Virus record (IMG/VR): IMGVR_UViG_3300027740_000003
Coordinates: 288,001 to 352,000 of that record
Direction: 5' to 3' (one strand)
Source of the DNA: a virus
Lineage: Duplodnaviria > Caudoviricetes
Length of the DNA: 64,000 bases
In this document: positions 1 to 64,000 of the stretch, one piece after another
Layout of the letters: each line of letters starts with the position of its first letter
Numbering within the stretch: the first letter of the stretch is position 1
Program-made: the position numbers and the translations under genes
The notes under the pieces: model-generated
What the model was told of the DNA's origin: nothing
The model's input: only the letters and a program-made list of their open reading frames with translations
Databases searched by the model: none

Positions 1-774
1 AAACTGTTGCATATTTTGAAGATGCCGTGGCATTTCTGCTATAGTTTCTTCTAATGCTGCTGCTGCTGCAACTACACCGGCAACATCTGGAGTTCCAGGT
101 CGGTCATTAAAATACCTTGGCCCGGTTCCATACTCTTTATATAACGCAAAGTTTTTCAAATATAACAATCCTATTCCTGCCGGCCCTCCCCATTTATGAG
201 CTCCAAAAGCGGCTATATCTACCGGTAATTGTTCAATATTTATTGGGGTTTTTCCTGGAGCCTGACACATATCAGAAAAAAGTAGGCCAATAATTTTTGG
301 TTTCAATTTTTCAATGGGTTGTATTATACCAATTTCATTTTGAACATGAGAACAAACTACACAATTAGTATCAATATCCGCCATTTCAGAAATTAAACCA
401 TTTTTATTATTTAGAATTTTTATTTTATTTTTTCTAAATATATTTTCTAATTTTTGATATACGGCAGAGTGTTCAAGTCCAGAAGAATAAATAAAACAAT
501 TATCGTCTTGTATTGATTTTTTTAAAATATCTAAACCCCAATCACAAGCCTGAGTGCAACCGCTTGTTATTATTAAATTGCCAGGATTCGTTCCCAATAA
601 TTGGGCCAATTTTGCCCTTGCTGTTTCAAGAGCAAGAGAGGCTTCTTGACCAAGACGAGACGGAGCTGAGGCATGTCCCCAACCAGCTCGAGAAGATTGG
701 AAATCAGAGTATATTTTTATTGTAGCTTTGCTCATTGGAATATGGGCATTAGCATCTAAATACAGTTCTTTCAT
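1..774 (-). CDS. iscS: Cysteine desulfurase IscS/NifS-like PLP enzyme, partial (3' end runs off the window)
   Basis: Hand translation from ATG at 774 is open to base 1: MKELYLDANAHIP...ETARAKLAQLLG...IITSGCTQA...LEHSAV...AFGAHKWGGPAGIGLLY...RPGTPDVAGV. These match the YLD, TSGATE, EH, HK(PLP lysine)xxGPxGIG and RxGT motifs. Not in the ORF track. Confidence 0.8.
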   Translation of the reverse strand, partial: MKELYLDANAHIPMSKATIKIYSDFQSSRAGWGHASAPSRLGQEASLALETARAKLAQLLGTNPGNLIITSGCTQACDWGLDILKKSIQDDNCFIYSSGLEHSAVYQKLENIFRKNKIKILNNKNGLISEMADIDTNCVVCSHVQNEIGIIQPIEKLKPKIIGLLFSDMCQAPGKTPINIEQLPVDIAAFGAHKWGGPAGIGLLYLKNFALYKEYGTGPRYFNDRPGTPDVAGVVAAAAALEETIAEMPRHLQNMQQF

Positions 775-801
775 GTTCGTTGATATATCAACACGTTTTT
801 A

Positions 802-2550
802 TTAAATCGGAATTTGATTTACGTTGCCTTGAGACAATATTATACGCCTAACTGTTCCTGGAATATGCCAATCAAAAGTGCTATTATCTCCAGAAACAAT
901 AACGCCAGTTAGATCTACAGATTGAACCAAAAAATTAGTTGCGGTTCTTGATGCCTCTGGAGCTTCTAAAATTCCTCTAGCAACACCTATTCCTGTAGCT
1001 TTTGAAACAATTACCCCTTGACTATTTGCATTTCTAGCAGAAACCACAATATATCCATCATCAAGCGTTCCTATTCCTTTTTGTTCATTTGAATTAAAAG
1101 GAGTCTGTGCCCATGTTAAATCTATATTTGTTGAACCAGATATTCTGATAGAAGCTGTTGTTCCTAATAAATTTGGCTTATCTGAAGCGTCCGACCAATA
1201 TAATGATTGCTCACCAAGAGCTTCATCAGAACTATCACCAATAAGTAATCCATAAAGATTTCTTGTTCCAGACATTCCGTATCTAGTCCAAATTGTTCCA
1301 GATAGAATAAAATCAATTGCTGAACTTGCACTGTTAAATATTTGCGAGTCGTATATTTTTATATTTACTTTAAGACCATAAGATATACTTCCCTGTGTTA
1401 TTGAACCAGATCCACCTGTAGTTCCATATGCTAATGATTGATAAAAATTAAAAGTTTTATCATCTGTTAAATATATAGATTTAACTAACAAACTGTCTCT
1501 AAAATTTATATTGCCAGAACTTGAAGGCGCAACGTTAGCACTACCACCAAAACGACAACGTGTTAAATTGCAAGCAGGAAAAGACTCAGATCTAATATGA
1601 GAATCAATACTGCATCCATCAACCATTGCTATAAACATTATATTAGTAGATATTCCCAACCTAGACTGAGCAACCCCTCCTAAAGCCAAGTCTTTTATTA
1701 AAAAAGCGACTTGTGTGGACACTGATGTAGGAGTTCTTGATGGTTTTTGATTTATTGAAAGATTTTGAATTATTGGCAAAGACTCAACAACATATGTGCT
1801 TGTTCCAGCTGGAGATACAATTGTTGGAAGATATACAGGTGCCGCTGGTACTCCACCAAATCTATTAACCGCCGCAACATTTACTCCAACGCCCCCGGGG
1901 CTTGTTGCAGCAACCCAAGCTACAGATTGTGCAGATGCCCCAGAAGTAATACGTATTCTTTGCCAAACATTTGCTATCCAATCTGCTACACCAGAATCTG
2001 TTAACATTGACACTTCTGGTGTAATATGGGACCTTTCTGTATAAGTATTTACAATGCCAGTTCTAACTGTTGTTGGCACTCCGGCAATTGTAAACAAATA
2101 TCCATTAGTGTCAATTTCAAGCATTGCATAGGAAATTACAGATTCCGCTACAACATAAACCGTTATGTCTTGTTTTAAACCTCCAACAGATAGTCTTCTA
2201 TTTAATTCAGCAAAAGTTGCAAGAGGTGCTGTTGCACTTCCAATATTTTCATCATTTCCAGTTGAAGGATCTATATACCAAGTTGCTTGACTTAACCAAT
2301 CAGGAGCTGTTGTTGATATTTCTCTTTCCCAATTTCCGCCACCAACAGCCGCAATTACAGTTATCCCATCTGGAGTAAGGCTAGAACTAGTATTTCTTTT
2401 CCAAAAACAAAGCAAACTATTTATCCAAATATATCCAGATGATGCAGAACTCAGTGCAGCTAATGTGGTTAAATTTTCAGCAACCCCAACTCTGTCAGTT
2501 AATCCTGAGCTTCCACTGCCACCAGATGTTGTATTAAAAAATGAAGACAT
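802..2550 (-). CDS. Probable virion protein, pectin-lyase-like beta-helix or tailspike type
   Basis: WYIDPSTGNDENIGSATAPLATFAE matches the motif that typically precedes right-handed beta-helix domains. Start placed at MSSFF (2550), coupled by TAATG to the upstream stop. One DGY. Confidence 0.5.
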   Translation of the reverse strand: MSSFFNTTSGGSGSSGLTDRVGVAENLTTLAALSSASSGYIWINSLLCFWKRNTSSSLTPDGITVIAAVGGGNWEREISTTAPDWLSQATWYIDPSTGNDENIGSATAPLATFAELNRRLSVGGLKQDITVYVVAESVISYAMLEIDTNGYLFTIAGVPTTVRTGIVNTYTERSHITPEVSMLTDSGVADWIANVWQRIRITSGASAQSVAWVAATSPGGVGVNVAAVNRFGGVPAAPVYLPTIVSPAGTSTYVVESLPIIQNLSINQKPSRTPTSVSTQVAFLIKDLALGGVAQSRLGISTNIMFIAMVDGCSIDSHIRSESFPACNLTRCRFGGSANVAPSSSGNINFRDSLLVKSIYLTDDKTFNFYQSLAYGTTGGSGSITQGSISYGLKVNIKIYDSQIFNSASSAIDFILSGTIWTRYGMSGTRNLYGLLIGDSSDEALGEQSLYWSDASDKPNLLGTTASIRISGSTNIDLTWAQTPFNSNEQKGIGTLDDGYIVVSARNANSQGVIVSKATGIGVARGILEAPEASRTATNFLVQSVDLTGVIVSGDNSTFDWHIPGTVRRIILSQGNVNQIPI

Positions 2551-2885
2551 TATAACCCCCAAGCTTCAATTCTAACCGTTCCACTACCAGAAACCAACCT
2601 AAACCAAATTGCGCTTATATTTCTATTATCAAAAAACATAGCTTGCGTCGGTTGTCCATTCTCCATGTCTCCATTTACATCAACTCCATTAAATGAATAT
2701 TCTATAATCCCAGATCCCTCCCAAGCCAACGAAAAACTTAAATTAGAATGTCTATAATTAAACACAACATCAGCAGTTGTATTAAATGTATATCCGTCAA
2801 CTGCTACTCTTGAAAAAGTATTATAATTAACCATTTCCCACCTAAAACATTTGGCGCCATACTTATGCCATTCTATCCATTGCAT
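2550..2885 (-). CDS. Small beta-rich hypothetical protein, probably virion-associated (start possibly 2834)
   Basis: ORF track; beta-strand-like composition; stop overlaps the next start; one DGY. Confidence 0.5.
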   Translation of the reverse strand: MQWIEWHKYGAKCFRWEMVNYNTFSRVAVDGYTFNTTADVVFNYRHSNLSFSLAWEGSGIIEYSFNGVDVNGDMENGQPTQAMFFDNRNISAIWFRLVSGSGTVRIEAWGL

Positions 2886-2899
2886 ATTTTGACATTTTT

Positions 2900-4042
2900 G
2901 TGATTATGGCAACACTTGATAATATGGCCGACCAGGCCCTAGATATTGCCGGAACTTTATACCAAACTGATGATTTGGATAAAGTAGACGAAGCAGCACA
3001 ATTAGGAAGACCTATTCAGGTCGGTGCCACTGCATCTATTTTAGGAATTGCTCCGAATTTTACATTATCTGGTCTTGTCGGAATGTCTCAACAAAGCGTT
3101 GGTCATTTCATTACTATAGAAAATGCAAACTCTCCAGGTAATAATAATACTTGCCGTGTTCTAGCTTATATTAATCCAACTACAATAACTATTTTAAATC
3201 CTGCCGGCTCCGGCGGAGATCTAAATAACGGATCTTTGTACTGGATCGAAAGATATCCTTGGTCAGCAGAAGATGACCATAACTTCCACAGAACTGATAG
3301 AGCAGATATTAAAGGCGTCGCTTATGACCAATCTGTTCCAACGTATGTTAGATGTGTTAACCAAAATGCACAAGTTCCGGCTAATCTAGCCAATATTGCT
3401 GGAAAAACAACAGATGCCAAAGCCTTCGTTGATAATATTAAATTTTTAAATGTTAGTGTTAGTATCAGCAACACATTTATTACATTAAATAGTCCTGGAA
3501 ATTTAAAACATGCCAACGCAACAGACATTACAGGTGTTCCCATCAGTGATGGATATGACTCTGGAAATGATGAAGCTACATTTGTTGGTATTATAAAAGA
3601 CGGTTATGGATCGGAACTGACTGTATTAAGAACCGTTGATGGTTATGTTCAGGCTGGTTGGAGAATTTTCGGAAAAACAAGGGCAGGATCTGCACTGTCC
3701 CCTAACTCTGTTGAAATTGAATTATTTGCTATGCAAAATGGCGGGTCTTTAGATAACGCACTTCCTTATACTTGGGAAATAGGACAACCAACATTAGTTC
3801 ATCTAATTATAGGATATAGAAGTTGTTTATATAATCTTTCTGAAATAGCTTTTAGAAAAGCGTTGATATATTCTATGTTATATGGAGAAGAAGATCTTCC
3901 TGCTCCTAATGGTATTGGGCAGGTTTTAATGGCAATAGACGGAACAAGATTTATTCCTGCAATGCCGGTGACATCAATTAACGGATGGCTGGTTAATGAC
4001 GAAGGTATATTAATTGTTAATGATATATATGGAGAAGTATAA
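2900..4042 (+). CDS. Hypothetical virion structural protein
   Basis: 380-aa ORF, first of a tightly packed plus-strand block; likely ATG at 2906; three DGY motifs. Confidence 0.55.
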   Translation: MIMATLDNMADQALDIAGTLYQTDDLDKVDEAAQLGRPIQVGATASILGIAPNFTLSGLVGMSQQSVGHFITIENANSPGNNNTCRVLAYINPTTITILNPAGSGGDLNNGSLYWIERYPWSAEDDHNFHRTDRADIKGVAYDQSVPTYVRCVNQNAQVPANLANIAGKTTDAKAFVDNIKFLNVSVSISNTFITLNSPGNLKHANATDITGVPISDGYDSGNDEATFVGIIKDGYGSELTVLRTVDGYVQAGWRIFGKTRAGSALSPNSVEIELFAMQNGGSLDNALPYTWEIGQPTLVHLIIGYRSCLYNLSEIAFRKALIYSMLYGEEDLPAPNGIGQVLMAIDGTRFIPAMPVTSINGWLVNDEGILIVNDIYGEV

Positions 4043-5730
4043 TGGCATTTCCTGGTGATAGAGCTTGGAAACTTAAAAGAACTGTTCCGTCTGCTAAAAT
4101 TTACGGAACTCCTTCACACGATTGTTGGTTAGTATTAACTCACGACAATTTGCCTGATGCAATGATTACCCTTGGCGGAGCACAAGGAATGCAACAATAT
4201 GCTGCTGATTTAGCAGCCAGCTCAGATTCCGAAGGATTAACACGAATTCCTCTATGGGTTTGTAGGGCAGATTTAGACGCAACCCCTGCAAACAGTCGTG
4301 TAGAAATATGGATACGTAGACAAGATGTGTCAGACACTTTAGATACAGATGTTTGGTTGTGGTGGGGATCTGCCGTAGAAGTTGCACCAGGAGTGACAGA
4401 AGATTATGGTCGAAATGATGTTTGGAATGGAACTACAGGAACTGGAATTCCAGTTGTATCATGGGCAGTATGGATGTTTGACGAGGACCCTGCCGCTCCG
4501 GCCCCGGCATATACAGACGTTTCTGGAAATGGACATCATGGATATGTTTTTGGAACCATAACACGTGTTGATTGTGCTCCTGGTAGAGGTTTAAGCACAG
4601 TTGCTGGAGGTGGCTGGGTAGATACAGCAAGCACAACGTGGGCTCCCGGAACAGGAGACTTTTCCGTAATAGAAGTATATCAACGCTCCGATGCAACCAG
4701 AGCTGGTGGTTCATATTTTAACGTCAATGAATTTGCTTTAGGCCCTGATTTCATATCTGCTACATTTAATACTGGAAACTATACATGGATGGTAACACAA
4801 CCTGTAGGAACCCCATATTTGGTTGGAGGATCTAGAGATGGCGATAATTTTACCATGTATTTAGATACGGCAATTCAAAATGATACAGGATGGTCAGAAG
4901 TTAATGCTTCTAGTTCTGGAGCATTAACTGTGGTTTGGGATTACCATTCAGATACTAGATATTGTTCTTTCTTAGGACTTCTTAATAGTGCCCCCAATTC
5001 ATATTGGTGGCGTACTATGTATGAAAATATTATTGCTGGTTCTTTTTGGGACGAAACAGGAACTATCCAACCAGCAGCAATTACTGCACAAATATATTTT
5101 GATGGTTTACAAACAAATTCAGAGGTTAGAATATATGAAACCCCACATACTCAAATCTGGACCGCAAATTTCGCCGGCCTCACCTCACCATTATTATGGG
5201 GAGATTATATAGCTTTTCAAATCCAAAGAGCCTCATCAACAGAAAATCATTATGCTTGGTTTACTAATTCAGAAGACGGATATGCAGACCCTGCAATAGC
5301 AGAAAGTATAGGCCATAAAGTAGTAGTAAATGACGGATATACAACAACACAAATTGCAACAAAATTTGCATCTGCAATTGATGGTTATGCAGATGTATCA
5401 GCTGTATCATCAGTTGCAATTGCAACTATTACTAATGATAGAAATGGACAAACAGATGAACCTACCGATGGAGGAACTTTAGCCACTTTAACAGTTGTAC
5501 AAATAGGAGGAACCGCTACAACTGAAATAGATGGCATAGAAAATAGCACAGGATCATCATGGACAGCAGAATATCAAGTTATTAGACCAAGACGCGCTAT
5601 TATCCATATAATACACTTGTTATATCAAAATAAAAGATATAGCACTATTTTAAACACATCGGGGTTGGTTGTTCCAGCCGGTGCTCTGCAAATTATAGAC
5701 AGACAATATTCAAATCCAGCAGGTCCATAA
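4042..5730 (+). CDS. DUF2341-like plus LamG/concanavalin-A-like virion protein (tail or receptor-binding associated)
   Basis: N-terminal DLAASSDSEGLTRIPLW...VEIWIRRQDVSDTLDTDVWLWWG resembles DUF2341; VWMFDE...DVSGNGHHG resembles a LamG start; three DGY. Confidence 0.6.
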   Translation: MAFPGDRAWKLKRTVPSAKIYGTPSHDCWLVLTHDNLPDAMITLGGAQGMQQYAADLAASSDSEGLTRIPLWVCRADLDATPANSRVEIWIRRQDVSDTLDTDVWLWWGSAVEVAPGVTEDYGRNDVWNGTTGTGIPVVSWAVWMFDEDPAAPAPAYTDVSGNGHHGYVFGTITRVDCAPGRGLSTVAGGGWVDTASTTWAPGTGDFSVIEVYQRSDATRAGGSYFNVNEFALGPDFISATFNTGNYTWMVTQPVGTPYLVGGSRDGDNFTMYLDTAIQNDTGWSEVNASSSGALTVVWDYHSDTRYCSFLGLLNSAPNSYWWRTMYENIIAGSFWDETGTIQPAAITAQIYFDGLQTNSEVRIYETPHTQIWTANFAGLTSPLLWGDYIAFQIQRASSTENHYAWFTNSEDGYADPAIAESIGHKVVVNDGYTTTQIATKFASAIDGYADVSAVSSVAIATITNDRNGQTDEPTDGGTLATLTVVQIGGTATTEIDGIENSTGSSWTAEYQVIRPRRAIIHIIHLLYQNKRYSTILNTSGLVVPAGALQIIDRQYSNPAGP

Positions 5731-5733
5731 TTT

Positions 5734-6261
5734 ATGGTTACAGCTCTACACAAAGATCATGGCGTTCCAGAAGGTATTCATCAAATATATAACTGGAATT
5801 TTGTCAATGAATCTACAAGATTATCACATATTTATCTTTCTAAAGATATAGGCAAAGTAGCAAGACAAACAAATGACAATACGTTTTGGCTGCTAACAAA
5901 TTATTTCCCCACAACATTTGTTCAAATTGGAGGTTCCGGCTCATTAACCCCAACAAATCATCAAACTCTAAGACAACTAATTCATTTGGCCTTTGGAGGC
6001 CCATTCGAGGGTTTCTCAGGTGCTTATAAAGAAATTTTACCAGTAAGCGATCCCTTCCCAACAAATATTACTTGGTGGACTAATTCTAGTAAAACAAATA
6101 AAATTATTGAAAAAATAATAATAAGAAACGACTCTCAAATACCAATAGTAATAACATATAACGTTTATGAAATAGATGGAATTACTATTGAAGCGTCTGC
6201 AATTGATAATATTGTTTATAATGGAATATTCGAAATTAGCAGAGAAAGGATTATTATATGA
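5734..6261 (+). CDS. Hypothetical virion protein
   Basis: 175-aa ORF; DIGKVARQTNDNTFWLL segment resembles the small protein at 8541-8756. Confidence 0.55.
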   Translation: MVTALHKDHGVPEGIHQIYNWNFVNESTRLSHIYLSKDIGKVARQTNDNTFWLLTNYFPTTFVQIGGSGSLTPTNHQTLRQLIHLAFGGPFEGFSGAYKEILPVSDPFPTNITWWTNSSKTNKIIEKIIIRNDSQIPIVITYNVYEIDGITIEASAIDNIVYNGIFEISRERIII

Positions 6262-6629
6262 GTGATAGCCCTGCTGTAATATTATATGACGGATACAGTA
6301 ACCCGGTTGTTATTGAAAATAATACCGAATTTCCATCGTCTCAAGGAATTGTTCCTGTGGGAGGAATTACTACAGACGGTTATGCATCTGTTATTTTATT
6401 AAATAATGACGGAACTCTATCTTCTTATAAAAAAACAGAAAGATTTGAAAAAATCACAGTTGGAACAACAGATACTATCTATATGGGAGAGGCTGTGCCA
6501 GGATCTGCTGAAGGATCTTCGGTATGGCTAATTAGACGAGTAATAATTACAGATAATTTTCCAGTATCAATAATGATATCTAACGAAAATGTTTCTTGGA
6601 ATAATAGGAATATTATCGAATATTATTGA
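6258..6629 (+). CDS. Hypothetical virion protein
   Basis: 123-aa ORF overlapping the previous stop (ATGA); YMGEAVPGSAEGSSVWLIRR; two DGY. Confidence 0.55.
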   Translation: MSDSPAVILYDGYSNPVVIENNTEFPSSQGIVPVGGITTDGYASVILLNNDGTLSSYKKTERFEKITVGTTDTIYMGEAVPGSAEGSSVWLIRRVIITDNFPVSIMISNENVSWNNRNIIEYY

Positions 6630-6650
6630 ACAATAATATAAGGTGAATAT

Positions 6651-8057
6651 ATGGCTTTAATTGTAGACCCAGATTATCTTCATGATGCTCCAAATTCCAG
6701 CTCTTTAGATGGATATGAAGTTTTTATAGATACTACTAATTTATATATACAGCTTAATATTGACGGATATCTATCAACCGATGGCGTCACCATTAAATGC
6801 TTATATTCATTTTTAAAAGAAGAATGGCGGCTTGATCCTAATGCAAAGAATCTGGCGGCTTTTCCTTTCCCCATGACGCCAATTACGGATGAATCTTTCG
6901 AACTCACAGATGGGTGGAATTTTGACGGATATCAATCACAATATTTGATTAGAACAGGTGGCTGGACTGTAAGAAATATTTCTGGCAACGTCACGGAAAA
7001 ATGGTCCGGAATTATCGGATTAGGCACAATCCAAGCCGATGATCAGCTATATTTCTATCAGGGAGTTGATGCCGAAAACGTTCAGCTACAGGGGCAAGTA
7101 AACCAAGCAGTAACGGTCCTCAGTGACCCAAATGGTGACGGAACCTTTACTGACGGCTATGATTATAGAACTGCATTTACTATATTCTGCCGCGAGTATC
7201 AGCAGACATATGACTCATCAAATCTTGCTGACATCGGTGTTACTACCATGGATTCGATTGCTTATCGTTTCCCCCTATCAACAGCAACAGATTTAAAAAT
7301 CACTCATAACGATTCAACCGTTTCCACAACAGCTCCTTATACAGGAATGAGCATTACTTATTATGCAACTCCACAATCAAGAACAATTGGAAGTTCAAGT
7401 TATAACTTTGGTATTATCATAAATGGAAATAGTGGAACCGCAGAACAAATATATGAATTTGTTCAATATAAATTAAGACAAAATTCAGATATCGATGCTG
7501 GTGCTGGTATTGTTATTGGTAAAACGGCAGATGCTTTGTTGGGATTTGTCGGAGACACATTATATACCAAGACTGCAACAAACCCATCTGGGGGCGGAAC
7601 AGGTGTGTTTATCGACAACTATCAGGTCGTAGATGTTAACAGACTGGTGCTTACTGACAACACTGAAACAGAAAGAACCTTCCCTTATGTTGCTGCTTTA
7701 ACAATAAACGTCGGCGCAAACCTTACTGGAGATGCGGCTGCTAAATATTGGGTATATTTCACAACTTTACCAGGTGGAGCAGATTACGGAACATCATTGG
7801 CGGTTATTACTGAAGACGCAGATGGTTATGATATGTCTGGAGATATAAGCGGAGACGCCTCAATTCAGCATTCATTTGCTTATGATACAAATAATCAAGG
7901 GGGCAGAACTCCAGCAACAGATGCAGTAATAACTGTAGTGGCAATTGGACTTAGTACCGGACAATATGTTAGAGCAACTGGAACAATTGCCAGGTCTACA
8001 TCTAACGTAGTTTCGTTGGTTGCTGCTCTCGAAAGAAACTACTCTAACCCAGCTTAA
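6651..8057 (+). CDS. Virion structural protein with N-terminal LYSFLKEEW...DGW domain
   Basis: 468 aa, AAGGTG RBS, five DGY; N-terminal domain related to 8079-8540 and 59635-60057. Confidence 0.6.
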   Translation: MALIVDPDYLHDAPNSSSLDGYEVFIDTTNLYIQLNIDGYLSTDGVTIKCLYSFLKEEWRLDPNAKNLAAFPFPMTPITDESFELTDGWNFDGYQSQYLIRTGGWTVRNISGNVTEKWSGIIGLGTIQADDQLYFYQGVDAENVQLQGQVNQAVTVLSDPNGDGTFTDGYDYRTAFTIFCREYQQTYDSSNLADIGVTTMDSIAYRFPLSTATDLKITHNDSTVSTTAPYTGMSITYYATPQSRTIGSSSYNFGIIINGNSGTAEQIYEFVQYKLRQNSDIDAGAGIVIGKTADALLGFVGDTLYTKTATNPSGGGTGVFIDNYQVVDVNRLVLTDNTETERTFPYVAALTINVGANLTGDAAAKYWVYFTTLPGGADYGTSLAVITEDADGYDMSGDISGDASIQHSFAYDTNNQGGRTPATDAVITVVAIGLSTGQYVRATGTIARSTSNVVSLVAALERNYSNPA

Positions 8058-8078
8058 CCAACCCGAGAGTAAGATATA

Positions 8079-8540
8079 ATGGGATATATTTTTGATGGAT
8101 ACAATGCTATAATTATATTAGATTCAATTGAAGAATTTAATATCGAAGATTTGTATTCTCGTTGGAAAGAATGGGTTCTAGACGGATACTCACAATATCC
8201 TGTTGCCTTCCGAACTCTTGGTGGGGACCCTATCTCTGCAACTCAAGAAATTGCCCCCTATTTTTTCTTAAATACAACTGATGGTTGGAGAATAAGACCT
8301 TATGAATCAGATCATGAACTCCATATCATAGGAAACTTATATCCAGAAAACCCATTGGATCCTATGTTTACTCCAACATTGGGAGAATATACCGTATTAG
8401 TCACTATAGAAAGATCTTCATCAGCCATAGCTTTTGAGGTAAATACAGGAAGTGGATTAACTCCAACACAAAGTATGTGGCTAGAAACCCTATTTAAAAA
8501 TATTCCACTTCAAACCATTTTATCATTAAGGGCAAAATAA
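8079..8540 (+). CDS. Virion protein, LYSxWKEW...DGW domain family
   Basis: DLYSRWKEWVLDGY...FFLNTTDGWRIRP is similar to the N-terminus of 6651-8057; two DGY. Confidence 0.55.
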   Translation: MGYIFDGYNAIIILDSIEEFNIEDLYSRWKEWVLDGYSQYPVAFRTLGGDPISATQEIAPYFFLNTTDGWRIRPYESDHELHIIGNLYPENPLDPMFTPTLGEYTVLVTIERSSSAIAFEVNTGSGLTPTQSMWLETLFKNIPLQTILSLRAK

Positions 8541-8756
8541 TTAAACAACAATAGTTGCCACTAGCCCCCAGGAAATTGTTGCAGTGTCCAATAAAATATA
8601 AATCTCATTTGTATCTAATTGTATTGCCAACTTATATTTATCATATGCTTCAAATGGCCCGGCGGCTAATCTTTCTACAGAATCAATATACTCAAACGAA
8701 ATAGCCGAGTGTAATCCTTCTAATATCGTCTGTGCTGTATGTCTAGCTTCACTCAT
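8541..8756 (-). CDS. Small hypothetical protein
   Basis: 71 aa; its stop abuts the convergent plus-strand stop; start overlaps the stop of 8753-9349. Confidence 0.55.
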   Translation of the reverse strand: MSEARHTAQTILEGLHSAISFEYIDSVERLAAGPFEAYDKYKLAIQLDTNEIYILLDTATISWGLVATIVV

Positions 8757-9349
8757 ATTGCCACCACATAATCTGCCACTAATACACTACTCTCCTTAGG
8801 AGAAAAATTCAATATTATTGTGTCATACCCAGTCCCGGAACCACCACTCTCTACAAGATAATAATCAACACTCTCCACTAAAACTCTACCATTATGCCTA
8901 AGCAATATACGAAAATCGTTGCTTTCATGTATTCCATTAATAAATTTATCCGAAGTAGTAAATGTTCTATTCACCCCATCTAATACTCCAATAAGATCTT
9001 CTCCCTGTTTAAATGCATAATCCAAATCAGCCGTTCCTCCGCCAGGTGTTATTCCAACCGTTATTCCTGCATCTAATAAAAACTGCCTATGGCATTCATC
9101 AAATTGATACAATTCTATGTTGCTCTCAACTACACGTATTTCTCGTGCCCTTATCTTAATATTTAAATCTCCTTTCAATAATGAATGACGAATAACGTCC
9201 TCAGAAACATTCGGAATAGCTAGCAAATCCCTAACCATACCATTCCCAATAGGTGTGTGAAAACACTTTATACGTTTCCCTTCTGGCGCAATGTTTTGAA
9301 CCTTGAATACTACAGGACATTGCTTGTGTACAAATGTCCGATATCCCAC
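8753..9349 (-). CDS. Hypothetical structural protein
   Basis: C-terminal GVLDGVNRTFT...HNGRVLVESVDY pattern is typical of phage tail or baseplate accessory repeats. Confidence 0.5.
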   Translation of the reverse strand: MGYRTFVHKQCPVVFKVQNIAPEGKRIKCFHTPIGNGMVRDLLAIPNVSEDVIRHSLLKGDLNIKIRAREIRVVESNIELYQFDECHRQFLLDAGITVGITPGGGTADLDYAFKQGEDLIGVLDGVNRTFTTSDKFINGIHESNDFRILLRHNGRVLVESVDYYLVESGGSGTGYDTIILNFSPKESSVLVADYVVAI

Positions 9350-9350
9350 T

Positions 9351-10148
9351 TTACTCCTTTACTTCATCGGTTATTGTAATAGTCACGGTTCTGGAAACTT
9401 TCTTCTCTCCATCCCTACGAATATTATTGTTCCCAAATATTGCTTCAATTATATTCTGCTGTGCAGTCTTGTCTCCGGTTATTACCATAGGACCACTAGA
9501 TGCTTTACTAACCCCGCCAGTGTTCTCTAAATATACTCCCCTCTTCAATAAATCCTCGTCCTTATTCAATATAGCCTTTTTAAGATCTCTTGAAGACATC
9601 TTTTTTATTTCTTCCATGCTTAATCTATATCTGGCAAATAATAATTGTTCCAAATATGATACCTGAGGTGCAGATATATCTTGGTCTCCTTGTTTTATCC
9701 TCAAAGTCCTTCCTACATGATCCGATAATACACGAGCATAACTGTCATGATATTCTGCCTCTTTACCATAAAATTCTTTAATATCATCCAATACATTATT
9801 TAATTTGGCAAATATAGCAAGTTTCTCCTGCATATCCTCATCTATAAATTGATCTGCCCTGTGCCAATATTGTAATGCTTTACGAGGATTTCTTTGCTCT
9901 TCTTGATCAATATGTCTAGTGTCTATTGCAAATTTCTTTATTGTTTGTGAAGACGCTATCTTTATAAGAGCTGCTTTTCTGGCACTTCTACGAACCGAAG
10001 CAGGCTCTTCTTCGCAATCAATTATATAAATGCGTTTTGCAGGTATTTCTACAGCTCCAGCTTTTGCCATCTCATAGAAATCTTCTGAAATCCTTAATAA
10101 AAGCTCAGCATTACCAGATAATGTAAGTTTCTGATCACTAATGGTCAT
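9351..10148 (-). CDS. Hypothetical head-module protein
   Basis: 265-aa helical ORF downstream of the capsid gene; LIKIAS motif. Confidence 0.6.
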   Translation of the reverse strand: MTISDQKLTLSGNAELLLRISEDFYEMAKAGAVEIPAKRIYIIDCEEEPASVRRSARKAALIKIASSQTIKKFAIDTRHIDQEEQRNPRKALQYWHRADQFIDEDMQEKLAIFAKLNNVLDDIKEFYGKEAEYHDSYARVLSDHVGRTLRIKQGDQDISAPQVSYLEQLLFARYRLSMEEIKKMSSRDLKKAILNKDEDLLKRGVYLENTGGVSKASSGPMVITGDKTAQQNIIEAIFGNNNIRRDGEKKVSRTVTITITDEVKE

Positions 10149-10165
10149 CTTATAGAAATACGACT

Positions 10166-10468
10166 TTATGCGTCCTCAGATACATTTCCAACTGCTTTGG
10201 CAGCATTAATGATACTTCCAAATTCATCAACAGATAATCCTGAGGATCCTAAAACCTCTCTCCTAATATGCAAAAAGAAACTTGGTCCATACAGTCGCCC
10301 AAATTCCTTTTTTAAAACGCTTTCACCACACTGCAAGGCGTGAGTGGCAGCATCATCCGAACCATTGTCAAACAGCCTTTTGGCTAGTTTATATGCAACG
10401 TAAGCTAACTCCTGGCTCTCTTGCAAAGACGCATACTTGGAAAATAATTTTGATAATTTATGAATCAT
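10166..10468 (-). CDS. Small hypothetical protein
   Basis: Start moved to MIHKL (10468) because the longer ORF-track start overlaps the capsid terminator. Confidence 0.5.
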   Translation of the reverse strand: MIHKLSKLFSKYASLQESQELAYVAYKLAKRLFDNGSDDAATHALQCGESVLKKEFGRLYGPSFFLHIRREVLGSSGLSVDEFGSIINAAKAVGNVSEDA

Positions 10469-10491
10469 ACTATTATATCTTTTTATTAGTG

Positions 10492-10532
10492 GACAAACAA
10501 AAACGGCCTCCCTTTTCAAGGAAGCCGTTTTC
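10492..10532 (-). terminator. Intrinsic terminator after the major capsid gene
   Basis: Minus strand AAAACGGCTTCCTT-GAAA-AGGGAGGCCGTTTT followed by TGTTTGT. Confidence 0.75.
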
Positions 10533-10569
10533 AATTTTTATCCATCACTAGGATTTGTTCCTAAGAACA

Positions 10570-11583
10570 TTATCCAACTAGCGTGCTCTTCCGACCTGCC
10601 GAAATTCCTCGCGGGTTCACAATGCCGATACCAATTATTTCTGATACCACCCAACCGAGTTTTAACTGTTTTGGTTCGTCAGCTGGTAAAACTTCAATTT
10701 CCTGTCTAACAGGCATAACACCAACGAACTCAGGATCTGCACAAGCATATACTGTTCCTGGGGGAACAATCTTGCTAACCATTATGTCTGCGCCCCAAAT
10801 ATGAGCATAAAGCCCTGTCTGGAGAATTTCACGCTGGCTAACAGGATCAATCTCGCCCTGTCCAACAGTACCACCACCGGATGCCCAGTTAAGAATATCA
10901 GTGTACTCACTGATGTTCATGAAATACTTGGTTGTGACGTTGTCCCAACGATCAATTTGAACCTTGAGCTCAACAAGATCACGCTTAAGCATTCCCTGGT
11001 CAGCAATGTCCTGAATGGTATTTTCAACACTTGAAGCTGCATCAATAGCCGCAAAGACGTTAGCGTCTTCCTGGGCCATAATTTCCTGACGTGCCTTCTG
11101 AACAGCACGGTCAATGATGTTAAATCTGCGTCTCTTTACTTCCGCAATTCTAACAGTTGGATTCGAGAAAATCTCGAATTCAGGAATGGTCACTCTGTCG
11201 CCGAATACACGGCTTTCTGGACCGGTACCATTTGAGGACACAACTACTGCTGTGACATCAATATCACGGTCATACACAGGGAGAGCTCCCTGAGGAAGAG
11301 GATCAACAACCAGTGCTCTACGAGCAATTCCCTGGTAATCTAAGTTACGACGGATAGGATTTGCCATTGCTTGAGCAAGAGCAATTTTGCCTTGCTGCGA
11401 CATAATGGCAGACTCTACTAGCTGATCTCTACGATCTGCCGAGAGTTGAGGCTGACCAGCAAGAGCTAGATTAGAAGGAGCGTTCTCCTCTAGAATAGCT
11501 GCGAACTTTGCCAGCTGCATGAATGCATCTTGAAGATTGCTTGCATTCATCTGACCTTTGCTATTAAACAGTTGACTATACAT
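10570..11583 (-). CDS. Major capsid protein (HK97 fold)
   Basis: LAQAMANPIRRNLDYQGIARRALVVDPLPQG and VPPGTVYACADPEFVGVMPVR...GWVVSEIIGIGIVNPRGI closely resemble, from memory, Bxz1-type capsids. AAGGAG RBS, strong terminator and high-expression codon usage. Confidence 0.9.
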   Translation of the reverse strand: MYSQLFNSKGQMNASNLQDAFMQLAKFAAILEENAPSNLALAGQPQLSADRRDQLVESAIMSQQGKIALAQAMANPIRRNLDYQGIARRALVVDPLPQGALPVYDRDIDVTAVVVSSNGTGPESRVFGDRVTIPEFEIFSNPTVRIAEVKRRRFNIIDRAVQKARQEIMAQEDANVFAAIDAASSVENTIQDIADQGMLKRDLVELKVQIDRWDNVTTKYFMNISEYTDILNWASGGGTVGQGEIDPVSQREILQTGLYAHIWGADIMVSKIVPPGTVYACADPEFVGVMPVRQEIEVLPADEPKQLKLGWVVSEIIGIGIVNPRGISAGRKSTLVG

Positions 11584-11647
11584 ATTTTTATTTTCTCCTT
11601 ATTTGCCTGTCATAAACCGGCTAATAATTTATATTGGGGTTAAATGA

Positions 11648-11674
11648 GGGGCGGACAGAAAATCCGGCCGCCCC
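11648..11674 (-). other. GC-rich stem-loop between the decoration-like gene and the capsid gene
   Basis: GGGGCGG...CCGCCCC stem with no clear U-tract; possibly an mRNA processing or stability element. Confidence 0.45.
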
Positions 11675-11688
11675 ACAAGTTTTATTTA

Positions 11689-12357
11689 TTAATACTCTGG
11701 ATCGAAATGAATTACGACCTGAGTAAATGCTACCTGAACAGGAGTCTGAACTAGGTAATTAGGTGTAGTCACCAAACTGCCATTTGTTGAGAATTCAACA
11801 AGTCTTGCAACAACAAGGTTTGCTGCGTCAAATGAATCACCAGATGAAACTGGAGTCAAAAGACCTAAAGCTGTTGCTGTAAGAGGTTCGCCAACATCAA
11901 GTAAAGCATTGCTTGGAACAAGACCATCAGCTGAAGTATCAACAGATGCTAATGTCACTGCATATAGACCGGGTTTATCCCAAAGGGTAACCTTGCCGGA
12001 ACCAGCACCAGTGTGTGGACCATAGTTATTACCAGTTGTATTCTGACCAGCAATTGTCCCAATTACTGCACCGAACAGAGTTCCATAACCAGTTGTTCCT
12101 TCATCAGCAAGGAATACGGGTCGTTGACCGTCTGGTAGGAAGCGAGTGACGATAGGACGATATTTTGTGGTTGTTCCCACATAACCGTCAGATCCGTTTG
12201 CATCAGCAGCAGCTTTATCTGTTCCAGTAATGTCATAGTTAACTAAGGTAACTACTTCACCACCAGTAAGAGCAAAAATGCTGCCTGTAGTGACTAGAAT
12301 GTCATAACCATCGAATTGACCGAGTGGATATATTGCCTGTAATGGTTTAAGAGCCAT
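11689..12357 (-). CDS. Probable capsid decoration or cement protein
   Basis: Directly upstream of the capsid gene; beta-rich; GSGKVTLW motif shared with 19038-19730; two DGY. Confidence 0.6.
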   Translation of the reverse strand: MALKPLQAIYPLGQFDGYDILVTTGSIFALTGGEVVTLVNYDITGTDKAAADANGSDGYVGTTTKYRPIVTRFLPDGQRPVFLADEGTTGYGTLFGAVIGTIAGQNTTGNNYGPHTGAGSGKVTLWDKPGLYAVTLASVDTSADGLVPSNALLDVGEPLTATALGLLTPVSSGDSFDAANLVVARLVEFSTNGSLVTTPNYLVQTPVQVAFTQVVIHFDPEY

Positions 12358-12442
12358 AATATTTTCCTTTAGATTCTTTTATTTGTCTTTCTCTATTGTC
12401 TTACATATTGATGGATTTTCAAACCATCCAAAAATTATACTA

Positions 12443-13669
12443 TTATATTCCCTGTTTTTGTATTAAAATTTTTCCTAATTTAAAAAATCTTTCATCCTTG
12501 GAACAATTAGCCAAAGAAAGCTTATATTTCTGGGCTTTTTGCAAAGCGGATTCGATATCATCTGGAGTTGTTGTTAACAAAATTCCAGAAAATTTTCTTG
12601 TTTCTAACAGATTATTTAGATTAGTTTCTATTATAGACACAAGTTCTTTTATCTGAGGGTTATATTTGCCATCAATAATTCCGGTATATTTTTTACCATT
12701 TAGGAAAGCTTGTGCCGCGGGGGTTGGATTTTGCAGATATAATTTCAGAGAAGATATATTTTTTTCGGAAGGTGTTTCAATTTTTGGTTGTTGAACAATA
12801 ACAGGTTCTGGTTTCGGTGAAACAATTGGTGGTGTTGGCGGAGTAGTAGTTTTATCAATTATACCTACATTTTCCAATACAGATTTTCCTATATCTTTTG
12901 CACCTTCCCAAATATCAGTCAGAGAAAGATCGTTAACATCTTGTCCTGGAGTTGTATATGTTTGTTTCCAAGCATCTTGTGGTTTATCAACAAAATTAAT
13001 AAAATCTATAACTCTATGTTCTTGTTGTCTTTTTGGCTCAACCTGTTCTATATATATTTTTTTATTTAATTTTTGTTTATCAACATTATTTTTTAAAAAT
13101 GTTTTAATTCTATTTAAATTACTATCGTTTAAAATATAAACTTCAAATGAATCTTCGTTAACTCTAATGGCGTTCTTATATATCATAAATGTATTATAAA
13201 CGCTTTTTCTCAAACTATACCATATTTCTTTAGAACCTACACACTGAATTCCAATATCATCAGGTAAACTTCTAACCACAGATAATGGCAAATTTCGATC
13301 TTTTGCCACTCGGATAAATAGTTCTAAATTATCAATCAAACGTTCGTTATTTGAGCTATTAATTTTTTTTTGTGAAAGAAATATTGCCTTATCAACATCA
13401 AACAAATGATGCAAAGCCGCTTCTTGATGCCACCAACCTTTGGTTTCTTCATCAATTTCTGAACCAACAATTATCCAACCTATCCAACCAAATTGATCAT
13501 TCCCATCATTAACATCAGAATGTTCTGGATAAGTGTTCATAATCTGTGGGTGATTTCCATGAGTTCCATAATAATCAGATAAAGCAAATTCCTGCACATC
13601 CGGTTCTTTTACGAAAGAATAAGAACCAGTATCTCTGGTCATATCAATAGAAGTGCCTTGATTAACCAT
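12443..13669 (-). CDS. Probable internal virion protein
   Basis: 408 aa; C-terminal YTGIIDGKYNPQ weakly resembles a peptidoglycan-binding motif; coupled in an operon. Confidence 0.45.
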   Translation of the reverse strand: MVNQGTSIDMTRDTGSYSFVKEPDVQEFALSDYYGTHGNHPQIMNTYPEHSDVNDGNDQFGWIGWIIVGSEIDEETKGWWHQEAALHHLFDVDKAIFLSQKKINSSNNERLIDNLELFIRVAKDRNLPLSVVRSLPDDIGIQCVGSKEIWYSLRKSVYNTFMIYKNAIRVNEDSFEVYILNDSNLNRIKTFLKNNVDKQKLNKKIYIEQVEPKRQQEHRVIDFINFVDKPQDAWKQTYTTPGQDVNDLSLTDIWEGAKDIGKSVLENVGIIDKTTTPPTPPIVSPKPEPVIVQQPKIETPSEKNISSLKLYLQNPTPAAQAFLNGKKYTGIIDGKYNPQIKELVSIIETNLNNLLETRKFSGILLTTTPDDIESALQKAQKYKLSLANCSKDERFFKLGKILIQKQGI

Positions 13670-14781
13670 TATTCCTCTTTTACAGATTCTGGAGTTTCTT
13701 CTCCGCCCAATTGTTCTTGCAATTTAGCATATACATCTTCTTGTTTTTGTGCTGCCATTGCTTTGCCTTCTGTAGAGGCTTCTGCGAGCTTTTGAACAAA
13801 GGCTTGTAGGGAGTTGCGTAGAGCTGCTAAAGAGTTTATAGCATTAGATTTGGCACCACCAAAGACACTTTCCCAAGCCCCCTCTGCCATTTGCCACCAT
13901 TCATTCTCAGCTTCTCCTCCTTCTTCCATCCCGTTAATTTCAGCTAAAAGCCCTGAATCACTTATTCCAGTTGCTCCAATTTTTGAAGCAACATAAGTTG
14001 CCATCTGCTTGAATTTACTAAGAAAATCAATGTCTTCTTTAGTTGCAGCAAGTTTATTTTGATCTAGATTAACATCCATTCCGACATCTTGTTGTTCGGT
14101 GCTGCCGGCAATTCTCTCTGCTTTTTCGGTATTTTGATAAAGCATTTGCAGAGCTGTTGTCCATTTATCAATTAGGCCATAATTAGCTGAAGAAACGGAT
14201 TGTCTTAGTTCTTGAAGGGAAGTGATAGCTTTTTCTGTATCTGGCTTAACGCCCTGTGATATATGTCCATAAATTTTAGTTTTAATCCATCCGGCAGTTG
14301 CAATACCAGCAAGAACCTTTGCTGTCCAAACAAGAGCCACGGGCCAAAAGGCTTGTTTTACTAATTTATCTGCACATTCATCAGCCATTTTTGATAAATC
14401 TTCATCGCCTTCATTATCAAATTGGAAACCTAATCTAACAAGTTCATCAAGGAGTTCTTTTTTGGCATAACGGTGTTGAGTATGCATTCCTTTTGGTTTG
14501 CGGTTTACAATACCAACCATAATATCATGTCTTTCATTGATATTCTCAACTAATCCATTTAATCGATCATAAGAAGGAGCAATAATAACTTTTTCTGGAT
14601 GAGCTTGATCAATAATGTTTTTAGTTGAATCATTGGTTTTAATTTCATTTCCATAAAGTGCCTGTATGGTTTCCTTATAATCTTCATCTGATTCTTTATC
14701 TTCTTGTGTCATAACATCGGCTTCTTTTACAAAGCCTTTTTCTGTCATAATTTTTACATAATTATCAAATATTTCGCTCAT
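13669..14781 (-). CDS. Probable internal or ejection protein with a hydrophobic helix
   Basis: LVKQA is followed immediately by FWPVALVWTAKVLAGIATAGWI; also carries the AHP module. Confidence 0.5.
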   Translation of the reverse strand: MSEIFDNYVKIMTEKGFVKEADVMTQEDKESDEDYKETIQALYGNEIKTNDSTKNIIDQAHPEKVIIAPSYDRLNGLVENINERHDIMVGIVNRKPKGMHTQHRYAKKELLDELVRLGFQFDNEGDEDLSKMADECADKLVKQAFWPVALVWTAKVLAGIATAGWIKTKIYGHISQGVKPDTEKAITSLQELRQSVSSANYGLIDKWTTALQMLYQNTEKAERIAGSTEQQDVGMDVNLDQNKLAATKEDIDFLSKFKQMATYVASKIGATGISDSGLLAEINGMEEGGEAENEWWQMAEGAWESVFGGAKSNAINSLAALRNSLQAFVQKLAEASTEGKAMAAQKQEDVYAKLQEQLGGEETPESVKEE

Positions 14782-15863
14782 TTGTTTGCCTTTATGTTTC
14801 CAACAAATCTATCAATGACATCTTTCATTGTATGCATACCAGAATCTGGGGGCATTTTAAAAAATTGAGAGATTCCTTGCGGATTAACCTGATATATAAT
14901 AGATGCCATCTTATTGAAAGAAGCATCATTTAAAATATCCTGTTCTCTCCCCGCTAATTCTGGATAAATATTAACAGCCCATTTGACAAGAGTATTTTCT
15001 ACAGATCCTAAATTATCCATTAACCATATTGTTCCGGAAGAATTAATATGATATTGGTTTCCTCTTCCCGACGATTTTAGATTATGTGAGGTTGGTTGAG
15101 GAAGATCGTATTTAGGAGCTTGAATTCCTGTAGGCTTTGGAACAGTCATATTTGTTATAAACTGCGGTACTCCTATGAAAGAGATTTCTCCTTCCGGTTT
15201 TTCTTCAGGTTTTGTTTGCTCCGCTCCCGCACCAACACCAAAAAGAACTTTCGGTCCCTCAAAAGCAGCAACGCCTACAAGAACCGACATAACAATCCAT
15301 CTTAAAAATCCACCAAATAATACTTTTTGAGAGCTCCTTCCAAGTCCTCTAAATATATTTAATAAACCACTTCTTGATCTTGTGGCAGCTTCTTTACTAA
15401 ACCCCCGCATATAATAAACAATTTCGCCATTCTTTTCAATTTCTCTCAAAGGATCTAGTGAAGCTGCTTTTATCAAAGAAGAAGTTGATTGATCTGCAAT
15501 TCTAGCCGCATCATCTTTGGTAAAGTCGCCAGTATCAGTAATTACGGATTGGACCATATCTACAACTGATTTGAAGAAACCACTTATATCAAAACCAAAT
15601 AAATTTGCTACCACTGGAAGAATACCAAGAGGCCACCATATTTTTGCCAATATTGGAATTGAAAAATATGTTCCTAAAGTTGGAATAATTCCATAGGTTT
15701 TTATTCTATCAGAAACGGCTTGATATAATGTTTGCGCAGCTCCGCCAAGTTCTTCAGCAATTCCCGCCTGTTTAATAATTTCAGGATTTTTAGACAAGCC
15801 AGCATTGATAATAATAAGTTTATCAATTATCTGGCAGTCTGCTTGATAATCTTTATAAAACAT
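14778..15863 (-). CDS. Probable internal or ejection protein with membrane segments
   Basis: Hydrophobic stretches YGIIPTLGTYFSIPILAKIWWPLGILPVVANLFGF and VLFGGFLRWIVMSVLVGVAAF; IIKQA, LIKAA and FSKEA sites. Confidence 0.5.
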   Translation of the reverse strand: MFYKDYQADCQIIDKLIIINAGLSKNPEIIKQAGIAEELGGAAQTLYQAVSDRIKTYGIIPTLGTYFSIPILAKIWWPLGILPVVANLFGFDISGFFKSVVDMVQSVITDTGDFTKDDAARIADQSTSSLIKAASLDPLREIEKNGEIVYYMRGFSKEAATRSRSGLLNIFRGLGRSSQKVLFGGFLRWIVMSVLVGVAAFEGPKVLFGVGAGAEQTKPEEKPEGEISFIGVPQFITNMTVPKPTGIQAPKYDLPQPTSHNLKSSGRGNQYHINSSGTIWLMDNLGSVENTLVKWAVNIYPELAGREQDILNDASFNKMASIIYQVNPQGISQFFKMPPDSGMHTMKDVIDRFVGNIKANK

Positions 15864-18715
15864 TATTTTCCTGAGTATAATTGTTTAAGCTGTTGATTTG
15901 CATAATCAGTCAAAGAGTCTATTGTTCTACTCCATGCTGCAAGATTGGATTGAGCGGCTTGGACAGAGGCTTCCTTTCCATCCCATTCATATTCTGCACC
16001 AGTTTCGTACCAATCATTAACAATCTGATTTAATGCCAGTTTCAACTGAGGAAGAGCAACCATTAATAAAGCCACACTAAACACCTTATCAATTGCTGTA
16101 TTTGCTGGAACTGTATTCTCTAGATTTGCAAGAGGGATATTGCCCTGAGGAGTTCTAATTATTCTATTTGGATTATCTCCAATAAATCTAATTCTATCAA
16201 CCCAAGAAGCAACATCATATCTAAAAATAGGTGTCTGAGCAGGATTTGACCATCCTCTGCTTATATCCTGCAAACTTATTGATGGATTTAATATTTGAAA
16301 TAAAGATTTTCCAAGGTTTGTGCCCGATTTAAGGCTTTTAATAGGTTTGTCAAAAGCGCGTGGATAAGCATTAGCAAGCTTCCTAACGTTGATTACCGAA
16401 CCAAATGGTGGATAAAACAGCTTTTCTCTTTGTGCCCTTTGAACATCATATCCTTCATTTGGTTGTCCCGAGGTGGCGACTTCTCCTGGCTTTCCTGGTT
16501 CTTTACCAGCAGTTGGAGATTGTTTTATAACTGACTCTAATCCGGCGGCTGAAGCAGCTGTTTGATTACCAGTTGTTCTGCCAAGTTCTCTAAATCCGTC
16601 AACCAATCTACCAATTAATTTAGTTATAGCATCTACATATGATTTTAATGTTCCATCGTCTGCATCCTGAACATCTGCTCCAGAAACTGATTGTAGAAGT
16701 AATTTGGCCCTATTAAGGAAATTACCTAAAAGAGTTTTCCAATTTTCAAATGACACAGCTTGATTAATTATATTGCTAAAGTTGGTAGAGAACCACCTCT
16801 CAAATGCAACCAAGTCTGTAAGATCGGCAGCGGTTAATGGGGCCCCCATATCATCTTTTGTAGTATACCAAGCTTCACTAAATAAAGGAACATTAACTGG
16901 AATTTTATCATACTCTGTTGATGAAGAAACATTATTATTAATAGTAGTTTTAATATTAGCATCATATAGAATATTATTAATCAGATCAATGTTAGCTTTG
17001 GCTATGTTGGTCACTTCTAATTGTTTTTCTTTAGAATTAGCATACATAAGATAGCCATTTGGCAAACCTGTATTTATATCCTTTGCTTTTCCACTAATAG
17101 TAGAAAGGATTTGTTTTGCAGCATTTAATGCGCCAGCTGTTGCTTTGCCCCATTTGCCATCAAAATCAGCGGATCCTTCAAAATCTTCTCTGGCTGTTTG
17201 TCCCAATCTTGTAATAAGACTTTGATCTATTGGTTTTCCAGAAATTCTTGCTATTGAAGGAACTGCATCAGTTATTAGATTATGAAGTGTCCTTTGCATG
17301 TTCTCAACATTCTGCCAATATTCTGGAAGAACTGATGCTTTCCATTTTGAATTCTCTTTTCTCCAATCCTCATAGGAAAGTTGTCTTTTTTTTTGAGCAA
17401 CCGGCTTTGTTGCAGCCGGAGTTGTTGTTGGAGAAACAGAAGGTGCAGTTTTCTGTGGCGTTCCAGTAGGGCCTCCAGCATTTTGTGCCACTTTCATTTT
17501 TCCACTAAATGCACCAGCTTTCTGCCATTGTCCAATCCATGTCATTAAAGACTGAATAATATCATCTGCACTTGCTTGTGGCATGTCATATGCTGCTCTT
17601 GCCTGTTCTAGTGTGTTTATTTTTCTAAATATAATATTTGGATTATGTTTTTTTTGTAAATTAAATAAATCTACAGATAACGATCTAATTTTTTCATTTT
17701 TTTCATTAACCAAATCAGTTTTTACTCGGGTTAAAATTAAAATCATATTTTCAATTTTTTTCTTAATTTCTCCCTGAAGCTCATGGCCAATATAAAAAAT
17801 ATTCCAACCGGATGGACCATTTAACTGATGTAATGTATTTAAAATAGAATCAATTTGTTTTTCATTAACATTAGCTGGCAACCCTTGCTTTGGAAGAGAA
17901 TTTATACTAGCGTCAAGAATTTGAGTGAATTTATTTGCAGAATCATTAACTACATTAACATGAGCATTATAAAACTCATCAGTACCAGAAGCTCTAAGAT
18001 CCGAATCACTTAATCCCCCTCCCCAAGACCTTATTAAATCATATAGTCCCGGCCAAGCCACTTTCCATTCATAAGCATATTTCCCGAAAATTCCGGGATC
18101 TATGGGGGCAACGTCTTTTCCTCTAATAATTACATCTTTAACTCCGGCACCTATATTATCAAATATAATTCCAGTTATTGTTCCTCCAACTCCAAATAAT
18201 TGATTGAATTTAAATACGGGTGGGGTCGCCCTTCTTGCAGCCATCTGTTGTTTTACCAATCTTAATTCTGAATTAAAATAATCAATTTCTGAAACTCCCT
18301 GTCCAACCTTCAAAATTCCGGCAAGATCATTCAATAACCCTGCCGTTGCGCCTTTTCCCCGGATCATTTCCACAATCTTCTTATGTTGGCTTACTTGTGT
18401 CTCAACTTCTCCTAATCCTTCCTTCGCCGGAGCTATCTCAACATCACCATCAGGATGTGCAAAATTAATCAAATCTTCGCCACCATCTGATGCAGTCATG
18501 TATAATGCTACCTTCTCATCTAATCGGCTTGCCTCAACTACTCTGCCAGACCTCTTTAAACCTTTAGATAATCTAATTAATTGAGAAAGAATATCGTCTG
18601 GAACAGTTTCGGCCTTCTTCTCAATAGGCTTCTCACCTGTTCCATTCTTTGCTATCTCTTGTCTCTCTAGTTCTCGCATTACAGAACTATTTCCAAATTC
18701 ATAAGAATTTCTCAT
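15863..18715 (-). CDS. Large probable internal or ejection protein
   Basis: 950 aa; DFDGKWGKATAGAL resembles the DGxxGxxTxxA peptidoglycan-binding motif; AHP module; K-x-A sites. Confidence 0.5.
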   Translation of the reverse strand: MRNSYEFGNSSVMRELERQEIAKNGTGEKPIEKKAETVPDDILSQLIRLSKGLKRSGRVVEASRLDEKVALYMTASDGGEDLINFAHPDGDVEIAPAKEGLGEVETQVSQHKKIVEMIRGKGATAGLLNDLAGILKVGQGVSEIDYFNSELRLVKQQMAARRATPPVFKFNQLFGVGGTITGIIFDNIGAGVKDVIIRGKDVAPIDPGIFGKYAYEWKVAWPGLYDLIRSWGGGLSDSDLRASGTDEFYNAHVNVVNDSANKFTQILDASINSLPKQGLPANVNEKQIDSILNTLHQLNGPSGWNIFYIGHELQGEIKKKIENMILILTRVKTDLVNEKNEKIRSLSVDLFNLQKKHNPNIIFRKINTLEQARAAYDMPQASADDIIQSLMTWIGQWQKAGAFSGKMKVAQNAGGPTGTPQKTAPSVSPTTTPAATKPVAQKKRQLSYEDWRKENSKWKASVLPEYWQNVENMQRTLHNLITDAVPSIARISGKPIDQSLITRLGQTAREDFEGSADFDGKWGKATAGALNAAKQILSTISGKAKDINTGLPNGYLMYANSKEKQLEVTNIAKANIDLINNILYDANIKTTINNNVSSSTEYDKIPVNVPLFSEAWYTTKDDMGAPLTAADLTDLVAFERWFSTNFSNIINQAVSFENWKTLLGNFLNRAKLLLQSVSGADVQDADDGTLKSYVDAITKLIGRLVDGFRELGRTTGNQTAASAAGLESVIKQSPTAGKEPGKPGEVATSGQPNEGYDVQRAQREKLFYPPFGSVINVRKLANAYPRAFDKPIKSLKSGTNLGKSLFQILNPSISLQDISRGWSNPAQTPIFRYDVASWVDRIRFIGDNPNRIIRTPQGNIPLANLENTVPANTAIDKVFSVALLMVALPQLKLALNQIVNDWYETGAEYEWDGKEASVQAAQSNLAAWSRTIDSLTDYANQQLKQLYSGK

Positions 18716-18985
18716 TTATTCCTCTCCAAGTTTTAGGAGCATAACGCCTCTGACAAAAGCTTCATTATTAGCATTTCTATAATTAGGATCGTTTATCATC
18801 CTGGTTTGGATTTTCTTAAATTGCTCTTTTAATGCAGCATTCGAATTGATTCTCTCCTGAAGCTGAAGGAATTCATCTAAAATTGTTTCCTCAGATTTTT
18901 TCTCCGCCGCCTCTTTCGCAAGCTCTTGATTAGCCAAATTTTGAAAGACTTCCGAGCCAAATAAAGCCAGATCATCCATGTCCAT
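18716..18985 (-). CDS. Small hypothetical head-module protein
   Basis: 89 aa, AGGA RBS, LAKEA motif. Confidence 0.6.
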   Translation of the reverse strand: MDMDDLALFGSEVFQNLANQELAKEAAEKKSEETILDEFLQLQERINSNAALKEQFKKIQTRMINDPNYRNANNEAFVRGVMLLKLGEE

Positions 18986-19037
18986 AGTATTATCCTAATT
19001 TTGCAAACATCTAGTAATATACTGTATTATGCAGCTA

Positions 19038-19730
19038 TCAAAGAAGCAAAAATTCGACTGTACTAAGTGTAGATCCCGGAGTTCCAGTGACTATTGCAAT
19101 TCCAGGATGATCTGGAGAAGGTTGCCTTGATGTAAACTTCGCATCCTCTCCAACAAATAAGTTTGCATTTATTGGATACCGTTGTGTTGAATCAAACTGA
19201 TCGGTTTGTCCAATGAACCTCTGAAACCATACCGTAATCCTTCCAGAACCTACCGTAGAATCATCTCCAGGAACATTTGGTACCTGATACGTATAACTAA
19301 CTACCGTTTGTATGGCGTCAGGAATCCCGCTTCCTGTCATATCAGAATTTAATTCTGTCCCGGCCAAAAATGTTATTACTCCATTCCTGGCGTTTAAATA
19401 TACATCCACAGGATCTGAAACGAATGTTCCAGGTAAAATAGAAGCATTTGCCAATTCTGCTTTTACATCAATTGGCGTTATCCACCGTCCAGCTGACATC
19501 ACTCCCTGAATTGGGCCAGCCACAATTACTTCATTTATAGCTACTGTATAAAAAGAGTTAGTTTTTATATCATCAATTACCCCAATAGGACAAGTTCCGT
19601 CTGATACACCACAAACTACGTTATTTCCCATAACTTTTAGTTGGGCTATCATTCCTGGCTGAAATTCAGCTGCCGGATCTACTGGAAATGAAAAAGGAAG
19701 TGAATTTCCGGATTGTGTAATGCGCAACAT
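19038..19730 (-). CDS. Second decoration-like virion protein
   Basis: GMIAQL...VSDGTCPIGVIDD and GSGRITVW, related to 11689-12357; GAGG RBS. Confidence 0.5.
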   Translation of the reverse strand: MLRITQSGNSLPFSFPVDPAAEFQPGMIAQLKVMGNNVVCGVSDGTCPIGVIDDIKTNSFYTVAINEVIVAGPIQGVMSAGRWITPIDVKAELANASILPGTFVSDPVDVYLNARNGVITFLAGTELNSDMTGSGIPDAIQTVVSYTYQVPNVPGDDSTVGSGRITVWFQRFIGQTDQFDSTQRYPINANLFVGEDAKFTSRQPSPDHPGIAIVTGTPGSTLSTVEFLLL

Positions 19731-19756
19731 AGTTAAACCTCTTCTTACCTATATAT

Positions 19757-19792
19757 CAAAAAGATGGCCCTTCTGTAAACAAAAGGGCCATC
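19757..19792 (-). terminator. Intrinsic terminator
   Basis: Minus strand GATGGCCCTT-TTGTTTACAG-AAGGGCCATC followed by TTTTT. Confidence 0.75.
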
Positions 19793-19814
19793 CAAAGTTA
19801 AGTTATTATTTTAT

Positions 19815-20225
19815 TCACCACATAGCTGCCAGCATTTCCGCAGAAGGCACATCTGTTTCCTCATCACCTTTTTCATCTACCGCTACTTCTAACGCCACAT
19901 TTGGATCCGACATCAATAATTCGTATAACTCTCTCTCTTCTGGAGACTCCGTTTCCTCTATCTCAATATCTGGTTCTCTCTGTGCTTTTTTCGCTAATTT
20001 TGCAACCGGTTTTTCTATTTGCGCAATTTCCATCATTCTAACTATTGCATCTGCTTCTTTTGTAAATCCTGCCTTTTCAAAATTATCCGCAGCCTTATTT
20101 AACAATTTTAATGCTTGTAATCTGTTATTTGCTCTGCTTGTTTTTTGTTCAAATGCACCTTTTCGGAGATTTTTATCCATCTCAACAAGAATTTCATCAA
20201 GATTTACAGTATTGTTGCTCCACAT
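19815..20225 (-). CDS. Small acidic head-module protein with helical-hairpin module
   Basis: LKLLNKAADNFEKAGFTKEADAI; LAKKAQ. Confidence 0.6.
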   Translation of the reverse strand: MWSNNTVNLDEILVEMDKNLRKGAFEQKTSRANNRLQALKLLNKAADNFEKAGFTKEADAIVRMMEIAQIEKPVAKLAKKAQREPDIEIEETESPEERELYELLMSDPNVALEVAVDEKGDEETDVPSAEMLAAMW

Positions 20226-20441
20226 TTAGTGCCCTGCCATTTTTTCTAATAATACAGTTATTGCCTCGGAGGCCTGAACGTCATTCAATCCATCAAATAT
20301 CTCCGCCGCTCTTGATATGCAACTAATTGCCTCAGATATATATCCAGCCTTTGTTTCTTCTTCGGCCGCATCTGTTCTCATATACCTATCCATTAAACAG
20401 GCTAAATCCTCTGAGGCTTGTTTTATTTTATATTGAACCAT
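20226..20441 (-). CDS. Small head-module protein with helical-hairpin module
   Basis: IKQAS...ISRAAEIFDGLNDVQASEAI; tight gene coupling. Confidence 0.6.
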   Translation of the reverse strand: MVQYKIKQASEDLACLMDRYMRTDAAEEETKAGYISEAISCISRAAEIFDGLNDVQASEAITVLLEKMAGH

Positions 20442-21343
20442 TATTTCTTAATCCACTCGTTGATCTCATTCATCAAAGCAATTGCTTTCTTGTTTGTAAT
20501 CTTGCGATTCGCAAAAATATTCAGATCATTTTCGTCTTCTTCCTTCTCTTCGTCCTCATCTTCTTCTTCTTCGTCTTCATCCTCTTTTTCGTCGTCGTCT
20601 TCTTCTTTTTCTTTCTTGTCTTTCTTATCCTTCTTTTCTTCTTTATCATCGGCCGCGAAAAGCTCCGGATCATAAGCATCTATATCTATAGAATCATCTT
20701 CACTTTCTTCTGGAAGCGAATCGGTTTCTAATCCGTGAAATCCGGAAACTCTGCCACCAAGTTCATCTAAAAGCTCAGGATCTTCAAGATCTTCTTCGCC
20801 TTCAGAATCTTCATTAAGTTCCTCTTCAAATTCTCCACCAAAATCACCAAATTGTGCTTCTTTAAGAATTCCATTTAAAAGACCAAGAGCAACAGTTGCA
20901 CTCTTGTCCAATCCAAGATTATCAAGGGCCTCTGAGGTTGTTATTAAGCTATTAACTATATATTCTATAGCCTGTGCTTTTACCTTCTTGTCTACCTCTT
21001 TTTTGTCCTTCTTATCTTTATCCTTCTTATCTTTATCCTTGTCTTTTTTGTCCTTCTTGTCTTTTTTATCTTTCTTATCCTCTTTTTCTTCCTTCTTGTC
21101 TTTCTTTCCAAAAGGAGGAGCTTTCTTACCCTTCTTATCTTCTTTCTCATCCTCTTCGTCGTCTTCGTCGTCTTCATCCTTCTTTTTTGCTACTCGGATG
21201 AATGCCGAATAAGTAGGATCAGCATTAATAACCTGTGAAAAATCTTCTGGCTCAGGTTCAAAAACAGATTTAAATGCAGGATCGTTCAGGATTTTATCCA
21301 TTTCTGCTGCAACAGAATCACCAATTTTAGAATTTTTTAGCAT
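20441..21343 (-). CDS. Highly charged K/D/E low-complexity protein (scaffold- or core-like)
   Basis: KDKKDKK tracts and long D/E runs; AAGGA RBS. Confidence 0.65.
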   Translation of the reverse strand: MLKNSKIGDSVAAEMDKILNDPAFKSVFEPEPEDFSQVINADPTYSAFIRVAKKKDEDDEDDEEDEKEDKKGKKAPPFGKKDKKEEKEDKKDKKDKKDKKDKDKDKKDKDKKDKKEVDKKVKAQAIEYIVNSLITTSEALDNLGLDKSATVALGLLNGILKEAQFGDFGGEFEEELNEDSEGEEDLEDPELLDELGGRVSGFHGLETDSLPEESEDDSIDIDAYDPELFAADDKEEKKDKKDKKEKEEDDDEKEDEDEEEEDEDEEKEEDENDLNIFANRKITNKKAIALMNEINEWIKK

Positions 21344-21365
21344 TGTTTAATCCTTGTTTGGAATA

Positions 21366-21385
21366 TGGGGGCCTCTCGACCCCCA
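21366..21385 (-). other. Stem-loop with GAGA tetraloop after the protease gene
   Basis: Minus strand TGGGGGTC-GAGA-GGCCCCCA; weak U-tract. Confidence 0.45.
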
Positions 21386-21393
21386 CAATTCAA

Positions 21394-24300
21394 TTAATAC
21401 TTACGTCCCGCAAATGCCTGGTCAAATGCATTCTTTAACTCATCGTCATTACTTCTTGGAGAAATATAATCAGTTGATAATGCAACAGACTCTTTAATAC
21501 CTACCTCAGGAAGAGAGGCTGTTTTGGAAGGAATCCTTCCAACTGTCTCCTGAAGATATGCAAAGTTCTCATCAGAACAATTCATAATCTTCTCGACCTG
21601 ACTGCGTAAACTACGTGGGTCCCTGGCAACTAGGCCTCTTGCAGCCATGTCATAAGCAAGTTCATATGCCCTTGCTACCTTGACTTTAAGAGCCTCTTCA
21701 TTTGCAGCTGCTTTCTTTTCAGTTGTCCCTTTAACAAGCTCACTTACCCATCTGCTAGCTTCTGGATCCTTTGCTTCTCCCCAGAACTTCTTCCAATAAG
21801 ATACCGCTGCCGCATCAAGCCCCTCAGCAATCAAACCTGGGAAATCTGTCTTTGGATCAATTGTTCCTGCAAGAACTAGTTTCTGAATCTTCTCAGCTGC
21901 TTCCCTAACCTTGCCAGGTGCTTTAGTTGCTACTTCCATTGCCTTTGTATGGACTTCTTCAAGATCCTCTACCTTGGCAAGATCACCAGTTGGCTTGGTA
22001 TCAAGGTCGGTTGTAAACCCGCCCTGAGGATGTGCTTTCGATAACATGTCAGAGAAGGTAGTTCCTTTTTGGGCAAGTTTGGTCCGTAAAATATCTCTCT
22101 CTTCTCTTGTCATATTTGCAATCCTCTTTGTTGATGCTTTTGTCTTAAGTGTCTCTGCTACCTCCGTTGGAGTACCTTCTAAATCTGCTGAACCGTCTTC
22201 GTTTACCTGTACCTTGAGATCATTGCTGTCTCCACAACCAATACAGCCTTCTTCTAATACGTTCATTAGTTCATCAAGATCGTTGCTGTCTGATGCTCTC
22301 TGACCAGCTGTTGGTCTTGGTGTAATACGTTGTCCTGCATCTGGGGCTACTGGAGGAGCCACTACTGGTGCTTTTCCAGAACCTTCTTGCAAAGAATTAG
22401 AGCCCGTTGAACCTACTGGAAGAGTTCCTGTTGGCAACCTCTGTGGTTTTTGATCAATAACATCTGGAATCTCTTGAGCAGTCTTCTTAAGATTAGTAAT
22501 AGCATTTGCATATCTAACAAATGAAACCATCATCTTGTGTCCAGCCGATTTTGCTTTCTCAATGTCTGGCGATGCGTCTACAAGAAGTTCCGTAGTCATT
22601 CTAGCAGAGCTAGCTGTTCCATCACTATTAACCTTCTCAATTAGCTTTAACTCATCAGTCATATCAGAGATTTCAGCAAGAGCTTGCTTAATTCCCTTAC
22701 GAAGACCATAACTAAGAGTCTTACGCATTGAACCAAGAGTAGTTGATGCTGTTGCTACTGGTACCTCTGGAACATCCAGATCTCCTGCCTGCTCTTCTTC
22801 ATCAAGAGCTTCAACTGCTTTTTCAAGATCAGCAGAAAGATTACCTAGTTCACGAACCTTATCTTTAACCTGATCTGCTGGAGAACCCGTCTCTCCTGTT
22901 GGCTCAAAATCACCATCCGGAGGAACCGCAGCTGCTGGATTTGCAGCAGGTGTTTCGCCTGGTCCAGGAAGTGCCGGAGCAGGAGCCTGTGCTCTCTTAA
23001 CAGAAGCATTTGCTAATACTCCCTGTGATGCAGGAACTACTGTCCCAACATCTTCAATTTCAAATGGAAGATTATATCCCTGAGCAGCAAGATCTCCCCA
23101 TTCGTCAGTAGATAATGGTCTAGTTTGACCATTTGGCATCTTTACAACGAAATCGGAAGATGTATATGCTGTTTTTACTGATGCAGTGGCGTTTATTGGT
23201 CCAAGATTAACAGCTTGCCTTGCGGTATTAACAACTGCTAATAGCTCCTGCATTTCATTAGACATAAGTATTGTTCTTGCAGTAGACAGTTCTTTATTAA
23301 TTGAAGCTGATATGTCTTTACCCTGCATAAAACTAATAACTTGTCCCCAATTTCCATTAGTGTTAGCTACCTGAACTTTATAATGCAAATTAACAAGTGT
23401 CATTAAATTTGCGGCGCGGAGTTTATCACGAAGGCCTGTGCCTGCTCTATTTGGTTGGAAAGCTCCGGGACCAGCCGACTCACCAGCATCAGAATGTCTT
23501 CCTGCATTAAAGTCGCCACCAGCATAAGGATGTTCACTAGGGCTCTGGGCACCTTTAAAAATTGCCTTGGCTGTATTCACACCCTCACTTCGGATTACAT
23601 CAATCATCTTTAGACCGTAATCTTTAGTAGCAATGCTAGAATAAAGAGAAGCAACTCTTTCCTGTCCAGCTAATTCTCCAACTGTTGCAGAGAATACTAG
23701 GCGGCTCTTGCTATCATCGCCCTTAGCATATACTTGCCACTGCGAATCAGCAAGGTTATCAGAACCATCTTCATTAGAGGCTTTAATGAACTTTGCATTC
23801 AGTTTAGCTCTATTAATAAGTTTCTTGGTTTTCTCATCGTCTCCATAAAGGCCATCAATTTTTCCGACGCTGGGGAATGGAGAAGCTCCAACCATCTGCT
23901 TATCTTCTTTATCACGAATTTTATCTGAATCTTCTTTTGGATACTTTGGCTTGCCAGGAGTTGGCTCATTAACATCCCCACCACCCTGGAAGTAAGCTTC
24001 TCGCTTCCTTTGAATATTTTGCTGAGCTTTTTCTAAAGCAGCTTGTCTGCGAAAACTTCTTGCCTCAGCCTCAGAAGCAGCCCTCAGAAGCTCTTTCTTT
24101 TTCGCTTCGTCATCACCCCAAAGACCATCAGAACCTTCCTCGGAAGTCCCGAGCATCTGCTTGTCTTGAGTATTACGAATCGAGTCAGCTTCTTCTTTTG
24201 GATATTTGACCTGACCGGGAGCTGGTTCATTTACTCCGCCACCACCCTGAAAATAAGCACTCTTCTGATTAGCCATTACTGTATCCTTTTTGTTTTTGTT

Positions 24301-25404
24301 ATTGCTCTCTTTAACAGAAGCCATTTTATTGATAAACAAATCTAATTTTTCTATCTTTTCTTTCAAAATATTTAACTCACTTGCATATCTGGCCGTATTT
24401 GCAGCCTGAGGAACATTTCCTTCTGGAACCTGCTCTCCTGAAATTTCTTTCATCTCAGGACTAACTCCCCTTTGAGCATAAGGGTCCTCTCCTACTAATA
24501 TCTCATTATTAGCTATTTGCTGTAATTCTTTTCTAATTTGTTCTGCTTCTATAATTGCAGCATCAGTTGTTATACCTGCTTCGTCCAATTTTTGCTTATC
24601 ATCATAAGCTGCAACTTTATCAGCTGCTGCAATTACTCTACGAATCTTTGCTCCAGGATCCGCTCCATTTACAACAATAGATAATTCAATTGGAGAAAGG
24701 TCTACGTTAATCTCTCCATAACCACTTTTTGATTTCATGTGTTGACAAAAATCAGACTCAACTCTGGCAACACGATGACAGCCTTTTTCAGTACATATTG
24801 CTCTACCAACAGCTACTCCCATCGAGACGTCAGCAGAATATCCACTAGCTACCTTTCTTGCTAAATCAGGATAATTCTCTTTATCCAAAGCACATAAAGC
24901 AATAATACGCTGTCTCTTGTCATCCCAGACAGTATCAACAATAACTCCACGAATATAATCTACAGAACTTGATTTATGATCTAGACAAAGGGGTTTTCCA
25001 ATCCATTTCTTGAATGCTTTTTTAAGCTCTTTTGCTGGGAAAATATCTCTATTTGCATTTTTATAACCGCCAATAGAAGAATCGTTGCAATGCCATATCC
25101 AACTTCCATCTGTAGTTTCTTCCCAACTAGATTGAACATCCTCTCCATTAGCAGTCTTTTTTAAATTCCCATCGTCATCTAGCAAAGCAGCTTCAGCTGC
25201 GTGCATCATAATACAAGTAAAATAAAGAAAACCATTTGCTTTTGGAGCAATTCTCTTTCCAGAAGCATCTACGGCTTCTTTCTTTAAGAAGGCAACTTTT
25301 TCTTTAAAATATTGAATTACTTCAGGATCTTCATCTAAAGATGATGAATCAAGAAATCTATTATTTGCAATATGTGCGCTTGCAATTTTGATAATTCTAT
25401 TCAT
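21394..25404 (-). CDS. Prohead (capsid maturation) protease fused to a long scaffold or internal-protein region
   Basis: KPLCLDH (candidate His), DVSMG (candidate Ser) and IELSIVVNGADPGAKI match HK97-type prohead protease motifs; Cys cluster follows; long helical C-terminal region with many K-x-A sites. Start set at MNRII (25404) with GGAG RBS. Confidence 0.75.
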   Translation of the reverse strand: MNRIIKIASAHIANNRFLDSSSLDEDPEVIQYFKEKVAFLKKEAVDASGKRIAPKANGFLYFTCIMMHAAEAALLDDDGNLKKTANGEDVQSSWEETTDGSWIWHCNDSSIGGYKNANRDIFPAKELKKAFKKWIGKPLCLDHKSSSVDYIRGVIVDTVWDDKRQRIIALCALDKENYPDLARKVASGYSADVSMGVAVGRAICTEKGCHRVARVESDFCQHMKSKSGYGEINVDLSPIELSIVVNGADPGAKIRRVIAAADKVAAYDDKQKLDEAGITTDAAIIEAEQIRKELQQIANNEILVGEDPYAQRGVSPEMKEISGEQVPEGNVPQAANTARYASELNILKEKIEKLDLFINKMASVKESNNKNKKDTVMANQKSAYFQGGGGVNEPAPGQVKYPKEEADSIRNTQDKQMLGTSEEGSDGLWGDDEAKKKELLRAASEAEARSFRRQAALEKAQQNIQRKREAYFQGGGDVNEPTPGKPKYPKEDSDKIRDKEDKQMVGASPFPSVGKIDGLYGDDEKTKKLINRAKLNAKFIKASNEDGSDNLADSQWQVYAKGDDSKSRLVFSATVGELAGQERVASLYSSIATKDYGLKMIDVIRSEGVNTAKAIFKGAQSPSEHPYAGGDFNAGRHSDAGESAGPGAFQPNRAGTGLRDKLRAANLMTLVNLHYKVQVANTNGNWGQVISFMQGKDISASINKELSTARTILMSNEMQELLAVVNTARQAVNLGPINATASVKTAYTSSDFVVKMPNGQTRPLSTDEWGDLAAQGYNLPFEIEDVGTVVPASQGVLANASVKRAQAPAPALPGPGETPAANPAAAVPPDGDFEPTGETGSPADQVKDKVRELGNLSADLEKAVEALDEEEQAGDLDVPEVPVATASTTLGSMRKTLSYGLRKGIKQALAEISDMTDELKLIEKVNSDGTASSARMTTELLVDASPDIEKAKSAGHKMMVSFVRYANAITNLKKTAQEIPDVIDQKPQRLPTGTLPVGSTGSNSLQEGSGKAPVVAPPVAPDAGQRITPRPTAGQRASDSNDLDELMNVLEEGCIGCGDSNDLKVQVNEDGSADLEGTPTEVAETLKTKASTKRIANMTREERDILRTKLAQKGTTFSDMLSKAHPQGGFTTDLDTKPTGDLAKVEDLEEVHTKAMEVATKAPGKVREAAEKIQKLVLAGTIDPKTDFPGLIAEGLDAAAVSYWKKFWGEAKDPEASRWVSELVKGTTEKKAAANEEALKVKVARAYELAYDMAARGLVARDPRSLRSQVEKIMNCSDENFAYLQETVGRIPSKTASLPEVGIKESVALSTDYISPRSNDDELKNAFDQAFAGRKY

Positions 25405-25517
25405 ATTACTCCAATGAACTGCCCCCACTTAAAAGTGGGACTTCCTATTGATATAATCTCAAGGCATTTTGATTCGGGTTGTTCCAACCCGAATTGGATT
25501 ATTTCTAATCCTTTTAT
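25399..25517 (-). ncRNA. Orphan TnpB omegaRNA / IS200-IS605 right-end copy with no tnpB gene
   Basis: The 103-nt segment 25415-25517 aligns with the tnpB 3' end (34955-35056): shared ATAAAAGGATTAGA, ATTCGG..GAA..CCGAAT stem, GCCTTGAGATTATATCAA and terminal AGTTCA. It also has a perfect CCCACT-TTTA-AGTGGG hairpin. Confidence 0.75.
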
Positions 25518-25539
25518 TATGTCCTATAATGCCCTGTGT

Positions 25540-25662
25540 TTACTTGTCTTTCTTCTCCTGAGCTTCTTTAATTTTCTGACGAGTTTCTTCATCATCGACA
25601 GGTTTAACATTTTCTGGCAATACGTCTATTACTTCTACTTTTCCACGTTTGATTATTGGCAT
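25540..25662 (-). CDS. 40-aa small protein below the ORF-track cutoff
   Basis: AAGGAG RBS then MPIIKRGKVEVIDVLPENVKPVDDEETRQKIKEAQEKKDK; fills the gap in the operon. Confidence 0.6.
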   Translation of the reverse strand: MPIIKRGKVEVIDVLPENVKPVDDEETRQKIKEAQEKKDK

Positions 25663-25672
25663 ATACTCTCCT

Positions 25673-26305
25673 TTACATCATCTTCTTCAATTTTTCTTCT
25701 CGATCTTTATATAACCTACTTATTGATGGTTCTTGCTCAGATATGTCTAGATGATATTTTTCACTTGCCCCATCTAGCCAGCTCTTAGACAACACATTAT
25801 TATTTATATGATCTATCATTCTGTCTTCAATAAGTTTTTTAAATTCAGCTATTTCTTTTTTTAAATTTTCCATTCCTGAAATAACCTTATTTCTAAAATC
25901 ATTTGATTCCCAATCAGATAAAATATGGGTCAAGTTATCTTCTTGTTTTTCAATATCTCCAAAATCATCTGTAAAAGTAGAAATAATCTCTGTAATATCT
26001 GTATCAGAAGAGAAATGTTTTAAATCTTTTATGCACAAAACAGCCATTTGGCTTAATTCATCAAAATTTTCATTAATTTGATTAATATATTTCCACAGAG
26101 ATCCTCTATATTTATTAACCGATTCTTCTGAAACAGTTTGATGTTCTTTAAAAGGATTATATAATAGATTAAGATGCTTGTTAAAAGAGTCTAATTTCTT
26201 TACTAATTTTTCAAGGCGCAGAACAAGTCTAGCTGCAACTTTTTTATCAACATCTGGAATATCCATTGACAATTCAATTGTCTCTGCTAATTTACGAAGG
26301 GTCAT
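25673..26305 (-). CDS. Coiled-coil hypothetical head-module protein
   Basis: 210-aa helical ORF in the operon. Confidence 0.6.
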   Translation of the reverse strand: MTLRKLAETIELSMDIPDVDKKVAARLVLRLEKLVKKLDSFNKHLNLLYNPFKEHQTVSEESVNKYRGSLWKYINQINENFDELSQMAVLCIKDLKHFSSDTDITEIISTFTDDFGDIEKQEDNLTHILSDWESNDFRNKVISGMENLKKEIAEFKKLIEDRMIDHINNNVLSKSWLDGASEKYHLDISEQEPSISRLYKDREEKLKKMM

Positions 26306-26316
26306 GATATAATACC

Positions 26317-28005
26317 TTATAATTGCACGTAGCCGGCTGATTCAGAATTACTGGCAGCATTTGGTGATCCAGATGCTCCACTTGGTGTCATAAATGTATT
26401 TGATAACTGTCCTCCGTCATATGTTCTACCAAGTCCTACATCAGATATGCCTTTGGGTTGATGTGGAGGATTTTGCTGTTCTTTTTCTTCAAGAAGTTTC
26501 ATGAGCTTTTCTCTACGTTTCCTTCTTATTTCTGCTTTTTCTATATAACCCGGAATAAGACCAGCTGGCAAAGACTCTGCATATGGAGATCCAGGTGGCC
26601 CTCCACCAAGAAATGCATCATTCTTATCTTCTTCCATTTTCTTTTCCATTTCCTCTAAATAATCATAATACTTATCATTTTCTGTTAAATGATCTTCGGT
26701 TATTTCTTTTCTTAATTTCAGATCTGGAGTATGTTCTTTTTCTATTTTAATTCCTTTTTCAATCTGTTTTGGATCAAAAAAATGTTTTTTTGAATTATCA
26801 GATAATCCACCAGGCAACTGGTCTGCTATCTTTAATAGTCTATTTATAAACCTTCTTCTAGCAATTTTATTATTAAATAATGTTTGTTGTTTTTTCAATT
26901 CACCAATTGTATAGCTTAAACCGGGATGAAGATTTCCCGGCAATTGATTCAGTGGAAACCATTGATAATCATCATTTTCCCAATTTAATTTAATCATTGG
27001 CGCCCACCTTTCTTTTTCATTTTTTGTTATATTATAGATAAATGTTTTGTATGTAAAACCGCCATCAGAAAAGGTTGTTTCCCCTAATTTTTTTTCTATT
27101 GTTGGTAAAGATCCTAATTCTTCTCTAACTTCCTCTTCCGCAGAATTAATAAATACATTAATTTCTGGATCTGGAAGGTTCTCTTCAGAATCTGAGTAAT
27201 GATCTCCTAGTTCTTTTACAGCACCCCCCGCGACCCCCCAATTCCCACCCATATGAACATATTCAGATCTTTTTAAAAGCAATATTGTATTGTCTTCAAG
27301 ACAAATAAAAATTATTCCAGAAGCTTTCTTTCCCCAATAAGAAGCAGCCGTTTTTGGTGTTGGATATTTTTCCTTCAAAGGATCAATCCACTGATTTCCA
27401 AAACCTATATTATCCGCCCAAAATCCCCCATCAGAATTTGTTGTAGAAACCAAAGAGCCTTGACCATATCCCAAATCCTTAACAGCAGAAACAACATCAT
27501 CGGCCTGATTTGTTTCTACAGTTTCTTTTGTTTTAGGAACACAACCTAGAACACGATCCATACTAGCTTTTGCCACCGGCGATATTCCACCAGTTCCATA
27601 TCCAATATTTTTTTCGACTTCTTTAATAGTTTGACAAGGTTCGTGTCTTTTTACTTTAATCAACCATGAAGCAACAGCAAAACCAACACGATCTTTTCCA
27701 GCCCTACAATGTATCAATATAGGTCTTTGTGGTGTTCCGGGAATATAATCCATTATATTGTTGAATAATGTTGAGGCCTCTCCTGCTGGAGATCCCGGAT
27801 TAATATGAAACATCATATGGTGGAATAATCTTCTGTTCTTCCCACTCATATCGTTAATTCTCTGAGACACTCTTTTTGCAGAATCCCTGTCTAAAGACAA
27901 TATGTCTCTGATATGATAAGTTCTATAAGCATTTATTAAATCAGCAGACATTGGCTCTTCGCTGGTAAATATGCCATATTGTTGATAAGTTGTATTAATT
28001 GGCAC
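26317..28005 (-). CDS. Multidomain protein: CX5R phosphatase + NUDIX hydrolase + DUF5661-like domain
   Basis: HCRAGKDRVG P-loop; NWGVAGGAVKE...AEEEVREELG NUDIX box; KGIKIEKEHT...ITEDHLTENDKYY. Confidence 0.75.
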   Translation of the reverse strand: MPINTTYQQYGIFTSEEPMSADLINAYRTYHIRDILSLDRDSAKRVSQRINDMSGKNRRLFHHMMFHINPGSPAGEASTLFNNIMDYIPGTPQRPILIHCRAGKDRVGFAVASWLIKVKRHEPCQTIKEVEKNIGYGTGGISPVAKASMDRVLGCVPKTKETVETNQADDVVSAVKDLGYGQGSLVSTTNSDGGFWADNIGFGNQWIDPLKEKYPTPKTAASYWGKKASGIIFICLEDNTILLLKRSEYVHMGGNWGVAGGAVKELGDHYSDSEENLPDPEINVFINSAEEEVREELGSLPTIEKKLGETTFSDGGFTYKTFIYNITKNEKERWAPMIKLNWENDDYQWFPLNQLPGNLHPGLSYTIGELKKQQTLFNNKIARRRFINRLLKIADQLPGGLSDNSKKHFFDPKQIEKGIKIEKEHTPDLKLRKEITEDHLTENDKYYDYLEEMEKKMEEDKNDAFLGGGPPGSPYAESLPAGLIPGYIEKAEIRRKRREKLMKLLEEKEQQNPPHQPKGISDVGLGRTYDGGQLSNTFMTPSGASGSPNAASNSESAGYVQL

Positions 28006-28006
28006 G

Positions 28007-28318
28007 TTATAACCTCTTTACTACTTCGTTAATTACAGATCTTACATATCCAGATTGTTTTCCATTTAATAATGTTTTCATAAACGTTATTGCTTGACCG
28101 ATTGCTGCTGTATCTGGGGACTTCTTAGAAGATATATCATATTCATTTAAATTCCATATTTTGTGTCTAACTCTCATTAATGCATATGGTCTTTTTTGAT
28201 AAGATATTTTGCTTAGTATAAATCTAATTATTTCAGCAATATTTTTTCCAGTTATTTCTATATCAGATGCTGCCATTGCTGCTTGGCCAAGCTTTAAAAT
28301 GCGCCACACTTGACTCAT
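28007..28318 (-). CDS. Small hypothetical head-module protein
   Basis: 103 aa, coupled to its neighbours. Confidence 0.6.
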   Translation of the reverse strand: MSQVWRILKLGQAAMAASDIEITGKNIAEIIRFILSKISYQKRPYALMRVRHKIWNLNEYDISSKKSPDTAAIGQAITFMKTLLNGKQSGYVRSVINEVVKRL

Positions 28319-28611
28319 GGCAGCTCCAAATTAATTTCCTTTACCGCTTGCAACATAGCTACATCATCTATATTATCTAATCCAGCTAAAAAAGCCTCAT
28401 CAAATGCTTTTTTAAATGCAATTTGAAACTCTTTTAACTTTTCTGGATTTGATTTTCTAAATTCACGACATACAAAAGAATATGACAGATCAGGTCTGGC
28501 ATCCTGAGCATTTATCTCTGAAGAAATAGCAAATACAATTTTGTTGCAAATTTCATCTTCTCCTTGAATACGAAATTCCTTTGCTAATTTTTTTAAAACA
28601 GATAAGTTCAT
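28315..28611 (-). CDS. Small hypothetical head-module protein
   Basis: 98 aa; LKKLAKEFRIQGEDEICNKI helical-hairpin module. Confidence 0.6.
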   Translation of the reverse strand: MNLSVLKKLAKEFRIQGEDEICNKIVFAISSEINAQDARPDLSYSFVCREFRKSNPEKLKEFQIAFKKAFDEAFLAGLDNIDDVAMLQAVKEINLELP

Positions 28612-30431
28612 ATCCTCTCCATTGCAAACTTTCTTCTTTCCCTATCTATCTTTTCTTCTTTAATAATACTAAATTTAGACTTTCCTTCTTTTATTGTTGA
28701 AATAACGGGGCATTTGTAATTATTTAAAAATGCTTTCGATATTATTATATCAATAGCTTGAACAGCATCTTTAATATAATTTATGTCTCCAGTTGTATTA
28801 CAATTAACCTCTACACTATTATTATTAACACAAATATCAGTATCAGCATCTATTGTTCTTGAAATTGCATTAGATAATATATAAGCGTATTCAATCATTG
28901 AAGAAAGTTTATCTGCTTTTATTTTTATATTAATATCATTTCTGGGAAGAATTTTATCACTAATTGCATTAACAACCATTTCTGTTAAATTATTTGCCAC
29001 TAATTTAATTCCTAAAGCTTGTTCTAATTCTGCAAGTTCATTATCTGGTTCGGAATTATTTCCAATAATTCTATTAAGCTCTTTTAGATAAGCCTCTGGT
29101 TTTGCTGTATAATAACCTTGTTCATGTAATTTATAAACAAAATCTTCTACATTTCCTTGCGCCGCAGCTTCTAATGCTGGTCTAAATCTTTTTGTTAATG
29201 TTCCAAGATAAAATGCCAAACCTTCATCAGGTGTATCAAAAGCCCTAAAATAACACATCGGATGTCTTTCTGTAAATTTATAAGATTTTCCATTTAATCT
29301 TTCGCCACAAGGATAACTTGTCCACTTCCCAGACTTCGGAGACGCCTTTATATTTCCAAAATTATAATTATACATAGAACGGAAATTCCCCGTTTCCAAT
29401 GAAACCTGTCCCCATAATATATTAATACCCTCTTCTGACATTGGAATATCAGGAATAACTTTTTGCCATATATTTCTTATTGAATTTATAAATTCTTCTT
29501 TAGAAAAAGTTGTTTTCTTAGGAGAAATATAATTAGCTCTATCATATTGTGCTTTTCTTTGTTTTATTCCTTCGGTTGATAAATACCAAGGTTGTGTTTG
29601 AGCCATTGCTTTCTTTGGTTCCGGCTTAACTCTAGCTTTTGCCCTTGGTCCTTCTCCGACTGGAATTATTGTTCCAATTTTTTGAAATACCCTTCTTTCA
29701 CTTGGTATTGTTTTATTATATTTCTGATCCACAACAAATACTTCTACTTGCAATGACAACGGAAGATCAGGTACAGTAAATACAACTGATTGCACATAAT
29801 ATATATAATCACCAGCTAAATTTTTCTTATCATCTGATGTTTCTCTTTCAAATACTTTTACAACTTGCCCTGCTGCTACAGCCTCTTTAAATTCTTTCCA
29901 AAATTGTGGATTTTGAACAACTTTTTCAGCCTCAATAGGCATAGCATATGGATCGTTTCCAATAGATAAAAATCTAACAAATCTCTGATGCGCATTCCGT
30001 TTAAATCCTTCACCAATAACAAGGTTGTCCATTCCAAGAACATCATTAATATTTAATATTCCTTCTGGAAAACCTTCTTTATGTTTTGTATTTGGAACCA
30101 CAGCTTCTGTAGCTTCTTCTGATAATTTATCTAGTTCTTTACTTAAATATGAAGCGTTGTGTTTTATTTCTTCTAATGCTTGATTGTATTTGTCAACATC
30201 CCCGTTTTCTATTGATAAATTAATTTGTTCAAGATATTTATCTAAATTTTTTAAATAAGAACTTATTTGAGCAGAATCATTTTTCAACTGATTTACTCTT
30301 TCTCTGTAAGCAGGGTCTGTAAGGCTTTTTAACCAATTCTGAATTCTTTGCAAAACTCCAGCAACCTTGACAACCTGTTTGTCATCAAGCGCATTTAATT
30401 CAATTGCTGCATTTTTAATAATCTCATTCAT
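28608..30431 (-). CDS. Virion protein with GH73/FlgJ-like peptidoglycan hydrolase domain
   Basis: ILWGQVSLETG...YNYNFGNIK...YFRAFDTPDEG...QGYYT matches the catalytic Glu and YxT motifs. Start at MNEII overlaps the upstream stop. Confidence 0.65.
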   Translation of the reverse strand: MNEIIKNAAIELNALDDKQVVKVAGVLQRIQNWLKSLTDPAYRERVNQLKNDSAQISSYLKNLDKYLEQINLSIENGDVDKYNQALEEIKHNASYLSKELDKLSEEATEAVVPNTKHKEGFPEGILNINDVLGMDNLVIGEGFKRNAHQRFVRFLSIGNDPYAMPIEAEKVVQNPQFWKEFKEAVAAGQVVKVFERETSDDKKNLAGDYIYYVQSVVFTVPDLPLSLQVEVFVVDQKYNKTIPSERRVFQKIGTIIPVGEGPRAKARVKPEPKKAMAQTQPWYLSTEGIKQRKAQYDRANYISPKKTTFSKEEFINSIRNIWQKVIPDIPMSEEGINILWGQVSLETGNFRSMYNYNFGNIKASPKSGKWTSYPCGERLNGKSYKFTERHPMCYFRAFDTPDEGLAFYLGTLTKRFRPALEAAAQGNVEDFVYKLHEQGYYTAKPEAYLKELNRIIGNNSEPDNELAELEQALGIKLVANNLTEMVVNAISDKILPRNDINIKIKADKLSSMIEYAYILSNAISRTIDADTDICVNNNSVEVNCNTTGDINYIKDAVQAIDIIISKAFLNNYKCPVISTIKEGKSKFSIIKEEKIDRERRKFAMERI

Positions 30432-33060
30432 CCAATAGTTCCTGAGCTTTTGCAAGAAGTTGACAGCTTAACTCTTCATCTTTATCTTCAATAACTTCTG
30501 AATATTGAAGCATCATTTGTGCCATAAGATAAGGGTCATTTAATTCGGCAGCTTTTTGTAAACGATTATAAAATCGCCTATTGGCAAGCTTTAGAACAGC
30601 ATTGTCTACTGTTGCTGTGATTGATGTCTGTGTTTCTACTTTGCTAAAATTCATTACACTCCTTAAATCTTCTCTGCTCCACACATACGCAGCAACTGAT
30701 TTATTTTTTCTGTCTGCTTTTTCTAATGCGGAATTGGCAATTCCTCCATCAGCAGTTAAAATTGTTTCTTTTCCAAAATAACTTTGGAAAGCGGCACTAG
30801 CAGACATCAACTCTGCTCCCGTAAATTGTCCCCTTACCCAGATAACAACAACATCTGCATCTTTTGCTACAATATTAGATTGAGACGTTTTTGTAAAATT
30901 GTCAATATTTTCAATGTTAACTGTTGCAATCAAATTTTCATATTGAGCCTTTCCTGGCTCAAGAACTTTAGCCTCATCCCATGCATCATTTTTTGGAACC
31001 TCTTCCTTTTTTGGAGCCTTTATTGGCTCCACTTTTTTAGGCTCAACTTTAGCAACAGGCTCTTCTTTTGAAGGCTCCTCTTTTTTTGGAGGCTCAACTT
31101 TAGCAACAGGCTCTTCTTTTGGAGTTTTATTTTTTACAATTTTAAATATTTCTCGTAGCTTTGCTTTAGTATCTTTTGTCAACTTCTTTTGTAAAAGATC
31201 AAATGCTTCTTTGGGGAATATATTTTCTCCTTCTTCCGGATCTATTCCAAGAACATAATATTCTGCATTTGGATAATCTTTCTTTACCCTCCTATCAGAT
31301 GCTGTCATTACATTTACCGGTTTACCTAAAGATTTAGACAAAGTCTCTATGGCCTTTTTTTCATCTGCCCTCTTTATATTTGAAAATATAATTATTCTAT
31401 CAGAACCAACGTCTTTTTTAACTTCTTTTGGCGAAACGTTTGGTTGAACCTCTTTAATTTCAGTAGCTTTTGTCGGCTCTTCTTTCTTTGGTTCCTCCGG
31501 CTTTCCTGGCAACAAATTTGGCTCTTTTTCGGCAGCAATGGCTGGCGGCTCTTCTGTTTTTAATTTTTCTAACACAGTTGTGGCTTCTTCAACAGGAATT
31601 TCTATTCCTTCAACTGATACGACTCCATCTTCAACAGATCCTACAATATTACCATCAGAATCTTGAACAGTTTCGTTCTCGCCTTTATTTTCTACAGCAG
31701 CCTCTAGTACGTCAATTACATTCAGTATCTGAAGCTGACCCATCTGATCAATTTCATCAAGATATTTTCTTGTTGTTAAATCAAATGGTTGATTTTCTTC
31801 TTGTTCTGTGGTAGGTTCAGAGGTTGTATTTTCTACAACAGGCTCTTTTTTCACAGAATCATAATCTAGACCAACCATTTTGAAAGCCTCTCTCATTTCT
31901 TCTTCCGACTTTCCTTTGGTTTTTAAATATGAATAAAGCTGATTAGGATCTACACCAAATGTCTCTTGAACCTTCTTTGGAGGTCTTCCTGGCCCAGGCA
32001 ATGGCTCTGATTTGTTGAATGGCCGCTTTGTTTCGGCAGGTTCATCCGGAGGAGGGAAATAATCATCTTCTAAAATAGATTCACGAGATTGTGAAACCGG
32101 AACGCCAGGAACAGCTTTTCCAGCCGGAGCACCAACTCCACCACTCTCAACAGAAGACTGTGGAACTGTTGGTTGTTTTTTTTGTTCTTGGTGTCTATGA
32201 ACCATATCTAACATTAGATCTGCAAGAGCCTTTCCAGAAACATCTCTGCCTAATGTTTGAACTCTTTCATCTTGTTCGTTCTGTTTCGCAACATCAATTA
32301 TTGGCTGAATAGCTGTAAATGCTTTTAATACGTCATTGCCATATTGTGGTTGCAGTTTAGCAATTTCATCCAATCCAGCAATCCAATCACCAATCATTCC
32401 TTTGGTCCTTGCCATTCCCATTCTATCAAATATAGCAAGCATATTTGTGGCAAATTGCTCAGCTTTATTCACCGCGTTCTCTACCGGGCCCCGAAACTTC
32501 TTTATCTCATTTTGCCAACTCTTCTGTAAAGGATCTCCAAACAAAGATCTATACATTCCTTGCAAAAACTGTGCTTCTTTCTTTATTTCCACACAGTTAT
32601 CAGAAATTATTTCGGCAGCTTTCTGTTGTGATGCTTGGTGTCCTCTTAAAACCTCCATATAATCCATTGCTTGCGGATTATATTGTTTTCCATATTGCCT
32701 ATATAATGCAGATCTAAGTGTTTTAACAACATCTGAGGAGCCTGCTAATATTTCTTGAGCAATTACGTTTACAACCGCTGCATAATATAAAGCATCAATT
32801 AGTCTATTTTCTTTTAAAGCCTTTTTGGATTCAACAATAGCATCTCTAACACTAATATCTATAGCAGAATCTTTTCCAAGAGCTATTGCACGAACAACAT
32901 CATCAGCTGCCCTTAGCTGTTCCATCATATCTTTATAATTGGAAAATAGCCATTCGGACACACCTCTTCCCGCACCGCTTAATGGATTAGTTAAATGTGT
33001 TCTCCACTTCTTATATTCCTGAGCATTTATAATTAAACCATTCCTGGCAAATTTTTCCAT
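30424..33060 (-). CDS. Large head-module protein with P/E/K-rich linkers
   Basis: 878 aa, AGGAG RBS; MEKFA and IKKEAQ sites; KEEPVAKVEP duplicated. Confidence 0.65.
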   Translation of the reverse strand: MEKFARNGLIINAQEYKKWRTHLTNPLSGAGRGVSEWLFSNYKDMMEQLRAADDVVRAIALGKDSAIDISVRDAIVESKKALKENRLIDALYYAAVVNVIAQEILAGSSDVVKTLRSALYRQYGKQYNPQAMDYMEVLRGHQASQQKAAEIISDNCVEIKKEAQFLQGMYRSLFGDPLQKSWQNEIKKFRGPVENAVNKAEQFATNMLAIFDRMGMARTKGMIGDWIAGLDEIAKLQPQYGNDVLKAFTAIQPIIDVAKQNEQDERVQTLGRDVSGKALADLMLDMVHRHQEQKKQPTVPQSSVESGGVGAPAGKAVPGVPVSQSRESILEDDYFPPPDEPAETKRPFNKSEPLPGPGRPPKKVQETFGVDPNQLYSYLKTKGKSEEEMREAFKMVGLDYDSVKKEPVVENTTSEPTTEQEENQPFDLTTRKYLDEIDQMGQLQILNVIDVLEAAVENKGENETVQDSDGNIVGSVEDGVVSVEGIEIPVEEATTVLEKLKTEEPPAIAAEKEPNLLPGKPEEPKKEEPTKATEIKEVQPNVSPKEVKKDVGSDRIIIFSNIKRADEKKAIETLSKSLGKPVNVMTASDRRVKKDYPNAEYYVLGIDPEEGENIFPKEAFDLLQKKLTKDTKAKLREIFKIVKNKTPKEEPVAKVEPPKKEEPSKEEPVAKVEPKKVEPIKAPKKEEVPKNDAWDEAKVLEPGKAQYENLIATVNIENIDNFTKTSQSNIVAKDADVVVIWVRGQFTGAELMSASAAFQSYFGKETILTADGGIANSALEKADRKNKSVAAYVWSREDLRSVMNFSKVETQTSITATVDNAVLKLANRRFYNRLQKAAELNDPYLMAQMMLQYSEVIEDKDEELSCQLLAKAQELLDE

Positions 33061-33110
33061 AAGACTCTCCTACATATTAGACGAAAATAATACCAGGAAA
33101 AATTTGCTAA

Positions 33111-34955
33111 TTATACCGGTGGAGCAGGTGGACCTCCTGCTGGCGGACCGCCTAAACCTCCACCCCCTCCCATCGGTGGAGGAGACGTTAATCCTCCCCC
33201 TAATCCACCACCAAGGCCTCCTCCGCCTCCTAGTCCCATATCCATTCCACCACCTAATCCCCCAGCTCCACCAGGTGGTTGAACAGCTTGATCATATGCT
33301 GTCTCTCCAGGCAACGGACTATCTATAATCTCCTGAATCTCATCATCATCACCAATGCTTCGGAGATCATTAAGCCCCATCCTTTGAAGGGCCTCCATCT
33401 CCTTGGCCTGTATAATTAACTCTATATTCTCTCTTCGAATATGCCTTACCTCTTCCTCATACTCTAGTCCAAGAGATTTATACATTGTCTGCAACGAAAC
33501 TTTCCTAGGTTCCTGTTGAATTAAATTATATAAATTCTGAATATAATCACCCATATCAAATAATGACATGTGATTCCACTCAACATCAGGAACAATAAGC
33601 CTTTTCTGTCCATCAACAATATCATAGAAATCATTCATTTTAGATATTGGAGCAAATATTTTTCTGCGCAACCATGTGCTTAACATGTTTCTGAATTGCA
33701 TATATCTCTGTCTTAATACGTCTAAAGATACCCCTCCATTCGCATACGTCACGTCTGCCCCACCATCCATAATAACCTGTGGAACCATCAGTCCTATATA
33801 AATCAACTTAATAAGCCGTTCAATATCACCAGAAATATCATAAATGCCAGCACCAAAACCAACAGGCTCAACTGATACCGCATCATGTGTAAATATCTTA
33901 AAATCCTTAGAATAACTTGCCTCTTCGAATACTTGACGCCATGGTTCAAGATCTGCCGGTGTTGGTTTGTAATTTTCTCCACCACCACCTATCTTTATTA
34001 ATGTGAGCGGGTTGATAAACTGTGAAGCCTGTACATATTTTGACTCATAAAGCTGGTCAAAAAGCATTAAAGCTCTAAAACAACTTACTGGCAATCCGGT
34101 TCCTCTTACCTCATAAGGAGCTATCCTCCTAGCAATATGAGATACATAAAAATTGCTTAAAGGAATATTTTCTCCTTTTCTAACATGTTCTATAATGCTA
34201 GGGTCGATCTGTTGTCTCTGATATAAATCAGACGGCCTATTGCCAGTTATTATCTTCCTTAAATTCTCATCCGGCCTTAAAGACATAACCGGTTCACCAG
34301 CAATTACATTGCGCCTAACATCTATAAAATCAGGATTCTGAATTGTTATTCTACTCCATTTTGCAGTATTTTGATCTAATTCTGCATAAGGAAATGCTTC
34401 ACCTAGAGTCCAATATTCTTGTGCTATTTGCGTACATACATTCATTAAATCTATTTCATCAATCATATTTTCAAAAAATGCATTAACTTTAGAATTTTTA
34501 CATTTTATATTTAATTTAGATATAGGATAGGTAGAATGTAAAGAAATAGCATTTTGAACAATAGGATTTAATGCAAAAAAACTTCTACACCAAGCATTAA
34601 TTGTTGCTTTATCTCTTGGCAGGTTTAGGTTGCTAAGCAGCCAAAGAGGAGAATAAACCTCGGGCATCATTCTATCAGTGCCACCAGAACCACGATATCC
34701 AGATCCAGTTCCTGAATTTGAATCAAATACTCCCGCAGTTTTTACCCTAGATCCAAGAACTGTTCCTAATGTTGTTTTATTAAACTCATCTGTAAAATTT
34801 CTACCTACAGGATCCCCACGAAACTTTCCCGACTCAATTTCTTCCTCTAAAACTTCTCTACGATATTGAGATACAGAACGCGCCATCCTCTCTGTAGCCT
34901 GTGGAGATACTCCTTTCTTCTTTGCTAAATATTGCTCAGAATTTGTTTTGATCAT
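33111..34955 (-). CDS. Portal protein
   Basis: Position between terminase and head genes; INAWCRSFFALNPIVQNAISLH, QEYWTLGEAFPY and YEVRGTGL resemble portal motifs of large phages; G/P-rich C-terminal tail. Confidence 0.7.
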   Translation of the reverse strand: MIKTNSEQYLAKKKGVSPQATERMARSVSQYRREVLEEEIESGKFRGDPVGRNFTDEFNKTTLGTVLGSRVKTAGVFDSNSGTGSGYRGSGGTDRMMPEVYSPLWLLSNLNLPRDKATINAWCRSFFALNPIVQNAISLHSTYPISKLNIKCKNSKVNAFFENMIDEIDLMNVCTQIAQEYWTLGEAFPYAELDQNTAKWSRITIQNPDFIDVRRNVIAGEPVMSLRPDENLRKIITGNRPSDLYQRQQIDPSIIEHVRKGENIPLSNFYVSHIARRIAPYEVRGTGLPVSCFRALMLFDQLYESKYVQASQFINPLTLIKIGGGGENYKPTPADLEPWRQVFEEASYSKDFKIFTHDAVSVEPVGFGAGIYDISGDIERLIKLIYIGLMVPQVIMDGGADVTYANGGVSLDVLRQRYMQFRNMLSTWLRRKIFAPISKMNDFYDIVDGQKRLIVPDVEWNHMSLFDMGDYIQNLYNLIQQEPRKVSLQTMYKSLGLEYEEEVRHIRRENIELIIQAKEMEALQRMGLNDLRSIGDDDEIQEIIDSPLPGETAYDQAVQPPGGAGGLGGGMDMGLGGGGGLGGGLGGGLTSPPPMGGGGGLGGPPAGGPPAPPV

Positions 34956-35056
34956 GAACTATCCTTTGTTTTAAAACATAGATTACCTTTTGATATAATC
35001 TCAAGGCTTTTTAATTCGGACAATTCCTGACCGAATACTGTCTCTAATCCTTTTAT
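34939..35056 (-). ncRNA. Cognate omegaRNA overlapping the tnpB 3' end; guide would be the first bases of the portal gene
   Basis: Established TnpB architecture; ATTCGG/CCGAAT stem; homology to the copy at 25415-25517 fixes the scaffold end at AGTTCA. Confidence 0.7.
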
Positions 35057-36130
35057 CAATATATTCTTAGCTGCGTTTATATCTCTATCATGCAATGTTC
35101 CACATGTGGAACATTGCCATTCCCTATCAGAAAGAGATAACTCTTGATGAATCTTTCCACAAACATGACATCTCTTTGAACTTGGTTCAAATCGATTGAT
35201 TTGAACCAATGTTCTTCCATACCATTTTGCTTTATATTTCATCATTGCAACAAATTTGCTCCAAGAAACATCTCCGATGTTTCTTGACATTACTGAAGGA
35301 GATTTCTCCAAAAGAGATTTTACATTAAGATCTTCTAAACATATTACGTGGTTATTGTTAATAATATTAGAAGATAATTTATGTAAGAAATCATCTCTTT
35401 TATTGCAAATCTTTTCATGTAATAAAGCAATTCTTAGTTTTAGTTTGTTATAATTATTTGATCCTTTTATTTTGTTAGATAATAATTGTTGTAATCTTTC
35501 TAAATGTTTTAGTTCTTTATTATAGAATTTAGGATTATCTATTTTAGAACCATCAGAAAAAGTAGTAAAAGTTTTTATACCTAAATCTATTCCTATATAA
35601 TTTGGACCTAAAGTCTTTTCAGGAAGTTTATTTCCGTCCTCAACTAGAATAGAAATGAAATATTTATCAGTAGGTGTTTTAGAGACAGTACAAGTTTTAA
35701 TTTTTCCCTCAAATCTTCTATCAATTCTTGCTGCAATATTTTTAATTTTTGGCAATTTAATAATGTCTTTTGAGAAATTTACTTTAACTCCTTGAGGAAT
35801 TGAATAAGATTGTTTTAAATATTTATTTTTAAATCTAGGGAAAGAAGTTCTTTTCTCAAAAAATCCTTTATAAGCCCAACACATATGTCCAACCTCTTGT
35901 TGAAGAGCTTGCGATGAAACATCATATAACCAACTATATTCATTTTTAAGATCTTTTAAAAATCCAGAAATAATATCAAAACATGATAGGTTAATTTTAT
36001 TTTTATTATAAGTTTCTCGCTTGGCTTCTAAAGTTTTATTATAAACAAATCTACAACAACCAAAAGTCTTCGCAAAGAAAACTTTTTGTTCTTTAGTAGG
36101 ATAAAGTCTATATTTATAAGATTTTAACAT
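34952..36130 (-). CDS. tnpB: TnpB RNA-guided endonuclease (IS200/IS605 family, IS1341-like)
   Basis: KSYKYRLYPTKEQ...FGCCRFVYN N-terminus; RuvC residues intact (IGIDLG, CLEDL, DRDINAAKNI); CxxC...CxxC zinc ribbon. Confidence 0.93.
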   Translation of the reverse strand: MLKSYKYRLYPTKEQKVFFAKTFGCCRFVYNKTLEAKRETYNKNKINLSCFDIISGFLKDLKNEYSWLYDVSSQALQQEVGHMCWAYKGFFEKRTSFPRFKNKYLKQSYSIPQGVKVNFSKDIIKLPKIKNIAARIDRRFEGKIKTCTVSKTPTDKYFISILVEDGNKLPEKTLGPNYIGIDLGIKTFTTFSDGSKIDNPKFYNKELKHLERLQQLLSNKIKGSNNYNKLKLRIALLHEKICNKRDDFLHKLSSNIINNNHVICLEDLNVKSLLEKSPSVMSRNIGDVSWSKFVAMMKYKAKWYGRTLVQINRFEPSSKRCHVCGKIHQELSLSDREWQCSTCGTLHDRDINAAKNILIKGLETVFGQELSELKSLEIISKGNLCFKTKDSS

Positions 36131-36204
36131 TTTTTAAATTTTTACCAATTTATAGAAATATACAAAAATATTAATTATATAAATTTTGCACTTGGGGTTG
36201 ATCA
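34955..36204 (-). mobile_element. tnpB-only IS200/IS605-type element inserted at the portal start codon
   Basis: Bounded by two copies of ATGATCAA on the minus strand (36198-36205 and 34948-34955); ends in TAGTTCA; no tnpA in the window. Confidence 0.7.
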
Positions 36205-36233
36205 TAATTATATGCCTCAATATCTATATAACA

Positions 36234-38108
36234 TCACCTGAACGGACAATAACCGACAATTGCAGGAATTTTCTCCGGCCCTCTCTTGTCAAATGGTCCT
36301 TTCTTATTATCAGAAAATCCTCCTGATACCCAGAATTTATATGCCAAATAAGCATTAACCAAAGCCATCATGCCGTCATTTGGCGTAGATCCTTTAATAA
36401 ATCTCCTAACAGGCTCGTTTACCACGTTAAATGTAGTTTTTACTTCCATTGAAGCACAATGGTCTATTAACCAAGATATCTTGTCATATCCAGAATTTTC
36501 CCCTCTAGCTCCACCCAATGGAAATCTTATTAACCCACGTTTCATTACATTAAATACTTCTTCAATATAATATTCTCTTTCTGCTTTTATTAAATGAGGA
36601 AATGAATCTGTATATAATTTAGCTTTACCAGTTAATTTCCCTGCAAGTTCACAACCAAGGAACCTGTCTCCATATTCTCTCTGCAAATCTTCTGTAAGTT
36701 CATGGGCAAATCCAATATCTCCTATGGCCTGGACTATACTGTATTTCCTCATAACTTCATGAATATAATTTCTTTTATATTCATTGTCATTTTTTTTAAC
36801 AATTCCAGCATAATCAATAACTAATCTTCCAGGACCGTCTTCTCTTAAAACAACACAAGTAGAATAAGATTGACCACCTGCTCTTCTTGCCTCTTCTTTC
36901 CCAACCTGATCTTCATCAGATCTCTTTCCCCAGTCAAATCCGGCAAATACTTTTGCTTCCTCAGACCTTGGTATAGTTGCCCGCATACATCTCTTCGAAT
37001 CTCCACATTTTTCAATAATTTCTTCTTTTGAAATCGGACCCATATCACCAGTATAAAATTCTCCCAAAACCTCATTCATATAAGCCCGCTCCGTGTTAAC
37101 AAGGCTTTTTTCCGGTTTTTCATCATCCATTGCTTCTCTGGTAAATCGAGGATTATAAAGCTGATTAATGTGATACCCAATCATAGAAACGTTAGGATCG
37201 TCATCGTCTCTGGTTCCTATCCATTTGCCCCTTTCTGCTGCTTCTCTTTTATCTTGAATATGATTGCATTCTGGACACTGAACCATAAATCCATAAATCC
37301 ATATCTTTTCCCAATCATTGCTTCCTGGTGTATAAAGTGGAAAATGTTTGCCACAATTTTCACAACCAAGATAATAATATTTCTGACTAGACTCTGTCCA
37401 CATTTTATAATAATGAGAGCTTTTGCTTCTTGGGGTACCAAAATAAACCTGTACTCCTTTTGTTGGCTTTCCATATTGAGCCTGAGTACACATCTTATTT
37501 ATATTCGCAATGGCAGTCTGCATGATTGACTGAATCTCATCAAAAAGAATAATATCAACGGTACCACCCATCAACCTGTCCCCATCAATTCCAGTAGACT
37601 CAATACGAACGAAATTACCACCTTCAAATTGTTTATACTGCAACGAATTATTTGTTGGAGACGTCTTGTCTAATTTGGATTCAATAATAGAAATAGACCT
37701 AGATCCTTTGGTTAAACCAGAAGGAATAGATCCTTTAATCATTGAATTGAATTTGGTTTTTGCATATAAATGAACGTGAACCAATGTTGGGAACAAATGA
37801 ATAACTCTTACTGGTGGCTTTCCTCCCCGGCCAAATATACCAGATGCCATAAAATAAAGTTCAAGTGCCGCGGCCATGGTTGTTGCTCCAACCTGCCGTC
37901 CCTTGACCAATATAATAGGTTTTGAATTAGCGCTTAGGGCACTTATGCCTATCTGCCTATAGATGTCTGCAAATGGCTTGTAGCCGTTCCCATGCACTCT
38001 GAATGGAAATCCGTCTAATGTAAGGTTCTGTTCACAGAACATAACAGGGTCTACACTTGAAATCCCTGATTTTAATTGTTCGAATACATTTATTTCTTTT
38101 TGTTGCAT
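36234..38108 (-). CDS. terL: Terminase large subunit
   Basis: KGRQVGATT Walker A, LFDEIQ Walker B, FGTP motif III, CxxC...CxxC, and AGFDWG nuclease Asp. Confidence 0.9.
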   Translation of the reverse strand: MQQKEINVFEQLKSGISSVDPVMFCEQNLTLDGFPFRVHGNGYKPFADIYRQIGISALSANSKPIILVKGRQVGATTMAAALELYFMASGIFGRGGKPPVRVIHLFPTLVHVHLYAKTKFNSMIKGSIPSGLTKGSRSISIIESKLDKTSPTNNSLQYKQFEGGNFVRIESTGIDGDRLMGGTVDIILFDEIQSIMQTAIANINKMCTQAQYGKPTKGVQVYFGTPRSKSSHYYKMWTESSQKYYYLGCENCGKHFPLYTPGSNDWEKIWIYGFMVQCPECNHIQDKREAAERGKWIGTRDDDDPNVSMIGYHINQLYNPRFTREAMDDEKPEKSLVNTERAYMNEVLGEFYTGDMGPISKEEIIEKCGDSKRCMRATIPRSEEAKVFAGFDWGKRSDEDQVGKEEARRAGGQSYSTCVVLREDGPGRLVIDYAGIVKKNDNEYKRNYIHEVMRKYSIVQAIGDIGFAHELTEDLQREYGDRFLGCELAGKLTGKAKLYTDSFPHLIKAEREYYIEEVFNVMKRGLIRFPLGGARGENSGYDKISWLIDHCASMEVKTTFNVVNEPVRRFIKGSTPNDGMMALVNAYLAYKFWVSGGFSDNKKGPFDKRGPEKIPAIVGYCPFR

Positions 38109-38118
38109 CTTTACCTGC

Positions 38119-38757
38119 TCACTTGGAAGCAGGCATCAAACTCATAAATGCATCGTCTTGTGGAACATCTTCCTTTCCTACATTCTTTCCTAGATAAGGA
38201 CTCTGAACCGCAGGTGATACCATTGACCTGGCTTCCAATATTAAATTACTTAGAAATTCTTCAACTTCTACCGTCCTGACATCAGACGGGTCTACCCTAA
38301 ATAAATGCTCAATATCATGCTGTAGTTGTGGAACTGAGGCCGATAATCCATGAACATTATCTATATAGTTCTTGATATATGTTATTATTGTATTAAAATC
38401 ATATTTTTTTAATGACTCTGGAACCTCATCTTCTTCCATTATCTGAGCTACAATCTTTTTAAATTTATTGCTATCATCCTGCTGTATTTTGCTAAGATAT
38501 GAATTTAACCCAGTCCTGTTCCTCATGTCTTCTACAGCATCATCTACAGTAGCATAGCGAGGTTTTGTTGCTTTTATATTGTTTATTTCACTAACAATAG
38601 ATTGACGGCTTCTAGCCTGTTCAACAGCGCTATGTTGCTGTCTAGCCATTTGATCAACAACTCGATGCATCCATGGTGTTAGATTATCATAGCTCTCTTT
38701 CTCATAGCCAGAATCTTCATCACTAATTCTATTTACTCCAGAATATCCTCTAGGCAT
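38119..38757 (-). CDS. Hypothetical head-module protein
   Basis: 212 aa in the operon upstream of terL. Confidence 0.6.
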   Translation of the reverse strand: MPRGYSGVNRISDEDSGYEKESYDNLTPWMHRVVDQMARQQHSAVEQARSRQSIVSEINNIKATKPRYATVDDAVEDMRNRTGLNSYLSKIQQDDSNKFKKIVAQIMEEDEVPESLKKYDFNTIITYIKNYIDNVHGLSASVPQLQHDIEHLFRVDPSDVRTVEVEEFLSNLILEARSMVSPAVQSPYLGKNVGKEDVPQDDAFMSLMPASK

Positions 38758-38969
38758 TATAATTTCCTTAGTTTAAATTCAAAGTCCCTTGCTAATGCAT
38801 CCATCTTCCCGCCAGGAATGATCCCCAATCCCATTGTATCAATATATGGAAAAACACCTTCTCCCTCTGTATCAATTACATCACCTTCCAGCAATTGTTC
38901 AAATTGATCTAGGGTCATATTTTTTGCAGCAAGAATGTCTCCAACTGTAGTATCTTCTGTAATTCTCAT
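38757..38969 (-). CDS. Small hypothetical protein
   Basis: 70 aa, GAGG RBS, TAATG coupling. Confidence 0.6.
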   Translation of the reverse strand: MRITEDTTVGDILAAKNMTLDQFEQLLEGDVIDTEGEGVFPYIDTMGLGIIPGGKMDALARDFEFKLRKL

Positions 38970-38979
38970 AATTCCTCAA

Positions 38980-39858
38980 TTATGCATGATAGTTTGCATT
39001 CCAGTCATAGTTATCTGAACTGGTTATATCTACATCGTCATCCCTCAAATGTCCTCTGTCCATTCTCACAGCATAACCCATGTTATCTAACAATTCTAAT
39101 ACAGAAGCTTGTTCTCTAACATTTAGACCATATTTTTTAACCTGATCTTCAAAAATTCTTTCTATATCATGTCCTCCAGAAACCATACCATTGATACAAA
39201 CCTTAGCGATTCTGGCTAAAAGAATATCAACAGTGATTGTGGTCCTATTAACTCCAGAAATTTTCTGAGCCTCTTTAACTATCATATCCTGATACTCTGT
39301 AGAACTCTTTATCTTCTTTTTCTTTCCTCCAGCTGAAAGTCTTTCAAGCCGTTCTTTAAGTCTCTTCAAACCTTCTCTAATCTCTTTTCTGGCATTTTCT
39401 ACCTGAGATATATCTAACTCATCCTTTAAATCGCTTCTAACGGCTCTAGAAATAGCACTATCTAATCTTTCCAAGAAAGCAATTGCCCTTTCCACACCAG
39501 ACGTTTCATGTCCATGATATTTTGGAATAGAACCAAACATTCCTTGGAGCCAAGGTAAAAATTGAGCCAATCCGCCGGATTCCCAGTCCCATTTGTCTCT
39601 TTCAGCAACTTCAGCTTCGTCTTCTGCCTCTTCTACATCTATTTCCTCTTCAATTTCATCATCAAATTCTGCACCTGGAAGTTTTGGCAGAGAGAAATTG
39701 AATGTAATAGGCTCATCGTCATTTATTTGAAGCATTACTTGGCCTTCGCCATCTTCTATTTCATCTCCCACAGAAAGATCATTATCATCCACAAGAGATA
39801 CTTCTGGCTCGTCTTCCCAAATGTTTTCTTCTAATTGTGCTGTTTTTGCAAGGCTCAT
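38980..39858 (-). CDS. Acidic hypothetical head-module protein
   Basis: 292 aa; LAKTAQ and IVKEAQ sites. Confidence 0.65.
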   Translation of the reverse strand: MSLAKTAQLEENIWEDEPEVSLVDDNDLSVGDEIEDGEGQVMLQINDDEPITFNFSLPKLPGAEFDDEIEEEIDVEEAEDEAEVAERDKWDWESGGLAQFLPWLQGMFGSIPKYHGHETSGVERAIAFLERLDSAISRAVRSDLKDELDISQVENARKEIREGLKRLKERLERLSAGGKKKKIKSSTEYQDMIVKEAQKISGVNRTTITVDILLARIAKVCINGMVSGGHDIERIFEDQVKKYGLNVREQASVLELLDNMGYAVRMDRGHLRDDDVDITSSDNYDWNANYHA

Positions 39859-39887
39859 TGTTTTCCCTAAATGTGGCTATTCTCTAA

Positions 39888-42812
39888 TTAATGCTGTATT
39901 ATGCCATTTACAAATTTAAAACAGATGTTGCCGGTCTGGCTTTCTTTTAGTATTATTACGGGTAATTTGTCCAACCCCAATCCAACAGCTAAACTAACTC
40001 TTCCCCTTCCATCTCCAATCATTGTTCCAGCTTCTAATGTATCTACCAAAATAATAGGAGGTATATCCTTCCAAGTTTTTACTAAATCTCCCCATCCGGG
40101 CCGGAATCTGTTCAATTCCCCTATAAAATCCTCATCTGCTATTTCTTTCAATTCTCCCGGGTCAAATTCTCCCCAGCTAGAATAATCATCCCAATTCAAT
40201 ATCTCCTTTAAATTCATAATTTTTTGTTCAACTATATCATAGCGGGCTTCCCCAGTAAAAGTACAGTCTTCTTGAAGGATTGCGTGTTGTACTGCGTCTT
40301 CTATGTCTTTAGACATTGCTGCTTTAAATAATGGCGTCGCAATATTGTCTTTGTCATATTTATTCAAATGATTATTTATTTCTTCTATTTCTTCTGGTTT
40401 TAAAGAAGACTCTTTTGCAACACGGAAAATTTCCTTTAATCTTTTTTCTCCCAATCTAGCATTATTATTATTGCCAATAAGATCTTTTACATTTCTTACC
40501 CAGATATCATCATCTGCCAGCTCTGGCAAAACCATATATTCTAATCCATAAAGACGCTTCTCTCTTTCCGCTTCCCTTAAAACATAATTAAGATCACTTC
40601 TTCTGTCTTCTGAAATGGTTCTAGATTGAACCAAACCATTAGTATTTTTTATTAATACACTTTCTGGAAGAACAAAAGGATCTGGTAGCCGTAGAATTAA
40701 ATCATACCATCCATAAAAACGCTCATACTTATCATAATTTTCTACAACTTTATCTATATTTTCTACGGCCCATTGTAATATTTCATTTTTAACTTTTCCA
40801 AAACTACCATTACTTAAAACGTCTAAATAAGCTTTATCATCCTTATATTCTGTAGAAATATAGTGTGATTTTATATCTGACATTGTTTTATTCAAAATGT
40901 TTGCATAATCAGAATACCCTTCCATCTTCCAAAGTCTTTCAATAATAAATTGTAAATTTGATATAATTTTATCATATTTTGTAAACCAATTATCTCCCTC
41001 AAACATATCTGATATGTTTCTTTTTAGATAATATATATCTTTCATAAGTTCATCATGAATAATATAATCTTTCCAGTTATCTCCATATTCTTTTTTATAT
41101 TTAATTTGTAATACTCTTTGATCTTTATTTAGTTTTGATAATATATTGTTTATTGTGGGTGCAATAAATTTCACCATTTCGGAAAGTTGTTCTGGATCTG
41201 TTTTTTCTTTATAGTGATGTGGCAAATGTGTTCCATAAGCAGGATAATATTCTATTTCTATAGGAACACTAGAAGATTTTTCCAACTTGTCTTTAATTTT
41301 TTGTGCGTCTGTCTCTTCTAGAGGATCTGATATAAAAATAACAATCTTTACTAAACTATCTTTAAATTCAAATGGCAAAGGTAATGCCCATTCTAGTTCA
41401 TATCTATAAATTTCACTGGTATAAGTGGGTTTTCCCCTTTCATAATTTTCAGTACCAGCAAATCCCCTGTTCATAATTTCTTCATCAGACAAATATTTAA
41501 CTTTCTTAACGCCTCGTCTTTGAAGCTTCCCAGCATCAAAAACAAATACAATTGCACCGAATTTACCAACGGCCCTTATATCACTAGTAAATGATACATT
41601 TGTAAAACTAGACGAAAGCCTATATATAGCTCTATTCTTTAACATAGAATATGCTTCTTCAACAGAATCAGTCGCATGATATAAATACTTTCCCAAGGCA
41701 GAAAATTCTTGTTTTGGTTTTGTTTTTAAACTTCTTTCCCAAGTTCTTCGTTCCGAAAATTCTCTTTTAACCCAAGACAATTCAGTGTATAATTTATAAA
41801 CCTTGCTCGCGTTGTCATATTCTTCAGCTATCATAAGAAATTTTCTTAATTCATATAATTCTTTAAGAACAATGTCTATCTCTTGTTCTTGCCAGGTCAT
41901 TGTATTTTTGTCCCATCCCATAGACAAAACTCTATCAAACAACTTTTCAATATCTTTAAATATTTCAGGTTCTTTTGATTTGCTTTTAATTTCAGAAATT
42001 TCTCTTCTTAAATAATCAAATCTATCTTTTTGGGACAATTTTAAAAAAGCCTGTTTTTTCATTGAAAAATTTATTACAACATCTTTTTCTTTCGTCCAAC
42101 CACCTTCGTCCATTTCTATAAGTTTTGCCGGAATTTTATCTAATTTATATTTTTTGCTCAATAATAATCTATGTCGGCCATCTTGAACAAATATCTCCCC
42201 AGGATGATCCGGATACATTATTAACTCAATTGGTTTTAATTCTTTAGGATATTCTCCCGAGCTATTACTAAAAATAGGCTTAAGATGCTTAAAACTTTCC
42301 TCTCTCAATCCTTTTGAATAAATATTTATATCATCGGCATAAATTTCTTCAACTGATGCTATTTTTTCTATACTATTTTCGGTACTTCCCTGGAGCGAAT
42401 AAATTCCATAGTAAGTATTTCTGCTGATATTATTATCTCCATACCAACCCATTGGATAAGAATATAATCCATCATAAGATGTTTGATCATAAACCCTAGT
42501 ATAATACTTAGAAGGCTCTAAATTATACGATCCCTCTCCGGGTGTATCGCTATCAAAATTACACTCAACAGCCTCCTTGTCCTCAATTATCTTTCCAGCA
42601 AATGGACATATCTGCCCATCTGATTGCAATATACAGAGTTTTCTATTTGCATTAATTAGAGCAACTATTTCTTCCTTCTCAGCGTCATCACCAAGAATAT
42701 CAATAGGAGCCATTCTGCGCACGCTATCTCCACAACTCTTGCAAGCCGTAGGTATATTGAGCCCAAATGGACACTCTTTGTCTTTGAGAATAGCCGCCAG
42801 TTTACACTTCAT
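39888..42812 (-). CDS. Polyvalent protein: Cys-rich N-domain, ParB-like domain, possible ART-fold domain, second ParB-like domain
   Basis: IFVQDGRHRL and MIGDGRGRV (ParB/Srx DGxxR motifs); YHAT...VSFTS...YELEW resembles an ADP-ribosyltransferase triad. Confidence 0.55.
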   Translation of the reverse strand: MKCKLAAILKDKECPFGLNIPTACKSCGDSVRRMAPIDILGDDAEKEEIVALINANRKLCILQSDGQICPFAGKIIEDKEAVECNFDSDTPGEGSYNLEPSKYYTRVYDQTSYDGLYSYPMGWYGDNNISRNTYYGIYSLQGSTENSIEKIASVEEIYADDINIYSKGLREESFKHLKPIFSNSSGEYPKELKPIELIMYPDHPGEIFVQDGRHRLLLSKKYKLDKIPAKLIEMDEGGWTKEKDVVINFSMKKQAFLKLSQKDRFDYLRREISEIKSKSKEPEIFKDIEKLFDRVLSMGWDKNTMTWQEQEIDIVLKELYELRKFLMIAEEYDNASKVYKLYTELSWVKREFSERRTWERSLKTKPKQEFSALGKYLYHATDSVEEAYSMLKNRAIYRLSSSFTNVSFTSDIRAVGKFGAIVFVFDAGKLQRRGVKKVKYLSDEEIMNRGFAGTENYERGKPTYTSEIYRYELEWALPLPFEFKDSLVKIVIFISDPLEETDAQKIKDKLEKSSSVPIEIEYYPAYGTHLPHHYKEKTDPEQLSEMVKFIAPTINNILSKLNKDQRVLQIKYKKEYGDNWKDYIIHDELMKDIYYLKRNISDMFEGDNWFTKYDKIISNLQFIIERLWKMEGYSDYANILNKTMSDIKSHYISTEYKDDKAYLDVLSNGSFGKVKNEILQWAVENIDKVVENYDKYERFYGWYDLILRLPDPFVLPESVLIKNTNGLVQSRTISEDRRSDLNYVLREAEREKRLYGLEYMVLPELADDDIWVRNVKDLIGNNNNARLGEKRLKEIFRVAKESSLKPEEIEEINNHLNKYDKDNIATPLFKAAMSKDIEDAVQHAILQEDCTFTGEARYDIVEQKIMNLKEILNWDDYSSWGEFDPGELKEIADEDFIGELNRFRPGWGDLVKTWKDIPPIILVDTLEAGTMIGDGRGRVSLAVGLGLDKLPVIILKESQTGNICFKFVNGIIQH

Positions 42813-44643
42813 TATATAATATCCTAGTTAATTCGTCCAACATTGCTAACTTCTTTCCCTTAGCTTTGTACCTACGCTTCCTTTGCTTCTTTATAAAATC
42901 TTTTATAGGTTTACCTCCATATGGCAATCCATTATTCTGGGAATATGGCCCCGAACCTAAATCTGGATTCTTTGATATCATTGGGCCATGTGGTCCAGGC
43001 CACTCCCTAACCTGCCCTCCTTCGTCCTTCTTCTGTTTCTTTTTGCCAGCTTGTTTATTTATTTTAATATATTGTCTGGCTATTTCTAAAGCTTCTTCCT
43101 TAGAAAGAGCTGGATTTTCAAGCAACTTATCATCAATTAACTTCATTATCTGCCCGATTATAGGCCCTTTTTTAATTCCAAGACCTATAATATCATTACC
43201 TGAAATGGGTCTGGCCATTACAGTTTGACCACCAGGCAAAGCTTTTCTTATATTATTTCTTAATGTTTCATATCTGCCCGTCTCAGAAGCAATTTGCTCT
43301 GGGCTCATTTTTTCCTTTCCTAAAGCATCTGCTGCCCCTAAATCTATACCATGTTCCCATTCGTCCCCTAATTCTCTGGTATACTTACGATAAGCTTTTT
43401 CACTTACTCCTTCGTCTAATAAACCATGTGTCCTCATATGAGAATCAATTAATAATTTTACTCTTTTTATTATGTCTTTAGGCGCTTTAAGCCTATTTAG
43501 AATGGTTTCTGCCAATTGTCCGGAAAGTTCTTCATGGCCATGATATGTTGTATGTCCTGATTCGTTGGTCCCATGAACACCTTGATATCTTTTACCAATA
43601 TCATGAAGAAGTCCGGCAAGATTTCTAACTAGATATGTTTCATATTCTTCTTTAATAGGCTGTTTTGTTTGGTCTACTAGATTTTTAACAACAGATAATG
43701 TGTGCCCCCAAATATTAAGATTATGATGAGGATTATTCTGTTCTGTATCCCAAGGGACCAGCTGTTCTGATAGACCCATATCTCTCATTTCTTCTTCTGT
43801 TGGATCAAATATTAGTTCTAATAGACCTAATTGTTTAAGCAAAGACATTGCTCCTGTCGGGTCTTGGCCAATTAATGCTCCCGGTTTCCACTTATCTCCT
43901 TCCTTTTTACCAGCAAGCTCTGCCCAAATCCTTTCTTGAGACATCTTCTTTTTAAATGCTTCCTTGACATCAGGATTATGTGCGGCATTAATAATTCCAG
44001 GATCTAACTTCAGACCATATCTTGCAGCAAACCTAACTGTTCTTAATATGCGCAAAGGATCATCAAGAAATGTTTGAACCGGATCCATTGGCGTTCTGGC
44101 AATCCCTGCTTTTAAATCTTTTAATCCACCAACAAAATCTTCTATCTCATCTGTGTTGATATTATAAAATAATGCATTAATTGTCAAATCCCTTCTCTTG
44201 GAATCCTCTTCTGGAGTTCCTGTCTCTATTTGAGGAATTCTACTATCTGCATATGTTTCTGTTCTCAAATTAACAAAATCAATAGGCAAACCAAATAATC
44301 TAACCATTGCTGTGGCTAAATGCTTGGACTGATCTGGGTTAGATTGAACAACAGAAATTTCATGTGTCTTTAATCCTTTTTCTCTCATATATTCATTAAC
44401 AATATTTGCAAACTTTTCTCCTGTCATATTACTAATTGCAACGTCTATATCATTGGATGTTTTGCCCATCAATTTATCTCTAATCCACCCACCGGCAACC
44501 CTCAAAATAGTATCAGGAGTTTTATTTTTAATAACCTCTTTCAATAAAGAAAATATATTATCTTCCGTACTTGTTAAAGAAATATTCGTGTTCATAGAAT
44601 ATTTTTCAAATAAAGAAGATAATTTAACAACCAAATCAATCAT
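42802..44643 (-). CDS. cca: Class II tRNA nucleotidyltransferase (CCA-adding type) with HD domain
   Basis: VAGGWIRDKL...NDIDVA, RRDLTINAL, DDPLRILR; HD domain HT...LLHDIGK...HGHE. Confidence 0.85.
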   Translation of the reverse strand: MIDLVVKLSSLFEKYSMNTNISLTSTEDNIFSLLKEVIKNKTPDTILRVAGGWIRDKLMGKTSNDIDVAISNMTGEKFANIVNEYMREKGLKTHEISVVQSNPDQSKHLATAMVRLFGLPIDFVNLRTETYADSRIPQIETGTPEEDSKRRDLTINALFYNINTDEIEDFVGGLKDLKAGIARTPMDPVQTFLDDPLRILRTVRFAARYGLKLDPGIINAAHNPDVKEAFKKKMSQERIWAELAGKKEGDKWKPGALIGQDPTGAMSLLKQLGLLELIFDPTEEEMRDMGLSEQLVPWDTEQNNPHHNLNIWGHTLSVVKNLVDQTKQPIKEEYETYLVRNLAGLLHDIGKRYQGVHGTNESGHTTYHGHEELSGQLAETILNRLKAPKDIIKRVKLLIDSHMRTHGLLDEGVSEKAYRKYTRELGDEWEHGIDLGAADALGKEKMSPEQIASETGRYETLRNNIRKALPGGQTVMARPISGNDIIGLGIKKGPIIGQIMKLIDDKLLENPALSKEEALEIARQYIKINKQAGKKKQKKDEGGQVREWPGPHGPMISKNPDLGSGPYSQNNGLPYGGKPIKDFIKKQRKRRYKAKGKKLAMLDELTRILYNEV

Positions 44644-45395
44644 AAAATACCTACATTGTGCGACATATAAGGTGCTATTTTATCAGAAACAGGAATATAT
44701 GGCCATAGTCCCATTTCGTCCAATAACTTCACTGAAATATCTGGGTTATATTCAAATGCTTTATTAATCTTTTTTGATACATATTCTTGACCACCATTGG
44801 CCGTAATTTTTTCGGGATATTGTTTGACCCATTTTATAATTTCTTGATCAACCTGAAACCCTAATTTGGCAGCCATATATACAACTCTAACAATTCTTCT
44901 ATTATCAGATCCAAGAGTTATTCTTGCTGGCAAACATGTTCTTAATTTTTTTTCCTTTATATCTTGTATTCCCAAACCAATTGGATCAAATATCTTTTTA
45001 AGATCCAATTTCATAAGCAATGCGTTGCAGGTAAAGTCTCTACTATACAATTCTTGTTGCATTGCTGTAGGATTTTTCATTCCCACCGAGGAAAGCATTT
45101 TTATTATTCCTGGCTCAATATAATTTGTTGAGAAATCTAGTTTTATCCCTGGGAAAATAAGCTGAGCATGACCGTCATTCATTTCTTTGAATGATGATTG
45201 TCCAGCCGTTTTGGTTGCCATTGTCTTGGCAAGTATATGAATTGAATTGTCTCCAGTAGTAATATCAATGTCTTCAATTGTCATGGGTTTACCCATAACT
45301 TTGTCTCTAGGAGTCCCTCCACAAATAAAAGGTGTAGCTGTCCCTAATTCTTGTGCCGTTTTGGACAATAAATCAAGTATCTCTTTTAATTGCAT
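44640..45395 (-). CDS. Second, shorter class II nucleotidyltransferase (CC-adding or poly(A) polymerase-like)
   Basis: ICGGTPRD...DIDIT, SRDFTCNAL, FDPIGLGIQDI, DNRRIVR. Confidence 0.75.
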   Translation of the reverse strand: MQLKEILDLLSKTAQELGTATPFICGGTPRDKVMGKPMTIEDIDITTGDNSIHILAKTMATKTAGQSSFKEMNDGHAQLIFPGIKLDFSTNYIEPGIIKMLSSVGMKNPTAMQQELYSRDFTCNALLMKLDLKKIFDPIGLGIQDIKEKKLRTCLPARITLGSDNRRIVRVVYMAAKLGFQVDQEIIKWVKQYPEKITANGGQEYVSKKINKAFEYNPDISVKLLDEMGLWPYIPVSDKIAPYMSHNVGIL

Positions 45396-47215
45396 TATAC
45401 TCTAACTCCTGGTTGTTTTGGCGCCTCCACTTCCACCGGAGCTGCTAATTCTGGTGCCTCATTTGCCTTTGGAGGCTCCTCTGGGGCAACTTTAGGAGGA
45501 ACTGTTCCTGGAGCCCCTGGAACAGCCGGAGGGCCTCCTGGAGTCATATTAGCCTGCTCCTTTTGCTGACGCTTCTCGGAATCATTATCCTCTGCTGTCT
45601 CAAGTTTCTGTTTTAGAATATCAAGCTGGCCACTCTCTGCCGCCGAAGCTCCTCGCAACTTAGCCAATATGTCCTCGATACGTGTTAAAACATACTGATT
45701 CGAATCAAGTGCAGATTTGGTTGCCTCTGCCATATTTGGGAAATATGAAGATATTCCAACAGCATCCATCATTAAATCAACTATTGTTAATTCTCTTGCT
45801 AATGGCCTATTTTTATAAAGCTGAGTTAGTCCCTCTAATTTAAGAATAATATCTTTAATTGTAATATGCTTTAAAGCTTCTTCTATTACTTCATCTCCGT
45901 CTTTTGTAGTTGGGGTTATAGCGGAATCTGGAACAATAGGATCAGAGGCAGGTGGAACCTCTGGTATAGGCGCTTCCTGAGCCATCTTATACAAATCATA
46001 TTCTTCCTCTGAAACAACAAGATCATCAGCCTCGAACTTCTCTTCTTTTTCCTTATTCTTGTCCGGTTTTGCTCCCAAATTCTCCATAAACTCATTCATG
46101 GCAGCATCAGGGTCATTATCCGTCTCTCCTCCAGCACCTCCCATATCCGGCATATCAGGAGGAAGTTCCAAATCTCCACCACCTTCTCCAACAGGAGGAG
46201 GAGCAACTGGCGCACCCTGCGCCGTTTTTACCATAACATTTGTATCAACCAAACCAATAGCACTAACATATAATAATGCCACATCTGTCTTTGATCCATT
46301 ATTGATGCGCAATTTGTTGCCATATTTTATGACCAAGTCCTCTATAGTGGCCACATTCTGTATTGGTGCAGTTTGTAATTTCCTTTTTAATTGCTGTAAT
46401 GTTGCTAACCAAGCTTCATGTTCAGTTCCAAGCAATTTTCTAAAATCATCATTAAAAGCATATAATTTCTCGGCGGAAGTTAATCTTGCAACAATCTGTT
46501 GAACCAAATCTCTTATTGTTTTTTTCTTTTCTGCTTTACTTTGCACTTCTTCAGGTTCATCTTCTTGTGGCCCCATAGGAATCCTAGCTTTTGGAAAAGA
46601 TCCAATCGGAACCGGGGCGCCACCAAAATCATGGTAAACCTTCTCGCTTTCCGCAGCAAGTTTGTAAGATAAATGATTTCCACCTTCGTAGAATTTTAAC
46701 CAGTGTTCAAAGTCTCTTTTTTCCATGGTATCCCATTTTTCAGTAATTTTATCAATTGCTTGTTTTTGATTCAACCCTTTATATTTTAAAGCATAAATGC
46801 CTCGCATGGCTTGAACCCATTTCTCTAATTGACGTGGAGGCTGATAGAACCCTTGATCTGTCCCCTGTGGATATGCCATTTTCTTAATAGGTCCAATATC
46901 TTTTATTGCTGCCTCAACTGCCCTATAAAAATTAGTAATTGTATTTATTGGATTTTCTTCTCTTTTACCATAAACTACATGTGCTATTTTAGCCAATTCC
47001 TCTGTTTCTACATTCCCAACAATATCTTTTATTATCATTGGAACATAGGCCATTACATAAAAAAAATCTCGATAATCTTCCTCATTATCAACCCCCGCAG
47101 AACACATTGCTGAAAATGTGTCATGAAGCTCTGTTAATAATTCTTTTTTATCATTACCGGCATTTTTTTCAATAAAATCTATTCTTTCTTTTAACTTATT
47201 TATAATAAAACTCAT
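45395..47215 (-). CDS. Conserved-type head-module protein with Pro-rich linkers
   Basis: 606 aa; KNA, KMA, KLA, KTAQ and KMAQ at segment boundaries. Confidence 0.65.
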   Translation of the reverse strand: MSFIINKLKERIDFIEKNAGNDKKELLTELHDTFSAMCSAGVDNEEDYRDFFYVMAYVPMIIKDIVGNVETEELAKIAHVVYGKREENPINTITNFYRAVEAAIKDIGPIKKMAYPQGTDQGFYQPPRQLEKWVQAMRGIYALKYKGLNQKQAIDKITEKWDTMEKRDFEHWLKFYEGGNHLSYKLAAESEKVYHDFGGAPVPIGSFPKARIPMGPQEDEPEEVQSKAEKKKTIRDLVQQIVARLTSAEKLYAFNDDFRKLLGTEHEAWLATLQQLKRKLQTAPIQNVATIEDLVIKYGNKLRINNGSKTDVALLYVSAIGLVDTNVMVKTAQGAPVAPPPVGEGGGDLELPPDMPDMGGAGGETDNDPDAAMNEFMENLGAKPDKNKEKEEKFEADDLVVSEEEYDLYKMAQEAPIPEVPPASDPIVPDSAITPTTKDGDEVIEEALKHITIKDIILKLEGLTQLYKNRPLARELTIVDLMMDAVGISSYFPNMAEATKSALDSNQYVLTRIEDILAKLRGASAAESGQLDILKQKLETAEDNDSEKRQQKEQANMTPGGPPAVPGAPGTVPPKVAPEEPPKANEAPELAAPVEVEAPKQPGVRV

Positions 47216-47967
47216 TCTTCTCCCTCCTTTTCTAAAAGGGAGTTAACTTTAGTATTTAATATTTGAACCTCATTTATTCTTTTTTCAATTGATACGGTTT
47301 GTGGTTTAGGCTCCTCAAGCATTGGCATTTTTTCATTCATTTTTTCCATAAATAAAAATGCCATCTGAGGATCAACTTCTGCACACGTTTCCCTAATGGC
47401 ATCTTGAAGAAATATTGTATATTGTTGTGTTGCTTGAATATTTATATTATGCTGTACAACCATATCAGGTGCTTCATTTATAATCTTATTGGCTTTTTCA
47501 AGAGCATTTATAAGTACCTCAAACCATTTTATTAATCCATAATCTGGTTTCAAATTAGAAGGATTCTCCTGCATCTTATCAAAGTATTGCTCAACCCTAG
47601 ACTCCATTAAAAAAATCAATTTTGTTAATGTTTTCTTAAGATCAATCTCGTTATCTGCTAACTCATTTATTCTTTCTCTATAAGTTTTATTATTTCTCAA
47701 AGAAGCAGCAATTTCTTTATTTAAATTCTGCCCATTCTTTATTCCAGAAATGTCCTGTTGGATCTGTTTATTCAGATCCATAACTCCGTCATTATCCGCA
47801 AATTCCTTCAACAAAGCGGCTGAAAGACGCAGATGACTCTGTTCCTTTTCAGGATATTTTAACTTAAGCCAATCGGCAACATCCTTAGATCGGATGCCGG
47901 TCATCAATTTGCTTATTATCTCATCCTTATTTGGGTGAGAAAGAATCTTACTAAAATCTGCAACCAT
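47212..47967 (-). CDS. Helical protein with N-terminal HTH-like segment (terminase small subunit candidate)
   Basis: IISKLMTGIRSKDVADWLK followed by helical bundle; the TerS idea is inference only. Confidence 0.35.
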   Translation of the reverse strand: MVADFSKILSHPNKDEIISKLMTGIRSKDVADWLKLKYPEKEQSHLRLSAALLKEFADNDGVMDLNKQIQQDISGIKNGQNLNKEIAASLRNNKTYRERINELADNEIDLKKTLTKLIFLMESRVEQYFDKMQENPSNLKPDYGLIKWFEVLINALEKANKIINEAPDMVVQHNINIQATQQYTIFLQDAIRETCAEVDPQMAFLFMEKMNEKMPMLEEPKPQTVSIEKRINEVQILNTKVNSLLEKEGEE

Positions 47968-47981
47968 TTATTCTCCGCAAA

Positions 47982-48707
47982 TTAGCCCCGATTTAGGACC
48001 TCTTCACGGGAACTAAAGTTCATGCTGTCTTGGGCCCTGAATCCGAGCTGTGCTGTTTGGTTGGATACATCACTTCCTGGTACAACATTGCCCTTCGCTG
48101 TGGTATATCCTGCTTTAAAATCATATATCTTCTTAGTTATTGGACATTGCCAAATTCCTTCACCAATTCTAACTAAACTTACACCAGGCATGTCCGGACT
48201 ATATCTAGTGCTTAATGATGCCTCCATTGGCCTATATTTCTTTACCTTTGCATCAATTTCTTTTATTGCATCATTTACATTAATTTCTTTTTTAAACTGC
48301 TCCCTGCCTTTTGTATATTCATCACGGTTTGTATCACGATATTTTGCCCGAAGTCTGTCTATCTCATCTTCCTGGGCCTTCTTGAAGGCCCCTTGCGCTT
48401 TTGGGTCAGCACCTATGGTAAGCAGTATCTCGTCCATTACTGATGCCTGCTTCTGTAAGAATTCATCTCCGCTCTCATCAAACGCCTGTGCTAATATAGC
48501 AAATTCGTCCAAATCTTGAGCTTTTAATCCTTCTTTTTCACCCAGTATACTTGTGGCTATTTTTAAATGTTCTGCCGCTTCTTGTAAAGCCGAAACAAAT
48601 AAAACCAAATCTTCATCATTTAATAGTTGCTCAGCCTCTTTTAAAAAAGAACTGTCCGGCAAAGAACATTCATTAACTAATTTTGCAAATTTTTCTATTA
48701 ATTTCAT
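47982..48707 (-). CDS. Hypothetical head-module protein
   Basis: 241 aa; AQAFDESGDEFLQKQASVMD hairpin module. Confidence 0.6.
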   Translation of the reverse strand: MKLIEKFAKLVNECSLPDSSFLKEAEQLLNDEDLVLFVSALQEAAEHLKIATSILGEKEGLKAQDLDEFAILAQAFDESGDEFLQKQASVMDEILLTIGADPKAQGAFKKAQEDEIDRLRAKYRDTNRDEYTKGREQFKKEINVNDAIKEIDAKVKKYRPMEASLSTRYSPDMPGVSLVRIGEGIWQCPITKKIYDFKAGYTTAKGNVVPGSDVSNQTAQLGFRAQDSMNFSSREEVLNRG

Positions 48708-50335
48708 TATAGCCCCATTATGATTTTTGCGTTCATAAATCCACCAGCGGCAACTTCATCTGTCTTTTCAGCATATTGTCTGCTCTTCAACTGAACTTGA
48801 CCATATTCATCAATATATACCTTGTCAGCAGGTAGTCCGGTTGTAGCCTCAACAACATTACCTCCAATCTTAATTGTCTTCATCCTTGGAGTAGCTTTTG
48901 CTTCTTTCTTAACTCCATTTAATGCTTCCATGTAAAGATCAAACGCATACTTTGTAGCCGTCTCATCACCTGTGGCCGCTAATGCTTTAAACGCATCTCC
49001 TGCCCTAACAATGTCCCCAACCTCACATGCCGCCTGAACCTCTTTTATAAGACCAGCTGGATTAGTTAAATCATATCCTAAAGCCATCGATGATGAATTA
49101 ATATCATTGGCTCCAAGAGCACTTCTAATTCCATCCTTATCAAAATTCTCTGGACCAGATGCTGTCAATACCATTCTAGGAGGCATCGCCCTACCATTAT
49201 CTACCTTAACCGGAACTTTAAATCCACTTCCCGCAACTGACACAGCATAAATAATTGAGTCATCATTAATGTTCGCAACCTTAACCTGAACATTGCTATA
49301 TCCAAGAGCCTCTAAACCATTCTGAACCCAATATCTGCCCATTCCAACAGCCTTTTGTCCAAATACAAACTCGGCCTGGCCTGCCACTGACCCTAACTGC
49401 TCAGCAAATGTTCTCGTCTGCTTGCTCTCTGGAAGTTGAACTGCCTTTGTCTCAGCATCTACCTTCTGATATAGAATCCCTTCGGGTGTAAGGTTGTTTC
49501 CACCTGTCTTTGCTTTAAAAGACATTACAGCTGCATCTACTGCGTCTAAACCTTCTGTGTCCGGCTCACCAGCCGCTATTGCTTTTGCTTTTTTGATAAT
49601 ATTGAATATCTGTTCTGAATTAACTCTATAATTCTTTCCGGCAGTCCTAACAACATGATCTTCAATTAATTTGTGATTAAGATTCTCAAATCCTGCTGGA
49701 GTAAGAAAAACAGTTGGAATCAACGCATTTTTATTAATAACCTCAACTGGAATCAATACCGAAGATTTGCCTCTAGGAGTCTCATAAGTTGCCTGGCAAA
49801 GAACAGCATAATCCCTGCCATCAACCGTCTGAACCACAGGATCTCCTGGTAGAGACGCGGCTACAAGTTTTTCTGCTTTCTTTGCAACTGTAGGATCATA
49901 TGCTTTATATGTGGTATTTTTATCAAAAGCCGCTTCTAATTCAGCTACCAAACCCTGATCAGCATGACGAGAATAAAGGTCTTCTATTGTCTGCCCTTCT
50001 TTTGCACTACGTCTGGTTTGTGCAGGTTCCGGAAGATTATGAGCTTTTAATCCAAGCTCTTCTTCTAGATATGCGGCACATTTTGTATTGCTGGTATAAA
50101 GGCTGTTGTATACATCAGCTAATTCTGCTCTGGTTATTAAATGACCACCGGGAGCATTTGATCTTCGACTAAGAAAATTAGCCATCTGAACAATTGTTTG
50201 ATCTTGTCCATTTTGCTGTGCTGCTTTTGTTAAACGCGAGGCCAGTCTGGCTGTAAAAAATCTATCAGCAGCAGCCATCTTGTTGCTCAGCTCAGATACA
50301 AAGTTTCTAAAATCCTGTATGCTTCTGGGGTCCAT
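48707..50335 (-). CDS. Hypothetical virion-module protein
   Basis: 542 aa, AGGA RBS. Confidence 0.65.
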   Translation of the reverse strand: MDPRSIQDFRNFVSELSNKMAAADRFFTARLASRLTKAAQQNGQDQTIVQMANFLSRRSNAPGGHLITRAELADVYNSLYTSNTKCAAYLEEELGLKAHNLPEPAQTRRSAKEGQTIEDLYSRHADQGLVAELEAAFDKNTTYKAYDPTVAKKAEKLVAASLPGDPVVQTVDGRDYAVLCQATYETPRGKSSVLIPVEVINKNALIPTVFLTPAGFENLNHKLIEDHVVRTAGKNYRVNSEQIFNIIKKAKAIAAGEPDTEGLDAVDAAVMSFKAKTGGNNLTPEGILYQKVDAETKAVQLPESKQTRTFAEQLGSVAGQAEFVFGQKAVGMGRYWVQNGLEALGYSNVQVKVANINDDSIIYAVSVAGSGFKVPVKVDNGRAMPPRMVLTASGPENFDKDGIRSALGANDINSSSMALGYDLTNPAGLIKEVQAACEVGDIVRAGDAFKALAATGDETATKYAFDLYMEALNGVKKEAKATPRMKTIKIGGNVVEATTGLPADKVYIDEYGQVQLKSRQYAEKTDEVAAGGFMNAKIIMGL

Positions 50336-50377
50336 ATTAATAAATCCTATTAGGTGTTCTAAAATAATGCATAGATA

Positions 50378-50836
50378 TTAGCTTCCCACAAGTTCCGGAA
50401 ACTTATTCAATAATTCCGCTTTTTCTGCTGCCCCAACTTCTCCAAGCAACAGCGCTCTAAATTCTGTATCCTTTTCCAACCTTACAGACGCATTTTTACA
50501 AAATGCAGATAACTCTCCTTCTGGAGCTGCCAGTCTAACAACAGGCTCGCCCTTATAGAAGATATTCATTGTTTTGCCTCTTGCATCAGGAACCACGTCC
50601 CATGAAGACATAGAGGTCATTTTTGGATTGTCATAATCATATTTGGCAACAATAACATCCCCATCATCCGTGTTCTGAATCTCCCAAAGACCATCAATGT
50701 CCTCAGATGCATCCATAAAACGAACTACGTTGAAAGCTACCTTCTCTAATCTATGCTCTACATCTTTTAGAAGAAATGCTTTTGGTGCCGTTAAATTCTT
50801 TTCTAACTCTGTATAATCAATAGAATATTTATTCAT
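50378..50836 (-). CDS. Hypothetical protein
   Basis: 152 aa, AGGTG RBS. Confidence 0.65.
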   Translation of the reverse strand: MNKYSIDYTELEKNLTAPKAFLLKDVEHRLEKVAFNVVRFMDASEDIDGLWEIQNTDDGDVIVAKYDYDNPKMTSMSSWDVVPDARGKTMNIFYKGEPVVRLAAPEGELSAFCKNASVRLEKDTEFRALLLGEVGAAEKAELLNKFPELVGS

Positions 50837-50942
50837 TAATTCACCTGGTTCTAGCTAGCTATAATTTATATGCCAATTAAGTAGTTATGTATTATCTATA
50901 TCTTTTTCTTCGATTTAATATATGCTCTTTCCTTATTAAGGA

Positions 50943-51452
50943 TTAAAAATCATTAACTTCTCGAAGTTTTTTTAGAATAATTTGAATTTGTTCATCTTCC
51001 TCCGCAGCACGGGATAGCTTTTTTTTTGAACCACCATAGTTAATACGATTACCATTTTTCCCGTCTTTTCCTTTATTTTCATCTTTTCCTTTATTATAAT
51101 CGCAATTACCGTTCATACTTTTAGTTATTGAACTCTGGTTAACAGATAACAATTTTGCAATCTCAGTCTGGGTTAGTTTCTGACAATAAAGAGTAATTAC
51201 TTCTTTTTGCCTGCTTGTTAATTTTGTATCAACAAGTCTCCAGAAAGCTAGTCTTAATTCCTCTTTCAGTTCCTCCTCTTCTTCATTATAAGCAAATGGA
51301 TTAAGCATAGAGGCCATACCATCATCTTCCATTGCCCTAGTAATCACTTCAGGCGAAACACTAATTTCCAGCAAATTGCTTTGGTAATGATCTGATCTAT
51401 TTTTTGTTCTATCTATGTGTTGTGGGAAATCTGCTCTGAATTTTTTTTCCAT
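50943..51452 (-). CDS. Sigma-70 region-4-like HTH protein (possible phage transcription factor)
   Basis: LTSRQKEVITLYCQKLTQTEIAKLLSVNQSSIT. Confidence 0.65.
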   Translation of the reverse strand: MEKKFRADFPQHIDRTKNRSDHYQSNLLEISVSPEVITRAMEDDGMASMLNPFAYNEEEEELKEELRLAFWRLVDTKLTSRQKEVITLYCQKLTQTEIAKLLSVNQSSITKSMNGNCDYNKGKDENKGKDGKNGNRINYGGSKKKLSRAAEEDEQIQIILKKLREVNDF

Positions 51453-52246
51453 AAACTCTCCCGAAATAAGTTGTGTTCCTTATCCTTGCAAAGATATATA
51501 TCCACATCTTTGTATTCTTGTGGCAAAGAAATAGTTTTTATCTCAGCCTTGTCTACAAATCGTTTTATTATTTTACTGCTACTGTTCTGTCCAGCAAAAT
51601 CATTATCTAATAACAAGTATATATTATTCGTATATCTTTTCAATAAATATAAATGATATTTTGTAAAAGCAGATCCTCCCAAAGCAACAACGTTCCTATA
51701 TCCAAATCTATGGCAAGAAATGCAGTCAAATTGCCCTTCAACAATAATTACATAATCTTCCTCCAATATATATTTCTTTGCTTCATATAATCCAAATAAA
51801 TTAATTCCTTTAATTATAGAAGTGTTTTTATATTTAGATATTTTTAATTCCTTCATTTCTTTGTCTGGCAAAAAAGTTCTGCCTACGAGCCCAATAATAT
51901 TACCATAAACATCTTTATAAGGCATAATAAGATTATGATTTTTCAATTTGCCACAATATACCATTTCAGGTTGGCCAGAATCATAAACGCATTTTTTGTA
52001 TATTACACCAAGTTTTTCTAATTCTTCTGGTTTAATATAATAGAATAATTCGTTTAATTGATCATTGGTAGGAAAGTATCCAAATTGAAAACCTTGGATA
52101 AAAAAAGAGGGAACGCGAGATTTTAGGTAATCCCGGGTTCCCTTAGCAATATCAGAGTGTTGGAGAATAGTATAGCAAGCAGACATCAATTCTGCAAATT
52201 TTTCTGAATTTTGCAGATTAAGTTTATATAAGTCTCGAATATCCAT
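51413..52246 (-). CDS. dnaG: DNA primase, DnaG catalytic core (TOPRIM)
   Basis: IIGLVGR, SKYKNT, LFGL, IVEGQFD and LLLDNDFAG; no N-terminal CHC2 zinc finger. Confidence 0.85.
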   Translation of the reverse strand: MDIRDLYKLNLQNSEKFAELMSACYTILQHSDIAKGTRDYLKSRVPSFFIQGFQFGYFPTNDQLNELFYYIKPEELEKLGVIYKKCVYDSGQPEMVYCGKLKNHNLIMPYKDVYGNIIGLVGRTFLPDKEMKELKISKYKNTSIIKGINLFGLYEAKKYILEEDYVIIVEGQFDCISCHRFGYRNVVALGGSAFTKYHLYLLKRYTNNIYLLLDNDFAGQNSSSKIIKRFVDKAEIKTISLPQEYKDVDIYLCKDKEHNLFRESLWKKNSEQISHNT

Positions 52247-52484
52247 TGATTCCGCTTTCTATATGCCAACCTCCTTCTGGGCACGCATCTCGAAATTTAA
52301 AAACAACCAACTTGTTATTCTGATCGTGGCCGGCAGCAATTTCTTTAGAGATCCGATGTAGGCCACAAGAACAGTGGTTCACCTCGTAATTGACTCCTTT
52401 ATGTTTTCCACCACAATGATGCACTTCATGTTTCCCATTAATATGATGAATATGATGGAAAAACCATAATATATCCGTGTTCAT
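52224..52484 (-). CDS. His/Cys-rich small protein
   Basis: HHIHH...HHC...HCSCGLH; probably metal-binding. Confidence 0.55.
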   Translation of the reverse strand: MNTDILWFFHHIHHINGKHEVHHCGGKHKGVNYEVNHCSCGLHRISKEIAAGHDQNNKLVVFKFRDACPEGGWHIESGINGYSRLI

Positions 52485-52505
52485 ATTTAAATCTATAACT
52501 CTTGA

Positions 52506-53081
52506 TTATTCAATGATATCCTTTATCATCATATTGTCTAGTATCTCTTGTTCAAATTCTTTCCAATCAGGACATAATGCTATTACGGCTATATTATATC
52601 CAGATTGTTCTATTGCAGTTTTTTGAAGTTCTTTTGAAGGGTTCTTTATAAATTGAACAGAATTTCCGTTCTGTTTAACTGCTTCTAATTGTACTTCTTC
52701 GGGAGGATTCTTTATAAATCGAATAGAATTTCCATTTTGTTTAACCGCTAATAATTGCATTTCCTTTGAAGGGTTCTTTATAAGTTGAATAGAATATCCA
52801 TATTGTTTAACTGCTTCTAATTTTATTTCTTTAGAAGGGTTCTTTATATATTGAATAGAATTTCCATTTTGTCTAACTGCTTCTAATTTAGCTTCTTCTG
52901 AAGGATTCTTTATATATTGAATAGAATATGCATTTCGTTTAACCGTTAATAATTGCATTTCCTTTGAAGGATTTTTTATATATTGAATAAAATATACGTT
53001 TTGTTTAATTGCCTTTAAACAACCTGCTTCATTTTCAGGATCAAAACCAATAACTTTTATAATTTCCTTTTTAAGATCCAT
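52506..53081 (-). CDS. 22-aa helical repeat protein (DUF4116-like) with C-terminal IKDIIE
   Basis: Six repeats of type NGNSIQYIKNPSEEVQLEAVKQ; start set at MDLKK. Confidence 0.75.
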   Translation of the reverse strand: MDLKKEIIKVIGFDPENEAGCLKAIKQNVYFIQYIKNPSKEMQLLTVKRNAYSIQYIKNPSEEAKLEAVRQNGNSIQYIKNPSKEIKLEAVKQYGYSIQLIKNPSKEMQLLAVKQNGNSIRFIKNPPEEVQLEAVKQNGNSVQFIKNPSKELQKTAIEQSGYNIAVIALCPDWKEFEQEILDNMMIKDIIE

Positions 53082-53878
53082 TTTACTCTTTACTTCCGCC
53101 AAGGTTCAGTCTTAGCATTTGAGCAATGGGAGGAGGAAGATGCGTCATCTCCACGCCACAAGGGCACATGATAGCTCCATTCCTTGCTATAGACGGTTTC
53201 ACGGTCTGCCCACACCGTTGGCACTGCACAGTGAAAGCTTTGTTTACAGGCCTGTTATGAGCCGTTTGGCCCATTGATTTCATCGACACCTTCATGAAAT
53301 GAGTGACGCCTTTTATTACCTTGCCACATGAGCCACAAATTACCTCATTAGTTGCTGTATTTAAAAGGTGTTCCCCCGATTCAAAGCAACCCTTGTTATC
53401 ACACGTTATTAAGATTCCCATGTTTTTCTCCTACATAATATATATCAGAAATTTTATTCGATTATATCCTTTATTATCATGTTGTCTAAAATTTCTTCAG
53501 CAAATTCTTCCCAATCTGGACATAACATTATTATTTTAATATCATATTTAGATTGTTCTATTGCTAATTTTTGAACTTCTTTAGAAGAATTCCTTATAAA
53601 TCTAATAGAATTTCCGTTCTGTTTAACTGCTTCTAATTGTACTTCTTCGGGAGGGTTCTTTATAAAAAAAACAGAATCTCCTCTTTGTCTAACAGCTGCT
53701 AATTGTACTTCTTTAGAAGGATTTTTTATATATTGAATAGAAAGCGCATATTGTTTAACTGCTTCTAATTTTATTTCTTTAGAAGGGTTCTTTATATATT
53801 GAATAGAATTTCCATTTTGTCTAACTGCTTCTAATTTAGCTTCTTCTGAAGGATTCTTTATATATTGAATAGAATATG
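52799..53878. repeat. 132-nt identical direct repeat (52799-52930 and 53747-53878)
   Basis: Manual alignment; extends a further 14 nt after one mismatch. Confidence 0.85.
53083..53421 (-). CDS. Double zinc-ribbon protein
   Basis: CDNKGC, CGSC, CQRC, CPC; AGGAG RBS. Confidence 0.7.
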   Translation of the reverse strand: MGILITCDNKGCFESGEHLLNTATNEVICGSCGKVIKGVTHFMKVSMKSMGQTAHNRPVNKAFTVQCQRCGQTVKPSIARNGAIMCPCGVEMTHLPPPIAQMLRLNLGGSKE

Positions 53879-54041
53879 TATTTCGTTTAACCGCTTCTAA
53901 TTGCATTTCCTTTGAAAGATTTTTTATATATTGAACACAATTACCATTTCGATTAATAGCTTCAAAACAAGATAATTCATTATCAGGATCAAATCCTATA
54001 ATTTTTATATACAATTTTTTCAATTTATCTTTAGCTAACAT
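53454..54041 (-). CDS. Second 22-aa repeat protein (DUF4116-like) with C-terminal IKDIIE
   Basis: Paralog of 52506-53081 with six repeats and the same termini. Confidence 0.75.
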   Translation of the reverse strand: MLAKDKLKKLYIKIIGFDPDNELSCFEAINRNGNCVQYIKNLSKEMQLEAVKRNTYSIQYIKNPSEEAKLEAVRQNGNSIQYIKNPSKEIKLEAVKQYALSIQYIKNPSKEVQLAAVRQRGDSVFFIKNPPEEVQLEAVKQNGNSIRFIRNSSKEVQKLAIEQSKYDIKIIMLCPDWEEFAEEILDNMIIKDIIE

Positions 54042-55011
54042 TGTTTTCTTTTTCTAATAGTTCAATCAATTTAGAACAATCATCTGGATAATTTACATTT
54101 ATATTAAATATATGGCTGTTTTGATTGCCAGGCCCATATCCTTTCATTCCCATTTTTGTTCCATTTTTAGTCCCGGGATGAATCTTTAAAACTCTCTCTC
54201 CTTTAATTGTTTTTACCTTAACAGACTTTCCTTTTAAAGCTTCCAACAAAGAAATACTAATATTGGTCTCAATATTTTCCCCATCATCATCTAATCGCAT
54301 ATCCGGATCTTCCTCGACATGAACCAATACCTTTAAAGGACCATAATGATCTTGGTATCTTCCATTAATAAATCCCTGTGATGATCCTAGATAATTTCCT
54401 GCGCCATCAGCTGCAACAACAAACTTGTCTCGTAATGGGAAAGGAAGTTCAAAATCAATTGATACAGATTGTTTAACAGACCCGCCTCCATTACATTTAT
54501 CACAATCTATATTTTCTTTACCAGATCCTCCGCAGAAATTGCATACAATCATTTGTTGCATATTTCCTCTTTGGAATATTTTTCCTCCTTTACCATCACA
54601 ATGTGTACATTTGTTATTTCCTTTATGGTTTCCTTGCCCATTACAAGCGCTGCACTTTACATATTTATCATATGACACAGATCTCTTTGCCCCAACCATT
54701 GCTTCTATAAAAGTAAGACTAACTTCAACAACAGGATCTGGATATCTCTTTGGCCCACGGCTTTGATGAAACGAAGATATATTAATAAAATCTGCTATAT
54801 CTACCGGAAATCCGCCAAAATTACGTTCTGGTCTAGGATTTTCTAGAGTGGTTTTGGCTTCATTTATTTTTTTAAACTTCGCTTCTGCATCTGGAGATTT
54901 GTTTTTATCCGGATGCCATTCTTTTGCAAGTCTACGAAATGCTTGATTAATATCCTCCTTGCTTGCGCCGGGGGAAATACCAAGTTCTGAATATGCTTCT
55001 TCTGGTGTCAT
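54031..55011 (-). CDS. dnaJ: DnaJ chaperone
   Basis: J domain with HPD; four CxxCxGxG repeats; C-terminal domain. Confidence 0.92.
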   Translation of the reverse strand: MTPEEAYSELGISPGASKEDINQAFRRLAKEWHPDKNKSPDAEAKFKKINEAKTTLENPRPERNFGGFPVDIADFINISSFHQSRGPKRYPDPVVEVSLTFIEAMVGAKRSVSYDKYVKCSACNGQGNHKGNNKCTHCDGKGGKIFQRGNMQQMIVCNFCGGSGKENIDCDKCNGGGSVKQSVSIDFELPFPLRDKFVVAADGAGNYLGSSQGFINGRYQDHYGPLKVLVHVEEDPDMRLDDDGENIETNISISLLEALKGKSVKVKTIKGERVLKIHPGTKNGTKMGMKGYGPGNQNSHIFNINVNYPDDCSKLIELLEKENNVS

Positions 55012-55012
55012 A

Positions 55013-55679
55013 TTACCAATTGCCCTTCATCCAATTCTTTAAACTCCATATTTTTCCAGTTTTATGATCTACTACATTATCATCTTTTTCTCGATATGTT
55101 CTAACTTTATCTCCACGCATTCCAGAACCAACTTGGTTCTTCCTATTAGCGTTTCTATTATTAACTAATTCTTCTTTTTTTATAGCTTCTATTTTTTGAG
55201 ACAAAATAGCCAATGCTAATCTTTTACTCTGATATTGAGACTTTTCGTCTATTTTAACAGATATGCCTGTTGGAATATGTGTAGCAACAATACAACTATT
55301 TGTTGTATTTCTGTGTTGACCTCCAGGACCAGAACCTCGCTGATCTCTAATATCTATTTGGGACATATCAAGATTATTGATATTAAACTCTAATGGTTCC
55401 AAAACAGCCACAGTTATTGTTGATGTGTGAATTCTTCCTTTTTTATCTGTTGGAGAGCTTCTTTGGAACCTATGCCCTCCTGATTCATTTTTAAATATTT
55501 CTTTTACATTATTGCCAGAAAACAAAACAGATATAAAACCAGATTTTTTATCTAATAAAGAATAGTCAAAGACGCTCCCGCACTGCAACTTTCACATATA
55601 CTCCAAGCATATCTTCAACTAAGAGTTTTGCATCATCTCCGCCTTCTGCTGCTTTTATTTCTATTACTATCGATTGCAT
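55013..55679 (-). CDS. Class I peptide chain release factor lacking domain 1, expressed via +1 frameshift (about 221 aa)
   Basis: AGGAG RBS, then ATG 55679 MQSIVIEIKAAEGGDDAKLL...VRERL ending CTT TGA. The +1 frame continues DYSLL...ESGGHRFQRSSPTDKKGRIHTS...GSGPGGQHRN. Confidence 0.85.
55565..55580 (-). promoter_or_regulatory. RF2-type programmed +1 frameshift site
   Basis: CGG GAG CGT CTT TGA C: SD-like GGGAG three bases before CTT-TGA-C, the geometry of bacterial prfB (AGG GGG TAT CTT TGA C). Confidence 0.85.
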
Positions 55680-55693
55680 ATTGGTCTCCTACC

Positions 55694-55909
55694 TTATTCT
55701 ATTATATCCTTTATCATCAGATCAATTTCAGACAATTTTTCAAAACAACCATCGTTAACCAATACGCGAAAATATTCAATATCTCTTAGATGTCTAACAT
55801 AATTAAATTCTCTAAATTTATATTCAAACTCATAAAATCTACCAAAATTTGTTAGTTTATACAATATACCTTGATGAAAAGGTATGAAAAAACATATTAT
55901 TAACATCAC
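55694..55909 (-). CDS. Small hypothetical protein ending in IKDIIE
   Basis: 71 aa; ends IDLMIKDIIE. Confidence 0.55.
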   Translation of the reverse strand: MMLIICFFIPFHQGILYKLTNFGRFYEFEYKFREFNYVRHLRDIEYFRVLVNDGCFEKLSEIDLMIKDIIE

Positions 55910-55945
55910 AACAACACTTTTGTTTGCATAAATAATATTCTGGCT

Positions 55946-56248
55946 TCACTCAATAATATCCTTTATCATCAAGTTATCTAATATCTCTTGTTCAAATTCT
56001 TCATCAAAATTTTGCCAATCTGGGCACATAAAAACAACCCAACAATCATATTTACTTTCTCTAATTAATGATTTTTGAAAATTAATTGACGGATTTTTAA
56101 TTCCCATACCCCTACCACCTATATATGTGCTAGTAATAGAAATTCCATAAACATTTTTCTTTTTTAAACGATCTTCATAAGTAGATTCTGCCCAAGTCTT
56201 ACATAATTTGTTTTTTACCACTTGTTTTAGTTTTTCTGACATTTCCAA
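55946..56248 (-). CDS. Small protein with one repeat unit and the IKDIIE tail
   Basis: IKNPSINFQK...CPDWQNF...ILDNLMIKDIIE. Confidence 0.65.
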   Translation of the reverse strand: MEMSEKLKQVVKNKLCKTWAESTYEDRLKKKNVYGISITSTYIGGRGMGIKNPSINFQKSLIRESKYDCWVVFMCPDWQNFDEEFEQEILDNLMIKDIIE

Positions 56249-56777
56249 TATCCAATGCGGCTTGAGCTAACGCAACGGCTATAGAATCAGCCATATCATA
56301 ATTCTCATCAGCCGGCTTTCCTTTTTTATTCAATTTCCAAGGAAAATCTGTTTTTAAAATCGCTGCCACTACTAAAGGTACATCTTCTTTTGCCAGCTTA
56401 CCAGAATAGTCTTTTGGTCGAAGTATGCTTCTTGCGGTGTTTACGTTAACCATCACCGGTGGCTTTTGCAAGGCCTCGTACACCGTTAGGCCCACCATCC
56501 TATTATAAGTTGCCAATTTTATTATCGTTTTAGATGTACTCCTCCCAGGTGCAAAAAATTCAGCAATCTCTTCAATCGCCACTACATCAGGATTCCATTC
56601 TTTTAATAATTCAATAATATATTTTTTTGTTTTAGATAAGCTTTCAAATAAATCACATTTCTTATCTGGTTTATAATATTTGCAATCTTTTAATTCAAAT
56701 AAACCGTTGTCAGATTGAATTAATGATAAGCCAATTGTTGTACTAGAACAGTCTATGCCTAAATAAAGTTTCGCCAT
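56199..56777 (-). CDS. ruvC: RuvC-like Holliday junction resolvase
   Basis: LGIDCSSTTIG, VAIEE and DMADSIAVA acidic residues; start set at MAKLY. Confidence 0.75.
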   Translation of the reverse strand: MAKLYLGIDCSSTTIGLSLIQSDNGLFELKDCKYYKPDKKCDLFESLSKTKKYIIELLKEWNPDVVAIEEIAEFFAPGRSTSKTIIKLATYNRMVGLTVYEALQKPPVMVNVNTARSILRPKDYSGKLAKEDVPLVVAAILKTDFPWKLNKKGKPADENYDMADSIAVALAQAALDIGNVRKTKTSGKKQIM

Positions 56778-56814
56778 ATACATATATATAACATATGTAG
56801 TTCCGTGTTGATTA

Positions 56815-56849
56815 ATAACAACAAGGGAGAACATAATTATGCTCTCCCT
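56815..56849 (-). terminator. Probable intrinsic terminator after the SSB gene
   Basis: Minus strand AGGGAGAGCAT-AATT-ATGTTCTCCCT followed by TGTTGTT. Confidence 0.6.
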
Positions 56850-56872
56850 CATTATCATTTGTTCAATTTTAT

Positions 56873-57547
56873 TTACTTAGCATCAGACCCATCAACTGAA
56901 GGAAAATCAGTATCTTCCTCTTCAGTCGTTTTGCTTGTTCCAGCTGCTTCAGGAGCATTACTCTCAGCCTGTGCCTTCGTATCTACTGCCTTCATTCTTT
57001 CCTCCACCTGCTCCGCAGTAGGGGGCGTACAACGCCTCTTAAGATCATCCAAATCAACCTGTTGCTTGAGTTCCAAGTCTCCTGCTGTCAGGGCCTTCTT
57101 AGGCTTTGGAATAATTGTATAGTAATTAGCCGGAACGGCCTGTTTATCAACCTTGATGTTGATATCATACTGACTTGGATCTCCCCAATCCTCCTCCCTA
57201 ACTAATTCTTGAATTCCACGAAAAGCACCAGGAGAAAGATCTAGAATCTTGAAAGCTTGTGTTTTTCGATCAATTATTCCAACTAACCAACGTTTCTGAG
57301 ACTTGAAACCTTTATCCTTTAAAGGATCTCTATCAGATCCTAGCGGTGCCAGGATCCTTACTCCGTATCCCGGATCGTCTTTATTTGTCTTGTACTTATA
57401 GACGGTGAATTCATGAGGCTTCGTAATAATACGAATCACGTTATCACCATTTCCCAACTTCATATACAAGTCTGTGCGGCCTGCATTTTGATTTGGTCTC
57501 TTAAGCTCTACTTCATCCCAATTTGTTAAACCGTATTGTACAGTCAT
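56873..57547 (-). CDS. Single-stranded DNA-binding protein (gp32-like)
   Basis: YMKLGNGDNVIRII, WGDPSQYDINI, acidic C-tail; near recA; AGGAG RBS. Confidence 0.65.
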   Translation of the reverse strand: MTVQYGLTNWDEVELKRPNQNAGRTDLYMKLGNGDNVIRIITKPHEFTVYKYKTNKDDPGYGVRILAPLGSDRDPLKDKGFKSQKRWLVGIIDRKTQAFKILDLSPGAFRGIQELVREEDWGDPSQYDINIKVDKQAVPANYYTIIPKPKKALTAGDLELKQQVDLDDLKRRCTPPTAEQVEERMKAVDTKAQAESNAPEAAGTSKTTEEEDTDFPSVDGSDAK

Positions 57548-57549
57548 TG

Positions 57550-57918
57550 TTAACTCCTATTTTTATGCTTGTATGTTATATTTTCGATGCTAACTATTTT
57601 TGTCCAGGGAACCCTCATGTTAACTACCTTAACGGATCCCTTTTCGACATAATTAACAACATCCTCAAACGAATTAATAGCATTTATTTGAGTCTTGCCT
57701 GCTTTGAATCCAAAAAAATCACATAGTATTGAATTTTCTTCTCTTACTTGTTTTAAAAGTAAGTAAGTTGCAACACCTGTTTTTTCTGATGGATCCTCCA
57801 CACGAAGTGTATATACTGGTCCACTGACCACTTCTTTCATTCTTGCATTAGCAAGAGCTAATGCAGTTGCTTCTTGAGGTTTTTCCTCTATCACCTCTTT
57901 GTTCTTTATCAATTTCAT
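57550..57918 (-). CDS. Hypothetical protein
   Basis: 122 aa, AAGGG RBS. Confidence 0.6.
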   Translation of the reverse strand: MKLIKNKEVIEEKPQEATALALANARMKEVVSGPVYTLRVEDPSEKTGVATYLLLKQVREENSILCDFFGFKAGKTQINAINSFEDVVNYVEKGSVKVVNMRVPWTKIVSIENITYKHKNRS

Positions 57919-57981
57919 CTTTCTTCCCTTCTAAAATAGCCGCCCAATTCTGATTGTTGAAAACTCACCTCCGATTATGAA

Positions 57982-59148
57982 TTAGGCGGGTTGATCTTCT
58001 TCCTCATCTAATTTGCCAATAACAGCGGCTTGTTCTTCCTTCTTCTTAGCTCTTTCTGTCTCTCTTGCTTTATCTATATCGGTAATTAGAGAGTCTGCTA
58101 ATTTTTTATCTTCTTTAATTGCGTCTAGAGTTTTCGGTTTACCTGTCCATTTTAATTCGCCATACTCATAAGTTTTCTCTGTAGGCTTCTTTAGAATGTT
58201 GTACTTGCAAGCAAGCTCGAAAATTTCTTCCTCAATATTAACAATTCCAACCCGGAAATCTACAGTAAATTCACACTTGCGGGGCCAAGGACCAAATTTA
58301 GACTTCTCCACCGTTGCTAGAATTACTCCGCCAATCTTTTCCTCATTTTCATCAAACAACGTTTTGTCCTTTGATTTAGACATTTTGAAATACACATTGC
58401 AGCTCAATGTGTGGTTCAACGTATTTCCGCCTGAAAATGTATGATCTGCTCCATACGGATCCATACTGTCTTTTTTATGGTTAATTATAATAAATGGAAT
58501 ATCAGCCCTATTAACTTCAAGAACTAATCTTTTAAGCTCTTTTGTCAAGAATCTGGCCATAAGACCAAAATTCATCTTGCCAACGGGAGCTGTATCTTCT
58601 CCAGGTGGAATAAGTTGTCCAAGAGAATCTAGAACAATTAAGTTAAAATTAAGTTCACCGCTAGCAATTTTATCTAACAGACCTTCTGTTTTCTTTCCTT
58701 TATACGCATGTGTTTTTGCATCTTCTTTTGGTTCTCCCAAAAGCATTGTAAAACAGCGTCTGCCATTAGCAGCTTGTTCACCATCAACAATAACAACTTT
58801 TCTTGGGTCTATTCCTAGCTGAATTGCCCAGTCTTGCGAATATGTTTGTTCAGCATCTATGAATATTTGCCTTGCTTTAGGATCTTCTTTTTGTGCCTGT
58901 TTTATCGCAAGCATAGACAAAAGAGTTTTGCCACAGCCACTTTCGCCATAATATTGAATAACTCTTCCCTTAGGAAGACCCCCGGATGATAAGGCATCAT
59001 CAAGTGCTAACGATCCCGTTCTTATCACTGGTAATTTGTCATATAATATTGCGTCTGAAAAATGGAAATTTATCTCTCCATCTATCTCTGCGAATCCTTG
59101 AAAAAATGCAGAAACTTTATCATTTATATTGTTTTTCTTTGTTGCCAT
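57982..59148 (-). CDS. recA: RecA/UvsX-like recombinase
   Basis: TGSLALDDALSSGGLPKGR, GESGCGKT Walker A, FIDAE, IVLDS Walker B. Confidence 0.92.
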   Translation of the reverse strand: MATKKNNINDKVSAFFQGFAEIDGEINFHFSDAILYDKLPVIRTGSLALDDALSSGGLPKGRVIQYYGESGCGKTLLSMLAIKQAQKEDPKARQIFIDAEQTYSQDWAIQLGIDPRKVVIVDGEQAANGRRCFTMLLGEPKEDAKTHAYKGKKTEGLLDKIASGELNFNLIVLDSLGQLIPPGEDTAPVGKMNFGLMARFLTKELKRLVLEVNRADIPFIIINHKKDSMDPYGADHTFSGGNTLNHTLSCNVYFKMSKSKDKTLFDENEEKIGGVILATVEKSKFGPWPRKCEFTVDFRVGIVNIEEEIFELACKYNILKKPTEKTYEYGELKWTGKPKTLDAIKEDKKLADSLITDIDKARETERAKKKEEQAAVIGKLDEEEDQPA

Positions 59149-59161
59149 ATTTCACCTTTAT

Positions 59162-59668
59162 TTAATCTGCGGACCCATTATACCCAACCATGGTCTTTCT
59201 TAGTCCTGCTGCGATATCTTTGTAATGATGGTGTGCTTTAATTATTATATCATACTTTTTTTCCAACAGAGTTTTAGCGCCTTTGACTTTTGCCAGTTCT
59301 ATCTCAATATCAAGAACTTCTTGGCTTGCTTCGCCGGCCATTTTTCTCAGTTCTATGGAAACTCGTTTATCATCCGAAGATGTATAATCTAATGCGATTT
59401 TATTCCTTACTGAAGACACTTTTGCTTCCAAATAATTCATTATTTTATGAACTTTTGCTAAATGCTCCGAGAGTACATCTGCCCCTCTCAAAGCCTCCTG
59501 ACAAAGCCTCTCAGCTTGAGCTAATGTTGGCACATCCTCGCTTTGCAATTTAGAGACAACCTCTTGAACTTCCGTTAAATCAAACTCAAAAACGGCATCA
59601 TCTAAACTGTCTCCAACTAAATCTTTTACTTTAATTATATCAGGCTTAACAACTTCCCAATCTGACAT
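59162..59668 (-). CDS. Coiled-coil protein, possible UvsY-like recombination mediator
   Basis: Helical 168 aa directly upstream of recA; function inferred from position. Confidence 0.4.
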   Translation of the reverse strand: MSDWEVVKPDIIKVKDLVGDSLDDAVFEFDLTEVQEVVSKLQSEDVPTLAQAERLCQEALRGADVLSEHLAKVHKIMNYLEAKVSSVRNKIALDYTSSDDKRVSIELRKMAGEASQEVLDIEIELAKVKGAKTLLEKKYDIIIKAHHHYKDIAAGLRKTMVGYNGSAD

Positions 59669-60057
59669 ATTACTTTATTTCCTACTTTGCACACAAAAAT
59701 CTTTATTTTTCTATCTATTGGAATTGAAGGGAAATAGATATATTCTAAACTTTTATAATCACCATTTAAAATCTGACCATTGTTGATAAATTCTTCTCCG
59801 ACAAACTTCCACCCATCCACCATAAAAAACGTATTATTTTCAAATTTGTTATGTTCACCACGAATCGGGAAAGTGGCACATCCAATTAGATTTTTATTTA
59901 ATGGATCAAAATACCACTGTTCTTTCAAAAAGGAATAAAGAACCCTGGGATGAGACACCTCAGTATAAAGGTAAACTATGCGATTAGTGCTATCAATAAA
60001 TGCTTCTGATTTATTTGGCACCATAGCATCATGAATTAAAGAACAATCAGAAATCAT
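59635..60057 (-). CDS. Stand-alone paralog of the LYSFLKE...DGW virion domain
   Basis: AFIDSTN...LYSFLKEQWYFDPLNKNL...VDGWKF aligns with the start of 6651-8057. Confidence 0.6.
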   Translation of the reverse strand: MISDCSLIHDAMVPNKSEAFIDSTNRIVYLYTEVSHPRVLYSFLKEQWYFDPLNKNLIGCATFPIRGEHNKFENNTFFMVDGWKFVGEEFINNGQILNGDYKSLEYIYFPSIPIDRKIKIFVCKVGNKVICQIGKLLSLI

Positions 60058-60353
60058 TTTTTCAACTCTGCCAAGGCTTCTTTTATTTCCTTCATTGCTT
60101 CGTCATGTTCTTTATATATCCTTCGAAGATGTTGATGAAGCATAAGATTTTGAAGAAAAACAATTATTTCTAAACTGAACTTCTTCTGAGGAGCAACTAG
60201 ATATACTATGATCCCATCATCATCTGACTCGAACAATCCTTTGAATAAGTCTTTCCCATACGGCTGGTGGGCAGAACAAATATTCTCGTACATGCTCCAC
60301 TCATCCTGGGTCATTTCAAGTTTTTTGTTATCAACAAGCCTTATCTTTTTCAT
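60054..60353 (-). CDS. Small hypothetical protein
   Basis: 99 aa, TAATG coupling. Confidence 0.6.
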   Translation of the reverse strand: MKKIRLVDNKKLEMTQDEWSMYENICSAHQPYGKDLFKGLFESDDDGIIVYLVAPQKKFSLEIIVFLQNLMLHQHLRRIYKEHDEAMKEIKEALAELKK

Positions 60354-61201
60354 TAAGACCTCTTAATTTTCCCTATTTCCCCACCATAAGCCAATTCTTG
60401 CTGCTTCCTTAATCTTTCCATTCTCAACGCTTGCAATGCTGGCGAGCCTGGTTCTTCACCATTTCCAAAATCAATTCCCCCTCCTTCTGCCATTGCTCGC
60501 ATCTGTTCCCTAGTTATTCCACCATTCATTGCAGATAATGCTTTTTGTGTATATTCTGGGTCCAATGATTCTTCCATATAGTTTTCAGAATAATCCGTCG
60601 GATATCCTCCTTGACCCTGATATCCTGGCTGTGGATAACCTTGTGGAGGATAACCTTGCGGATACCCTTGTTGTGGAGGATAGCCTTGATACGGCATTTC
60701 TCCAGCTAATGCTAATTGTTTAGCAACTATTGGGTTCATAGGCTGCCGAGGCATGTTGCCATAATCTGTTCCACCTTGACCACTCTGAATTTGTTGAGCA
60801 ATTGCACTATATTGGTCCTTGCTCTTTATTCCAGCGCTTTGATAAAATTGTTGTAGTTTATTCGGAGCAATCATTGGTCTATTTCTAAGCTGGTCTTCTT
60901 TATTTCCTAATCCAGAATTGGCCATATGTTGCTGTGGCATATACCCTTGTTGCATTTGGTGTGGATTAAAAAACTGAACCGGCTCAGCCGAGCCAATTTT
61001 TCTCATCTCATAATTGGATAAAAGCCATCCTGCCAACCCATCCGGATCATTTGGCATCTTTTTTAATGCTTCCTTAATTTCATCAAGAAGTTCTAGTGCA
61101 GGATCAGACATAATTGGGCCATTGCAGCCCGGACAAAGGTTGTTTTGAATAGCGCTCCTAAAAGTAGGAGAAATTTCAACGCCACATGACATGCACTTCA
61201 T
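60353..61201 (-). CDS. Zinc-ribbon protein with Q/G/Y/P-rich low-complexity region
   Basis: CMSC...CPGC; YQGYPPQQGYPQGYPPQGYPQPGYQG; GAGG RBS. Confidence 0.65.
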   Translation of the reverse strand: MKCMSCGVEISPTFRSAIQNNLCPGCNGPIMSDPALELLDEIKEALKKMPNDPDGLAGWLLSNYEMRKIGSAEPVQFFNPHQMQQGYMPQQHMANSGLGNKEDQLRNRPMIAPNKLQQFYQSAGIKSKDQYSAIAQQIQSGQGGTDYGNMPRQPMNPIVAKQLALAGEMPYQGYPPQQGYPQGYPPQGYPQPGYQGQGGYPTDYSENYMEESLDPEYTQKALSAMNGGITREQMRAMAEGGGIDFGNGEEPGSPALQALRMERLRKQQELAYGGEIGKIKRS

Positions 61202-61210
61202 AAATTTACC

Positions 61211-64000
61211 TCATCTGAATTCCGTATTATTATCTTCTTCATCATCAAGGTCTGCATGACCAGATTCTATCAATTCTTCTTCTAGTTCATCAAGTAGAAC
61301 AGTTGTTTCAGAAGACTCTTCTGTTGTATTGTTCTTTTTTGTTCTACTAGATGGTAATTTCACTTTTTTAGCCTGCAAATTGGTGGGCAAAGGTGGTTGC
61401 GGAGAAAATTTCGCCAAATCATCAAAAATCACAGAAAGTTCACCATTGTACCAATTTAGATTACCATTTATATATAACCCCACTCCAGGCTCAATTTTAT
61501 TTTTATTATTAGACAATTCAGATACACGATTTTGGAAACGAACCCAACTATCCGGAAAACAAGTCATAACCAATTGATTTCCATGAGGATCTTCTAATTT
61601 AACCTTGGCCATTACTTCGCCTTTAAATTTCGAATCCTCCTTCTTAATTTTGAATTCAAAGATGTTCTTAACCTCTCCCTGCAATAAAGTAATACGTTTC
61701 GTGTATTTCTTATGTTCTGCTGGAGTAAAAGTATCTGGTGGAGGGGGAAAAATCTTTGACAAACTAGCAAAAGAAGGTGCTCCATAAGTAAAGAAACCAT
61801 TAAATTCCTGAACTTTATTTCCGCTTAAACTTTCTCCTATATATTTTTTCTCTAATGCACATTTTTCCGCAATTGTCCAATCTCCCTCATCAGGCCATGG
61901 ATAATTAAACGAAACCCCGACATTCTTCTTTTTCTTTAAATGTTCTCCTAATTTCTTTTTATAATCAGCGGCGTATAAAAACATTAATTTCCTAGACATA
62001 CCAAAAGAATCAAGGCAACCAGAAGCGGCAAGTGCCTGAATTGAAGGAGCACAAACTTTGCTTCCATCAATCTTTGTTAAAAAGTCTTCAAAACTTGTGA
62101 AAGGACGCTTGGCAATAATTTCAGGAATTGCATTCTTTCCCATATTTTTAAGAGCATCAAATCCAGTGAGCAACGTATGGTCATCTATAATTGTATAAGT
62201 TGTTTCGGACTTGTTTAAATCAGGAGGTATTATGTTAACCTTTAGTCTACGAATTTCCTCTTTGATTTTTGCTATATTATCTTTGGCAATTTTTGCATTG
62301 GAACCAACTTCATGTTTAAGGTTTGAAACAAGAAATTCAAGAGGATAATGTGCTTTAAGCCATGCTGTATGAAAAGAAATCATTGAATAAAGCACAGCAT
62401 GGGACTTATTAAATGAATATTTTCCAAAAGGCTCTATAACTTTTTCAAATATATCTTCCGCTTGTTTTTGCGTAAGATTATTTTTCATTGAATCTGAAAT
62501 AAAATCTTCTTTAATCTTTTTTGCTTTTTCTGGATGTTTTCCTTTTGCTTTTGTAAATTTTCTTAAACCATCAGCTTTTTGCAAATCCCAATTAGCAACA
62601 TCGTTTGTAAGTATAAGCAACGATTCGTCAAAAAGCGCAAATCCAAAAGTATTTTTAAAAGCATTTTCCAATAAAGGATGCAATAATTTTACTTCTAATT
62701 CTCCATTTTTTGTTTTAATATAATCTGCCCTAATTTCTTGTGCTGCTGGACGGGCTAAAGTTGTAATAATAGCTAAATCTTCTATGTTTTTTGGTATATA
62801 TTTTTTACACAAATCTATAGTCCCACCACTAGTTCCAAACTGGAACACACCAAATGTGTCTCCTCTAGAAATAAGATCATATGCTGGTTTATCATAAGAA
62901 TGATAATCGAATTTTTCTAAAACTTTTCCAGACTTTTTAATCAGATTATATGTGTCTGTAATAATATCTAAAGTGGATAATCCTAAAATGTCCATCTTAA
63001 CGCCACCAACCGCTTCACATCTTTCTTTTTCCAACTCAATAGATATTTTCCCTTCTTTATCTCTTCTAAGTGGAATAAGTCCTCTAAGTGGTCTTTTATT
63101 TATTACTATACCTGCCGCATGAGTAGAAATGGCAACAATTTGCCCGCCAATATCTTTGGCATAATCTTTAAGTTCTGTATACCCGCCACCATTGTCTGCC
63201 ACCGGCTTTGCATATTCGGCAAATAATGCCGCTTTCTCCAAAGCTTCTACTACTTTGTGTATATCATCTGGTATGGCGTCAGCTAACGCAGTTCCTACTT
63301 TAACAGCTGTTTTACGATCTCCTCCATACATAAAAGCCCTAGCAATTGCTCTTGCATAAACTTTTGGAGTCATCGTATTATAATTGCTTATTGCCGCCAC
63401 ACTGTCTTGCCCATATTTTTTTACAATATATTCAATAACTTTATCTCTGTTTCTTGTTGAAAAATCTATATCTAAATCTCCATAGTCAATTTTAGACTTA
63501 TTAATAAACCTTTCCGCAACTAAACCATATTTAATTGGATCTGCTTCCTGTATTCCCAATAAATAATTTATTAGAAAACCGCCACCGCTACCTCTTCCCG
63601 GACCTACAGCAATATCATTTTTTTTACACATGTCTATAAAATCATAAACAATTAATAAATAACTAGATATTCCACAATAATATGATATATCTAATTCTTT
63701 TTCCATTCTAGCCCTATATTCGGGCTTATTCGGAAACTCTTTCTCTATAGCTATTTCGCATTTGTATCTTAAATATTGTTTGTCTTCTTCTAAATTATTA
63801 TATTGTTCGTTGCACTTTAACCATTCTTGAAATTCACCATAATCTTCCTGGTCTTTTACCGGAAACTCAGGTAGCTCCTTTCCACTTGGATTGGAATACT
63901 TAGGATCAATCCATTCCGGAAATTCACACTTGTCAGCAAAATATTTCGTATTTTCAATGCACTTCTGCGCAAATTCAGGATCCTTTCTACCAAATTGCCT
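61211..64000 (-). CDS. dnaE: DNA polymerase III alpha subunit (family C), partial at the 5' end
   Basis: VGPGRGSGGG, DYGDLDIDF, STHAAGIV, KMDILGL, FNKSHA; frame stays open from 63706 to the window end. Confidence 0.95.
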   Translation of the reverse strand, partial: RQFGRKDPEFAQKCIENTKYFADKCEFPEWIDPKYSNPSGKELPEFPVKDQEDYGEFQEWLKCNEQYNNLEEDKQYLRYKCEIAIEKEFPNKPEYRARMEKELDISYYCGISSYLLIVYDFIDMCKKNDIAVGPGRGSGGGFLINYLLGIQEADPIKYGLVAERFINKSKIDYGDLDIDFSTRNRDKVIEYIVKKYGQDSVAAISNYNTMTPKVYARAIARAFMYGGDRKTAVKVGTALADAIPDDIHKVVEALEKAALFAEYAKPVADNGGGYTELKDYAKDIGGQIVAISTHAAGIVINKRPLRGLIPLRRDKEGKISIELEKERCEAVGGVKMDILGLSTLDIITDTYNLIKKSGKVLEKFDYHSYDKPAYDLISRGDTFGVFQFGTSGGTIDLCKKYIPKNIEDLAIITTLARPAAQEIRADYIKTKNGELEVKLLHPLLENAFKNTFGFALFDESLLILTNDVANWDLQKADGLRKFTKAKGKHPEKAKKIKEDFISDSMKNNLTQKQAEDIFEKVIEPFGKYSFNKSHAVLYSMISFHTAWLKAHYPLEFLVSNLKHEVGSNAKIAKDNIAKIKEEIRRLKVNIIPPDLNKSETTYTIIDDHTLLTGFDALKNMGKNAIPEIIAKRPFTSFEDFLTKIDGSKVCAPSIQALAASGCLDSFGMSRKLMFLYAADYKKKLGEHLKKKKNVGVSFNYPWPDEGDWTIAEKCALEKKYIGESLSGNKVQEFNGFFTYGAPSFASLSKIFPPPPDTFTPAEHKKYTKRITLLQGEVKNIFEFKIKKEDSKFKGEVMAKVKLEDPHGNQLVMTCFPDSWVRFQNRVSELSNNKNKIEPGVGLYINGNLNWYNGELSVIFDDLAKFSPQPPLPTNLQAKKVKLPSSRTKKNNTTEESSETTVLLDELEEELIESGHADLDDEEDNNTEFR

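Follow-up and report, generated by a model that had tools for sequence, protein, structure and literature searches.

The tripeptide DGY is enriched in outward-facing virion proteins of a phage-G-like megaphage clade and is a possible glycosylation sequon

The window analysed here (64,000 nucleotides, positions 288,001 to 352,000 of IMG/VR record IMGVR_UViG_3300027740_000003) belongs to a 435-kb uncultured phage that is a relative of phage G. Between window positions 802 and 12357, eight ORFs encode 19 copies of the tripeptide DGY. These ORFs and the genes that serve for contrast are as follows.

802..2562, minus strand: 586-aa protein rich in Gly, Ser and Thr, no family match; DGY at residue 502 (nt 1051-1059)
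2550..2885, minus strand: 111-aa protein; DGY at residue 30 (nt 2790-2798)
2900..4042, plus strand: 380-aa virion-associated protein; DGY at residues 217, 234 and 247 (nt 3548-3556, 3599-3607 and 3638-3646), all three in predicted loops
4042..5730, plus strand: 562-aa protein, no family match; DGY at residues 412, 431 and 447 (nt 5275-5283, 5332-5340 and 5380-5388)
5734..6261, plus strand: 175-aa protein of the same plus-strand block; no DGY in this copy
6258..6629, plus strand: 123-aa protein; DGY at residues 11 and 40 (nt 6288-6296 and 6375-6383)
6651..8057, plus strand: 468-aa protein of a very large phage family; DGY at residues 20, 38, 92, 168 and 391
8079..8540, plus strand: 153-aa protein; DGY at residues 6 and 35 (nt 8094-8102 and 8181-8189)
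10570..11583, minus strand: major capsid protein (phrog_2522), 51% identical to phage G gp27; contrast, no DGY
11689..12357, minus strand: 222-aa probable capsid decoration protein, directly upstream of the major capsid gene; DGY at residues 16 (nt 12304-12312) and 57 (nt 12181-12189)
12443..38108, minus strand: contrast block of head-internal and packaging genes without DGY, including the next three
21394-25428: 1344-aa protein with a prohead-protease domain
33111-34955: portal
36234-38108: large terminase

The 222-aa protein occupies the gene position of phage G gp26, which is annotated as capsid decoration, but shares no sequence similarity with it. Its best fold matches are the capsid decoration proteins of phiCD508, T1, FCWL1, Pam3 and Sf11, all of them weak (E 0.25 or more; TM 0.40-0.56 by target). 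Residues 36-122 of the 380-aa protein are predicted to form a small beta-barrel resembling phage tailspike or tail-tip proteins, at a borderline Z of 7.9. For the 468-aa protein the databases list over 3,400 homologs (58-87% identity), and the 586-aa protein has a single homolog in 80 loci from relatives, so its gene is hypervariable. Although the 175-aa protein carries no DGY here, its 33 orthologs hold 43 copies (2.1 expected); this is therefore a DGY-bearing family whose sites were lost in this copy. The host proteins are mutually dissimilar, every pairwise BLASTP E-value being above 0.1, and are as unrelated as the first-pass annotation of this DNA had supposed.

That annotation had tallied 1, 1, 3, 3, 2, 5, 2 and 2 copies per ORF against about one expected by chance. 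Every per-ORF count was reproduced, and the computed expectation was 0.86 for the 3,773 aa of all ORFs in 802-12357 (Poisson 2e-19) and 0.72 for the 2,605 aa of the eight DGY-bearing ORFs. The proposed test against shuffled proteins gave a significant enrichment: 5,000 within-protein shuffles of the same interval yielded a mean of 0.92 DGY and a maximum of 6. The next most deviant tripeptide there reached p ~3e-4. A first-order estimate based on the numbers of DG, GY and G, with the DGY sites left in, gave about 3 DGY; the observed count was six times higher. Past 12.4 kb, DGY is absent from all 49 ORFs of the window (16,947 aa), as had been noticed, but this absence alone is not significant (2.6 expected, P ~0.08). 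The K-x-A motif, which had been set beside DGY as a mark of internal proteins, showed a weak excess at 12.4-34 kb (75 vs 50 expected).

The whole genome holds 105 DGY against 21.7 expected, with 82 (7.1 expected) in the virion region at genome 195-300.4 kb and a near-background 23 (14.7 expected) in the rest. This enriched region starts about 93 kb before the window, ends at window position 12.4 kb and covers tail, sheath, baseplate-periphery and fibre genes far outside the window. DGY was likewise abundant in the loci of 80 relatives (373 vs 50 expected) and enriched in all four other complete genomes, recurring in every close relative examined; the supposed genome-specific tag is instead a clade-wide trait. 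The outer-particle proteins of this phage and its close relatives hold DGY at about ten to twenty times the chance level, while enzymes and inner proteins stay at background. Across the five genomes, at 30-60% identity, the same division holds between DGY-bearing families (the sheath, 1003-aa, 2230-aa, 553-aa, 1728-aa and decoration proteins) and DGY-free ones (the capsid protein, the scaffold-position protein at 9351-10148, the 1667-aa tail-lysin protein at the tape-measure position, and the 709-aa and 734-aa proteins). No DGY occurs in 80 orthologs of the major capsid protein (27,156 aa, 3.2 expected). Enrichment was not found in 80 virion loci of other phages with a homolog of ORF 6651-8057 (67 vs 74 expected), nor in an unrelated 332-kb control phage without the GT4-like gene described below (16 vs 16.8 expected). 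In Bacillus phage G the giant tail-like proteins were enriched less strongly (14 vs 2.2 expected).

Selection acts on the peptide. In this genome 105 of the 122 GAYGGNTAY sites are in frame, and the excess is limited to these sites, on the coding strand, whichever strand codes, and in one reading frame only; no excess of the nonamer was found out of frame or in non-coding DNA, and a reversed-pattern control was flat. The codons vary synonymously, as the earlier reading had it (GAT/GAC, GGA/GGT/GGC, TAT/TAC), with Gly and Tyr codon usage at background and Asp usage at background in four of five genomes. The exception, a GAC share of 43% at DGY against 22-27% elsewhere in this genome only, is what speaks for a DNA-level signal (methylation, recombination or a regulatory GAYGGNTAY) or a gene-calling or composition artefact. 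With the excess confined to one coding frame, all synonymous codons used at background frequencies in four relatives, and long ORFs with conserved homologs, we regard that explanation as extremely improbable.

The motif is also exact. Permutations in the same 80 loci of relatives numbered 50 (GDY), 28 (YGD) and 15 (DYG), and the near-cognates NGY, EGY, DGF and DGW were at or below expectation; in the 380-aa family the counts were 3 NGY (7.8 expected), 0 EGY (4.5) and 0 DGW (1.9). Neither DG without Y nor GY without D was enriched, and Val and Ile were mildly preferred directly after the motif. DGY is short and exact, includes a residue that could serve as acceptor, and is in excess only in the proteins that would be its substrates.

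DGY sites turn over rapidly. The 143 DGY of the 380-aa family are spread over 27 alignment columns, which form 22 site clusters, and the 67 sequences record a minimum of 73 gains or losses. Of the mapped DGY, 112 of 118 (95%) lie on predicted coil, as do 17 of 22 columns, in a model (pLDDT 86.9) that is 48% coil, loops being called from secondary structure and pLDDT only. Five different columns hold DGY among 10 orthologs of the 111-aa protein. A syntenic relative at ~70% identity has about 8 of the 19 window sites in common with this genome, yet carries 13 DGY in the same block. For ORF 6651-8057, 98 of the 120 closest homologs lack DGY, and the five sites occur only in a trio at 82-100% identity. 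They were created stepwise within conserved flanks, and relatives show the intermediate states (VGN to EGY to DGY; AGA to DGV to DGY; LND to DLA to DGY); EGY was seen in this family only as an intermediate toward DGY. The tripeptides that DGY replaces are unrelated to it, for example TAS, NP- and LND. Among the 19 window sites only residue 57 of the decoration protein, in a low-confidence predicted loop, is positionally conserved (DGY in 61 of 62 orthologs); the others are minority columns or are missing from most homologs. A conserved structural core motif was rejected on this count, and the sites do not behave as buried core residues conserved in all homologs. The invariant residue 57 would also fit a structural or binding role. 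The idea of a tag gained independently at surface turns was upheld as regards peptide selection, unrelated hosts, predicted loops and independent gains, and failed in its genome specificity.

DGY could be merely a favoured beta-turn and strand-start element, inherited by descent or repeat duplication and with no separate function. Asp-Gly is the classic tight-turn pair, and DG is kept while the third residue varies at decoration residue 16 (DGL or DGY) and at residue 217 of the 380-aa protein (DGF, DGA or DGY among homologs). Some DGY of the 1208-aa fibre protein sit in obvious tandem repeats, and the mild Val/Ile preference points the same way. However, homologs of the same fold do without DGY, control loci carrying such homologs stay at expectation, the sites supplant unrelated tripeptides with a single one kept in position, the hosts are unrelated, and DG and GY are not enriched outside the motif. 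This explanation is largely refuted, and we consider it very unlikely. The enrichment, specificity, turnover, predicted-loop location and clade restriction of DGY, like the gene neighbourhood that follows, are direct observations. We read DGY as a short linear motif that lineage-specific positive selection favours on presumably solvent-exposed loops of outward-facing virion proteins in one phage-G-like megaphage clade.

Such a motif might work without any reader, the Asp-Gly turn presenting Tyr as a weak micro-site for polysaccharide, mineral or metal ions and many copies giving multivalent stickiness. Pairs of Asp and an aromatic residue commonly contact sugars and metals, and the confinement to outward-facing parts and predicted loops, with number weighing more than position, would suit this. 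An intrinsic site should, however, accept near-cognates, which are not enriched, and EGY appears only en route to DGY; clade confinement and glycosyltransferase adjacency would also be left unexplained. We therefore rate this account as improbable.

The search for glycosyltransferases suggested by the first-pass annotation uncovered an island at genome 225.7-239.2 kb that encodes seven GT2 domains, a GT4-like protein and WecB, and that abuts the genes of the 1003-aa (8 DGY) and 2230-aa (7 DGY) fibre proteins. The GT4-like gene is the following.

Genome 238028-239233: 401-aa GT4-like protein with a Glyco_transf_4 domain and an EX7E motif

Its Glyco_transf_4 match is marginal (29.7 bits vs a cut-off of 28.5), as is the match of its C-terminal half to a group-1 glycosyltransferase in the PDB (E = 0.0012), and no NCBIfam model matches it. 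In the EX7E motif of 21 orthologs, E291 is invariant and E299, eight residues away, is at least 90% conserved. With both the Pfam domain and EX7E, the protein is by sequence a putative GT4-type retaining glycosyltransferase of the GT-B fold. It is present, together with a 318-aa GT-B-like protein, in all five complete genomes. Of 19 loci surveyed, 18 include DNA upstream of its gene, and in every one of these the gene comes immediately after two DGY-rich giant genes. DGY density and the number of GT2-like genes increase together (Spearman 0.67, p = 0.006, n = 15, with no correction for phylogeny), and genome-wide DGY ratios of 4.8, 5.4, 3.6, 2.9 and 2.3 pair with 7, 5, 3, 2 and 0 GT2 domains. 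A candidate transferase is thus encoded and co-inherited with its presumed substrates, though not exclusively, as phage G illustrates. Of the 78 genes that all five genomes conserve, 63 are likewise missing from the two control phages, so phyletic profiles do not single out glycosyltransferases. The nearest cultured-phage glycosyltransferases, from Streptomyces phages, are only ~22% identical to the enzymes here.

Among a modification site, a docking site and a metal-binding turn, the roles initially proposed, this context favours modification by phage glycosyltransferases. Because the GT4-like gene and variable GT2 genes abut DGY-rich fibre genes, the best reading is that DGY is an acceptor sequon for phage glycosylation; its link to sugar is positional or correlative, and we give it slightly less than an even chance. 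Counting against it, the genome G003 retains DGY enrichment with zero GT2 domains, phage G has no detectable GT4-like ortholog despite its weaker enrichment, and the major capsid protein, which is also exposed, lacks DGY. The glycan islands of large phages could instead act on DNA or the host envelope.

The specificity, loops, turnover and clade restriction demand a reader without naming which, and a different Tyr or Asp modification, or the docking of an accessory, chaperone or cement protein during assembly, would serve. A 412-aa FAD-dependent oxidoreductase is conserved in all five genomes (45-54% identity) beside the 318-aa GT-B-like gene and fibre genes, phage G is partly enriched without the GT4-like enzyme, and the invariant site 57 of the decoration-like protein suits a binding contact. 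Yet the genome encodes no sulfotransferase (PF13469), its single kinase-like gene is distant from the virion genes and lacks conservation within the clade, and no candidate accessory protein both conserved and unexplained was found. Three lectin-like Laminin_G_3 proteins encoded next to the richest fibre gene do not occur in the other four genomes. A docking site roaming the loops of a dozen unrelated proteins is also harder to picture than an enzyme sequon. A reader other than a glycosyltransferase is thus unlikely in our view.

Under the glycosylation reading, DGY would be a cytoplasmic protein-glycosylation sequon, with the sugar probably O-linked to a Tyr presented by the Asp-Gly turn. The 401-aa GT4-like protein, as the clade-conserved GT-B enzyme beside the DGY-rich fibre genes, would add the first sugar, possibly assisted by the 318-aa protein, and the variable GT2 enzymes and WecB epimerase of the adjoining island would extend it. 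We infer from this context that a modification exists, that it is a sugar linked to Tyr and which enzyme reads the motif. The particle would then wear a coat of glycans, with attachment points that mutation can shift, carried in the window by the probable decoration protein and a small accessory block and elsewhere by the sheath, baseplate periphery and fibres. It would span the exterior from capsid decoration to baseplate rim and fibres, its sites evolving as fast as the glycan sites of animal-virus envelopes. Slightly more tentative is the proposal that an undescribed phage-encoded, cytoplasmic, Tyr-directed glycosylation system coats the megaphage exterior and provides the first defined phage protein-modification sequon.

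Short glycan sequons are gained and lost on exposed loops of animal-virus envelope proteins while their density is maintained, and the capsid protein of chlorovirus PBCV-1 is glycosylated at atypical sequons by virus-encoded enzymes. PBCV-1 shows that a virus can supply both the enzymes and a non-canonical sequon for them. Those glycans are N-linked to Asn in eukaryotic hosts, whereas here the host is bacterial and the residue probably Tyr. The Bacteroidetes reportedly use a general O-glycosylation sequon, D-(S/T)-(A/I/L/V/M/T), said to have been described by Fletcher et al. in 2009. It resembles DGY in having three residues with Asp first and in marking many unrelated exported proteins; its Ser/Thr acceptor directly follows Asp, whereas in DGY a Gly intervenes and Tyr is the sole hydroxyl residue. 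That system is cellular and periplasmic, the present one viral and presumably cytoplasmic. Mycobacteriophages encode glycosyltransferases that glycosylate their virions (Freeman et al. 2023, Cell Host Microbe, as cited in PMC12619734). In that system the glycosyltransferases likewise lie among structural genes, virion surface proteins are presumed or shown to be the substrates, and the process is cytoplasmic, with no export machinery needed. The present case differs in that the exact D-G-Y recurs in at least a dozen unrelated proteins, the decoration protein and fibres among them, and in that the glycan is putative. We know of no defined tripeptide sequon described for mycobacteriophage virion glycosylation. 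S-layer proteins of Firmicutes (Paenibacillus alvei, Thermoanaerobacter) carry Tyr O-glycosylation, so Tyr on a self-assembling surface protein can serve as sugar acceptor in bacteria-associated systems (PMC2943079). There, however, the glycan is built on a lipid carrier and moved by an oligosaccharyltransferase outside the membrane, and that review reports no DGY sequon (PMC2943079).

Within this clade, DGY serves as an annotation aid that separates outward-facing virion proteins from inner or non-virion proteins lacking a family match. If DGY is a modification sequon, phage biology would gain its first sequence rule for predicting modified virion proteins and the positions of their modifications. 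Some of the largest known phages would turn out to wear a glycan coat, and engineers would have a three-residue tag together with the enzymes that act on it. Such a coat could influence adsorption, stability in soil or sediment, and recognition by host defences or grazers. Should the reader be a different one, a tripeptide created repeatedly on a dozen unrelated proteins would still be a clear, testable sign of an unknown interaction.

Mechanical ORF calling matched exactly the 19 Asp-Gly-Tyr (DGY) tripeptides listed in the first-pass annotation, which fell in the following eight ORFs of the window:

802-2562, minus strand, DGY-bearing ORF
2550-2885, minus strand, DGY-bearing ORF
2900-4042, plus strand, DGY-bearing ORF (380-aa protein)
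4042-5730, plus strand, DGY-bearing ORF
6258-6629, plus strand, DGY-bearing ORF
6651-8057, plus strand, DGY-bearing ORF (468-aa protein)
8079-8540, plus strand, DGY-bearing ORF
11689-12357, minus strand, DGY-bearing ORF (decoration-like protein)

Amino-acid composition predicts 0.86 DGY in the 3,773 aa encoded at 802-12357 (Poisson 2e-19), and within-protein shuffling over 5,000 rounds gave at most 6. The runner-up deviant tripeptide in these ORFs reached only p ~ 3e-4, and DGF, EGY, NGY and DSY were all at or below expectation in the same composition test. The host proteins had been described as unrelated, and similarity between any two of them was indeed undetectable; PHROGs and Pfam searches returned a family for none of the eight. 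The reported lack of DGY past 12.4 kb also held (49 ORFs), where 2.6 would be expected, so that this zero alone is not significant. That part of the window codes for head-internal and non-virion functions, including a prohead-protease domain within a protein of 1344 aa, a portal, a large terminase, a recombinase, a DNA polymerase and a CCA-adding enzyme. The K-x-A motif ascribed to internal proteins proved over-represented, only mildly, with 7 vs 2.1 in the 265-aa scaffold-position protein (9351-10148, minus strand) and 75 vs 50 at 12.4-34 kb.

The window spans positions 288,001-352,000 of the 435,004-bp virus record, and its major capsid protein (10570-11583) shares 51% identity with the counterpart in Bacillus phage G. 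Across the whole genome, DGY was observed 105 times vs 21.7 expected; 82 of these lay at genome 195-300.4 kb (7.1 expected), with the remainder near background (23 vs 14.7). The segment at 802-12357 thus makes up no more than the final tenth of a far larger feature. The richest carriers were giant fibre-like proteins (19 DGY in 1,208 aa, 8 in 1,003 aa, 7 in 943 aa and 7 in 2,230 aa), together with the tail sheath (3, confined to the N-terminal part) and a 553-aa protein (5). The enzyme block within the virion region had 1 vs 1.6 expected, and the 1,667-aa protein at the tape-measure position, which has a tail-lysin match, had none, nor did its neighbours.

Several other features of these regions were observed. 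The 1003-aa DGY-rich protein (genome 239300-242311, L093:11300-14311 in the corresponding DNA piece, minus strand) carries, by eye only, two dockerin-like calcium-binding repeats, GDVNGDGYITSADV... and ADVDGDGIVSAIDV.... Three tandem paralogs encoding Laminin_G_3 (concanavalin-like lectin) domains (230-242 aa; genome 201641-203777, L091:11641-13777, minus strand) separate the two DGY-richest fibre genes; all four other complete genomes lack them. A 250-aa ORF with fibre genes on both sides (genome 198048-198800) had no Pfam match and a homolog in only one of the four relatives. Amid neck and tail genes, a 409-aa ORF (genome 282120-283349, L096:120-1349, minus strand) has a LAGLIDADG-like domain and is a possible homing endonuclease. 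A NifS/IscS-like cysteine desulfurase (Aminotran_5, E = 2e-35; window 1-774, minus strand; genome 287671-288774) directly adjoins the DGY-bearing virion genes; it holds the same position in a syntenic relative (L206) and was found in two of the four complete relatives. The six genes at window 2900-8540 form the only plus-strand block in an otherwise minus-strand region; both L206 and one of the four complete relatives (G001) have most of the block, two others lack it, and it looks like a variable cassette. Farther along, the 1344-aa protein (window 21394-25428, minus strand) gave matches to families of prohead maturation proteases over residues ~124-320; a very large uncharacterised region is fused to this protease. 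The gene for a 392-aa transposase (phrog_506, E = 5e-126; window 34952-36130, minus strand) separates those of the portal and the large terminase, apparently as an insertion sequence within the megaphage packaging module.

Whether the signal resides in DNA or peptide was addressed with the nonamer GAYGGNTAY, which occurred 122 times vs 43 for the reversed control. It was in frame at 105 of the 122 sites and tracked the coding strand, even across a strand switch within the window. The Gly and Tyr codons of DGY sites followed background usage; the Asp codon was GAC in 43% vs a background of 22-27% in this genome only, with no bias in four relatives. Residues flanking DGY showed weak preferences only. 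The target of selection is the tripeptide itself.

The trait was shared by relatives. IMG/VR contained 368 contigs carrying this capsid protein, and in the loci of the best 80 (76-89% identical) DGY occurred 373 times vs 50 expected, with GDY, YGD and DYG at or below expectation. Enrichment in these loci went by protein family, with 105 DGY vs 3.3 expected in orthologs of the decoration-like protein, 54 vs 2.2 in those of ORF 2900-4042, and 43 vs 2.1 in those of ORF 5734-6261, whose window copy has zero; orthologs of the capsid protein and of the scaffold-position protein at 9351-10148 had none. The genome-wide ratio of observed to expected DGY was 4.8 here and 5.4, 3.6, 2.9 and 2.3 in four other complete genomes, and DGY-bearing and DGY-free families split the same way in all five despite 30-60% protein identity. 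Megablast against cultured phages gave no match, and a full-text literature search found no mention of 'DGY motif' together with phage.

Eighty loci of other phages with an ORF 6651-8057 homolog (mostly contigs of 5-80 kb) contained 67 DGY vs 74 expected, with related tripeptides all near expectation, and an unrelated 332-kb phage had 16 vs 16.8. A distant phage-G-like megaphage (capsid 43% identical) had 28 vs 17, and the distant major-capsid relatives Tunturi_5, LR745208 and Rctr197k showed the DNA pattern without a clustered excess. In phage G, which is cultured, the giant proteins gp420-431 (L090:16784-47676), adjoining an XkdX gene, had 14 DGY vs 2.2 expected, the same bias in weaker form; the multi-omics paper on phage G is silent on both DGY and virion glycosylation. 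These counts indicate that the DGY trait is strong in one clade, faint in outgroups and absent elsewhere.

Alignments of homologs showed turnover of the DGY sites. The 67 homologs of ORF 2900-4042 contained 143 DGY vs 8.1 expected, distributed among 27 alignment columns (22 site clusters), with no column filled throughout; other sequences had unrelated tripeptides in these columns, and parsimony on the tree required at least 73 gains or losses. A syntenic relative of ~70% identity had 13 DGY within the matching gene block, sharing ~8 of the 19 window sites, and encoded a 321-aa protein with five DGY opposite the window's 71-aa ORF. Database homologs in the ORF 6651-8057 family number >3,400 (58-87% identity); 98 of the 120 closest were DGY-free, and all five sites were found only in three, at 82-100% identity. 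Each site is flanked by conserved sequence and relatives show stepwise states (VGN to EGY to DGY; AGA to DGV to DGY; LND to DLA to DGY). These gains amount to directional selection for the exact tripeptide rather than inheritance of a fold element. At 45-65% identity, the 468-aa protein itself has counterparts in many phages of much smaller size (contigs mostly 5-80 kb), and one more that adjoins a portal gene on an NCBI contig of 2.4 Mb; phages exchange this family widely. The only conserved site was residue 57 of the decoration-like protein, where DGY was kept in 61 of 62 orthologs, and a second site in that protein was DGY (20 sequences) or DGL (28).

In the AlphaFold2 model of ORF 2900-4042 (pLDDT 86.9), all three window DGY lie in predicted loops. 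Across the family, 112 of 118 alignment-mapped DGY fell on coil, which makes up 48% of the model; per column the figure was 17 of 22, and an additional 25 occurrences fell within insertions. In the decoration-like protein model (pLDDT 78.5), the invariant DGY occupies a low-confidence loop, and the best fold matches, though weak, were capsid decoration proteins. For the 380-aa model, Foldseek against PDB gave nothing convincing (TM ~0.18) and VIA-align matched only the N-terminal beta-barrel at a borderline Z; ESM Atlas held only a poor model of ORF 6651-8057, with no usable match. A mere preference of DGY for structural turns belongs with common descent, a DNA-level signal and composition as trivial explanations, each contradicted by several independent tests and together very improbable. 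That DGY forms an adhesive or metal-binding micro-site needing no reader is doubtful.

A genome search for glycosyltransferases, as had been suggested, found an island at genome 225.7-239.2 kb, which directly abuts the DGY-rich 1003-aa and 2230-aa genes and a baseplate wedge gene and encodes:

within genome 225.7-239.2 kb, WecB UDP-GlcNAc 2-epimerase
within genome 225.7-239.2 kb, seven GT2 domains, one of which shares a 925-aa protein with a DXD sugar-binding domain
within genome 225.7-239.2 kb, GT-B C-terminal fragment
within genome 225.7-239.2 kb, 401-aa GT4-like protein

The GT4-like protein is present in all five genomes (43-56% identity) and retains the EX7E motif in 21 orthologs. Of 19 loci fetched around its gene, 18 include upstream DNA, and all 18 have the order giant DGY-rich gene, second such gene, GT4-like gene and small near-DGY-free enzymes. 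A 318-aa GT-B-like protein is likewise in five of five genomes, adjoining a conserved FAD oxidoreductase near the other fibre cluster. GT2 Pfam domains vary among genomes (7, 5, 3, 2 and 0), and the more GT2 genes there are, the denser DGY is in the adjacent giant proteins (Spearman 0.67, p = 0.006, n = 15, uncorrected for relatedness and including one duplicate pair). Because loci free of GT2 still had ~10x the expected DGY density, GT2 enzymes are excluded as the primary reader. When the GT4-like enzyme was paired with the decoration-like protein, complex prediction scored 0.00 ('no answer'), which speaks neither for nor against binding. The genome encodes no sulfotransferase, and its one protein kinase is not conserved in the clade; both were rejected as readers. 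Some other kind of reader of DGY is unlikely.

The exact tripeptide, placed by the models on probably exposed loops of the clade's outer virion proteins, demands a function. We tentatively read DGY as a glycosylation sequon, at slightly less than an even chance. The case is circumstantial, since phage G is weakly enriched without a GT4-like gene, the capsid protein has no site, most clade-specific core genes show the same phyletic pattern, and modification of DGY is predicted. The sequon reading fits the gene neighbourhood, the covariation with GT2, and the enzymes and inner proteins without DGY; Firmicute S-layers, with their tyrosine-linked glycans, offer a precedent (PMC2943079). A conserved GT-B enzyme would recognise DGY on the outer virion proteins, and the variable GT2 set would then extend the sugar.

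Follow-up and report, generated by a model that had tools for sequence, protein, structure and literature searches.

Features of the locus

The DNA analysed here, which we call the window, is a 64-kb stretch (64,000 nucleotides) of a 435-kb phage genome. At 25415..25517 (minus strand) it contains a 103-nt sequence, ATAAAAGG...GGCAGTTCA, that is homologous to the last 105 nt of the tnpB gene residing in the same genome, with an identity of 76% according to a repeat finder (25429-25494 paired with 34971-35036) and of 78% in a MAFFT alignment. No tnpB ORF overlaps this putative omegaRNA scaffold, and the sole tnpB of the genome lies elsewhere (34952-36130). We refer to the sequence as orphan 1. 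A preliminary description of this DNA had reported a 103-nt homolog of the tnpB 3' end that lacks tnpB, and all motifs that it quoted are present at their place on the minus strand. With Rfam 15, no family reached the gathering threshold anywhere in the 64-kb window.

Orphan 1 is located in sense orientation within a long co-directional head operon. Its right-end boundary, the predicted junction of scaffold and guide, is AGTTCA (25415..25420, minus strand). This motif is common to all copies: in every copy and every relative, the similarity runs up to (T/C)AGTTCA, ceases exactly there and gives way to divergent sequence. In orphan 1, the boundary is followed by TTGGAGTAATATG, with the RBS GGAG (25409-25412) at a distance of 2 nt and the ATG at 25402-25404 (both minus strand), so that the RBS and start codon of the protease gene do directly follow AGTTCA, as had been described. 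The flank that would correspond to a guide, TTGGAGTAATATGAATAGAA (25395..25414, minus strand), spans this native RBS and the start codon, and the RBS motif TTGGAG is kept in relatives. The left flank is also native phage sequence; orphan 1 has no left end and none of the three features found at the left end of relatives, which are the box GTGCAAG, a hairpin and ATGAAT.

The downstream gene (21394..25404, minus strand) encodes a 1336-aa head protein, for which we found 19 homologous loci in IMG/VR. It had been labelled a prohead protease, which is appropriate for the N-terminal domain but not for the rest of the protein: only residues ~117-313 resemble head-maturation proteases, with matches to phrog_18299 (head maturation protease, 6e-11 over residues 128-227) and to phrog_4523. 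The upstream neighbour is a 40-aa ORF (25540..25662, minus strand) that adjoins the protease gene in relatives, where homologous small ORFs are situated directly upstream of that gene (L010, L011, L012, L016, L017, L110 and L207). In other relatives, the spot of orphan 1 is occupied by Hint/LAGLIDADG or HNH genes.

The resident tnpB element

The only tnpB of the 435-kb genome (34952..36130, minus strand; 392 aa) lies between the genes for the terminase large subunit and the portal protein and has matches in Pfam (OrfB_IS605, 1e-26; Cas12f1-like_TNB, 2e-24; HTH_OrfB_IS605, 5e-21) and in PHROG. The RuvC residues D182, E266 and D350 and the two CxxC pairs of the zinc finger are invariant in an alignment of 31 sequences; judged from this alignment, the catalytic residues of the resident TnpB are intact. 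The gene is missing from 79 portal relatives, and a scan of GTDB genomes with the TnpB protein retrieved only a Bacillus relative with 37% identity. Y1 TnpA (PF01797) has no match in the 435-kb genome, and the positive controls of this search do match.

The cis scaffold of this element, which forms its right end (34955..35059, minus strand), is wholly contained in the tnpB ORF. The portal gene takes its RBS from this right end, which also overlaps the portal ATG, and the guide-equivalent flank of the resident copy, TGATCAAAACAAATTCTGAG (34935..34954, minus strand), lies at the portal gene start. The left junction (36184..36208, minus strand) consists of ATTA, which is of the TAM type, TGATCAA, CCCCAA and the left-end box GTGCAAAA, and no left-end hairpin comes after it. 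A TGATCA(A) repeat flanks the resident element on both sides. In the relative L031, the empty site for this element has ATTA and then the 20 nt of this flank, of which one is mismatched.

Further copies in this genome and in other phages

A covariance model built from six copies (R1) matches exactly three places in the 435-kb genome, with 119.9, 115 and 93 bits, and the similarity is thus far beyond chance. Orphan 1 scores 115 bits and the resident copy 93 bits. This genome-wide scan, which the preliminary description had proposed, includes a copy outside the window that had escaped the first reading. This copy, orphan 2 (G000:394954-395061), is located 81 kb from orphan 1 and is 95% identical to it. 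The unit common to both orphans extends to 25521 in orphan 1 and comprises CATA plus the 103 nt; these four leftmost shared bases are native flank at the site of orphan 1. The two orphans sit at unrelated loci with the same edges. Orphan 2 is antisense to its neighbour genes and leads no gene. Its empty site was not found: the neighbouring 257-aa gene has no relatives in IMG/VR, and the 95-aa neighbour has no match in five related huge-phage records, its only homolog being 48% identical and located on a contig with a different gene order. Because of this orientation and the missing empty site, the flank taken as the guide of orphan 2 may be arbitrary.

A third orphan occurs on a contig of another phage (L205), where the three-hairpin layout is kept with entirely different stem sequences. 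Orphans were found in only two of the 10 virus records searched with the model, and among 86 loci of relatives the model matched tnpB 3' ends only. The orphans and the resident copy share a lineage-specific 34-nt core with 93-94% identity, as well as the segment ATAAAAGGATTAGA, which is missing from L113, L115 and L118. Neither 2 kb of the locus nor the 151-nt element had a blastn match among INPHARED phages, and an exact scan of IMG/VR with an 18-nt core yielded nothing outside the own genome.

A promoter-like motif had been noted upstream of orphan 1; we find a weak sigma-70-like match there (AGGACA-16-AATAAT, 9/12), but such matches occur at chance frequency, with 8 sites in the region where 7.2 are expected. 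Orphan 2 has a match at the same position (TTGCCA-16-AATAAT, 10/12). The phage-specific promoter motif GGCATWWTA is not enriched.

Conservation of the fold

The MFE folds of orphan 1 contain the perfect stems of H1 and H2. Hairpin H1 (GGATTA-GAAA-TAATCC; 25496..25511, minus strand) is found only in orphans 1 and 2 and includes the -10-like hexamer AATAAT, whereas the resident copy has GGATTAGAGACAGT at this position and forms no hairpin. H2 (25472..25494, minus strand) is a 10-bp stem with a GAA loop. Its perfection in the orphan had been pointed out before and is confirmed here, with ATTCGGGTTG-GAA-CAACCCGAAT as compared to the imperfect ATTCGGTCAG/TTGTCCGAAT of the resident copy; among relatives, its seventh pair covaries between G-C, C-G and U-A. 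A middle hairpin, CCTTGA-GATTATA-TCAAxAGG (25444..25464, minus strand), lies inside the 34-nt core. It is followed by the subterminal right-end hairpin H3, CCCACT-TTTA-AGTGGG (25424..25439, minus strand), which shows strong covariation over 22 sequences and in relatives resembles the left-end hairpin. The resident copy has TGTTT-TA-AAACA instead of H3, and the earlier suggestion that the structure of this terminal hairpin is kept despite the sequence change is confirmed and now extends to the 22 sequences.

In the alignment of these 22 sequences, which was fitted to the covariance model and thus favours structure, 93.8% of the cells are paired compared to 76% in shuffled alignments, and none of 500 shuffles reaches the observed value. 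Changes on both sides were found for 20 of the 23 pairs, and slid controls reach at most 52%. With six sequences, 8/23 pairs are compensatory. Orphans 1 and 2 differ at five sites, four of them in H3 and including a double change from C-G to U-A; the differences in H3 leave it paired. Folding is better in the orphans than in the copies linked to tnpB, with MFE z-scores of -4.76, -5.50 and -4.22 for the three orphans and of -2.1 to -3.2 for five tnpB-linked copies, among which the resident scaffold, with its weaker stems, has -2.1. We reject a chance similarity, against which the model scores, the boundaries and the covariation all speak.

Empty alleles and the predicted target

TnpB, which is the ancestor of Cas12, is known to cut empty sites and thereby to retain its transposon at its locus. 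The preliminary description had called for relatives with an empty site, and two such alleles exist. The relative L207 (91% amino acid identity) lacks the 103 nt and reads ...GGACATA-CAATTA-TTGGAGTAATATG..., with otherwise identical flanks, and an independent groundwater contig (run X3) has the same joint and no orphan insert. Judged from these alleles, orphan 1 is an insertion. At its left junction, there is no TAM, and CAATTA is deleted. In the empty allele of L207, ATTA directly precedes a 20/20 match to TTGGAGTAATATGAATAGAA, and the X3 contig agrees.

From the left ends of relatives, we infer that the TAM is NTTA. TTA is situated 7-8 nt before the left-end box in 7/7 relatives (six of them independent), compared to a background of 4.9% per locus, and two further loci fit and one has a different spacing. 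A stricter detector of left ends, run automatically, missed true cases and picked up false ones, and the TAM therefore rests on these other comparisons of left junctions. With NTTA as the putative TAM, the ATTA and 20/20 match of the empty allele is the layout that a TnpB target needs. A sister phage without the orphan thus carries exactly the cut site that the orphan would specify, which suggests that the single TnpB may use orphan 1 as an extra guide. Within the own genome, each guide matches its own flank only; a 15/16 match at G000:76138, where a small unrelated gene has its RBS and start, has no adjoining TTA. Around the insertion site, the identity between the carrier and L207 is 0.90-0.94 and thus not clearly raised above the background of roughly 0.87, so that there is no signature of co-conversion.

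Origin, possible function and rival explanations

The best explanation for orphan 1 is that it represents the last 103 nt of a tnpB-only element of the IS200/IS605 type and thereby a putatively complete right-end omegaRNA scaffold without its gene. Of the two possibilities raised in the preliminary description, the non-autonomous right-end remnant is well supported by the homology up to the AGTTCA boundary, the lack of an adjoining tnpB, the natural empty alleles and the absence of a left end. An element would have been inserted after the ATTA TAM, immediately 5' of the protease RBS, and the TAM (CAATTA), left end and tnpB ORF would then have been lost in a later deletion. This would leave a four-hairpin RNA module that still adjoins its original, target-derived flank. 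One observation counts against this explanation and is not accounted for by it: orphan 2 has the same left edge at a second locus, although it has no left end.

The other possibility, an expressed omegaRNA that acts in trans, is plausible given the fold backed by covariation, the perfected stems, the compensatory change, the catalytic residues of TnpB and the ATTA with 20/20 match in the empty allele. The module would be transcribed with the co-directional head operon, excised as RNA and loaded in trans onto the single TnpB of the phage. The guide TTGGAGTAATATGAATAGAA would then match element-free alleles of related phages beside their ATTA TAM. If carrier and rival phage infect the same cell, TnpB would cleave the rival's allele of this essential head gene; the outcome would be either homing, with the module gained by repair from the carrier genome, or exclusion, with loss of the rival genome. 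Transcription, processing, TnpB loading and cleavage, like the deletion history, we infer from the sequence, and the compatibility of the scaffold with the resident TnpB is assumed because it is only 76-78% identical to the cis copy. Overall, we give an even chance to orphan 1 being a deletion-derived, tnpB-less guide module that may serve homing or exclusion in trans.

An inert relic that a tnpB insertion left behind on its deletion, still too recent for decay and copied once by accidental duplication, would equally lack a left end, a left-junction TAM and an adjoining tnpB, and it agrees with a genome without TnpA and with the small number of records that contain orphans. However, the gain of a hairpin such as H1, which is new, perfect and capped by GNRA, would be unexpected for a relic, the stems are perfect and better than those of gene-linked copies, the few differences between orphans 1 and 2 fall in H3 and keep it paired, and the orphan in L205 retains its layout with entirely different stems. 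We thus consider an inert relic rather unlikely. The sense position within the head operon, with 2 nt to the downstream GGAG RBS, would alternatively fit a domesticated leader of the protease mRNA that acts in cis, either in processing or stability or in translational control; TnpB bound over the RBS and start codon, which the guide-equivalent segment spans, could repress translation, and the resident right end likewise gives the portal gene its RBS and overlaps its ATG. As orphan 2, antisense to the genes around it, is not the leader of any gene, and as the protease gene is expressed in close relatives that have no insert in front of it, such a leader appears improbable. It also does not include an intrinsic terminator for the sense operon, which is ruled out by the lack of a T-run after the hairpins on the sense strand. 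Finally, two copies with 95% identity and the same edges at unrelated loci, and the resemblance of H3 to the TnpA-bound hairpins at both ends of full-length relatives, might point to a PATE- or MITE-like non-autonomous transposon that is mobilised in one piece by a Y1 TnpA from the host or another element. This is very improbable: the orphan has neither left-end hairpin nor left-end box, CAATTA was deleted at the left junction rather than kept, so that the TAM is missing, the phage has no Y1 transposase, and the leftmost shared bases CATA are native to the flank of site 1.

The guide module that we prefer could be part of a larger arrangement, a multi-guide TnpB without an array, in which one nuclease gene is served by dispersed, independently evolving guide-RNA genes. 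Together they would form a gene drive or exclusion system, programmed by RNA, against sister phages lacking the guides. Each guide may be anchored at a conserved essential site in a head gene (the portal start and the protease start), and the perfected stems, the new 5' hairpin with its -10-like box and the lost self-TAM would be adaptations to life as a free guide gene. We regard this extension as possible, if doubtful.

Comparison with known systems

Orphan 1 resembles the tnpB-only (IS1341-type) elements of the IS200/IS605 family with a right-end omegaRNA or reRNA, for example that of ISDra2 TnpB (Karvelis 2021, Altae-Tran 2021, as cited in PMC11437467), for which restorative homing has been discussed (PMC10055086). 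In both, the scaffold extends over the tnpB 3' end as far as the right-end boundary, flanking DNA corresponds to the guide, and the empty allele has a TAM beside the guide match; the relatives of the orphan likewise have similar subterminal hairpins at their left and right ends. In contrast to these elements, the orphan lacks tnpB, a left end and an adjoining TAM, the nuclease gene belongs to a separate, immobilised element at a distance of 9.5 kb whose left end has no hairpin, and the host is a 435-kb phage without TnpA. The guide scaffold is thus freed from gene and transposon ends, yet it faces a natural, perfectly matching and TAM-flanked target in a sister phage.

The use of omegaRNAs from protein-less elements in trans is an accepted idea (discussion of PMC10055086). 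The palindrome-associated transposable elements (PATEs), protein-less derivatives of IS200/IS605, must have their omegaRNAs used in this way (PMC10055086). Similar to PATEs, the orphan is a protein-less omegaRNA module with more than one copy that would depend on a TnpB encoded elsewhere. PATEs, however, keep both ends and are mobilised by TnpA, whereas the orphan has only the right end, no TAM junction and an apparent origin by deletion. With free-standing homing endonuclease genes of phages (HNH, LAGLIDADG; e.g. PMC10448857), the orphan shares an intergenic hotspot in relatives and a predicted target at the conserved start of an essential gene in element-free relatives. The difference is that the predicted specificity of the orphan would lie in a 103-nt RNA gene and that its nuclease would be shared and encoded elsewhere. 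If the resident TnpB uses the orphan, phages would practise RNA-guided homing or exclusion, directed at essential structural genes and requiring a 103-nt cargo, in a hotspot where relatives carry protein homing endonucleases, and TnpB, omegaRNA and TAM (NTTA) would form a compact, testable set.

Lastly, TldR and Cas12-type loci have guide genes apart from the nuclease gene (PMC10705468, PMC10691335), and the orphan is similarly a guide-RNA locus that is physically uncoupled from the gene of the TnpB-family protein. Unlike in these loci, the TnpB here retains its RuvC residues, the guides are fixed flanks and not array spacers, and the orphan system has neither repeats nor adaptation genes. Use of the orphan by TnpB would document a step in the separation of guide genes from the nuclease gene, and the multi-guide arrangement, if true, would represent a naturally occurring intermediate step from transposon-bound TnpB to Cas12-type loci.

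Genome and head gene neighbourhood

The virus record (G000; 435,004 bp), of which the window spans G000:288001-352000, is rated complete (CheckV; IMG/VR), and all genes around the tnpB-less omegaRNA scaffold (orphan 1) are encoded on the minus strand. In minus-strand order, the terminase large subunit (36234-38108, Pfam GpA_ATPase) comes first and is followed by tnpB (34952-36130), the portal gene (33111-34955; phrog portal, 8e-53), several large genes, a 210-aa ORF and a 40-aa ORF (25540-25662). A 134-nt gap then leads to a 1336-aa gene (21394-25404). This gene had been described as a prohead protease; it does match head-maturation-protease PHROGs, but only within residues ~117-313. Just 3' of it, a 300-aa ORF (20441-21343, minus strand) consists mostly of K/E/D-rich repeats with a 9-nt period and may encode a scaffold-like protein. 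Further away, paralogous ~195-aa genes (52506-56080, minus strand) have 3' ends that are 81-90% identical (repeat families D1, D8 and D10).

Orphan 1 is absent from related phages

The module occurs in none of 19 homologous protease loci, and in relatives AATTTGGAG...ATG comes directly after the small ORF. The preliminary description had proposed to look for relatives with an empty site, and such relatives were found. In the 91%-identical relative L207, CAATTA stands in place of the 103 nt, and the flanks match ours exactly for 22 nt (left) and 35 nt (right). A groundwater metagenome contig from another study has the same joint, skipping 25416-25517 and carrying five other letters between. From these joints we delimit orphan 1 to 25415-25517 (minus strand), with CATA on its left as native flank. 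Judged from the aligned alleles, orphan 1 is an insertion.

In L110 (2267-3010) and L014/L015 (L014:1724-2884), a Hint/LAGLIDADG gene occupies this position upstream of the protease gene, as does an HNH gene in L021/L023 (L021:2307-2990); this site is a hotspot for homing elements. Near 26818, inside a 562-aa NUDIX/phosphatase-like gene (26317-28005), L207 has ~560 nt that our phage lacks, possibly another mobile insert.

The scaffold family and its predicted fold

All motifs quoted in the preliminary description are present on the minus strand, and the homology to the 3' end of tnpB holds: 25429-25494 pairs with 34971-35036 at 76% identity in the repeat finder and 78% with MAFFT. The partner is the final ~105 nt of a genuine tnpB (Pfam OrfB_IS605, Cas12f1-like_TNB, HTH_OrfB_IS605), the sole tnpB found by a search of the 435-kb genome. 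Because D182, E266, D350 and two CxxC pairs are invariant in a 31-sequence alignment that includes this protein, the resident TnpB nuclease looks intact. Its nearest homologs are ~60% identical and mostly located on large phage contigs; their 3' ends bear the same module and all finish in (T/C)AGTTCA, where similarity ceases. In one of them (L113:3156-3175, on a 463-kb contig), the right-end AGTTCA and the bases after it form an inverted repeat, TAGTTCA-C-TGAACTA.

RNAalifold on six copies predicts H2, a middle hairpin and H3, with compensatory changes in 8 of 23 pairs. The genome-wide scan with a covariance model (R1), as had been proposed, matches exactly three places in the phage's own genome (119.9, 115 and 93 bits), and in 86 TnpB loci it matches tnpB 3' ends only. 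Across 22 aligned matches, in an alignment fitted to the model, 93.8% of cells are paired compared to 76% in shuffles (reached by 0/500) and at most 52% in slid controls, and 20 of 23 pairs have double-sided changes. The scaffold matched no Rfam family.

The third place (orphan 2) is G000:394954-395061 (plus strand; L002:1501-1608), beyond the window, found by whole-genome search and 95% identical to orphan 1. Both orphans share the unit CATA + ATAAAAGG...GGCAGTTCA, while the flanks differ on either side; orphan 2 thereby includes 4 nt of site-1 flank, and possibly ~15 nt at lower identity. It lies antisense to adjacent small ORFs and overlaps a 75-aa Cys-rich ORF, supplying its last 12 codons and stop; read on the neighbours' strand, its H2 resembles an intrinsic terminator. 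Searches with the neighbouring genes recovered no empty site for it.

Orphans were found in only 2 of 10 records searched, and the scaffold of orphan 1 differs from the cis copy in tnpB by 22-24%. Several features of the orphans hint at maintenance. The two orphans have MFE z-scores of -4.76 and -5.50 and a further orphan (L205) has -4.22, compared to -2.1 to -3.2 for five gene-linked copies. H2 is fully paired (10/10) in the orphans, whereas relatives have 9/10 pairs and the resident copy fewer still, and H1 forms an additional perfect GAAA-capped hairpin in the orphans. Four of the five differences between orphans 1 and 2 fall in H3, which remains paired; one double change there turns C-G into U-A. 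The L205 orphan (L205:1501-1599, minus strand, in the 54.5-kb phage contig G004) ends in ...GGCATGGGTAGTTCA, and the tnpB of this contig is 18.6 kb away. It keeps the three-hairpin layout, with H2 and middle stems perfect but different in sequence, and its H3 resembles that of L118, not that of its own resident.

The two orphans and the resident copy have a 34-nt core (93-94% identity) and the ATAAAAGGATTAGA segment in common, the latter absent from L113, L115 and L118. Because of these lineage-specific features, it is plausible that the orphans are cognate to the resident TnpB.

TAM and target layout

Seven full-length relatives (six independent) have TTA 7-8 nt 5' of the left-end box (TTTA in four, CTTA in two, GTTA in one), compared to a background rate of 4.9% at that offset. 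In the close pair L115/L120, similarity starts exactly at this TTA; among further loci, two fit the spacing and one deviates. From this we infer NTTA as the TAM. In L207, ATTA directly precedes a sequence identical (20/20) to the 20 nt past AGTTCA of orphan 1 (the putative guide). The portal relatives are without tnpB, and the nearest, L031, reads ATTA and then the resident guide with one mismatch. Since ATTA adjoins a guide match in both, the two sites have the layout for TnpB cutting of element-free alleles, by the mechanism described in PMC10055086. The orphan-1 guide also has a 15/16 match at G000:76122-76138 (minus strand), where an unrelated small lipoprotein-like gene has its RBS and start (TGGAGTAATATGAAT); as no TTA adjoins, this is probably coincidence.

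Origin and possible function

Full-length relatives have a left end with the box (G/C)TGCAAG, an H3-like hairpin and ATGAAT, which together with the right end is the classic IS200/IS605 layout. Orphan 1 has neither left-end box nor left-end hairpin, no TAM at its left junction, where CAATTA is gone, and no tnpB beside it. The resident element retains only GTGCAAAA of its left end, without hairpin, and a search of the 435-kb genome found no Y1 TnpA; TnpA does not look able to mobilise any of the three modules. The resident element reads ATTA-TGATCAA-CCCCAA-GTGCAAAA ... AGTTCA-TGATCAA, flanked on both sides by TGATCA(A) (34948-34960 and 36198-36208, minus strand), and its left end exceeds those of relatives by 5-6 nt, as if the target's first bases were duplicated. 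An IS200/IS605 insertion is expected to leave no such flanking repeat.

The preliminary description offered two readings of orphan 1, a non-autonomous right-end remnant and an expressed trans-acting omegaRNA. The former is supported by tnpB 3' homology up to the AGTTCA boundary without left end or adjacent tnpB. In the simplest history, a complete element would have inserted at ATTA|TTGGAG, and a deletion would then have removed everything from CAATTA into the tnpB 3' region. The comparisons support a solo omegaRNA scaffold, right end only and presumably deletion-derived, in a huge phage. A trans-acting omegaRNA is plausible and is strengthened by the TAM and target layout in natural empty alleles. 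The promoter-like motif claimed upstream is at chance level; a -10-like AATAAT occurs at the same internal position in both orphans. Nety et al. 2023 reportedly found that TnpB processes its own transcript into omegaRNA. Orphan 1 might be transcribed along with the head operon and its RNA loaded in trans by TnpB, which would then cut ATTA+TTGGAGTAATATG... alleles of co-infecting relatives, resulting in homing or exclusion. An identity comparison with L207 revealed no co-conversion signature around the site. That omegaRNAs of protein-less elements are used in trans is an accepted idea (PMC10055086).

Follow-up and report, generated by a model that had tools for sequence, protein, structure and literature searches.

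A transposase-less TnpB element and two solo omegaRNA scaffolds in a phage genome: probable RNA-guided homing or exclusion between sibling phages

The 435,004-bp record of an uncultured phage carries three insertions, probably all from a single lineage of phage-borne TnpB/omegaRNA elements of the IS200/IS605 type. At the terL-portal junction lies what appears to be a complete tnpB element whose left end has decayed, and the other two insertions appear to be tnpB-less remnants that would keep nothing but an omegaRNA scaffold of about 105 nt and the right end (known scaffolds range from 79 to 466 nt; PMC10278001). The first two insertions fall inside the window, the whole 64,000-nucleotide stretch of the record that was analysed. 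These elements have no transposase and probably persist by RNA-guided homing into, or exclusion of, sibling phages, possibly with the solo units supplying extra guides in trans. Because two of the three insertion sites are uninterrupted in relatives, they have most likely passed from phage to phage in the manner of homing endonucleases and are not regulators of head genes.

The tnpB gene is located between terL and portal in a region where every gene is on the minus strand (Table 1), and its stop codon TGA and the portal ATG overlap in an ATGA. The protein matches the Pfam families HTH_OrfB_IS605, OrfB_IS605 and Cas12f1-like_TNB (E 5e-21, 1e-26 and 2e-24) and phrog_506 (E 5e-126), and it aligns over 360 residues with ISDra2 TnpB (8bf8/8exa; E 4e-63). 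In this alignment the D-E-D residues of RuvC are kept (GIDLGIK, LEDLN and HDRDINAAKNI, at D191, E278 and D361), as is the CxxC...CxxC zinc-finger motif. A preliminary description of the window had noted a single tnpB with intact RuvC residues and no tnpA. Both observations are borne out and extend to the entire 435-kb record, which has one tnpB and zero matches to the Y1 transposase TnpA (PF01797). Since tnpA is missing from most tnpB elements (PMC10055086), its absence is compatible with membership of IS200/IS605, and it implies that the elements have no TnpA within the phage genome to move them.

Table 1. Features of the tnpB element, the scaffold copies and their neighbours (window positions unless given as genome positions)
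Feature	Position	Strand	Evidence or content
terL (large terminase), upstream of the insertion	36234..38108	-	Pfam GpA_ATPase E 2e-13; phrog_675 E 1e-54
ATTAT, candidate TAM at left junction of tnpB element	36204..36208	-	sequence; same pentamer at empty sites
Leader ORF, 23 codons	36134..36205	-	translation MINPKCKIYIINIFVYFYKLVKI, then stop
Degenerate left end	36131..36203	-	comparison with left ends of relatives
tnpB, 392 aa, catalytic residues intact	34952..36130	-	Pfam, PHROG, ISDra2 alignment
Scaffold copy 1 (omegaRNA / right end), ends at portal ATG	34955..35060	-	CM R1 82 bits, E 4e-17
Guide 1, first codons of portal	34939..34954	-	TGATCAAAACAAATTC
Portal gene	33111..34955	-	phrog_16240 E 8e-53; present in 79 related loci
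40-aa ORF, upstream of scaffold copy 2	25540..25662	-	
Scaffold copy 2, solo unit, 5'-truncated tnpB 3' end	25415..25520	-	CM R1 match at 25415-25518, 104 bits, E 2e-22
Guide 2, SD GGAG and start codon (ATG at 25404) of 1336-aa ORF	25399..25414	-	TTGGAGTAATATGAAT
1336-aa ORF, N-terminal domain head-maturation-protease-like	21394..25404	-	phrog_2774 E 3e-15; phrog_18299 E 6e-11; phrog_4523 E 3e-7
Scaffold copy 3, solo, outside the window	genome 394957-395061	+	CM R1

The candidate TAM at the left border of the tnpB element follows GAGG, the original portal RBS. The leader ORF starts at this old portal RBS and ATG and stops 3 nt ahead of the tnpB ATG, and its role is probably translational coupling. 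The element would in this way be fitted to translation of the operon, which may run from the old portal RBS through the leader and tnpB to the ATGA overlap and portal. Relatives have a left end (LE) with the layout GCAAAGAAAAC-hairpin-GATGAATTTGC, of which only the 5' half of the hairpin (CCCCAAGTGC) is left here. The subterminal hairpin of the right end is present, while that of the LE is halved in the tnpB element and absent from the solo units. An 8-bp sequence at both junctions, ATGATCAA, was considered as a target-site duplication and rejected as unnecessary; the family left end starts with G-CAA, which leaves about 2 extra bases over. A megablast search of GenBank phages with the region gave zero matches, none of the RNA sequencing runs searched contains the phage, and a scan for sigma-70-type promoters found 54 sites where 46.5 are expected, an uninformative excess.

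The scaffolds occupy three separate places in the genome (313, 323 and 395 kb), and each has one guide derived from its flank. The 18-mer GCCTTGAGATTATATCAA occurs exactly twice in the window (0.14 expected), and the two copies there both terminate in AGTTCA. Copy 1 overlaps the final 35 codons of tnpB, its terminal stem supplies an AAGGA 6 nt ahead of the portal ATG, and its last base plus TG makes up that ATG. Copy 2 stops 11 nt short of the ATG of the 1336-aa ORF, whose RBS lies in the flank and outside the scaffold; in relatives, the counterpart of the 40-aa ORF has a stop that overlaps the following gene's start. Copy 3 is 94% identical to copy 2 and runs antisense into the 3' end of a small ORF with no start codon adjoining. 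The preliminary description had both scaffold copies ending at translation starts, and this holds, in the very sequences it gave, for the two copies in the window but not for the third, so that scaffolds are not always at gene starts. Its protease label for the 1336-aa ORF is consistent with weak PHROG matches (phrog_18299 covers aa 116-312), but Pfam, and likewise PDB, searches with this ORF returned no match.

When up to 2 mismatches over 20 nt are allowed, guides 1-3 have no other match in their own genome. The sequence CTGGAGTAATATGAAT at genome 76138(-) differs from guide 2 at 1 of 16 positions, and at 4 of 20 when the comparison is lengthened to 20 nt; that site has TATATT upstream instead of ATTAT and an SD/ATG-like context. 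Copies 2 and 3 have CATAAT, not ATTAT, at their left borders. Both begin within the tnpB reading frame at aa 358, and the in-frame translation of copy 2 has 58% identity to TnpB aa 358-387. They are without an LE, and PATE/MITE-type elements retain both ends, so the two copies fall outside that type. Their 5' border is the same at two unrelated sites, implying that the solo unit spread after truncation.

An alignment of 13 sequences of the scaffold family gives three covarying helices and a loop-tail pseudoknot, with 97.5% of cells paired against 17-52% in slid controls and with 8 pairs showing double changes. The single-stranded linkers and the pseudoknot are conserved as well, a pattern typical of a protein-bound guide scaffold. 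The solo units fold better than their shuffles (z -4.6 for copy 2 and -5.6 for the other), and a C-G pair in the terminal stem is changed to T-A between copies 2 and 3, a compensatory change. Of 35 columns invariant among tnpB-linked copies, solo units keep 34, a retention that is partly biased by the pattern used to find the solos of other phages; variable positions have diverged by 11-43%. The core identity of the solo scaffolds is 70-72% with the scaffold of the resident TnpB and 77-78% with those of other tnpB elements.

In the 79 portal relatives, the terL-portal interval never contains tnpB. In L005, an IMG/VR relative with 92% portal identity, the terL-portal site is empty and reads ...TATATTA-TGATTAAAAC, with one mismatch to guide 1. 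The empty site had been predicted as ATAATTA-TGATCAAAAC, and the closest relatives do have it. The mismatch, at guide position 4-5, could block cutting. In an independent groundwater metagenome, contigs skip exactly 34955-36240 and 25415-25518, the second of these on one contig with just 25 nt on its short side, and scaffold copy 2 is missing from relatives in both IMG/VR and the groundwater run. ATTAT stands directly 5' of the guide match at both empty sites (terL-portal in L005, the second site in the relative from run X3), and relatives show ATCGT or ATTGT at the TAM position. ATTAT is a candidate TAM, drawn from very few sites. For copy 3, no contig bridging the empty site was found in three runs, and a search of 5.8 billion proteins gave no homologue of the native 63-aa part of the ORF into which it runs. 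In another relative, a Hint/LAGLIDADG gene occupies the site preceding the protease-like gene, which makes this site a homing hot spot. The terL-portal junction was also considered as a general hot spot for selfish genes, and rejected; the larger gaps of distant relatives contain PhoH-PIN genes.

These observations suit the homing or interference model of the preliminary description, in which relatives with empty sites are the targets: RuvC is intact, L005 has the empty site and the metagenome relative lacks both insertions. The scaffold would be transcribed together with the flanking 16-20 nt as its guide, and TnpB would load this RNA and cleave a co-infecting sibling's allele in which TAM and target still adjoin without interruption. 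The resulting break may then be repaired from the element-bearing genome, copying in the insertion and co-converting the neighbouring head genes, or it may simply destroy the rival. The carrier would be immune because its insertion separates the TAM from the target. That guides cover gene starts would follow from the packed co-directional operon, which tolerates insertion only between a stop and the next start; such points would also be well-conserved targets. The two solo units may serve as additional guides for TnpB, provided in trans. Tentatively, and with some doubt, this can be carried further to a distributed multi-guide system, in which one TnpB is armed in trans by stand-alone omegaRNA genes before or in different genes, and several loci of a sibling are cut and converted at once in phage-against-phage competition.

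The strongest rival explanation, which we consider rather unlikely, is that the solo units are defunct remnants of tnpB elements whose gene was deleted, tolerated in or near intergenic DNA and now functionless, with only the full element active, if any. They are indeed truncated tnpB 3' ends that have lost the left-end hairpin, copy 3 is antisense to the small ORF that it enters, and a survey of other phages offers parallels. The 18-mer core does not occur in IMG/VR beyond the source genome in an exact-pattern scan, while a looser pattern found 5 IMG/VR loci and 42 metagenome loci, the latter mostly chance matches. Two loci of a related phage (L154, L155) are true mini-elements bearing an LE, L154 displaying an in-place internal deletion, and a complete 169-kb phage has one solo unit and no tnpB, so that solos can persist without a resident nuclease. 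Against dead relics stand the border that copies 2 and 3 share, which points to spread after truncation, the compensatory change that preserves the stems, and the near-complete retention of invariant positions despite divergence at variable ones, even if the search pattern inflates that figure for other phages. Moreover, solo units in other huge phages have at least 4 different and independent 5' breakpoints, every one sparing the core, and one 209-kb record combines 1 tnpB with 2-3 solo units.

It is improbable that the solo units are cis-acting RNA or DNA structures independent of TnpB, such as RNA stabilisers, processing sites or spacers that supply or expose an RBS. Their strong and stable folding, the AAGGA in the terminal stem of copy 1 and the solo unit of the tnpB-less phage would suit such a role, but conserved linkers and pseudoknot are what a protein-bound guide scaffold has, the RBS of the protease-like gene is outside copy 2, and copy 3 is antisense to its neighbours.

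The least credible explanation, and a very improbable one, is that of a domesticated TnpB binding the portal and protease start regions, as messages or genes, through two guides that tune head assembly, a model for which no support was found although SD and ATG are spanned by 2 of the 3 guides, TnpB-derived regulators (TldR) are known (PMC10705468), and the portal RBS inside the scaffold and the chaining of tnpB to portal mean that binding or processing of the late transcript by TnpB would necessarily affect portal mRNA. TldR proteins are nuclease-dead RNA-guided transcription factors of prophages and likewise pair a TnpB homologue with a guide RNA in a phage, but they have lost RuvC activity and their guide matches a host promoter elsewhere, whereas here the RuvC site is intact and each guide matches nothing beyond its own flank, the normal state of an IS605 element. 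The match in the phage's own genome is flanked by the right end and not by a TAM, so that this DNA cannot be bound, and the guides have no second match within 2 mismatches over 20 nt. Copy 3 is away from any start, the closest relatives do without both insertions, so head assembly does not need them, and in a different phage a tnpB-linked scaffold copy adjoins the start of an unrelated 84-aa gene. The solo units of related phages, which the preliminary description would have looked for before structural genes, are in assorted places, and one such phage is tnpB-less.

Compared with ISDra2 of Deinococcus radiodurans (PDB 8bf8, 8exa, 8h1j; PMC8612924, PMC10097598), the phage TnpB has the same domain order, catalytic D-E-D and zinc finger, and in both elements the scaffold overlaps the tnpB 3' end and finishes at the right end, with flanking DNA as guide. 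The phage element differs in its genome without tnpA, its decayed left-end hairpin, its place in a head operon, an ORF that reaches the very end of the element, and a candidate TAM of ATTAT instead of TTGAT. Its scaffold family is outside Rfam (no family matches it in a scan of the window) and a pattern search of 185,579 prokaryote genomes did not find it, the 4 matches being all due to chance. No repeat-spacer array as in type V CRISPR-Cas is present, the scaffolds being dispersed with a single guide each.

The arrangement is less unprecedented than was first thought, since protein-less PATEs encoding omegaRNAs that need TnpB in trans have already been noted (Meers et al., PMC10055086). The same study shows homing by TnpB, with the empty donor joint as the nuclease's substrate, and in Geobacillus stearothermophilus (ISGst/PATE) one genome combines tnpB elements with protein-less omegaRNA elements, as here. 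PATEs, however, retain both transposon ends and are moved by a resident TnpA, whereas the phage solo units have no left end and no TnpA; the predicted target is the genome of a sibling phage here and the sister chromosome there. The free-standing homing endonucleases SegB, SegF and MobE of T-even phages, whose marker exclusion and intronless homing are reviewed in PMC13565253, are also encoded by selfish genes between conserved essential genes. Like them, the phage TnpB is predicted to cleave its counterpart locus in a co-infecting relative and to enter it together with neighbouring markers, and the Hint/LAGLIDADG gene that a relative has at the second insertion site adds to the parallel. Unlike them, recognition would be by an RNA guide plus TAM, so that extra targets could be added through small RNA units with no new protein. 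'Non-restorative homing' into co-infecting phages has been put forward as a theoretical proposal only (PMC13565253).

The locus offers three natural scaffold variants, two natural empty targets, a candidate TAM and a compact nuclease, so that the idea can be put to a direct test in E. coli. If the solo units are relics, they are an ordinary IS remnant in a phage. If they are loaded, for which the PATEs of bacteria are the nearest described precedent for solo guides in trans, they would show a single-guide transposon nuclease gaining several trans-acting guides, a step towards a CRISPR-like organisation. The multi-guide reading, if true, would make this phage a natural intermediate between the one-guide transposon nuclease and the many-guide CRISPR-like effector, and a resident TnpB that loads solo scaffolds would be a natural case, between phages, of a gene drive with several targets or of a weapon of exclusion.

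Every gene is on the minus strand in the region that holds tnpB, portal, terL and the protease-like ORF (see the table), which lies in a 435,004-bp IMG/VR record rated complete by CheckV; the window spans bases 288001-352000 of this record. The tnpB gene carries three Pfam domains of IS605-type TnpB, and its product aligns with ISDra2 TnpB (8bf8/8exa) across ~360 residues (E 4e-63), an alignment in which both CxxC pairs and the D, E and D of the RuvC site are conserved. No further tnpB gene is present in the record, and a Y1 transposase was undetected there by a search that was positive in six control genomes. The preliminary description of a sole tnpB with intact RuvC residues and no tnpA is thus borne out and can be extended from the window to the whole record. 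The 'protease' identity of the 1336-aa ORF is plausible yet weakly supported, because the hits to head maturation protease PHROGs (phrog_18299, E 6e-11) cover only residues 116-312 and the Pfam and PDB searches gave no match.

Genes and ORFs around the two insertions (window coordinates)
Feature	Position	Strand	Remarks
1336-aa ORF, protease-like	ATG at 25404	-	PHROG matches
40-aa ORF	25540-25662	-	~9.5 kb downstream of portal region; precedes 1336-aa ORF
562-aa protein	26317-28005	-	inside head-gene block; tyrosine/dual-specificity phosphatase-like N-terminus, NUDIX, DUF5661
615-aa protein	28608-30455	-	among virion genes; weak glucosaminidase (peptidoglycan hydrolase) match just below Pfam cut-off
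portal	33111-34955	-	
tnpB	34952-36130	-	392 aa
terL	36234-38108	-	
212-aa protein	38119-38757	-	upstream of terL; sub-threshold TnpV match (E 6e-5, 23.5 bits vs cut-off 27); may be small terminase or an unrelated protein instead of TnpV

The last ~105 nt of tnpB, which contain the scaffold (omegaRNA) called copy 1, align with 25415-25518 (copy 2), a solo unit consisting of a guide-RNA scaffold without tnpB. The same 18-mer forms the core of each and has just these two occurrences in the window (0.14 expected); both terminate in AGTTCA, and the 16-mers previously reported directly after each of them, in the position of the guide, match the sequence exactly. BLAST and R1, a covariance model built in this analysis, place a third copy outside the window at genome 394957-395061(+) (L002:1519-1623) and find no further copies. 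Identity between copies 2 and 3 is 94%, and in the core each has 70-72% identity with copy 1; the solo units come nearer to scaffolds belonging to other tnpB elements (77-78%) than to that of the resident tnpB. Since copy 2 reads in frame for 35 codons without a stop and has 58% identity to TnpB residues 358-387, the solo units are what 5' truncation has left of the 3' end of a sister tnpB element, with the breakpoint just past the last RuvC motif. Their length of ~105 nt falls inside the 79-466 nt spanned by processed omegaRNA scaffolds, that of AmaTnpB being 106 nt (PMC10278001). The scaffold family has no Rfam counterpart and was not found in a pattern search of 185,579 prokaryote genomes.

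A structural alignment of 13 family members (7 tnpB-linked and 6 solo, from the phage genome, IMG/VR and metagenomes) has three hairpins common to all scaffolds, and 9 of the 20 pairs predicted by RNAalifold show both-sided changes. A pseudoknot can be added in which the hairpin 1 loop (GRAY) pairs with the 3' tail (GUUC); when it is included, 97.5% of cells pair, against 17-52% with slid partners, and the covariation of the scaffold lies above all 500 shuffles. Variation within the pseudoknot is limited to G-U wobbles, which suggests a role as RNA and not as a DNA hairpin alone. Folding is much stronger than in shuffled sequences for copies 2 and 3 (z -4.6 and -5.6, respectively), while copy 1, which is also protein-coding, folds less clearly (z -1.9). 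Three of the five positions at which copies 2 and 3 differ are in the terminal stem, where they include a double change from C-G to T-A, and pairing is kept in all three. The solo copies retain 33-35 of the 35 columns invariant among tnpB-linked copies, whereas variable columns have diverged by 11-43%; about half of these 35 columns were fixed beforehand by the search pattern for solos from other phages, and copies 2 and 3 were detected independently of that pattern. The solo scaffolds look to be under selection and not decaying.

The sites of both in-window copies are found uninterrupted elsewhere. In IMG/VR, 79 loci encode a related portal, and tnpB separates it from terL in none of them. 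In the nearest relative (L005, portal identity 92%) the terL-portal junction reads ...GGGTATTATATT-ATGATTAAAACAAATTCTGAGC, the empty site predicted in the preliminary description; it mismatches the guide at one position, a synonymous change. At the copy 2 site in two related loci (L086, L087), the protease-like gene follows the 40-aa ORF without a spacer, its start overlapping the stop of that ORF. When contigs of run X3, an independent groundwater metagenome, are aligned with the window, one joint omits 34955-36240 and leaves the same 32-nt terL-portal spacer that L005 has. A second joint, with 5 intervening letters, omits precisely 25415-25518; it is a single contig with a short side of 25 nt, and its borders coincide with those of the model-defined unit. 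Depth is similar at both joints. By these comparisons the insertions are derived, and uninterrupted sites exist in relatives. Three other relatives carry a Hint/LAGLIDADG gene of intein-like or homing-endonuclease type, a classical homing element, directly before the protease-like gene (L090, an 82%-related phage, 1721-2464; L088/L089, just upstream of position 3001), so that the copy 2 site is a homing hot spot. In five more distant relatives (L012, L013, L015, L017, L023), the place of tnpB between terL and portal is taken by a PIN-PhoH gene in antisense orientation, 430-484 aa long.

Read along the sense strand, the sequences of the empty sites are TATATTAT|GATTAAAAC and ACAATTAT|TGGAGTAAT, and the left junction of the window's own tnpB element reads ATAATTAT|GATCAACCCC. 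As ATTAT stands 5' of all three junctions, it is proposed as a candidate TAM, the right end being taken as AGTTCAY. More distant family members have ATCGT, ATCGT and ATTGT, with one TAAAT, at their left junctions, and the TAM assignment is suggestive only.

The left end of the family has the form GCAAAGAAAAC-hairpin-GATGAATTTGC, and in the window element it is reduced to GATCAA-CCCCAAGTGC, the 5' half of the family hairpin. Because half of this hairpin is lost, even a supply of TnpA should not make the element mobile. A 23-codon ORF now begins at the former RBS (GAGG) and ATG of portal and ends 3 nt short of the tnpB ATG; tnpB reads through the entire scaffold, its TGA overlaps the portal ATG, and 6 nt before the portal ATG is an AAGGA from the terminal stem of the scaffold. 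Translation of portal would thereby be chained through the tnpB element. IS200/IS605 elements make no target duplication. The sequence ATGATCAA, found at both junctions of the element (36196-36203 and 34948-34955, minus strand), resembles an 8-bp one and is partly, not fully, explained by a family left end that starts G-CAA.

The observation that scaffolds end at gene starts holds for both in-window copies and is not general. Copy 3 is antisense to its neighbours, and its guide enters a 75-aa ORF from the 3' side; the final 12 codons and the stop of this ORF come from the insert. A homologue search with this ORF found none, and an empty site for copy 3 was looked for and not found. An ATG lies within 15 nt of the right end in about 4 of 12 insertions, as counted by eye in the flanks. 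Both copy 3 and the relatives speak against a start-codon rule, and proximity to ATG is read as what follows when insertions fall between co-directional genes that lie close together.

Solo units also occur in other huge phages. A 209-kb record has one tnpB and two or three solos, one being the product of an internal deletion in place, with the first 25 nt of the left end retained, and another a PATE-like unit with both hairpins present. A complete 169-kb phage with terminal repeats (L151) has one solo (1501-1609) and no tnpB; upstream of it is an inverted repeat, ATGATATTA...TAATATCAT, common to several solo units on other contigs. The solo scaffolds of L129 and L134 are identical, and their flanks differ. 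In run X3, contig depth over tnpB (34984-35751) is 4-10 times that of flanking phage genes and one contig links a copy-2-like scaffold to tnpB sequence, indicating that many related tnpB elements circulate there, one of them a full-length relative of the solo units.

The findings are explained most economically by a lineage of IS605-type elements that is carried by phages, has lost transposase-dependent mobility and would persist by homing: TnpB would cut the empty allele in co-infecting sibling phages ('non-restorative homing'), and recombinational repair would follow. Cutting of the empty allele followed by such repair is a known activity of TnpB (PMC10055086). Use of the solo scaffolds in trans by the resident TnpB is plausible, although unproven, because the omegaRNAs encoded by protein-less PATEs are obliged to use TnpB in trans (Meers et al., PMC10055086). 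The alternative put forward earlier, a domesticated regulator by which TnpB tunes portal and the protease-like gene, fails against the intact RuvC site, the lack of a TAM-flanked self target, a third copy off any gene start and close relatives without both insertions. A 2026 review lists 'non-restorative homing' into co-infecting phages as theoretical (PMC13565253), a landfill megaphage study merely notes TnpB genes (PMC12607003), and the literature search found no paper on solo guide units scattered through the genome of a phage that encodes TnpB. In practical terms, this phage and its relatives offer three natural scaffolds together with two empty targets and a candidate TAM.

Follow-up and report, generated by a model that had tools for sequence, protein, structure and literature searches.

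The locus and its empty-site relatives

The window considered here is the whole stretch of 64,000 nt that was analysed. It corresponds to C1:288001-352000 in a virus record of 435 kb and 35% GC. On its minus strand, three genes follow one another in the order terL, tnpB and portal. The upstream gene, terL (36234-38108), encodes the large subunit of the terminase, and the downstream gene (33111-34955) encodes a portal protein of 614 aa, whose N-terminus is the same as that of its relative in the locus L001. Between them lies tnpB (34952-36130), the only copy in the genome, whose product of 392 aa possesses an HTH, an intact RuvC triad (D182/E266/D350) and an intact zinc finger (C321/324/340/343). 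The locus is spanned by a 21-kb contig with a depth of 25, a single contig from a soil run, possibly that of the source sample. The joint of an empty allele was not seen in the DNA contigs, a result that does not show its absence.

The first-pass annotation of this DNA proposed that tnpB had been inserted at the start codon of the portal gene, and comparison with relatives that possess an empty site confirms that this insertion is real. In L001 and L002, whose portal proteins are 92 and 82% identical to that of the window, 27-30 nt separate the terL stop from the TTATG at which the portal gene begins. The empty site reconstructed for the window has 28 nt between terL and portal, in agreement with both relatives. 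Moreover, tnpB was absent from all 79 related portal loci, so that no filled portal allele was found among them. A close relative of this TnpB was also not found, the best match being 61% identical, and for this reason neither a sister copy of the exact element nor a dN/dS estimate is available.

Ends of the element, the nuclease and its guide RNA

The element extends from 36203 to 34954 on the minus strand and is a tnpB-only, IS605-type element of 1,250 bp with one long ORF. The sequence ATGATCAA stands at both of its junctions, on the minus strand at 36198-36205 and again at 34948-34955. This 8-mer is not rare, with six occurrences in the window versus 6.7 expected, and what is non-random is its location at both junctions. 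An 8-bp target duplication had been proposed from this repeat. While the repeat itself is present, two of its eight bases (AT) are common to the target motif TTAT and the right end TTCAT and are derived from the element, and the true copy is the 6-nt GATCAA. Comparison with relatives upheld the insertion but not the boundaries first drawn for it, which differ in part from those given here.

The assignment of these bases depends on the family ends. Insertion occurs directly 3' of a short target-adjacent motif (TAM), TTAT, as indicated by sister copies at different sites and by the empty alleles. Identical left ends follow TTAT at different sites in L082 and L164, and likewise in L088, L163 and L333. 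At the portal, the TAM occupies 36204..36207 on the minus strand, and its final two bases formed the AT of the ATG with which the portal gene originally began; TTAT is also present in L001, L002 and the sister copies. The right ends of the family terminate in AGTTCA(C/T), with terminus counts of 85 for TTCAC, 17 for TTCAT and 11 for TTCAA, three loci being internal AGTTCAA matches rather than true ends. Because right ends terminate in this way and left ends come after TTAT, the AT of the right-hand portal ATG is element DNA. Judged by the family termini, the right end of the window element is GATAGTTCAT (34954..34963, minus strand), and its terminal AT together with the flanking G rebuilds the portal ATG.

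The right-end terminus AGTTCAT retains its subterminal hairpin, but this is weak (-2.9 kcal/mol). At the left end, an AT-rich leader with 18% GC (36131..36197, minus strand) has lost the GC-rich hairpin of the family, of which a GTGCAA remnant persists at 36186-36191. The fold of this region amounts to -6.0 kcal/mol, versus -13 to -25 kcal/mol in relatives, with RNA parameters serving as a proxy. Relatives possess the subterminal left-end hairpin, a feature of the family, and its loss here is read as decay, making this copy a derivative rather than a canonical mobile member. Terminal inverted repeats were sought at the element ends and not found, and a search of the genome for tnpA yielded no PF01797 match.

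TnpB itself is an ordinary member of its family with an inferred TTAT TAM. It matches the profiles PF12323, PF01385 and PF07282 (HTH, RuvC and zinc-ribbon) above cut-off and the ISDra2 TnpB structures (PDB 8bf8, 8exa and 8h1j) with E=4e-63. Its identity as a TldR, a nuclease-dead repressor derived from TnpB, was rejected on the basis of the intact RuvC triad. The omegaRNA scaffold core (34954..35035, minus strand) has three stem-loops and overlaps the 3' end of tnpB, and its 5' end may begin about 20 nt further upstream. Compensatory changes at 13 of 23 consensus pairs and a fold z of -3.9 indicate a structured omegaRNA that ends at the right end, as in OMEGA systems. It matched no Rfam family, and the exact scaffold pattern had no matches in viral contigs; relatives of the scaffold were retrieved with a degenerate pattern.

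The 16-nt guide, placed by analogy with the ISDra2 reRNA (PMC8612924), is predicted to be the start of the portal coding sequence (34938..34953, minus strand). It matches the empty allele of L001 at 15 of 16 positions behind TTAT. The mismatch, at position 4, is synonymous and lies in the seed, and this allele may resist cutting. A full target of the guide was not found in its own genome, where five chance sites combine the TAM with 6-7 matching nt.

Two orphan copies of the scaffold in the same genome also end in AGTTCA(C/T). One of them (copy C, omegaRNA and right end; 25414..25520, minus strand) lies upstream of a head-protease gene; its candidate empty sites, in L334 and L324, are too diverged to set boundaries. 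The other (copy B, C1:394939-395061) lies outside the window.

Translation of the portal gene

The element displaced the native signals of the portal gene, as the first-pass annotation had stated, and the old Shine-Dalgarno (SD) site and ATG remain upstream of it. The original SD-like GAGG (36215..36218, minus strand; -5.6 kcal/mol) is stranded at the position that it has in empty sites. An ORF of 23 codons (36134..36205, minus strand) begins at the old SD and ATG, shares the frame of tnpB and ends 3 nt ahead of the start codon of tnpB. The SD of tnpB itself is weak (-2.8 kcal/mol). If translated, this leader would be fed by the old signals and could hand ribosomes to tnpB. A scan for sigma-70 promoters gave a count close to chance (14 versus 8.8 +/- 3.6) and was not used.

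At the other end, the element occupies TTAT|G at the portal start. The ATG is restored by its TTCAT terminus, and a replacement SD-like site, AAGGA (34962..34966, minus strand), comes with the right end and is separated from this ATG by 6 nt. With the ATG rebuilt and this site supplied, the portal ORF remains intact. Among 297 crudely called ORFs of this genome, AAGGA is the commonest upstream 5-mer, preceding 49 of them. It has a duplex energy of -5.4 kcal/mol, versus -3.9 kcal/mol for the native signal in L001 and L002, and the hairpin that encloses it is the weak terminal one described above. Selection of this weak hairpin for exposing the portal SD was considered and then given less weight, as the hairpins of L329 and L188 are similarly AT-rich and contain no start codon.

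The tnpB ORF runs through the right end and its TGA overlaps the portal ATG as ATGA, an overlap correctly described at first sight. Of 58 phage-type elements, only four have such an extension past the right end, and only two, the window element and L338, have the ATGA ending (+2); both are start-codon insertions. The restriction of this rare ending to start-codon insertions hints at selection for coupling. ATGA is, however, the commonest gene junction in the genome, at 92 of 417 close pairs by crude gene calls.

From this overlap it had been argued that tnpB is wired into the late operon and that portal synthesis depends on its translation, which would render the element addictive. In favor of this reading, the rare overlap is confined to the two start-codon insertions mentioned, and in the window element the conserved stop of the terminal loop has been lost and the region is 1 nt longer. 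However, the portal possesses an independent SD-like signal of its own, the strong AAGGA with a 6-nt spacer, and as this site comes with the right end and lies within a weak hairpin, obligate coupling is doubtful. Moreover, the weak hairpin is common to the other elements with decayed left ends (L329, L188 and L338), the tnpB stop of the start-codon insertion L166 lies 26 nt earlier without any overlap, and the read-through of L338 may derive from the lineage of L188, to which it is 76% identical. Dependence of the portal on tnpB is therefore possible but unsupported, and as an explanation of the locus we consider it unlikely. The overlap may add some coupling, for which the portal shows no obvious need.

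The same transcript may impose a different cost. TnpB trims its own mRNA. By analogy with ISDra2, the omegaRNA would include the portal SD, the AUG and about 16 coding bases (PMC8612924). Since it would span the portal SD and AUG, maturation of the guide RNA from the transcript is expected to cost portal mRNA.

The seed copy, its recurrence and its origin

Directly 3' of the TAM at the left junction lies GATCAA (36198..36203, minus strand), a copy of the first 6 nt of the guide. The match had initially been given as 7 nt; it exists, but its length is 6 nt. Beyond it, 9 of the first 12 guide nt are matched at this junction, and for this reason the copy may once have been longer, about 12 nt. 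It carries the C of its own lineage, where L001 and L002 have T. Integration by TnpA makes no target duplication, while TnpB cuts the empty site and drives copying back (Meers et al., 10.1101/2023.03.14.532601). We agree with the first-pass annotation that the duplication is anomalous for IS200/IS605: absence of a target-site duplication is a feature of the family, and most sister elements have none.

The copy is not unique to the window. Of 57 distinct phage-type elements besides that of the window, four possess a TTA(T/C) followed by at least 6 guide bases within 250 nt upstream of tnpB, where swapped guides give an expectation of 0.09 (binomial p=2e-6, with the window left out). This phage-type set includes metagenome contigs judged phage-like by gene content, and one of the four cases, L338, came from a later search. 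The signal becomes weaker as the background rises, with p=0.006 for a 1,200-nt search window and p=0.02 for a looser TAM. Copies of 10 nt are present in L095/L097 and L188, and copies of 6 nt in L166 and L338. None of 64 cellular elements, whose TAMs and left ends are uncurated, had a TAM and seed copy, and the contrast between phages and cells is weak (Fisher p=0.046). The TnpBs of the carriers share 46-58% identity, except for one pair at 76%, and the duplication therefore had several independent origins.

The copy is associated with start codons. All three insertions at the start codons of long ORFs possess a 6-nt copy, versus 2 of 55 other elements with any copy (Fisher p=3e-4, window included). 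The genes concerned encode the portal protein in the window, an AAA-type ATPase in L166 and an NAD-dependent epimerase in L338. L338 is a twin of the window element in its anatomy, with TTAT|G, TTCAT|G, a decayed left end, a weak terminal hairpin and the ATGA overlap, and its TnpB is about 49% identical to that of the window. The copy preserves the TGA of the upstream gene in L166 and L338 and the last codons of the upstream gene in L188, which suggests that selection, and not only mechanism, shapes the scars that are observed. In the window the copy has no visible benefit for the upstream gene, the terL stop lying 28 nt earlier.

The best explanation, to which we assign a probability of roughly 0.55, is that a tnpB-only (IS1341-type) IS200/IS605 element now serves as an RNA-guided homing cassette and that the duplication is a scar of repair. 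Based on what is known of the family, TnpA supplied in trans would have mediated the first arrival. With an intact nuclease and a compensated omegaRNA, the element would most likely have persisted as an RNA-guided homing endonuclease, and because its left-end hairpin has decayed and the genome possesses no tnpA it probably spreads only by homing. TnpB would cut the element-free portal alleles of co-infecting relatives, and the element would be copied in during repair. ISDra2 TnpB cuts 15-21 nt from the TAM, with a non-target-strand cut at about 15 nt (Karvelis 2021; PMC8612924). With a cut at such a distance, the first bases of the target would stay on the TAM-side broken end. If this end were trimmed incompletely and then joined into the left end, the order TAM, seed, left end would result. 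On this view, the 6-nt duplication would record an imprecise repair of an empty allele that TnpB had cut. The copy lengths of 6, 6, 6, 10 and 10 nt are consistent with this reading, all being shorter than the non-target-strand cut of about 15 nt (PMC8612924), and so is a 3-nt in-register microhomology at the joint in L095. Against it, all three start-codon copies are exactly 6 nt, which is more uniform than random trimming predicts, and the closest empty allele, that of L001, has the seed mismatch described above.

Other origins of the copy, not all mutually exclusive with the repair scar or with one another, have been weighed. During the first insertion, TnpA could have joined the right end to the target, after which the 3'-OH of the TAM was extended over a few bases of the target and then linked to the left end. 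Two observations favor this one-ended integration, namely a canonical right junction in each of the five cases and a left-end core that, in the window as in L166, looks displaced and not replaced. However, in L095 the first 7 left-end bases are replaced, not displaced. Published TnpA integration is free of duplications, as noted above, and the cellular elements are without the copy even though many of them have tnpA remnants upstream. This route is accordingly judged rather improbable. A selected function for the copy seems less probable still. The binding of TldR repressors is defined by the TAM and a seed of about 6 nt (10.1101/2023.11.30.569447), and the copies precede tnpB by 54-130 nt, so that TnpB might bind there without cutting and repress its own transcription. 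Their position, however, simply follows from the location of the left end, and the five chance sites elsewhere in the genome offer the same combination of TAM and seed. In addition, a roadblock at the left junction would also reduce portal mRNA, and more than 90% of elements have no copy at all.

Two further possibilities carry very little weight. Insertion by a DDE-type transposase would account for a literal 8-bp direct repeat flanking the insert, yet the absence of terminal inverted repeats, the conservation of IS605-type ends across more than 100 relatives without a duplication and the variation of the duplication from 6 to 10 nt largely refute it. A chance match is equally improbable for the class as a whole, given four cases observed versus 0.09 expected with the window excluded. 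For the single copy in the window chance is conceivable, since the 8-mer occurs there at chance frequency and the case was picked because of the match.

Several known systems are close to this element. The window element resembles ISDra2 in the domain order, RuvC triad and zinc finger of its TnpB and in a structured RNA that overlaps the 3' end of tnpB and the right end and takes the flank as its guide (PMC8612924). It differs in its TAM (TTGAT in ISDra2, inferred TTAT here), the absence of tnpA, a shorter scaffold (about 80-100 nt), the lost left-end hairpin and the seed copy at the left junction. Geobacillus stearothermophilus likewise possesses tnpA-less IS605-type elements together with PATEs, that is, tnpB-only elements and protein-free omegaRNA mini-elements in one genome (10.1101/2023.03.14.532601), while the present case involves a jumbo phage without tnpA, an essential start codon and a TAM-adjacent duplication. 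TnpB-driven spread between plasmid alleles that is independent of TnpA has been reported (10.1101/2025.02.20.638934, as summarised in PMC13565253) and speaks for the homing reading. According to that summary, this gene drive, or non-restorative IS605 homing, likewise leads to an empty homologous allele; it concerns plasmids, and the text of 10.1101/2025.02.20.638934 makes no mention of phages, junctions or duplications. Like IStrons and the intron-borne or free-standing homing endonucleases of phages (PMC13565253), the element combines a harmless stay in an essential locus with a homing nuclease. Unlike them, it involves no intron, and its harmlessness derives from an ATG and a ribosome-binding site rebuilt in DNA. 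Lacking the left-end hairpin and the duplication-free insertion of its family, this copy is best classed as a derived variant, functioning in the manner of an IS605-type homing element.

The protein and the RNA are thus an ordinary TnpB and omegaRNA, and the part for which a limited literature search, covering few subscription papers, found no published description is the TAM and seed duplication. Homing of TnpB between phages has been proposed, and the literature searched contained no demonstration of it. A broader and quite tentative view is that transposase-less TnpB elements are recurrently fixed on the gene starts of large phages as pure homing cassettes. These would share a convergent anatomy of a TTAT|G target, a TTCAT end that rebuilds the ATG, a 6-nt seed copy, a decayed left end and a tnpB read-through to ATGA. 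The seed copy would be both a datable homing footprint and a self-binding site, and expression of the host gene would be coupled to tnpB translation and compete with the omegaRNA that matures from the same transcript. By definition, IS200/IS605 elements make no target duplication, and a recurrent TAM and seed copy, if true, would mark TnpB-driven homing in the sequence, so that past homing events could be counted in public phage genomes. In addition, the locus offers a small natural setting in which to test how a selfish nuclease can occupy an essential start codon and how guide RNA and portal protein, made from one RNA, come into conflict.

The terL-portal interval and the portal

In seven related portal loci (L008, L009, L011, L013, L019, L058 and L074), terL and portal are separated by 1.2-2.6 kb of sequence that lacks tnpB, and because of this the interval appears to tolerate or attract insertions. 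A second portal-like match is present within the window's own virus genome (G000 C1:131969-132682, in full-record coordinates), with 30% identity over portal residues 114-358.

TnpB elements at other loci

The element at L338:748-1966 is an anatomical twin of the window's element and occupies the start codon of a gene for an epimerase; there the seed copy, the short duplicate of the first guide bases, keeps the stop codon of the upstream gene intact. At L188:1092-2379, the element sits within the last codons of a gene, and the left side, with 10 exact bases and about 15 partly matching ones, provides a replacement C-terminus for that gene.

The right flank of another TnpB locus (L088:3664-3700) resembles a right end in inverted orientation with a left-end fragment behind it, and looks like a second, nested element remnant. 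In L173, L168 and L178, 36-nt direct repeats with unique spacers lie immediately upstream of the tnpB start (about 1030-1200), forming a CRISPR-like array.

Orphan omegaRNA copies

Two protein-free omegaRNA/right-end copies are found in the genome, copy C in the window (25414-25520, minus strand) and copy B outside it (G000 C1:394939-395061, plus strand). The likely ATG of the head protease lies 8 nt beyond the end of copy C. The 210-aa gene and the head protease flank a short conserved ORF (window 25523-25660, minus strand; roughly 40 aa), which is shorter than the ORF-list cut-off and is also found in L334, L324 and L325. In L334, the 82% relative, the position of copy C is occupied by an ORF (L334:1860-2150), whose start, judged by eye, resembles an intein/Hint-type domain.

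Copies B and C are nearly identical to one another, and both start with CATAATA, the motif located immediately upstream of tnpB in relatives, joined to the scaffold. Comparable orphan copies occur in the related phages L119, L125, L156 and L158. Copies B and C could provide additional guides for the genome's single TnpB.
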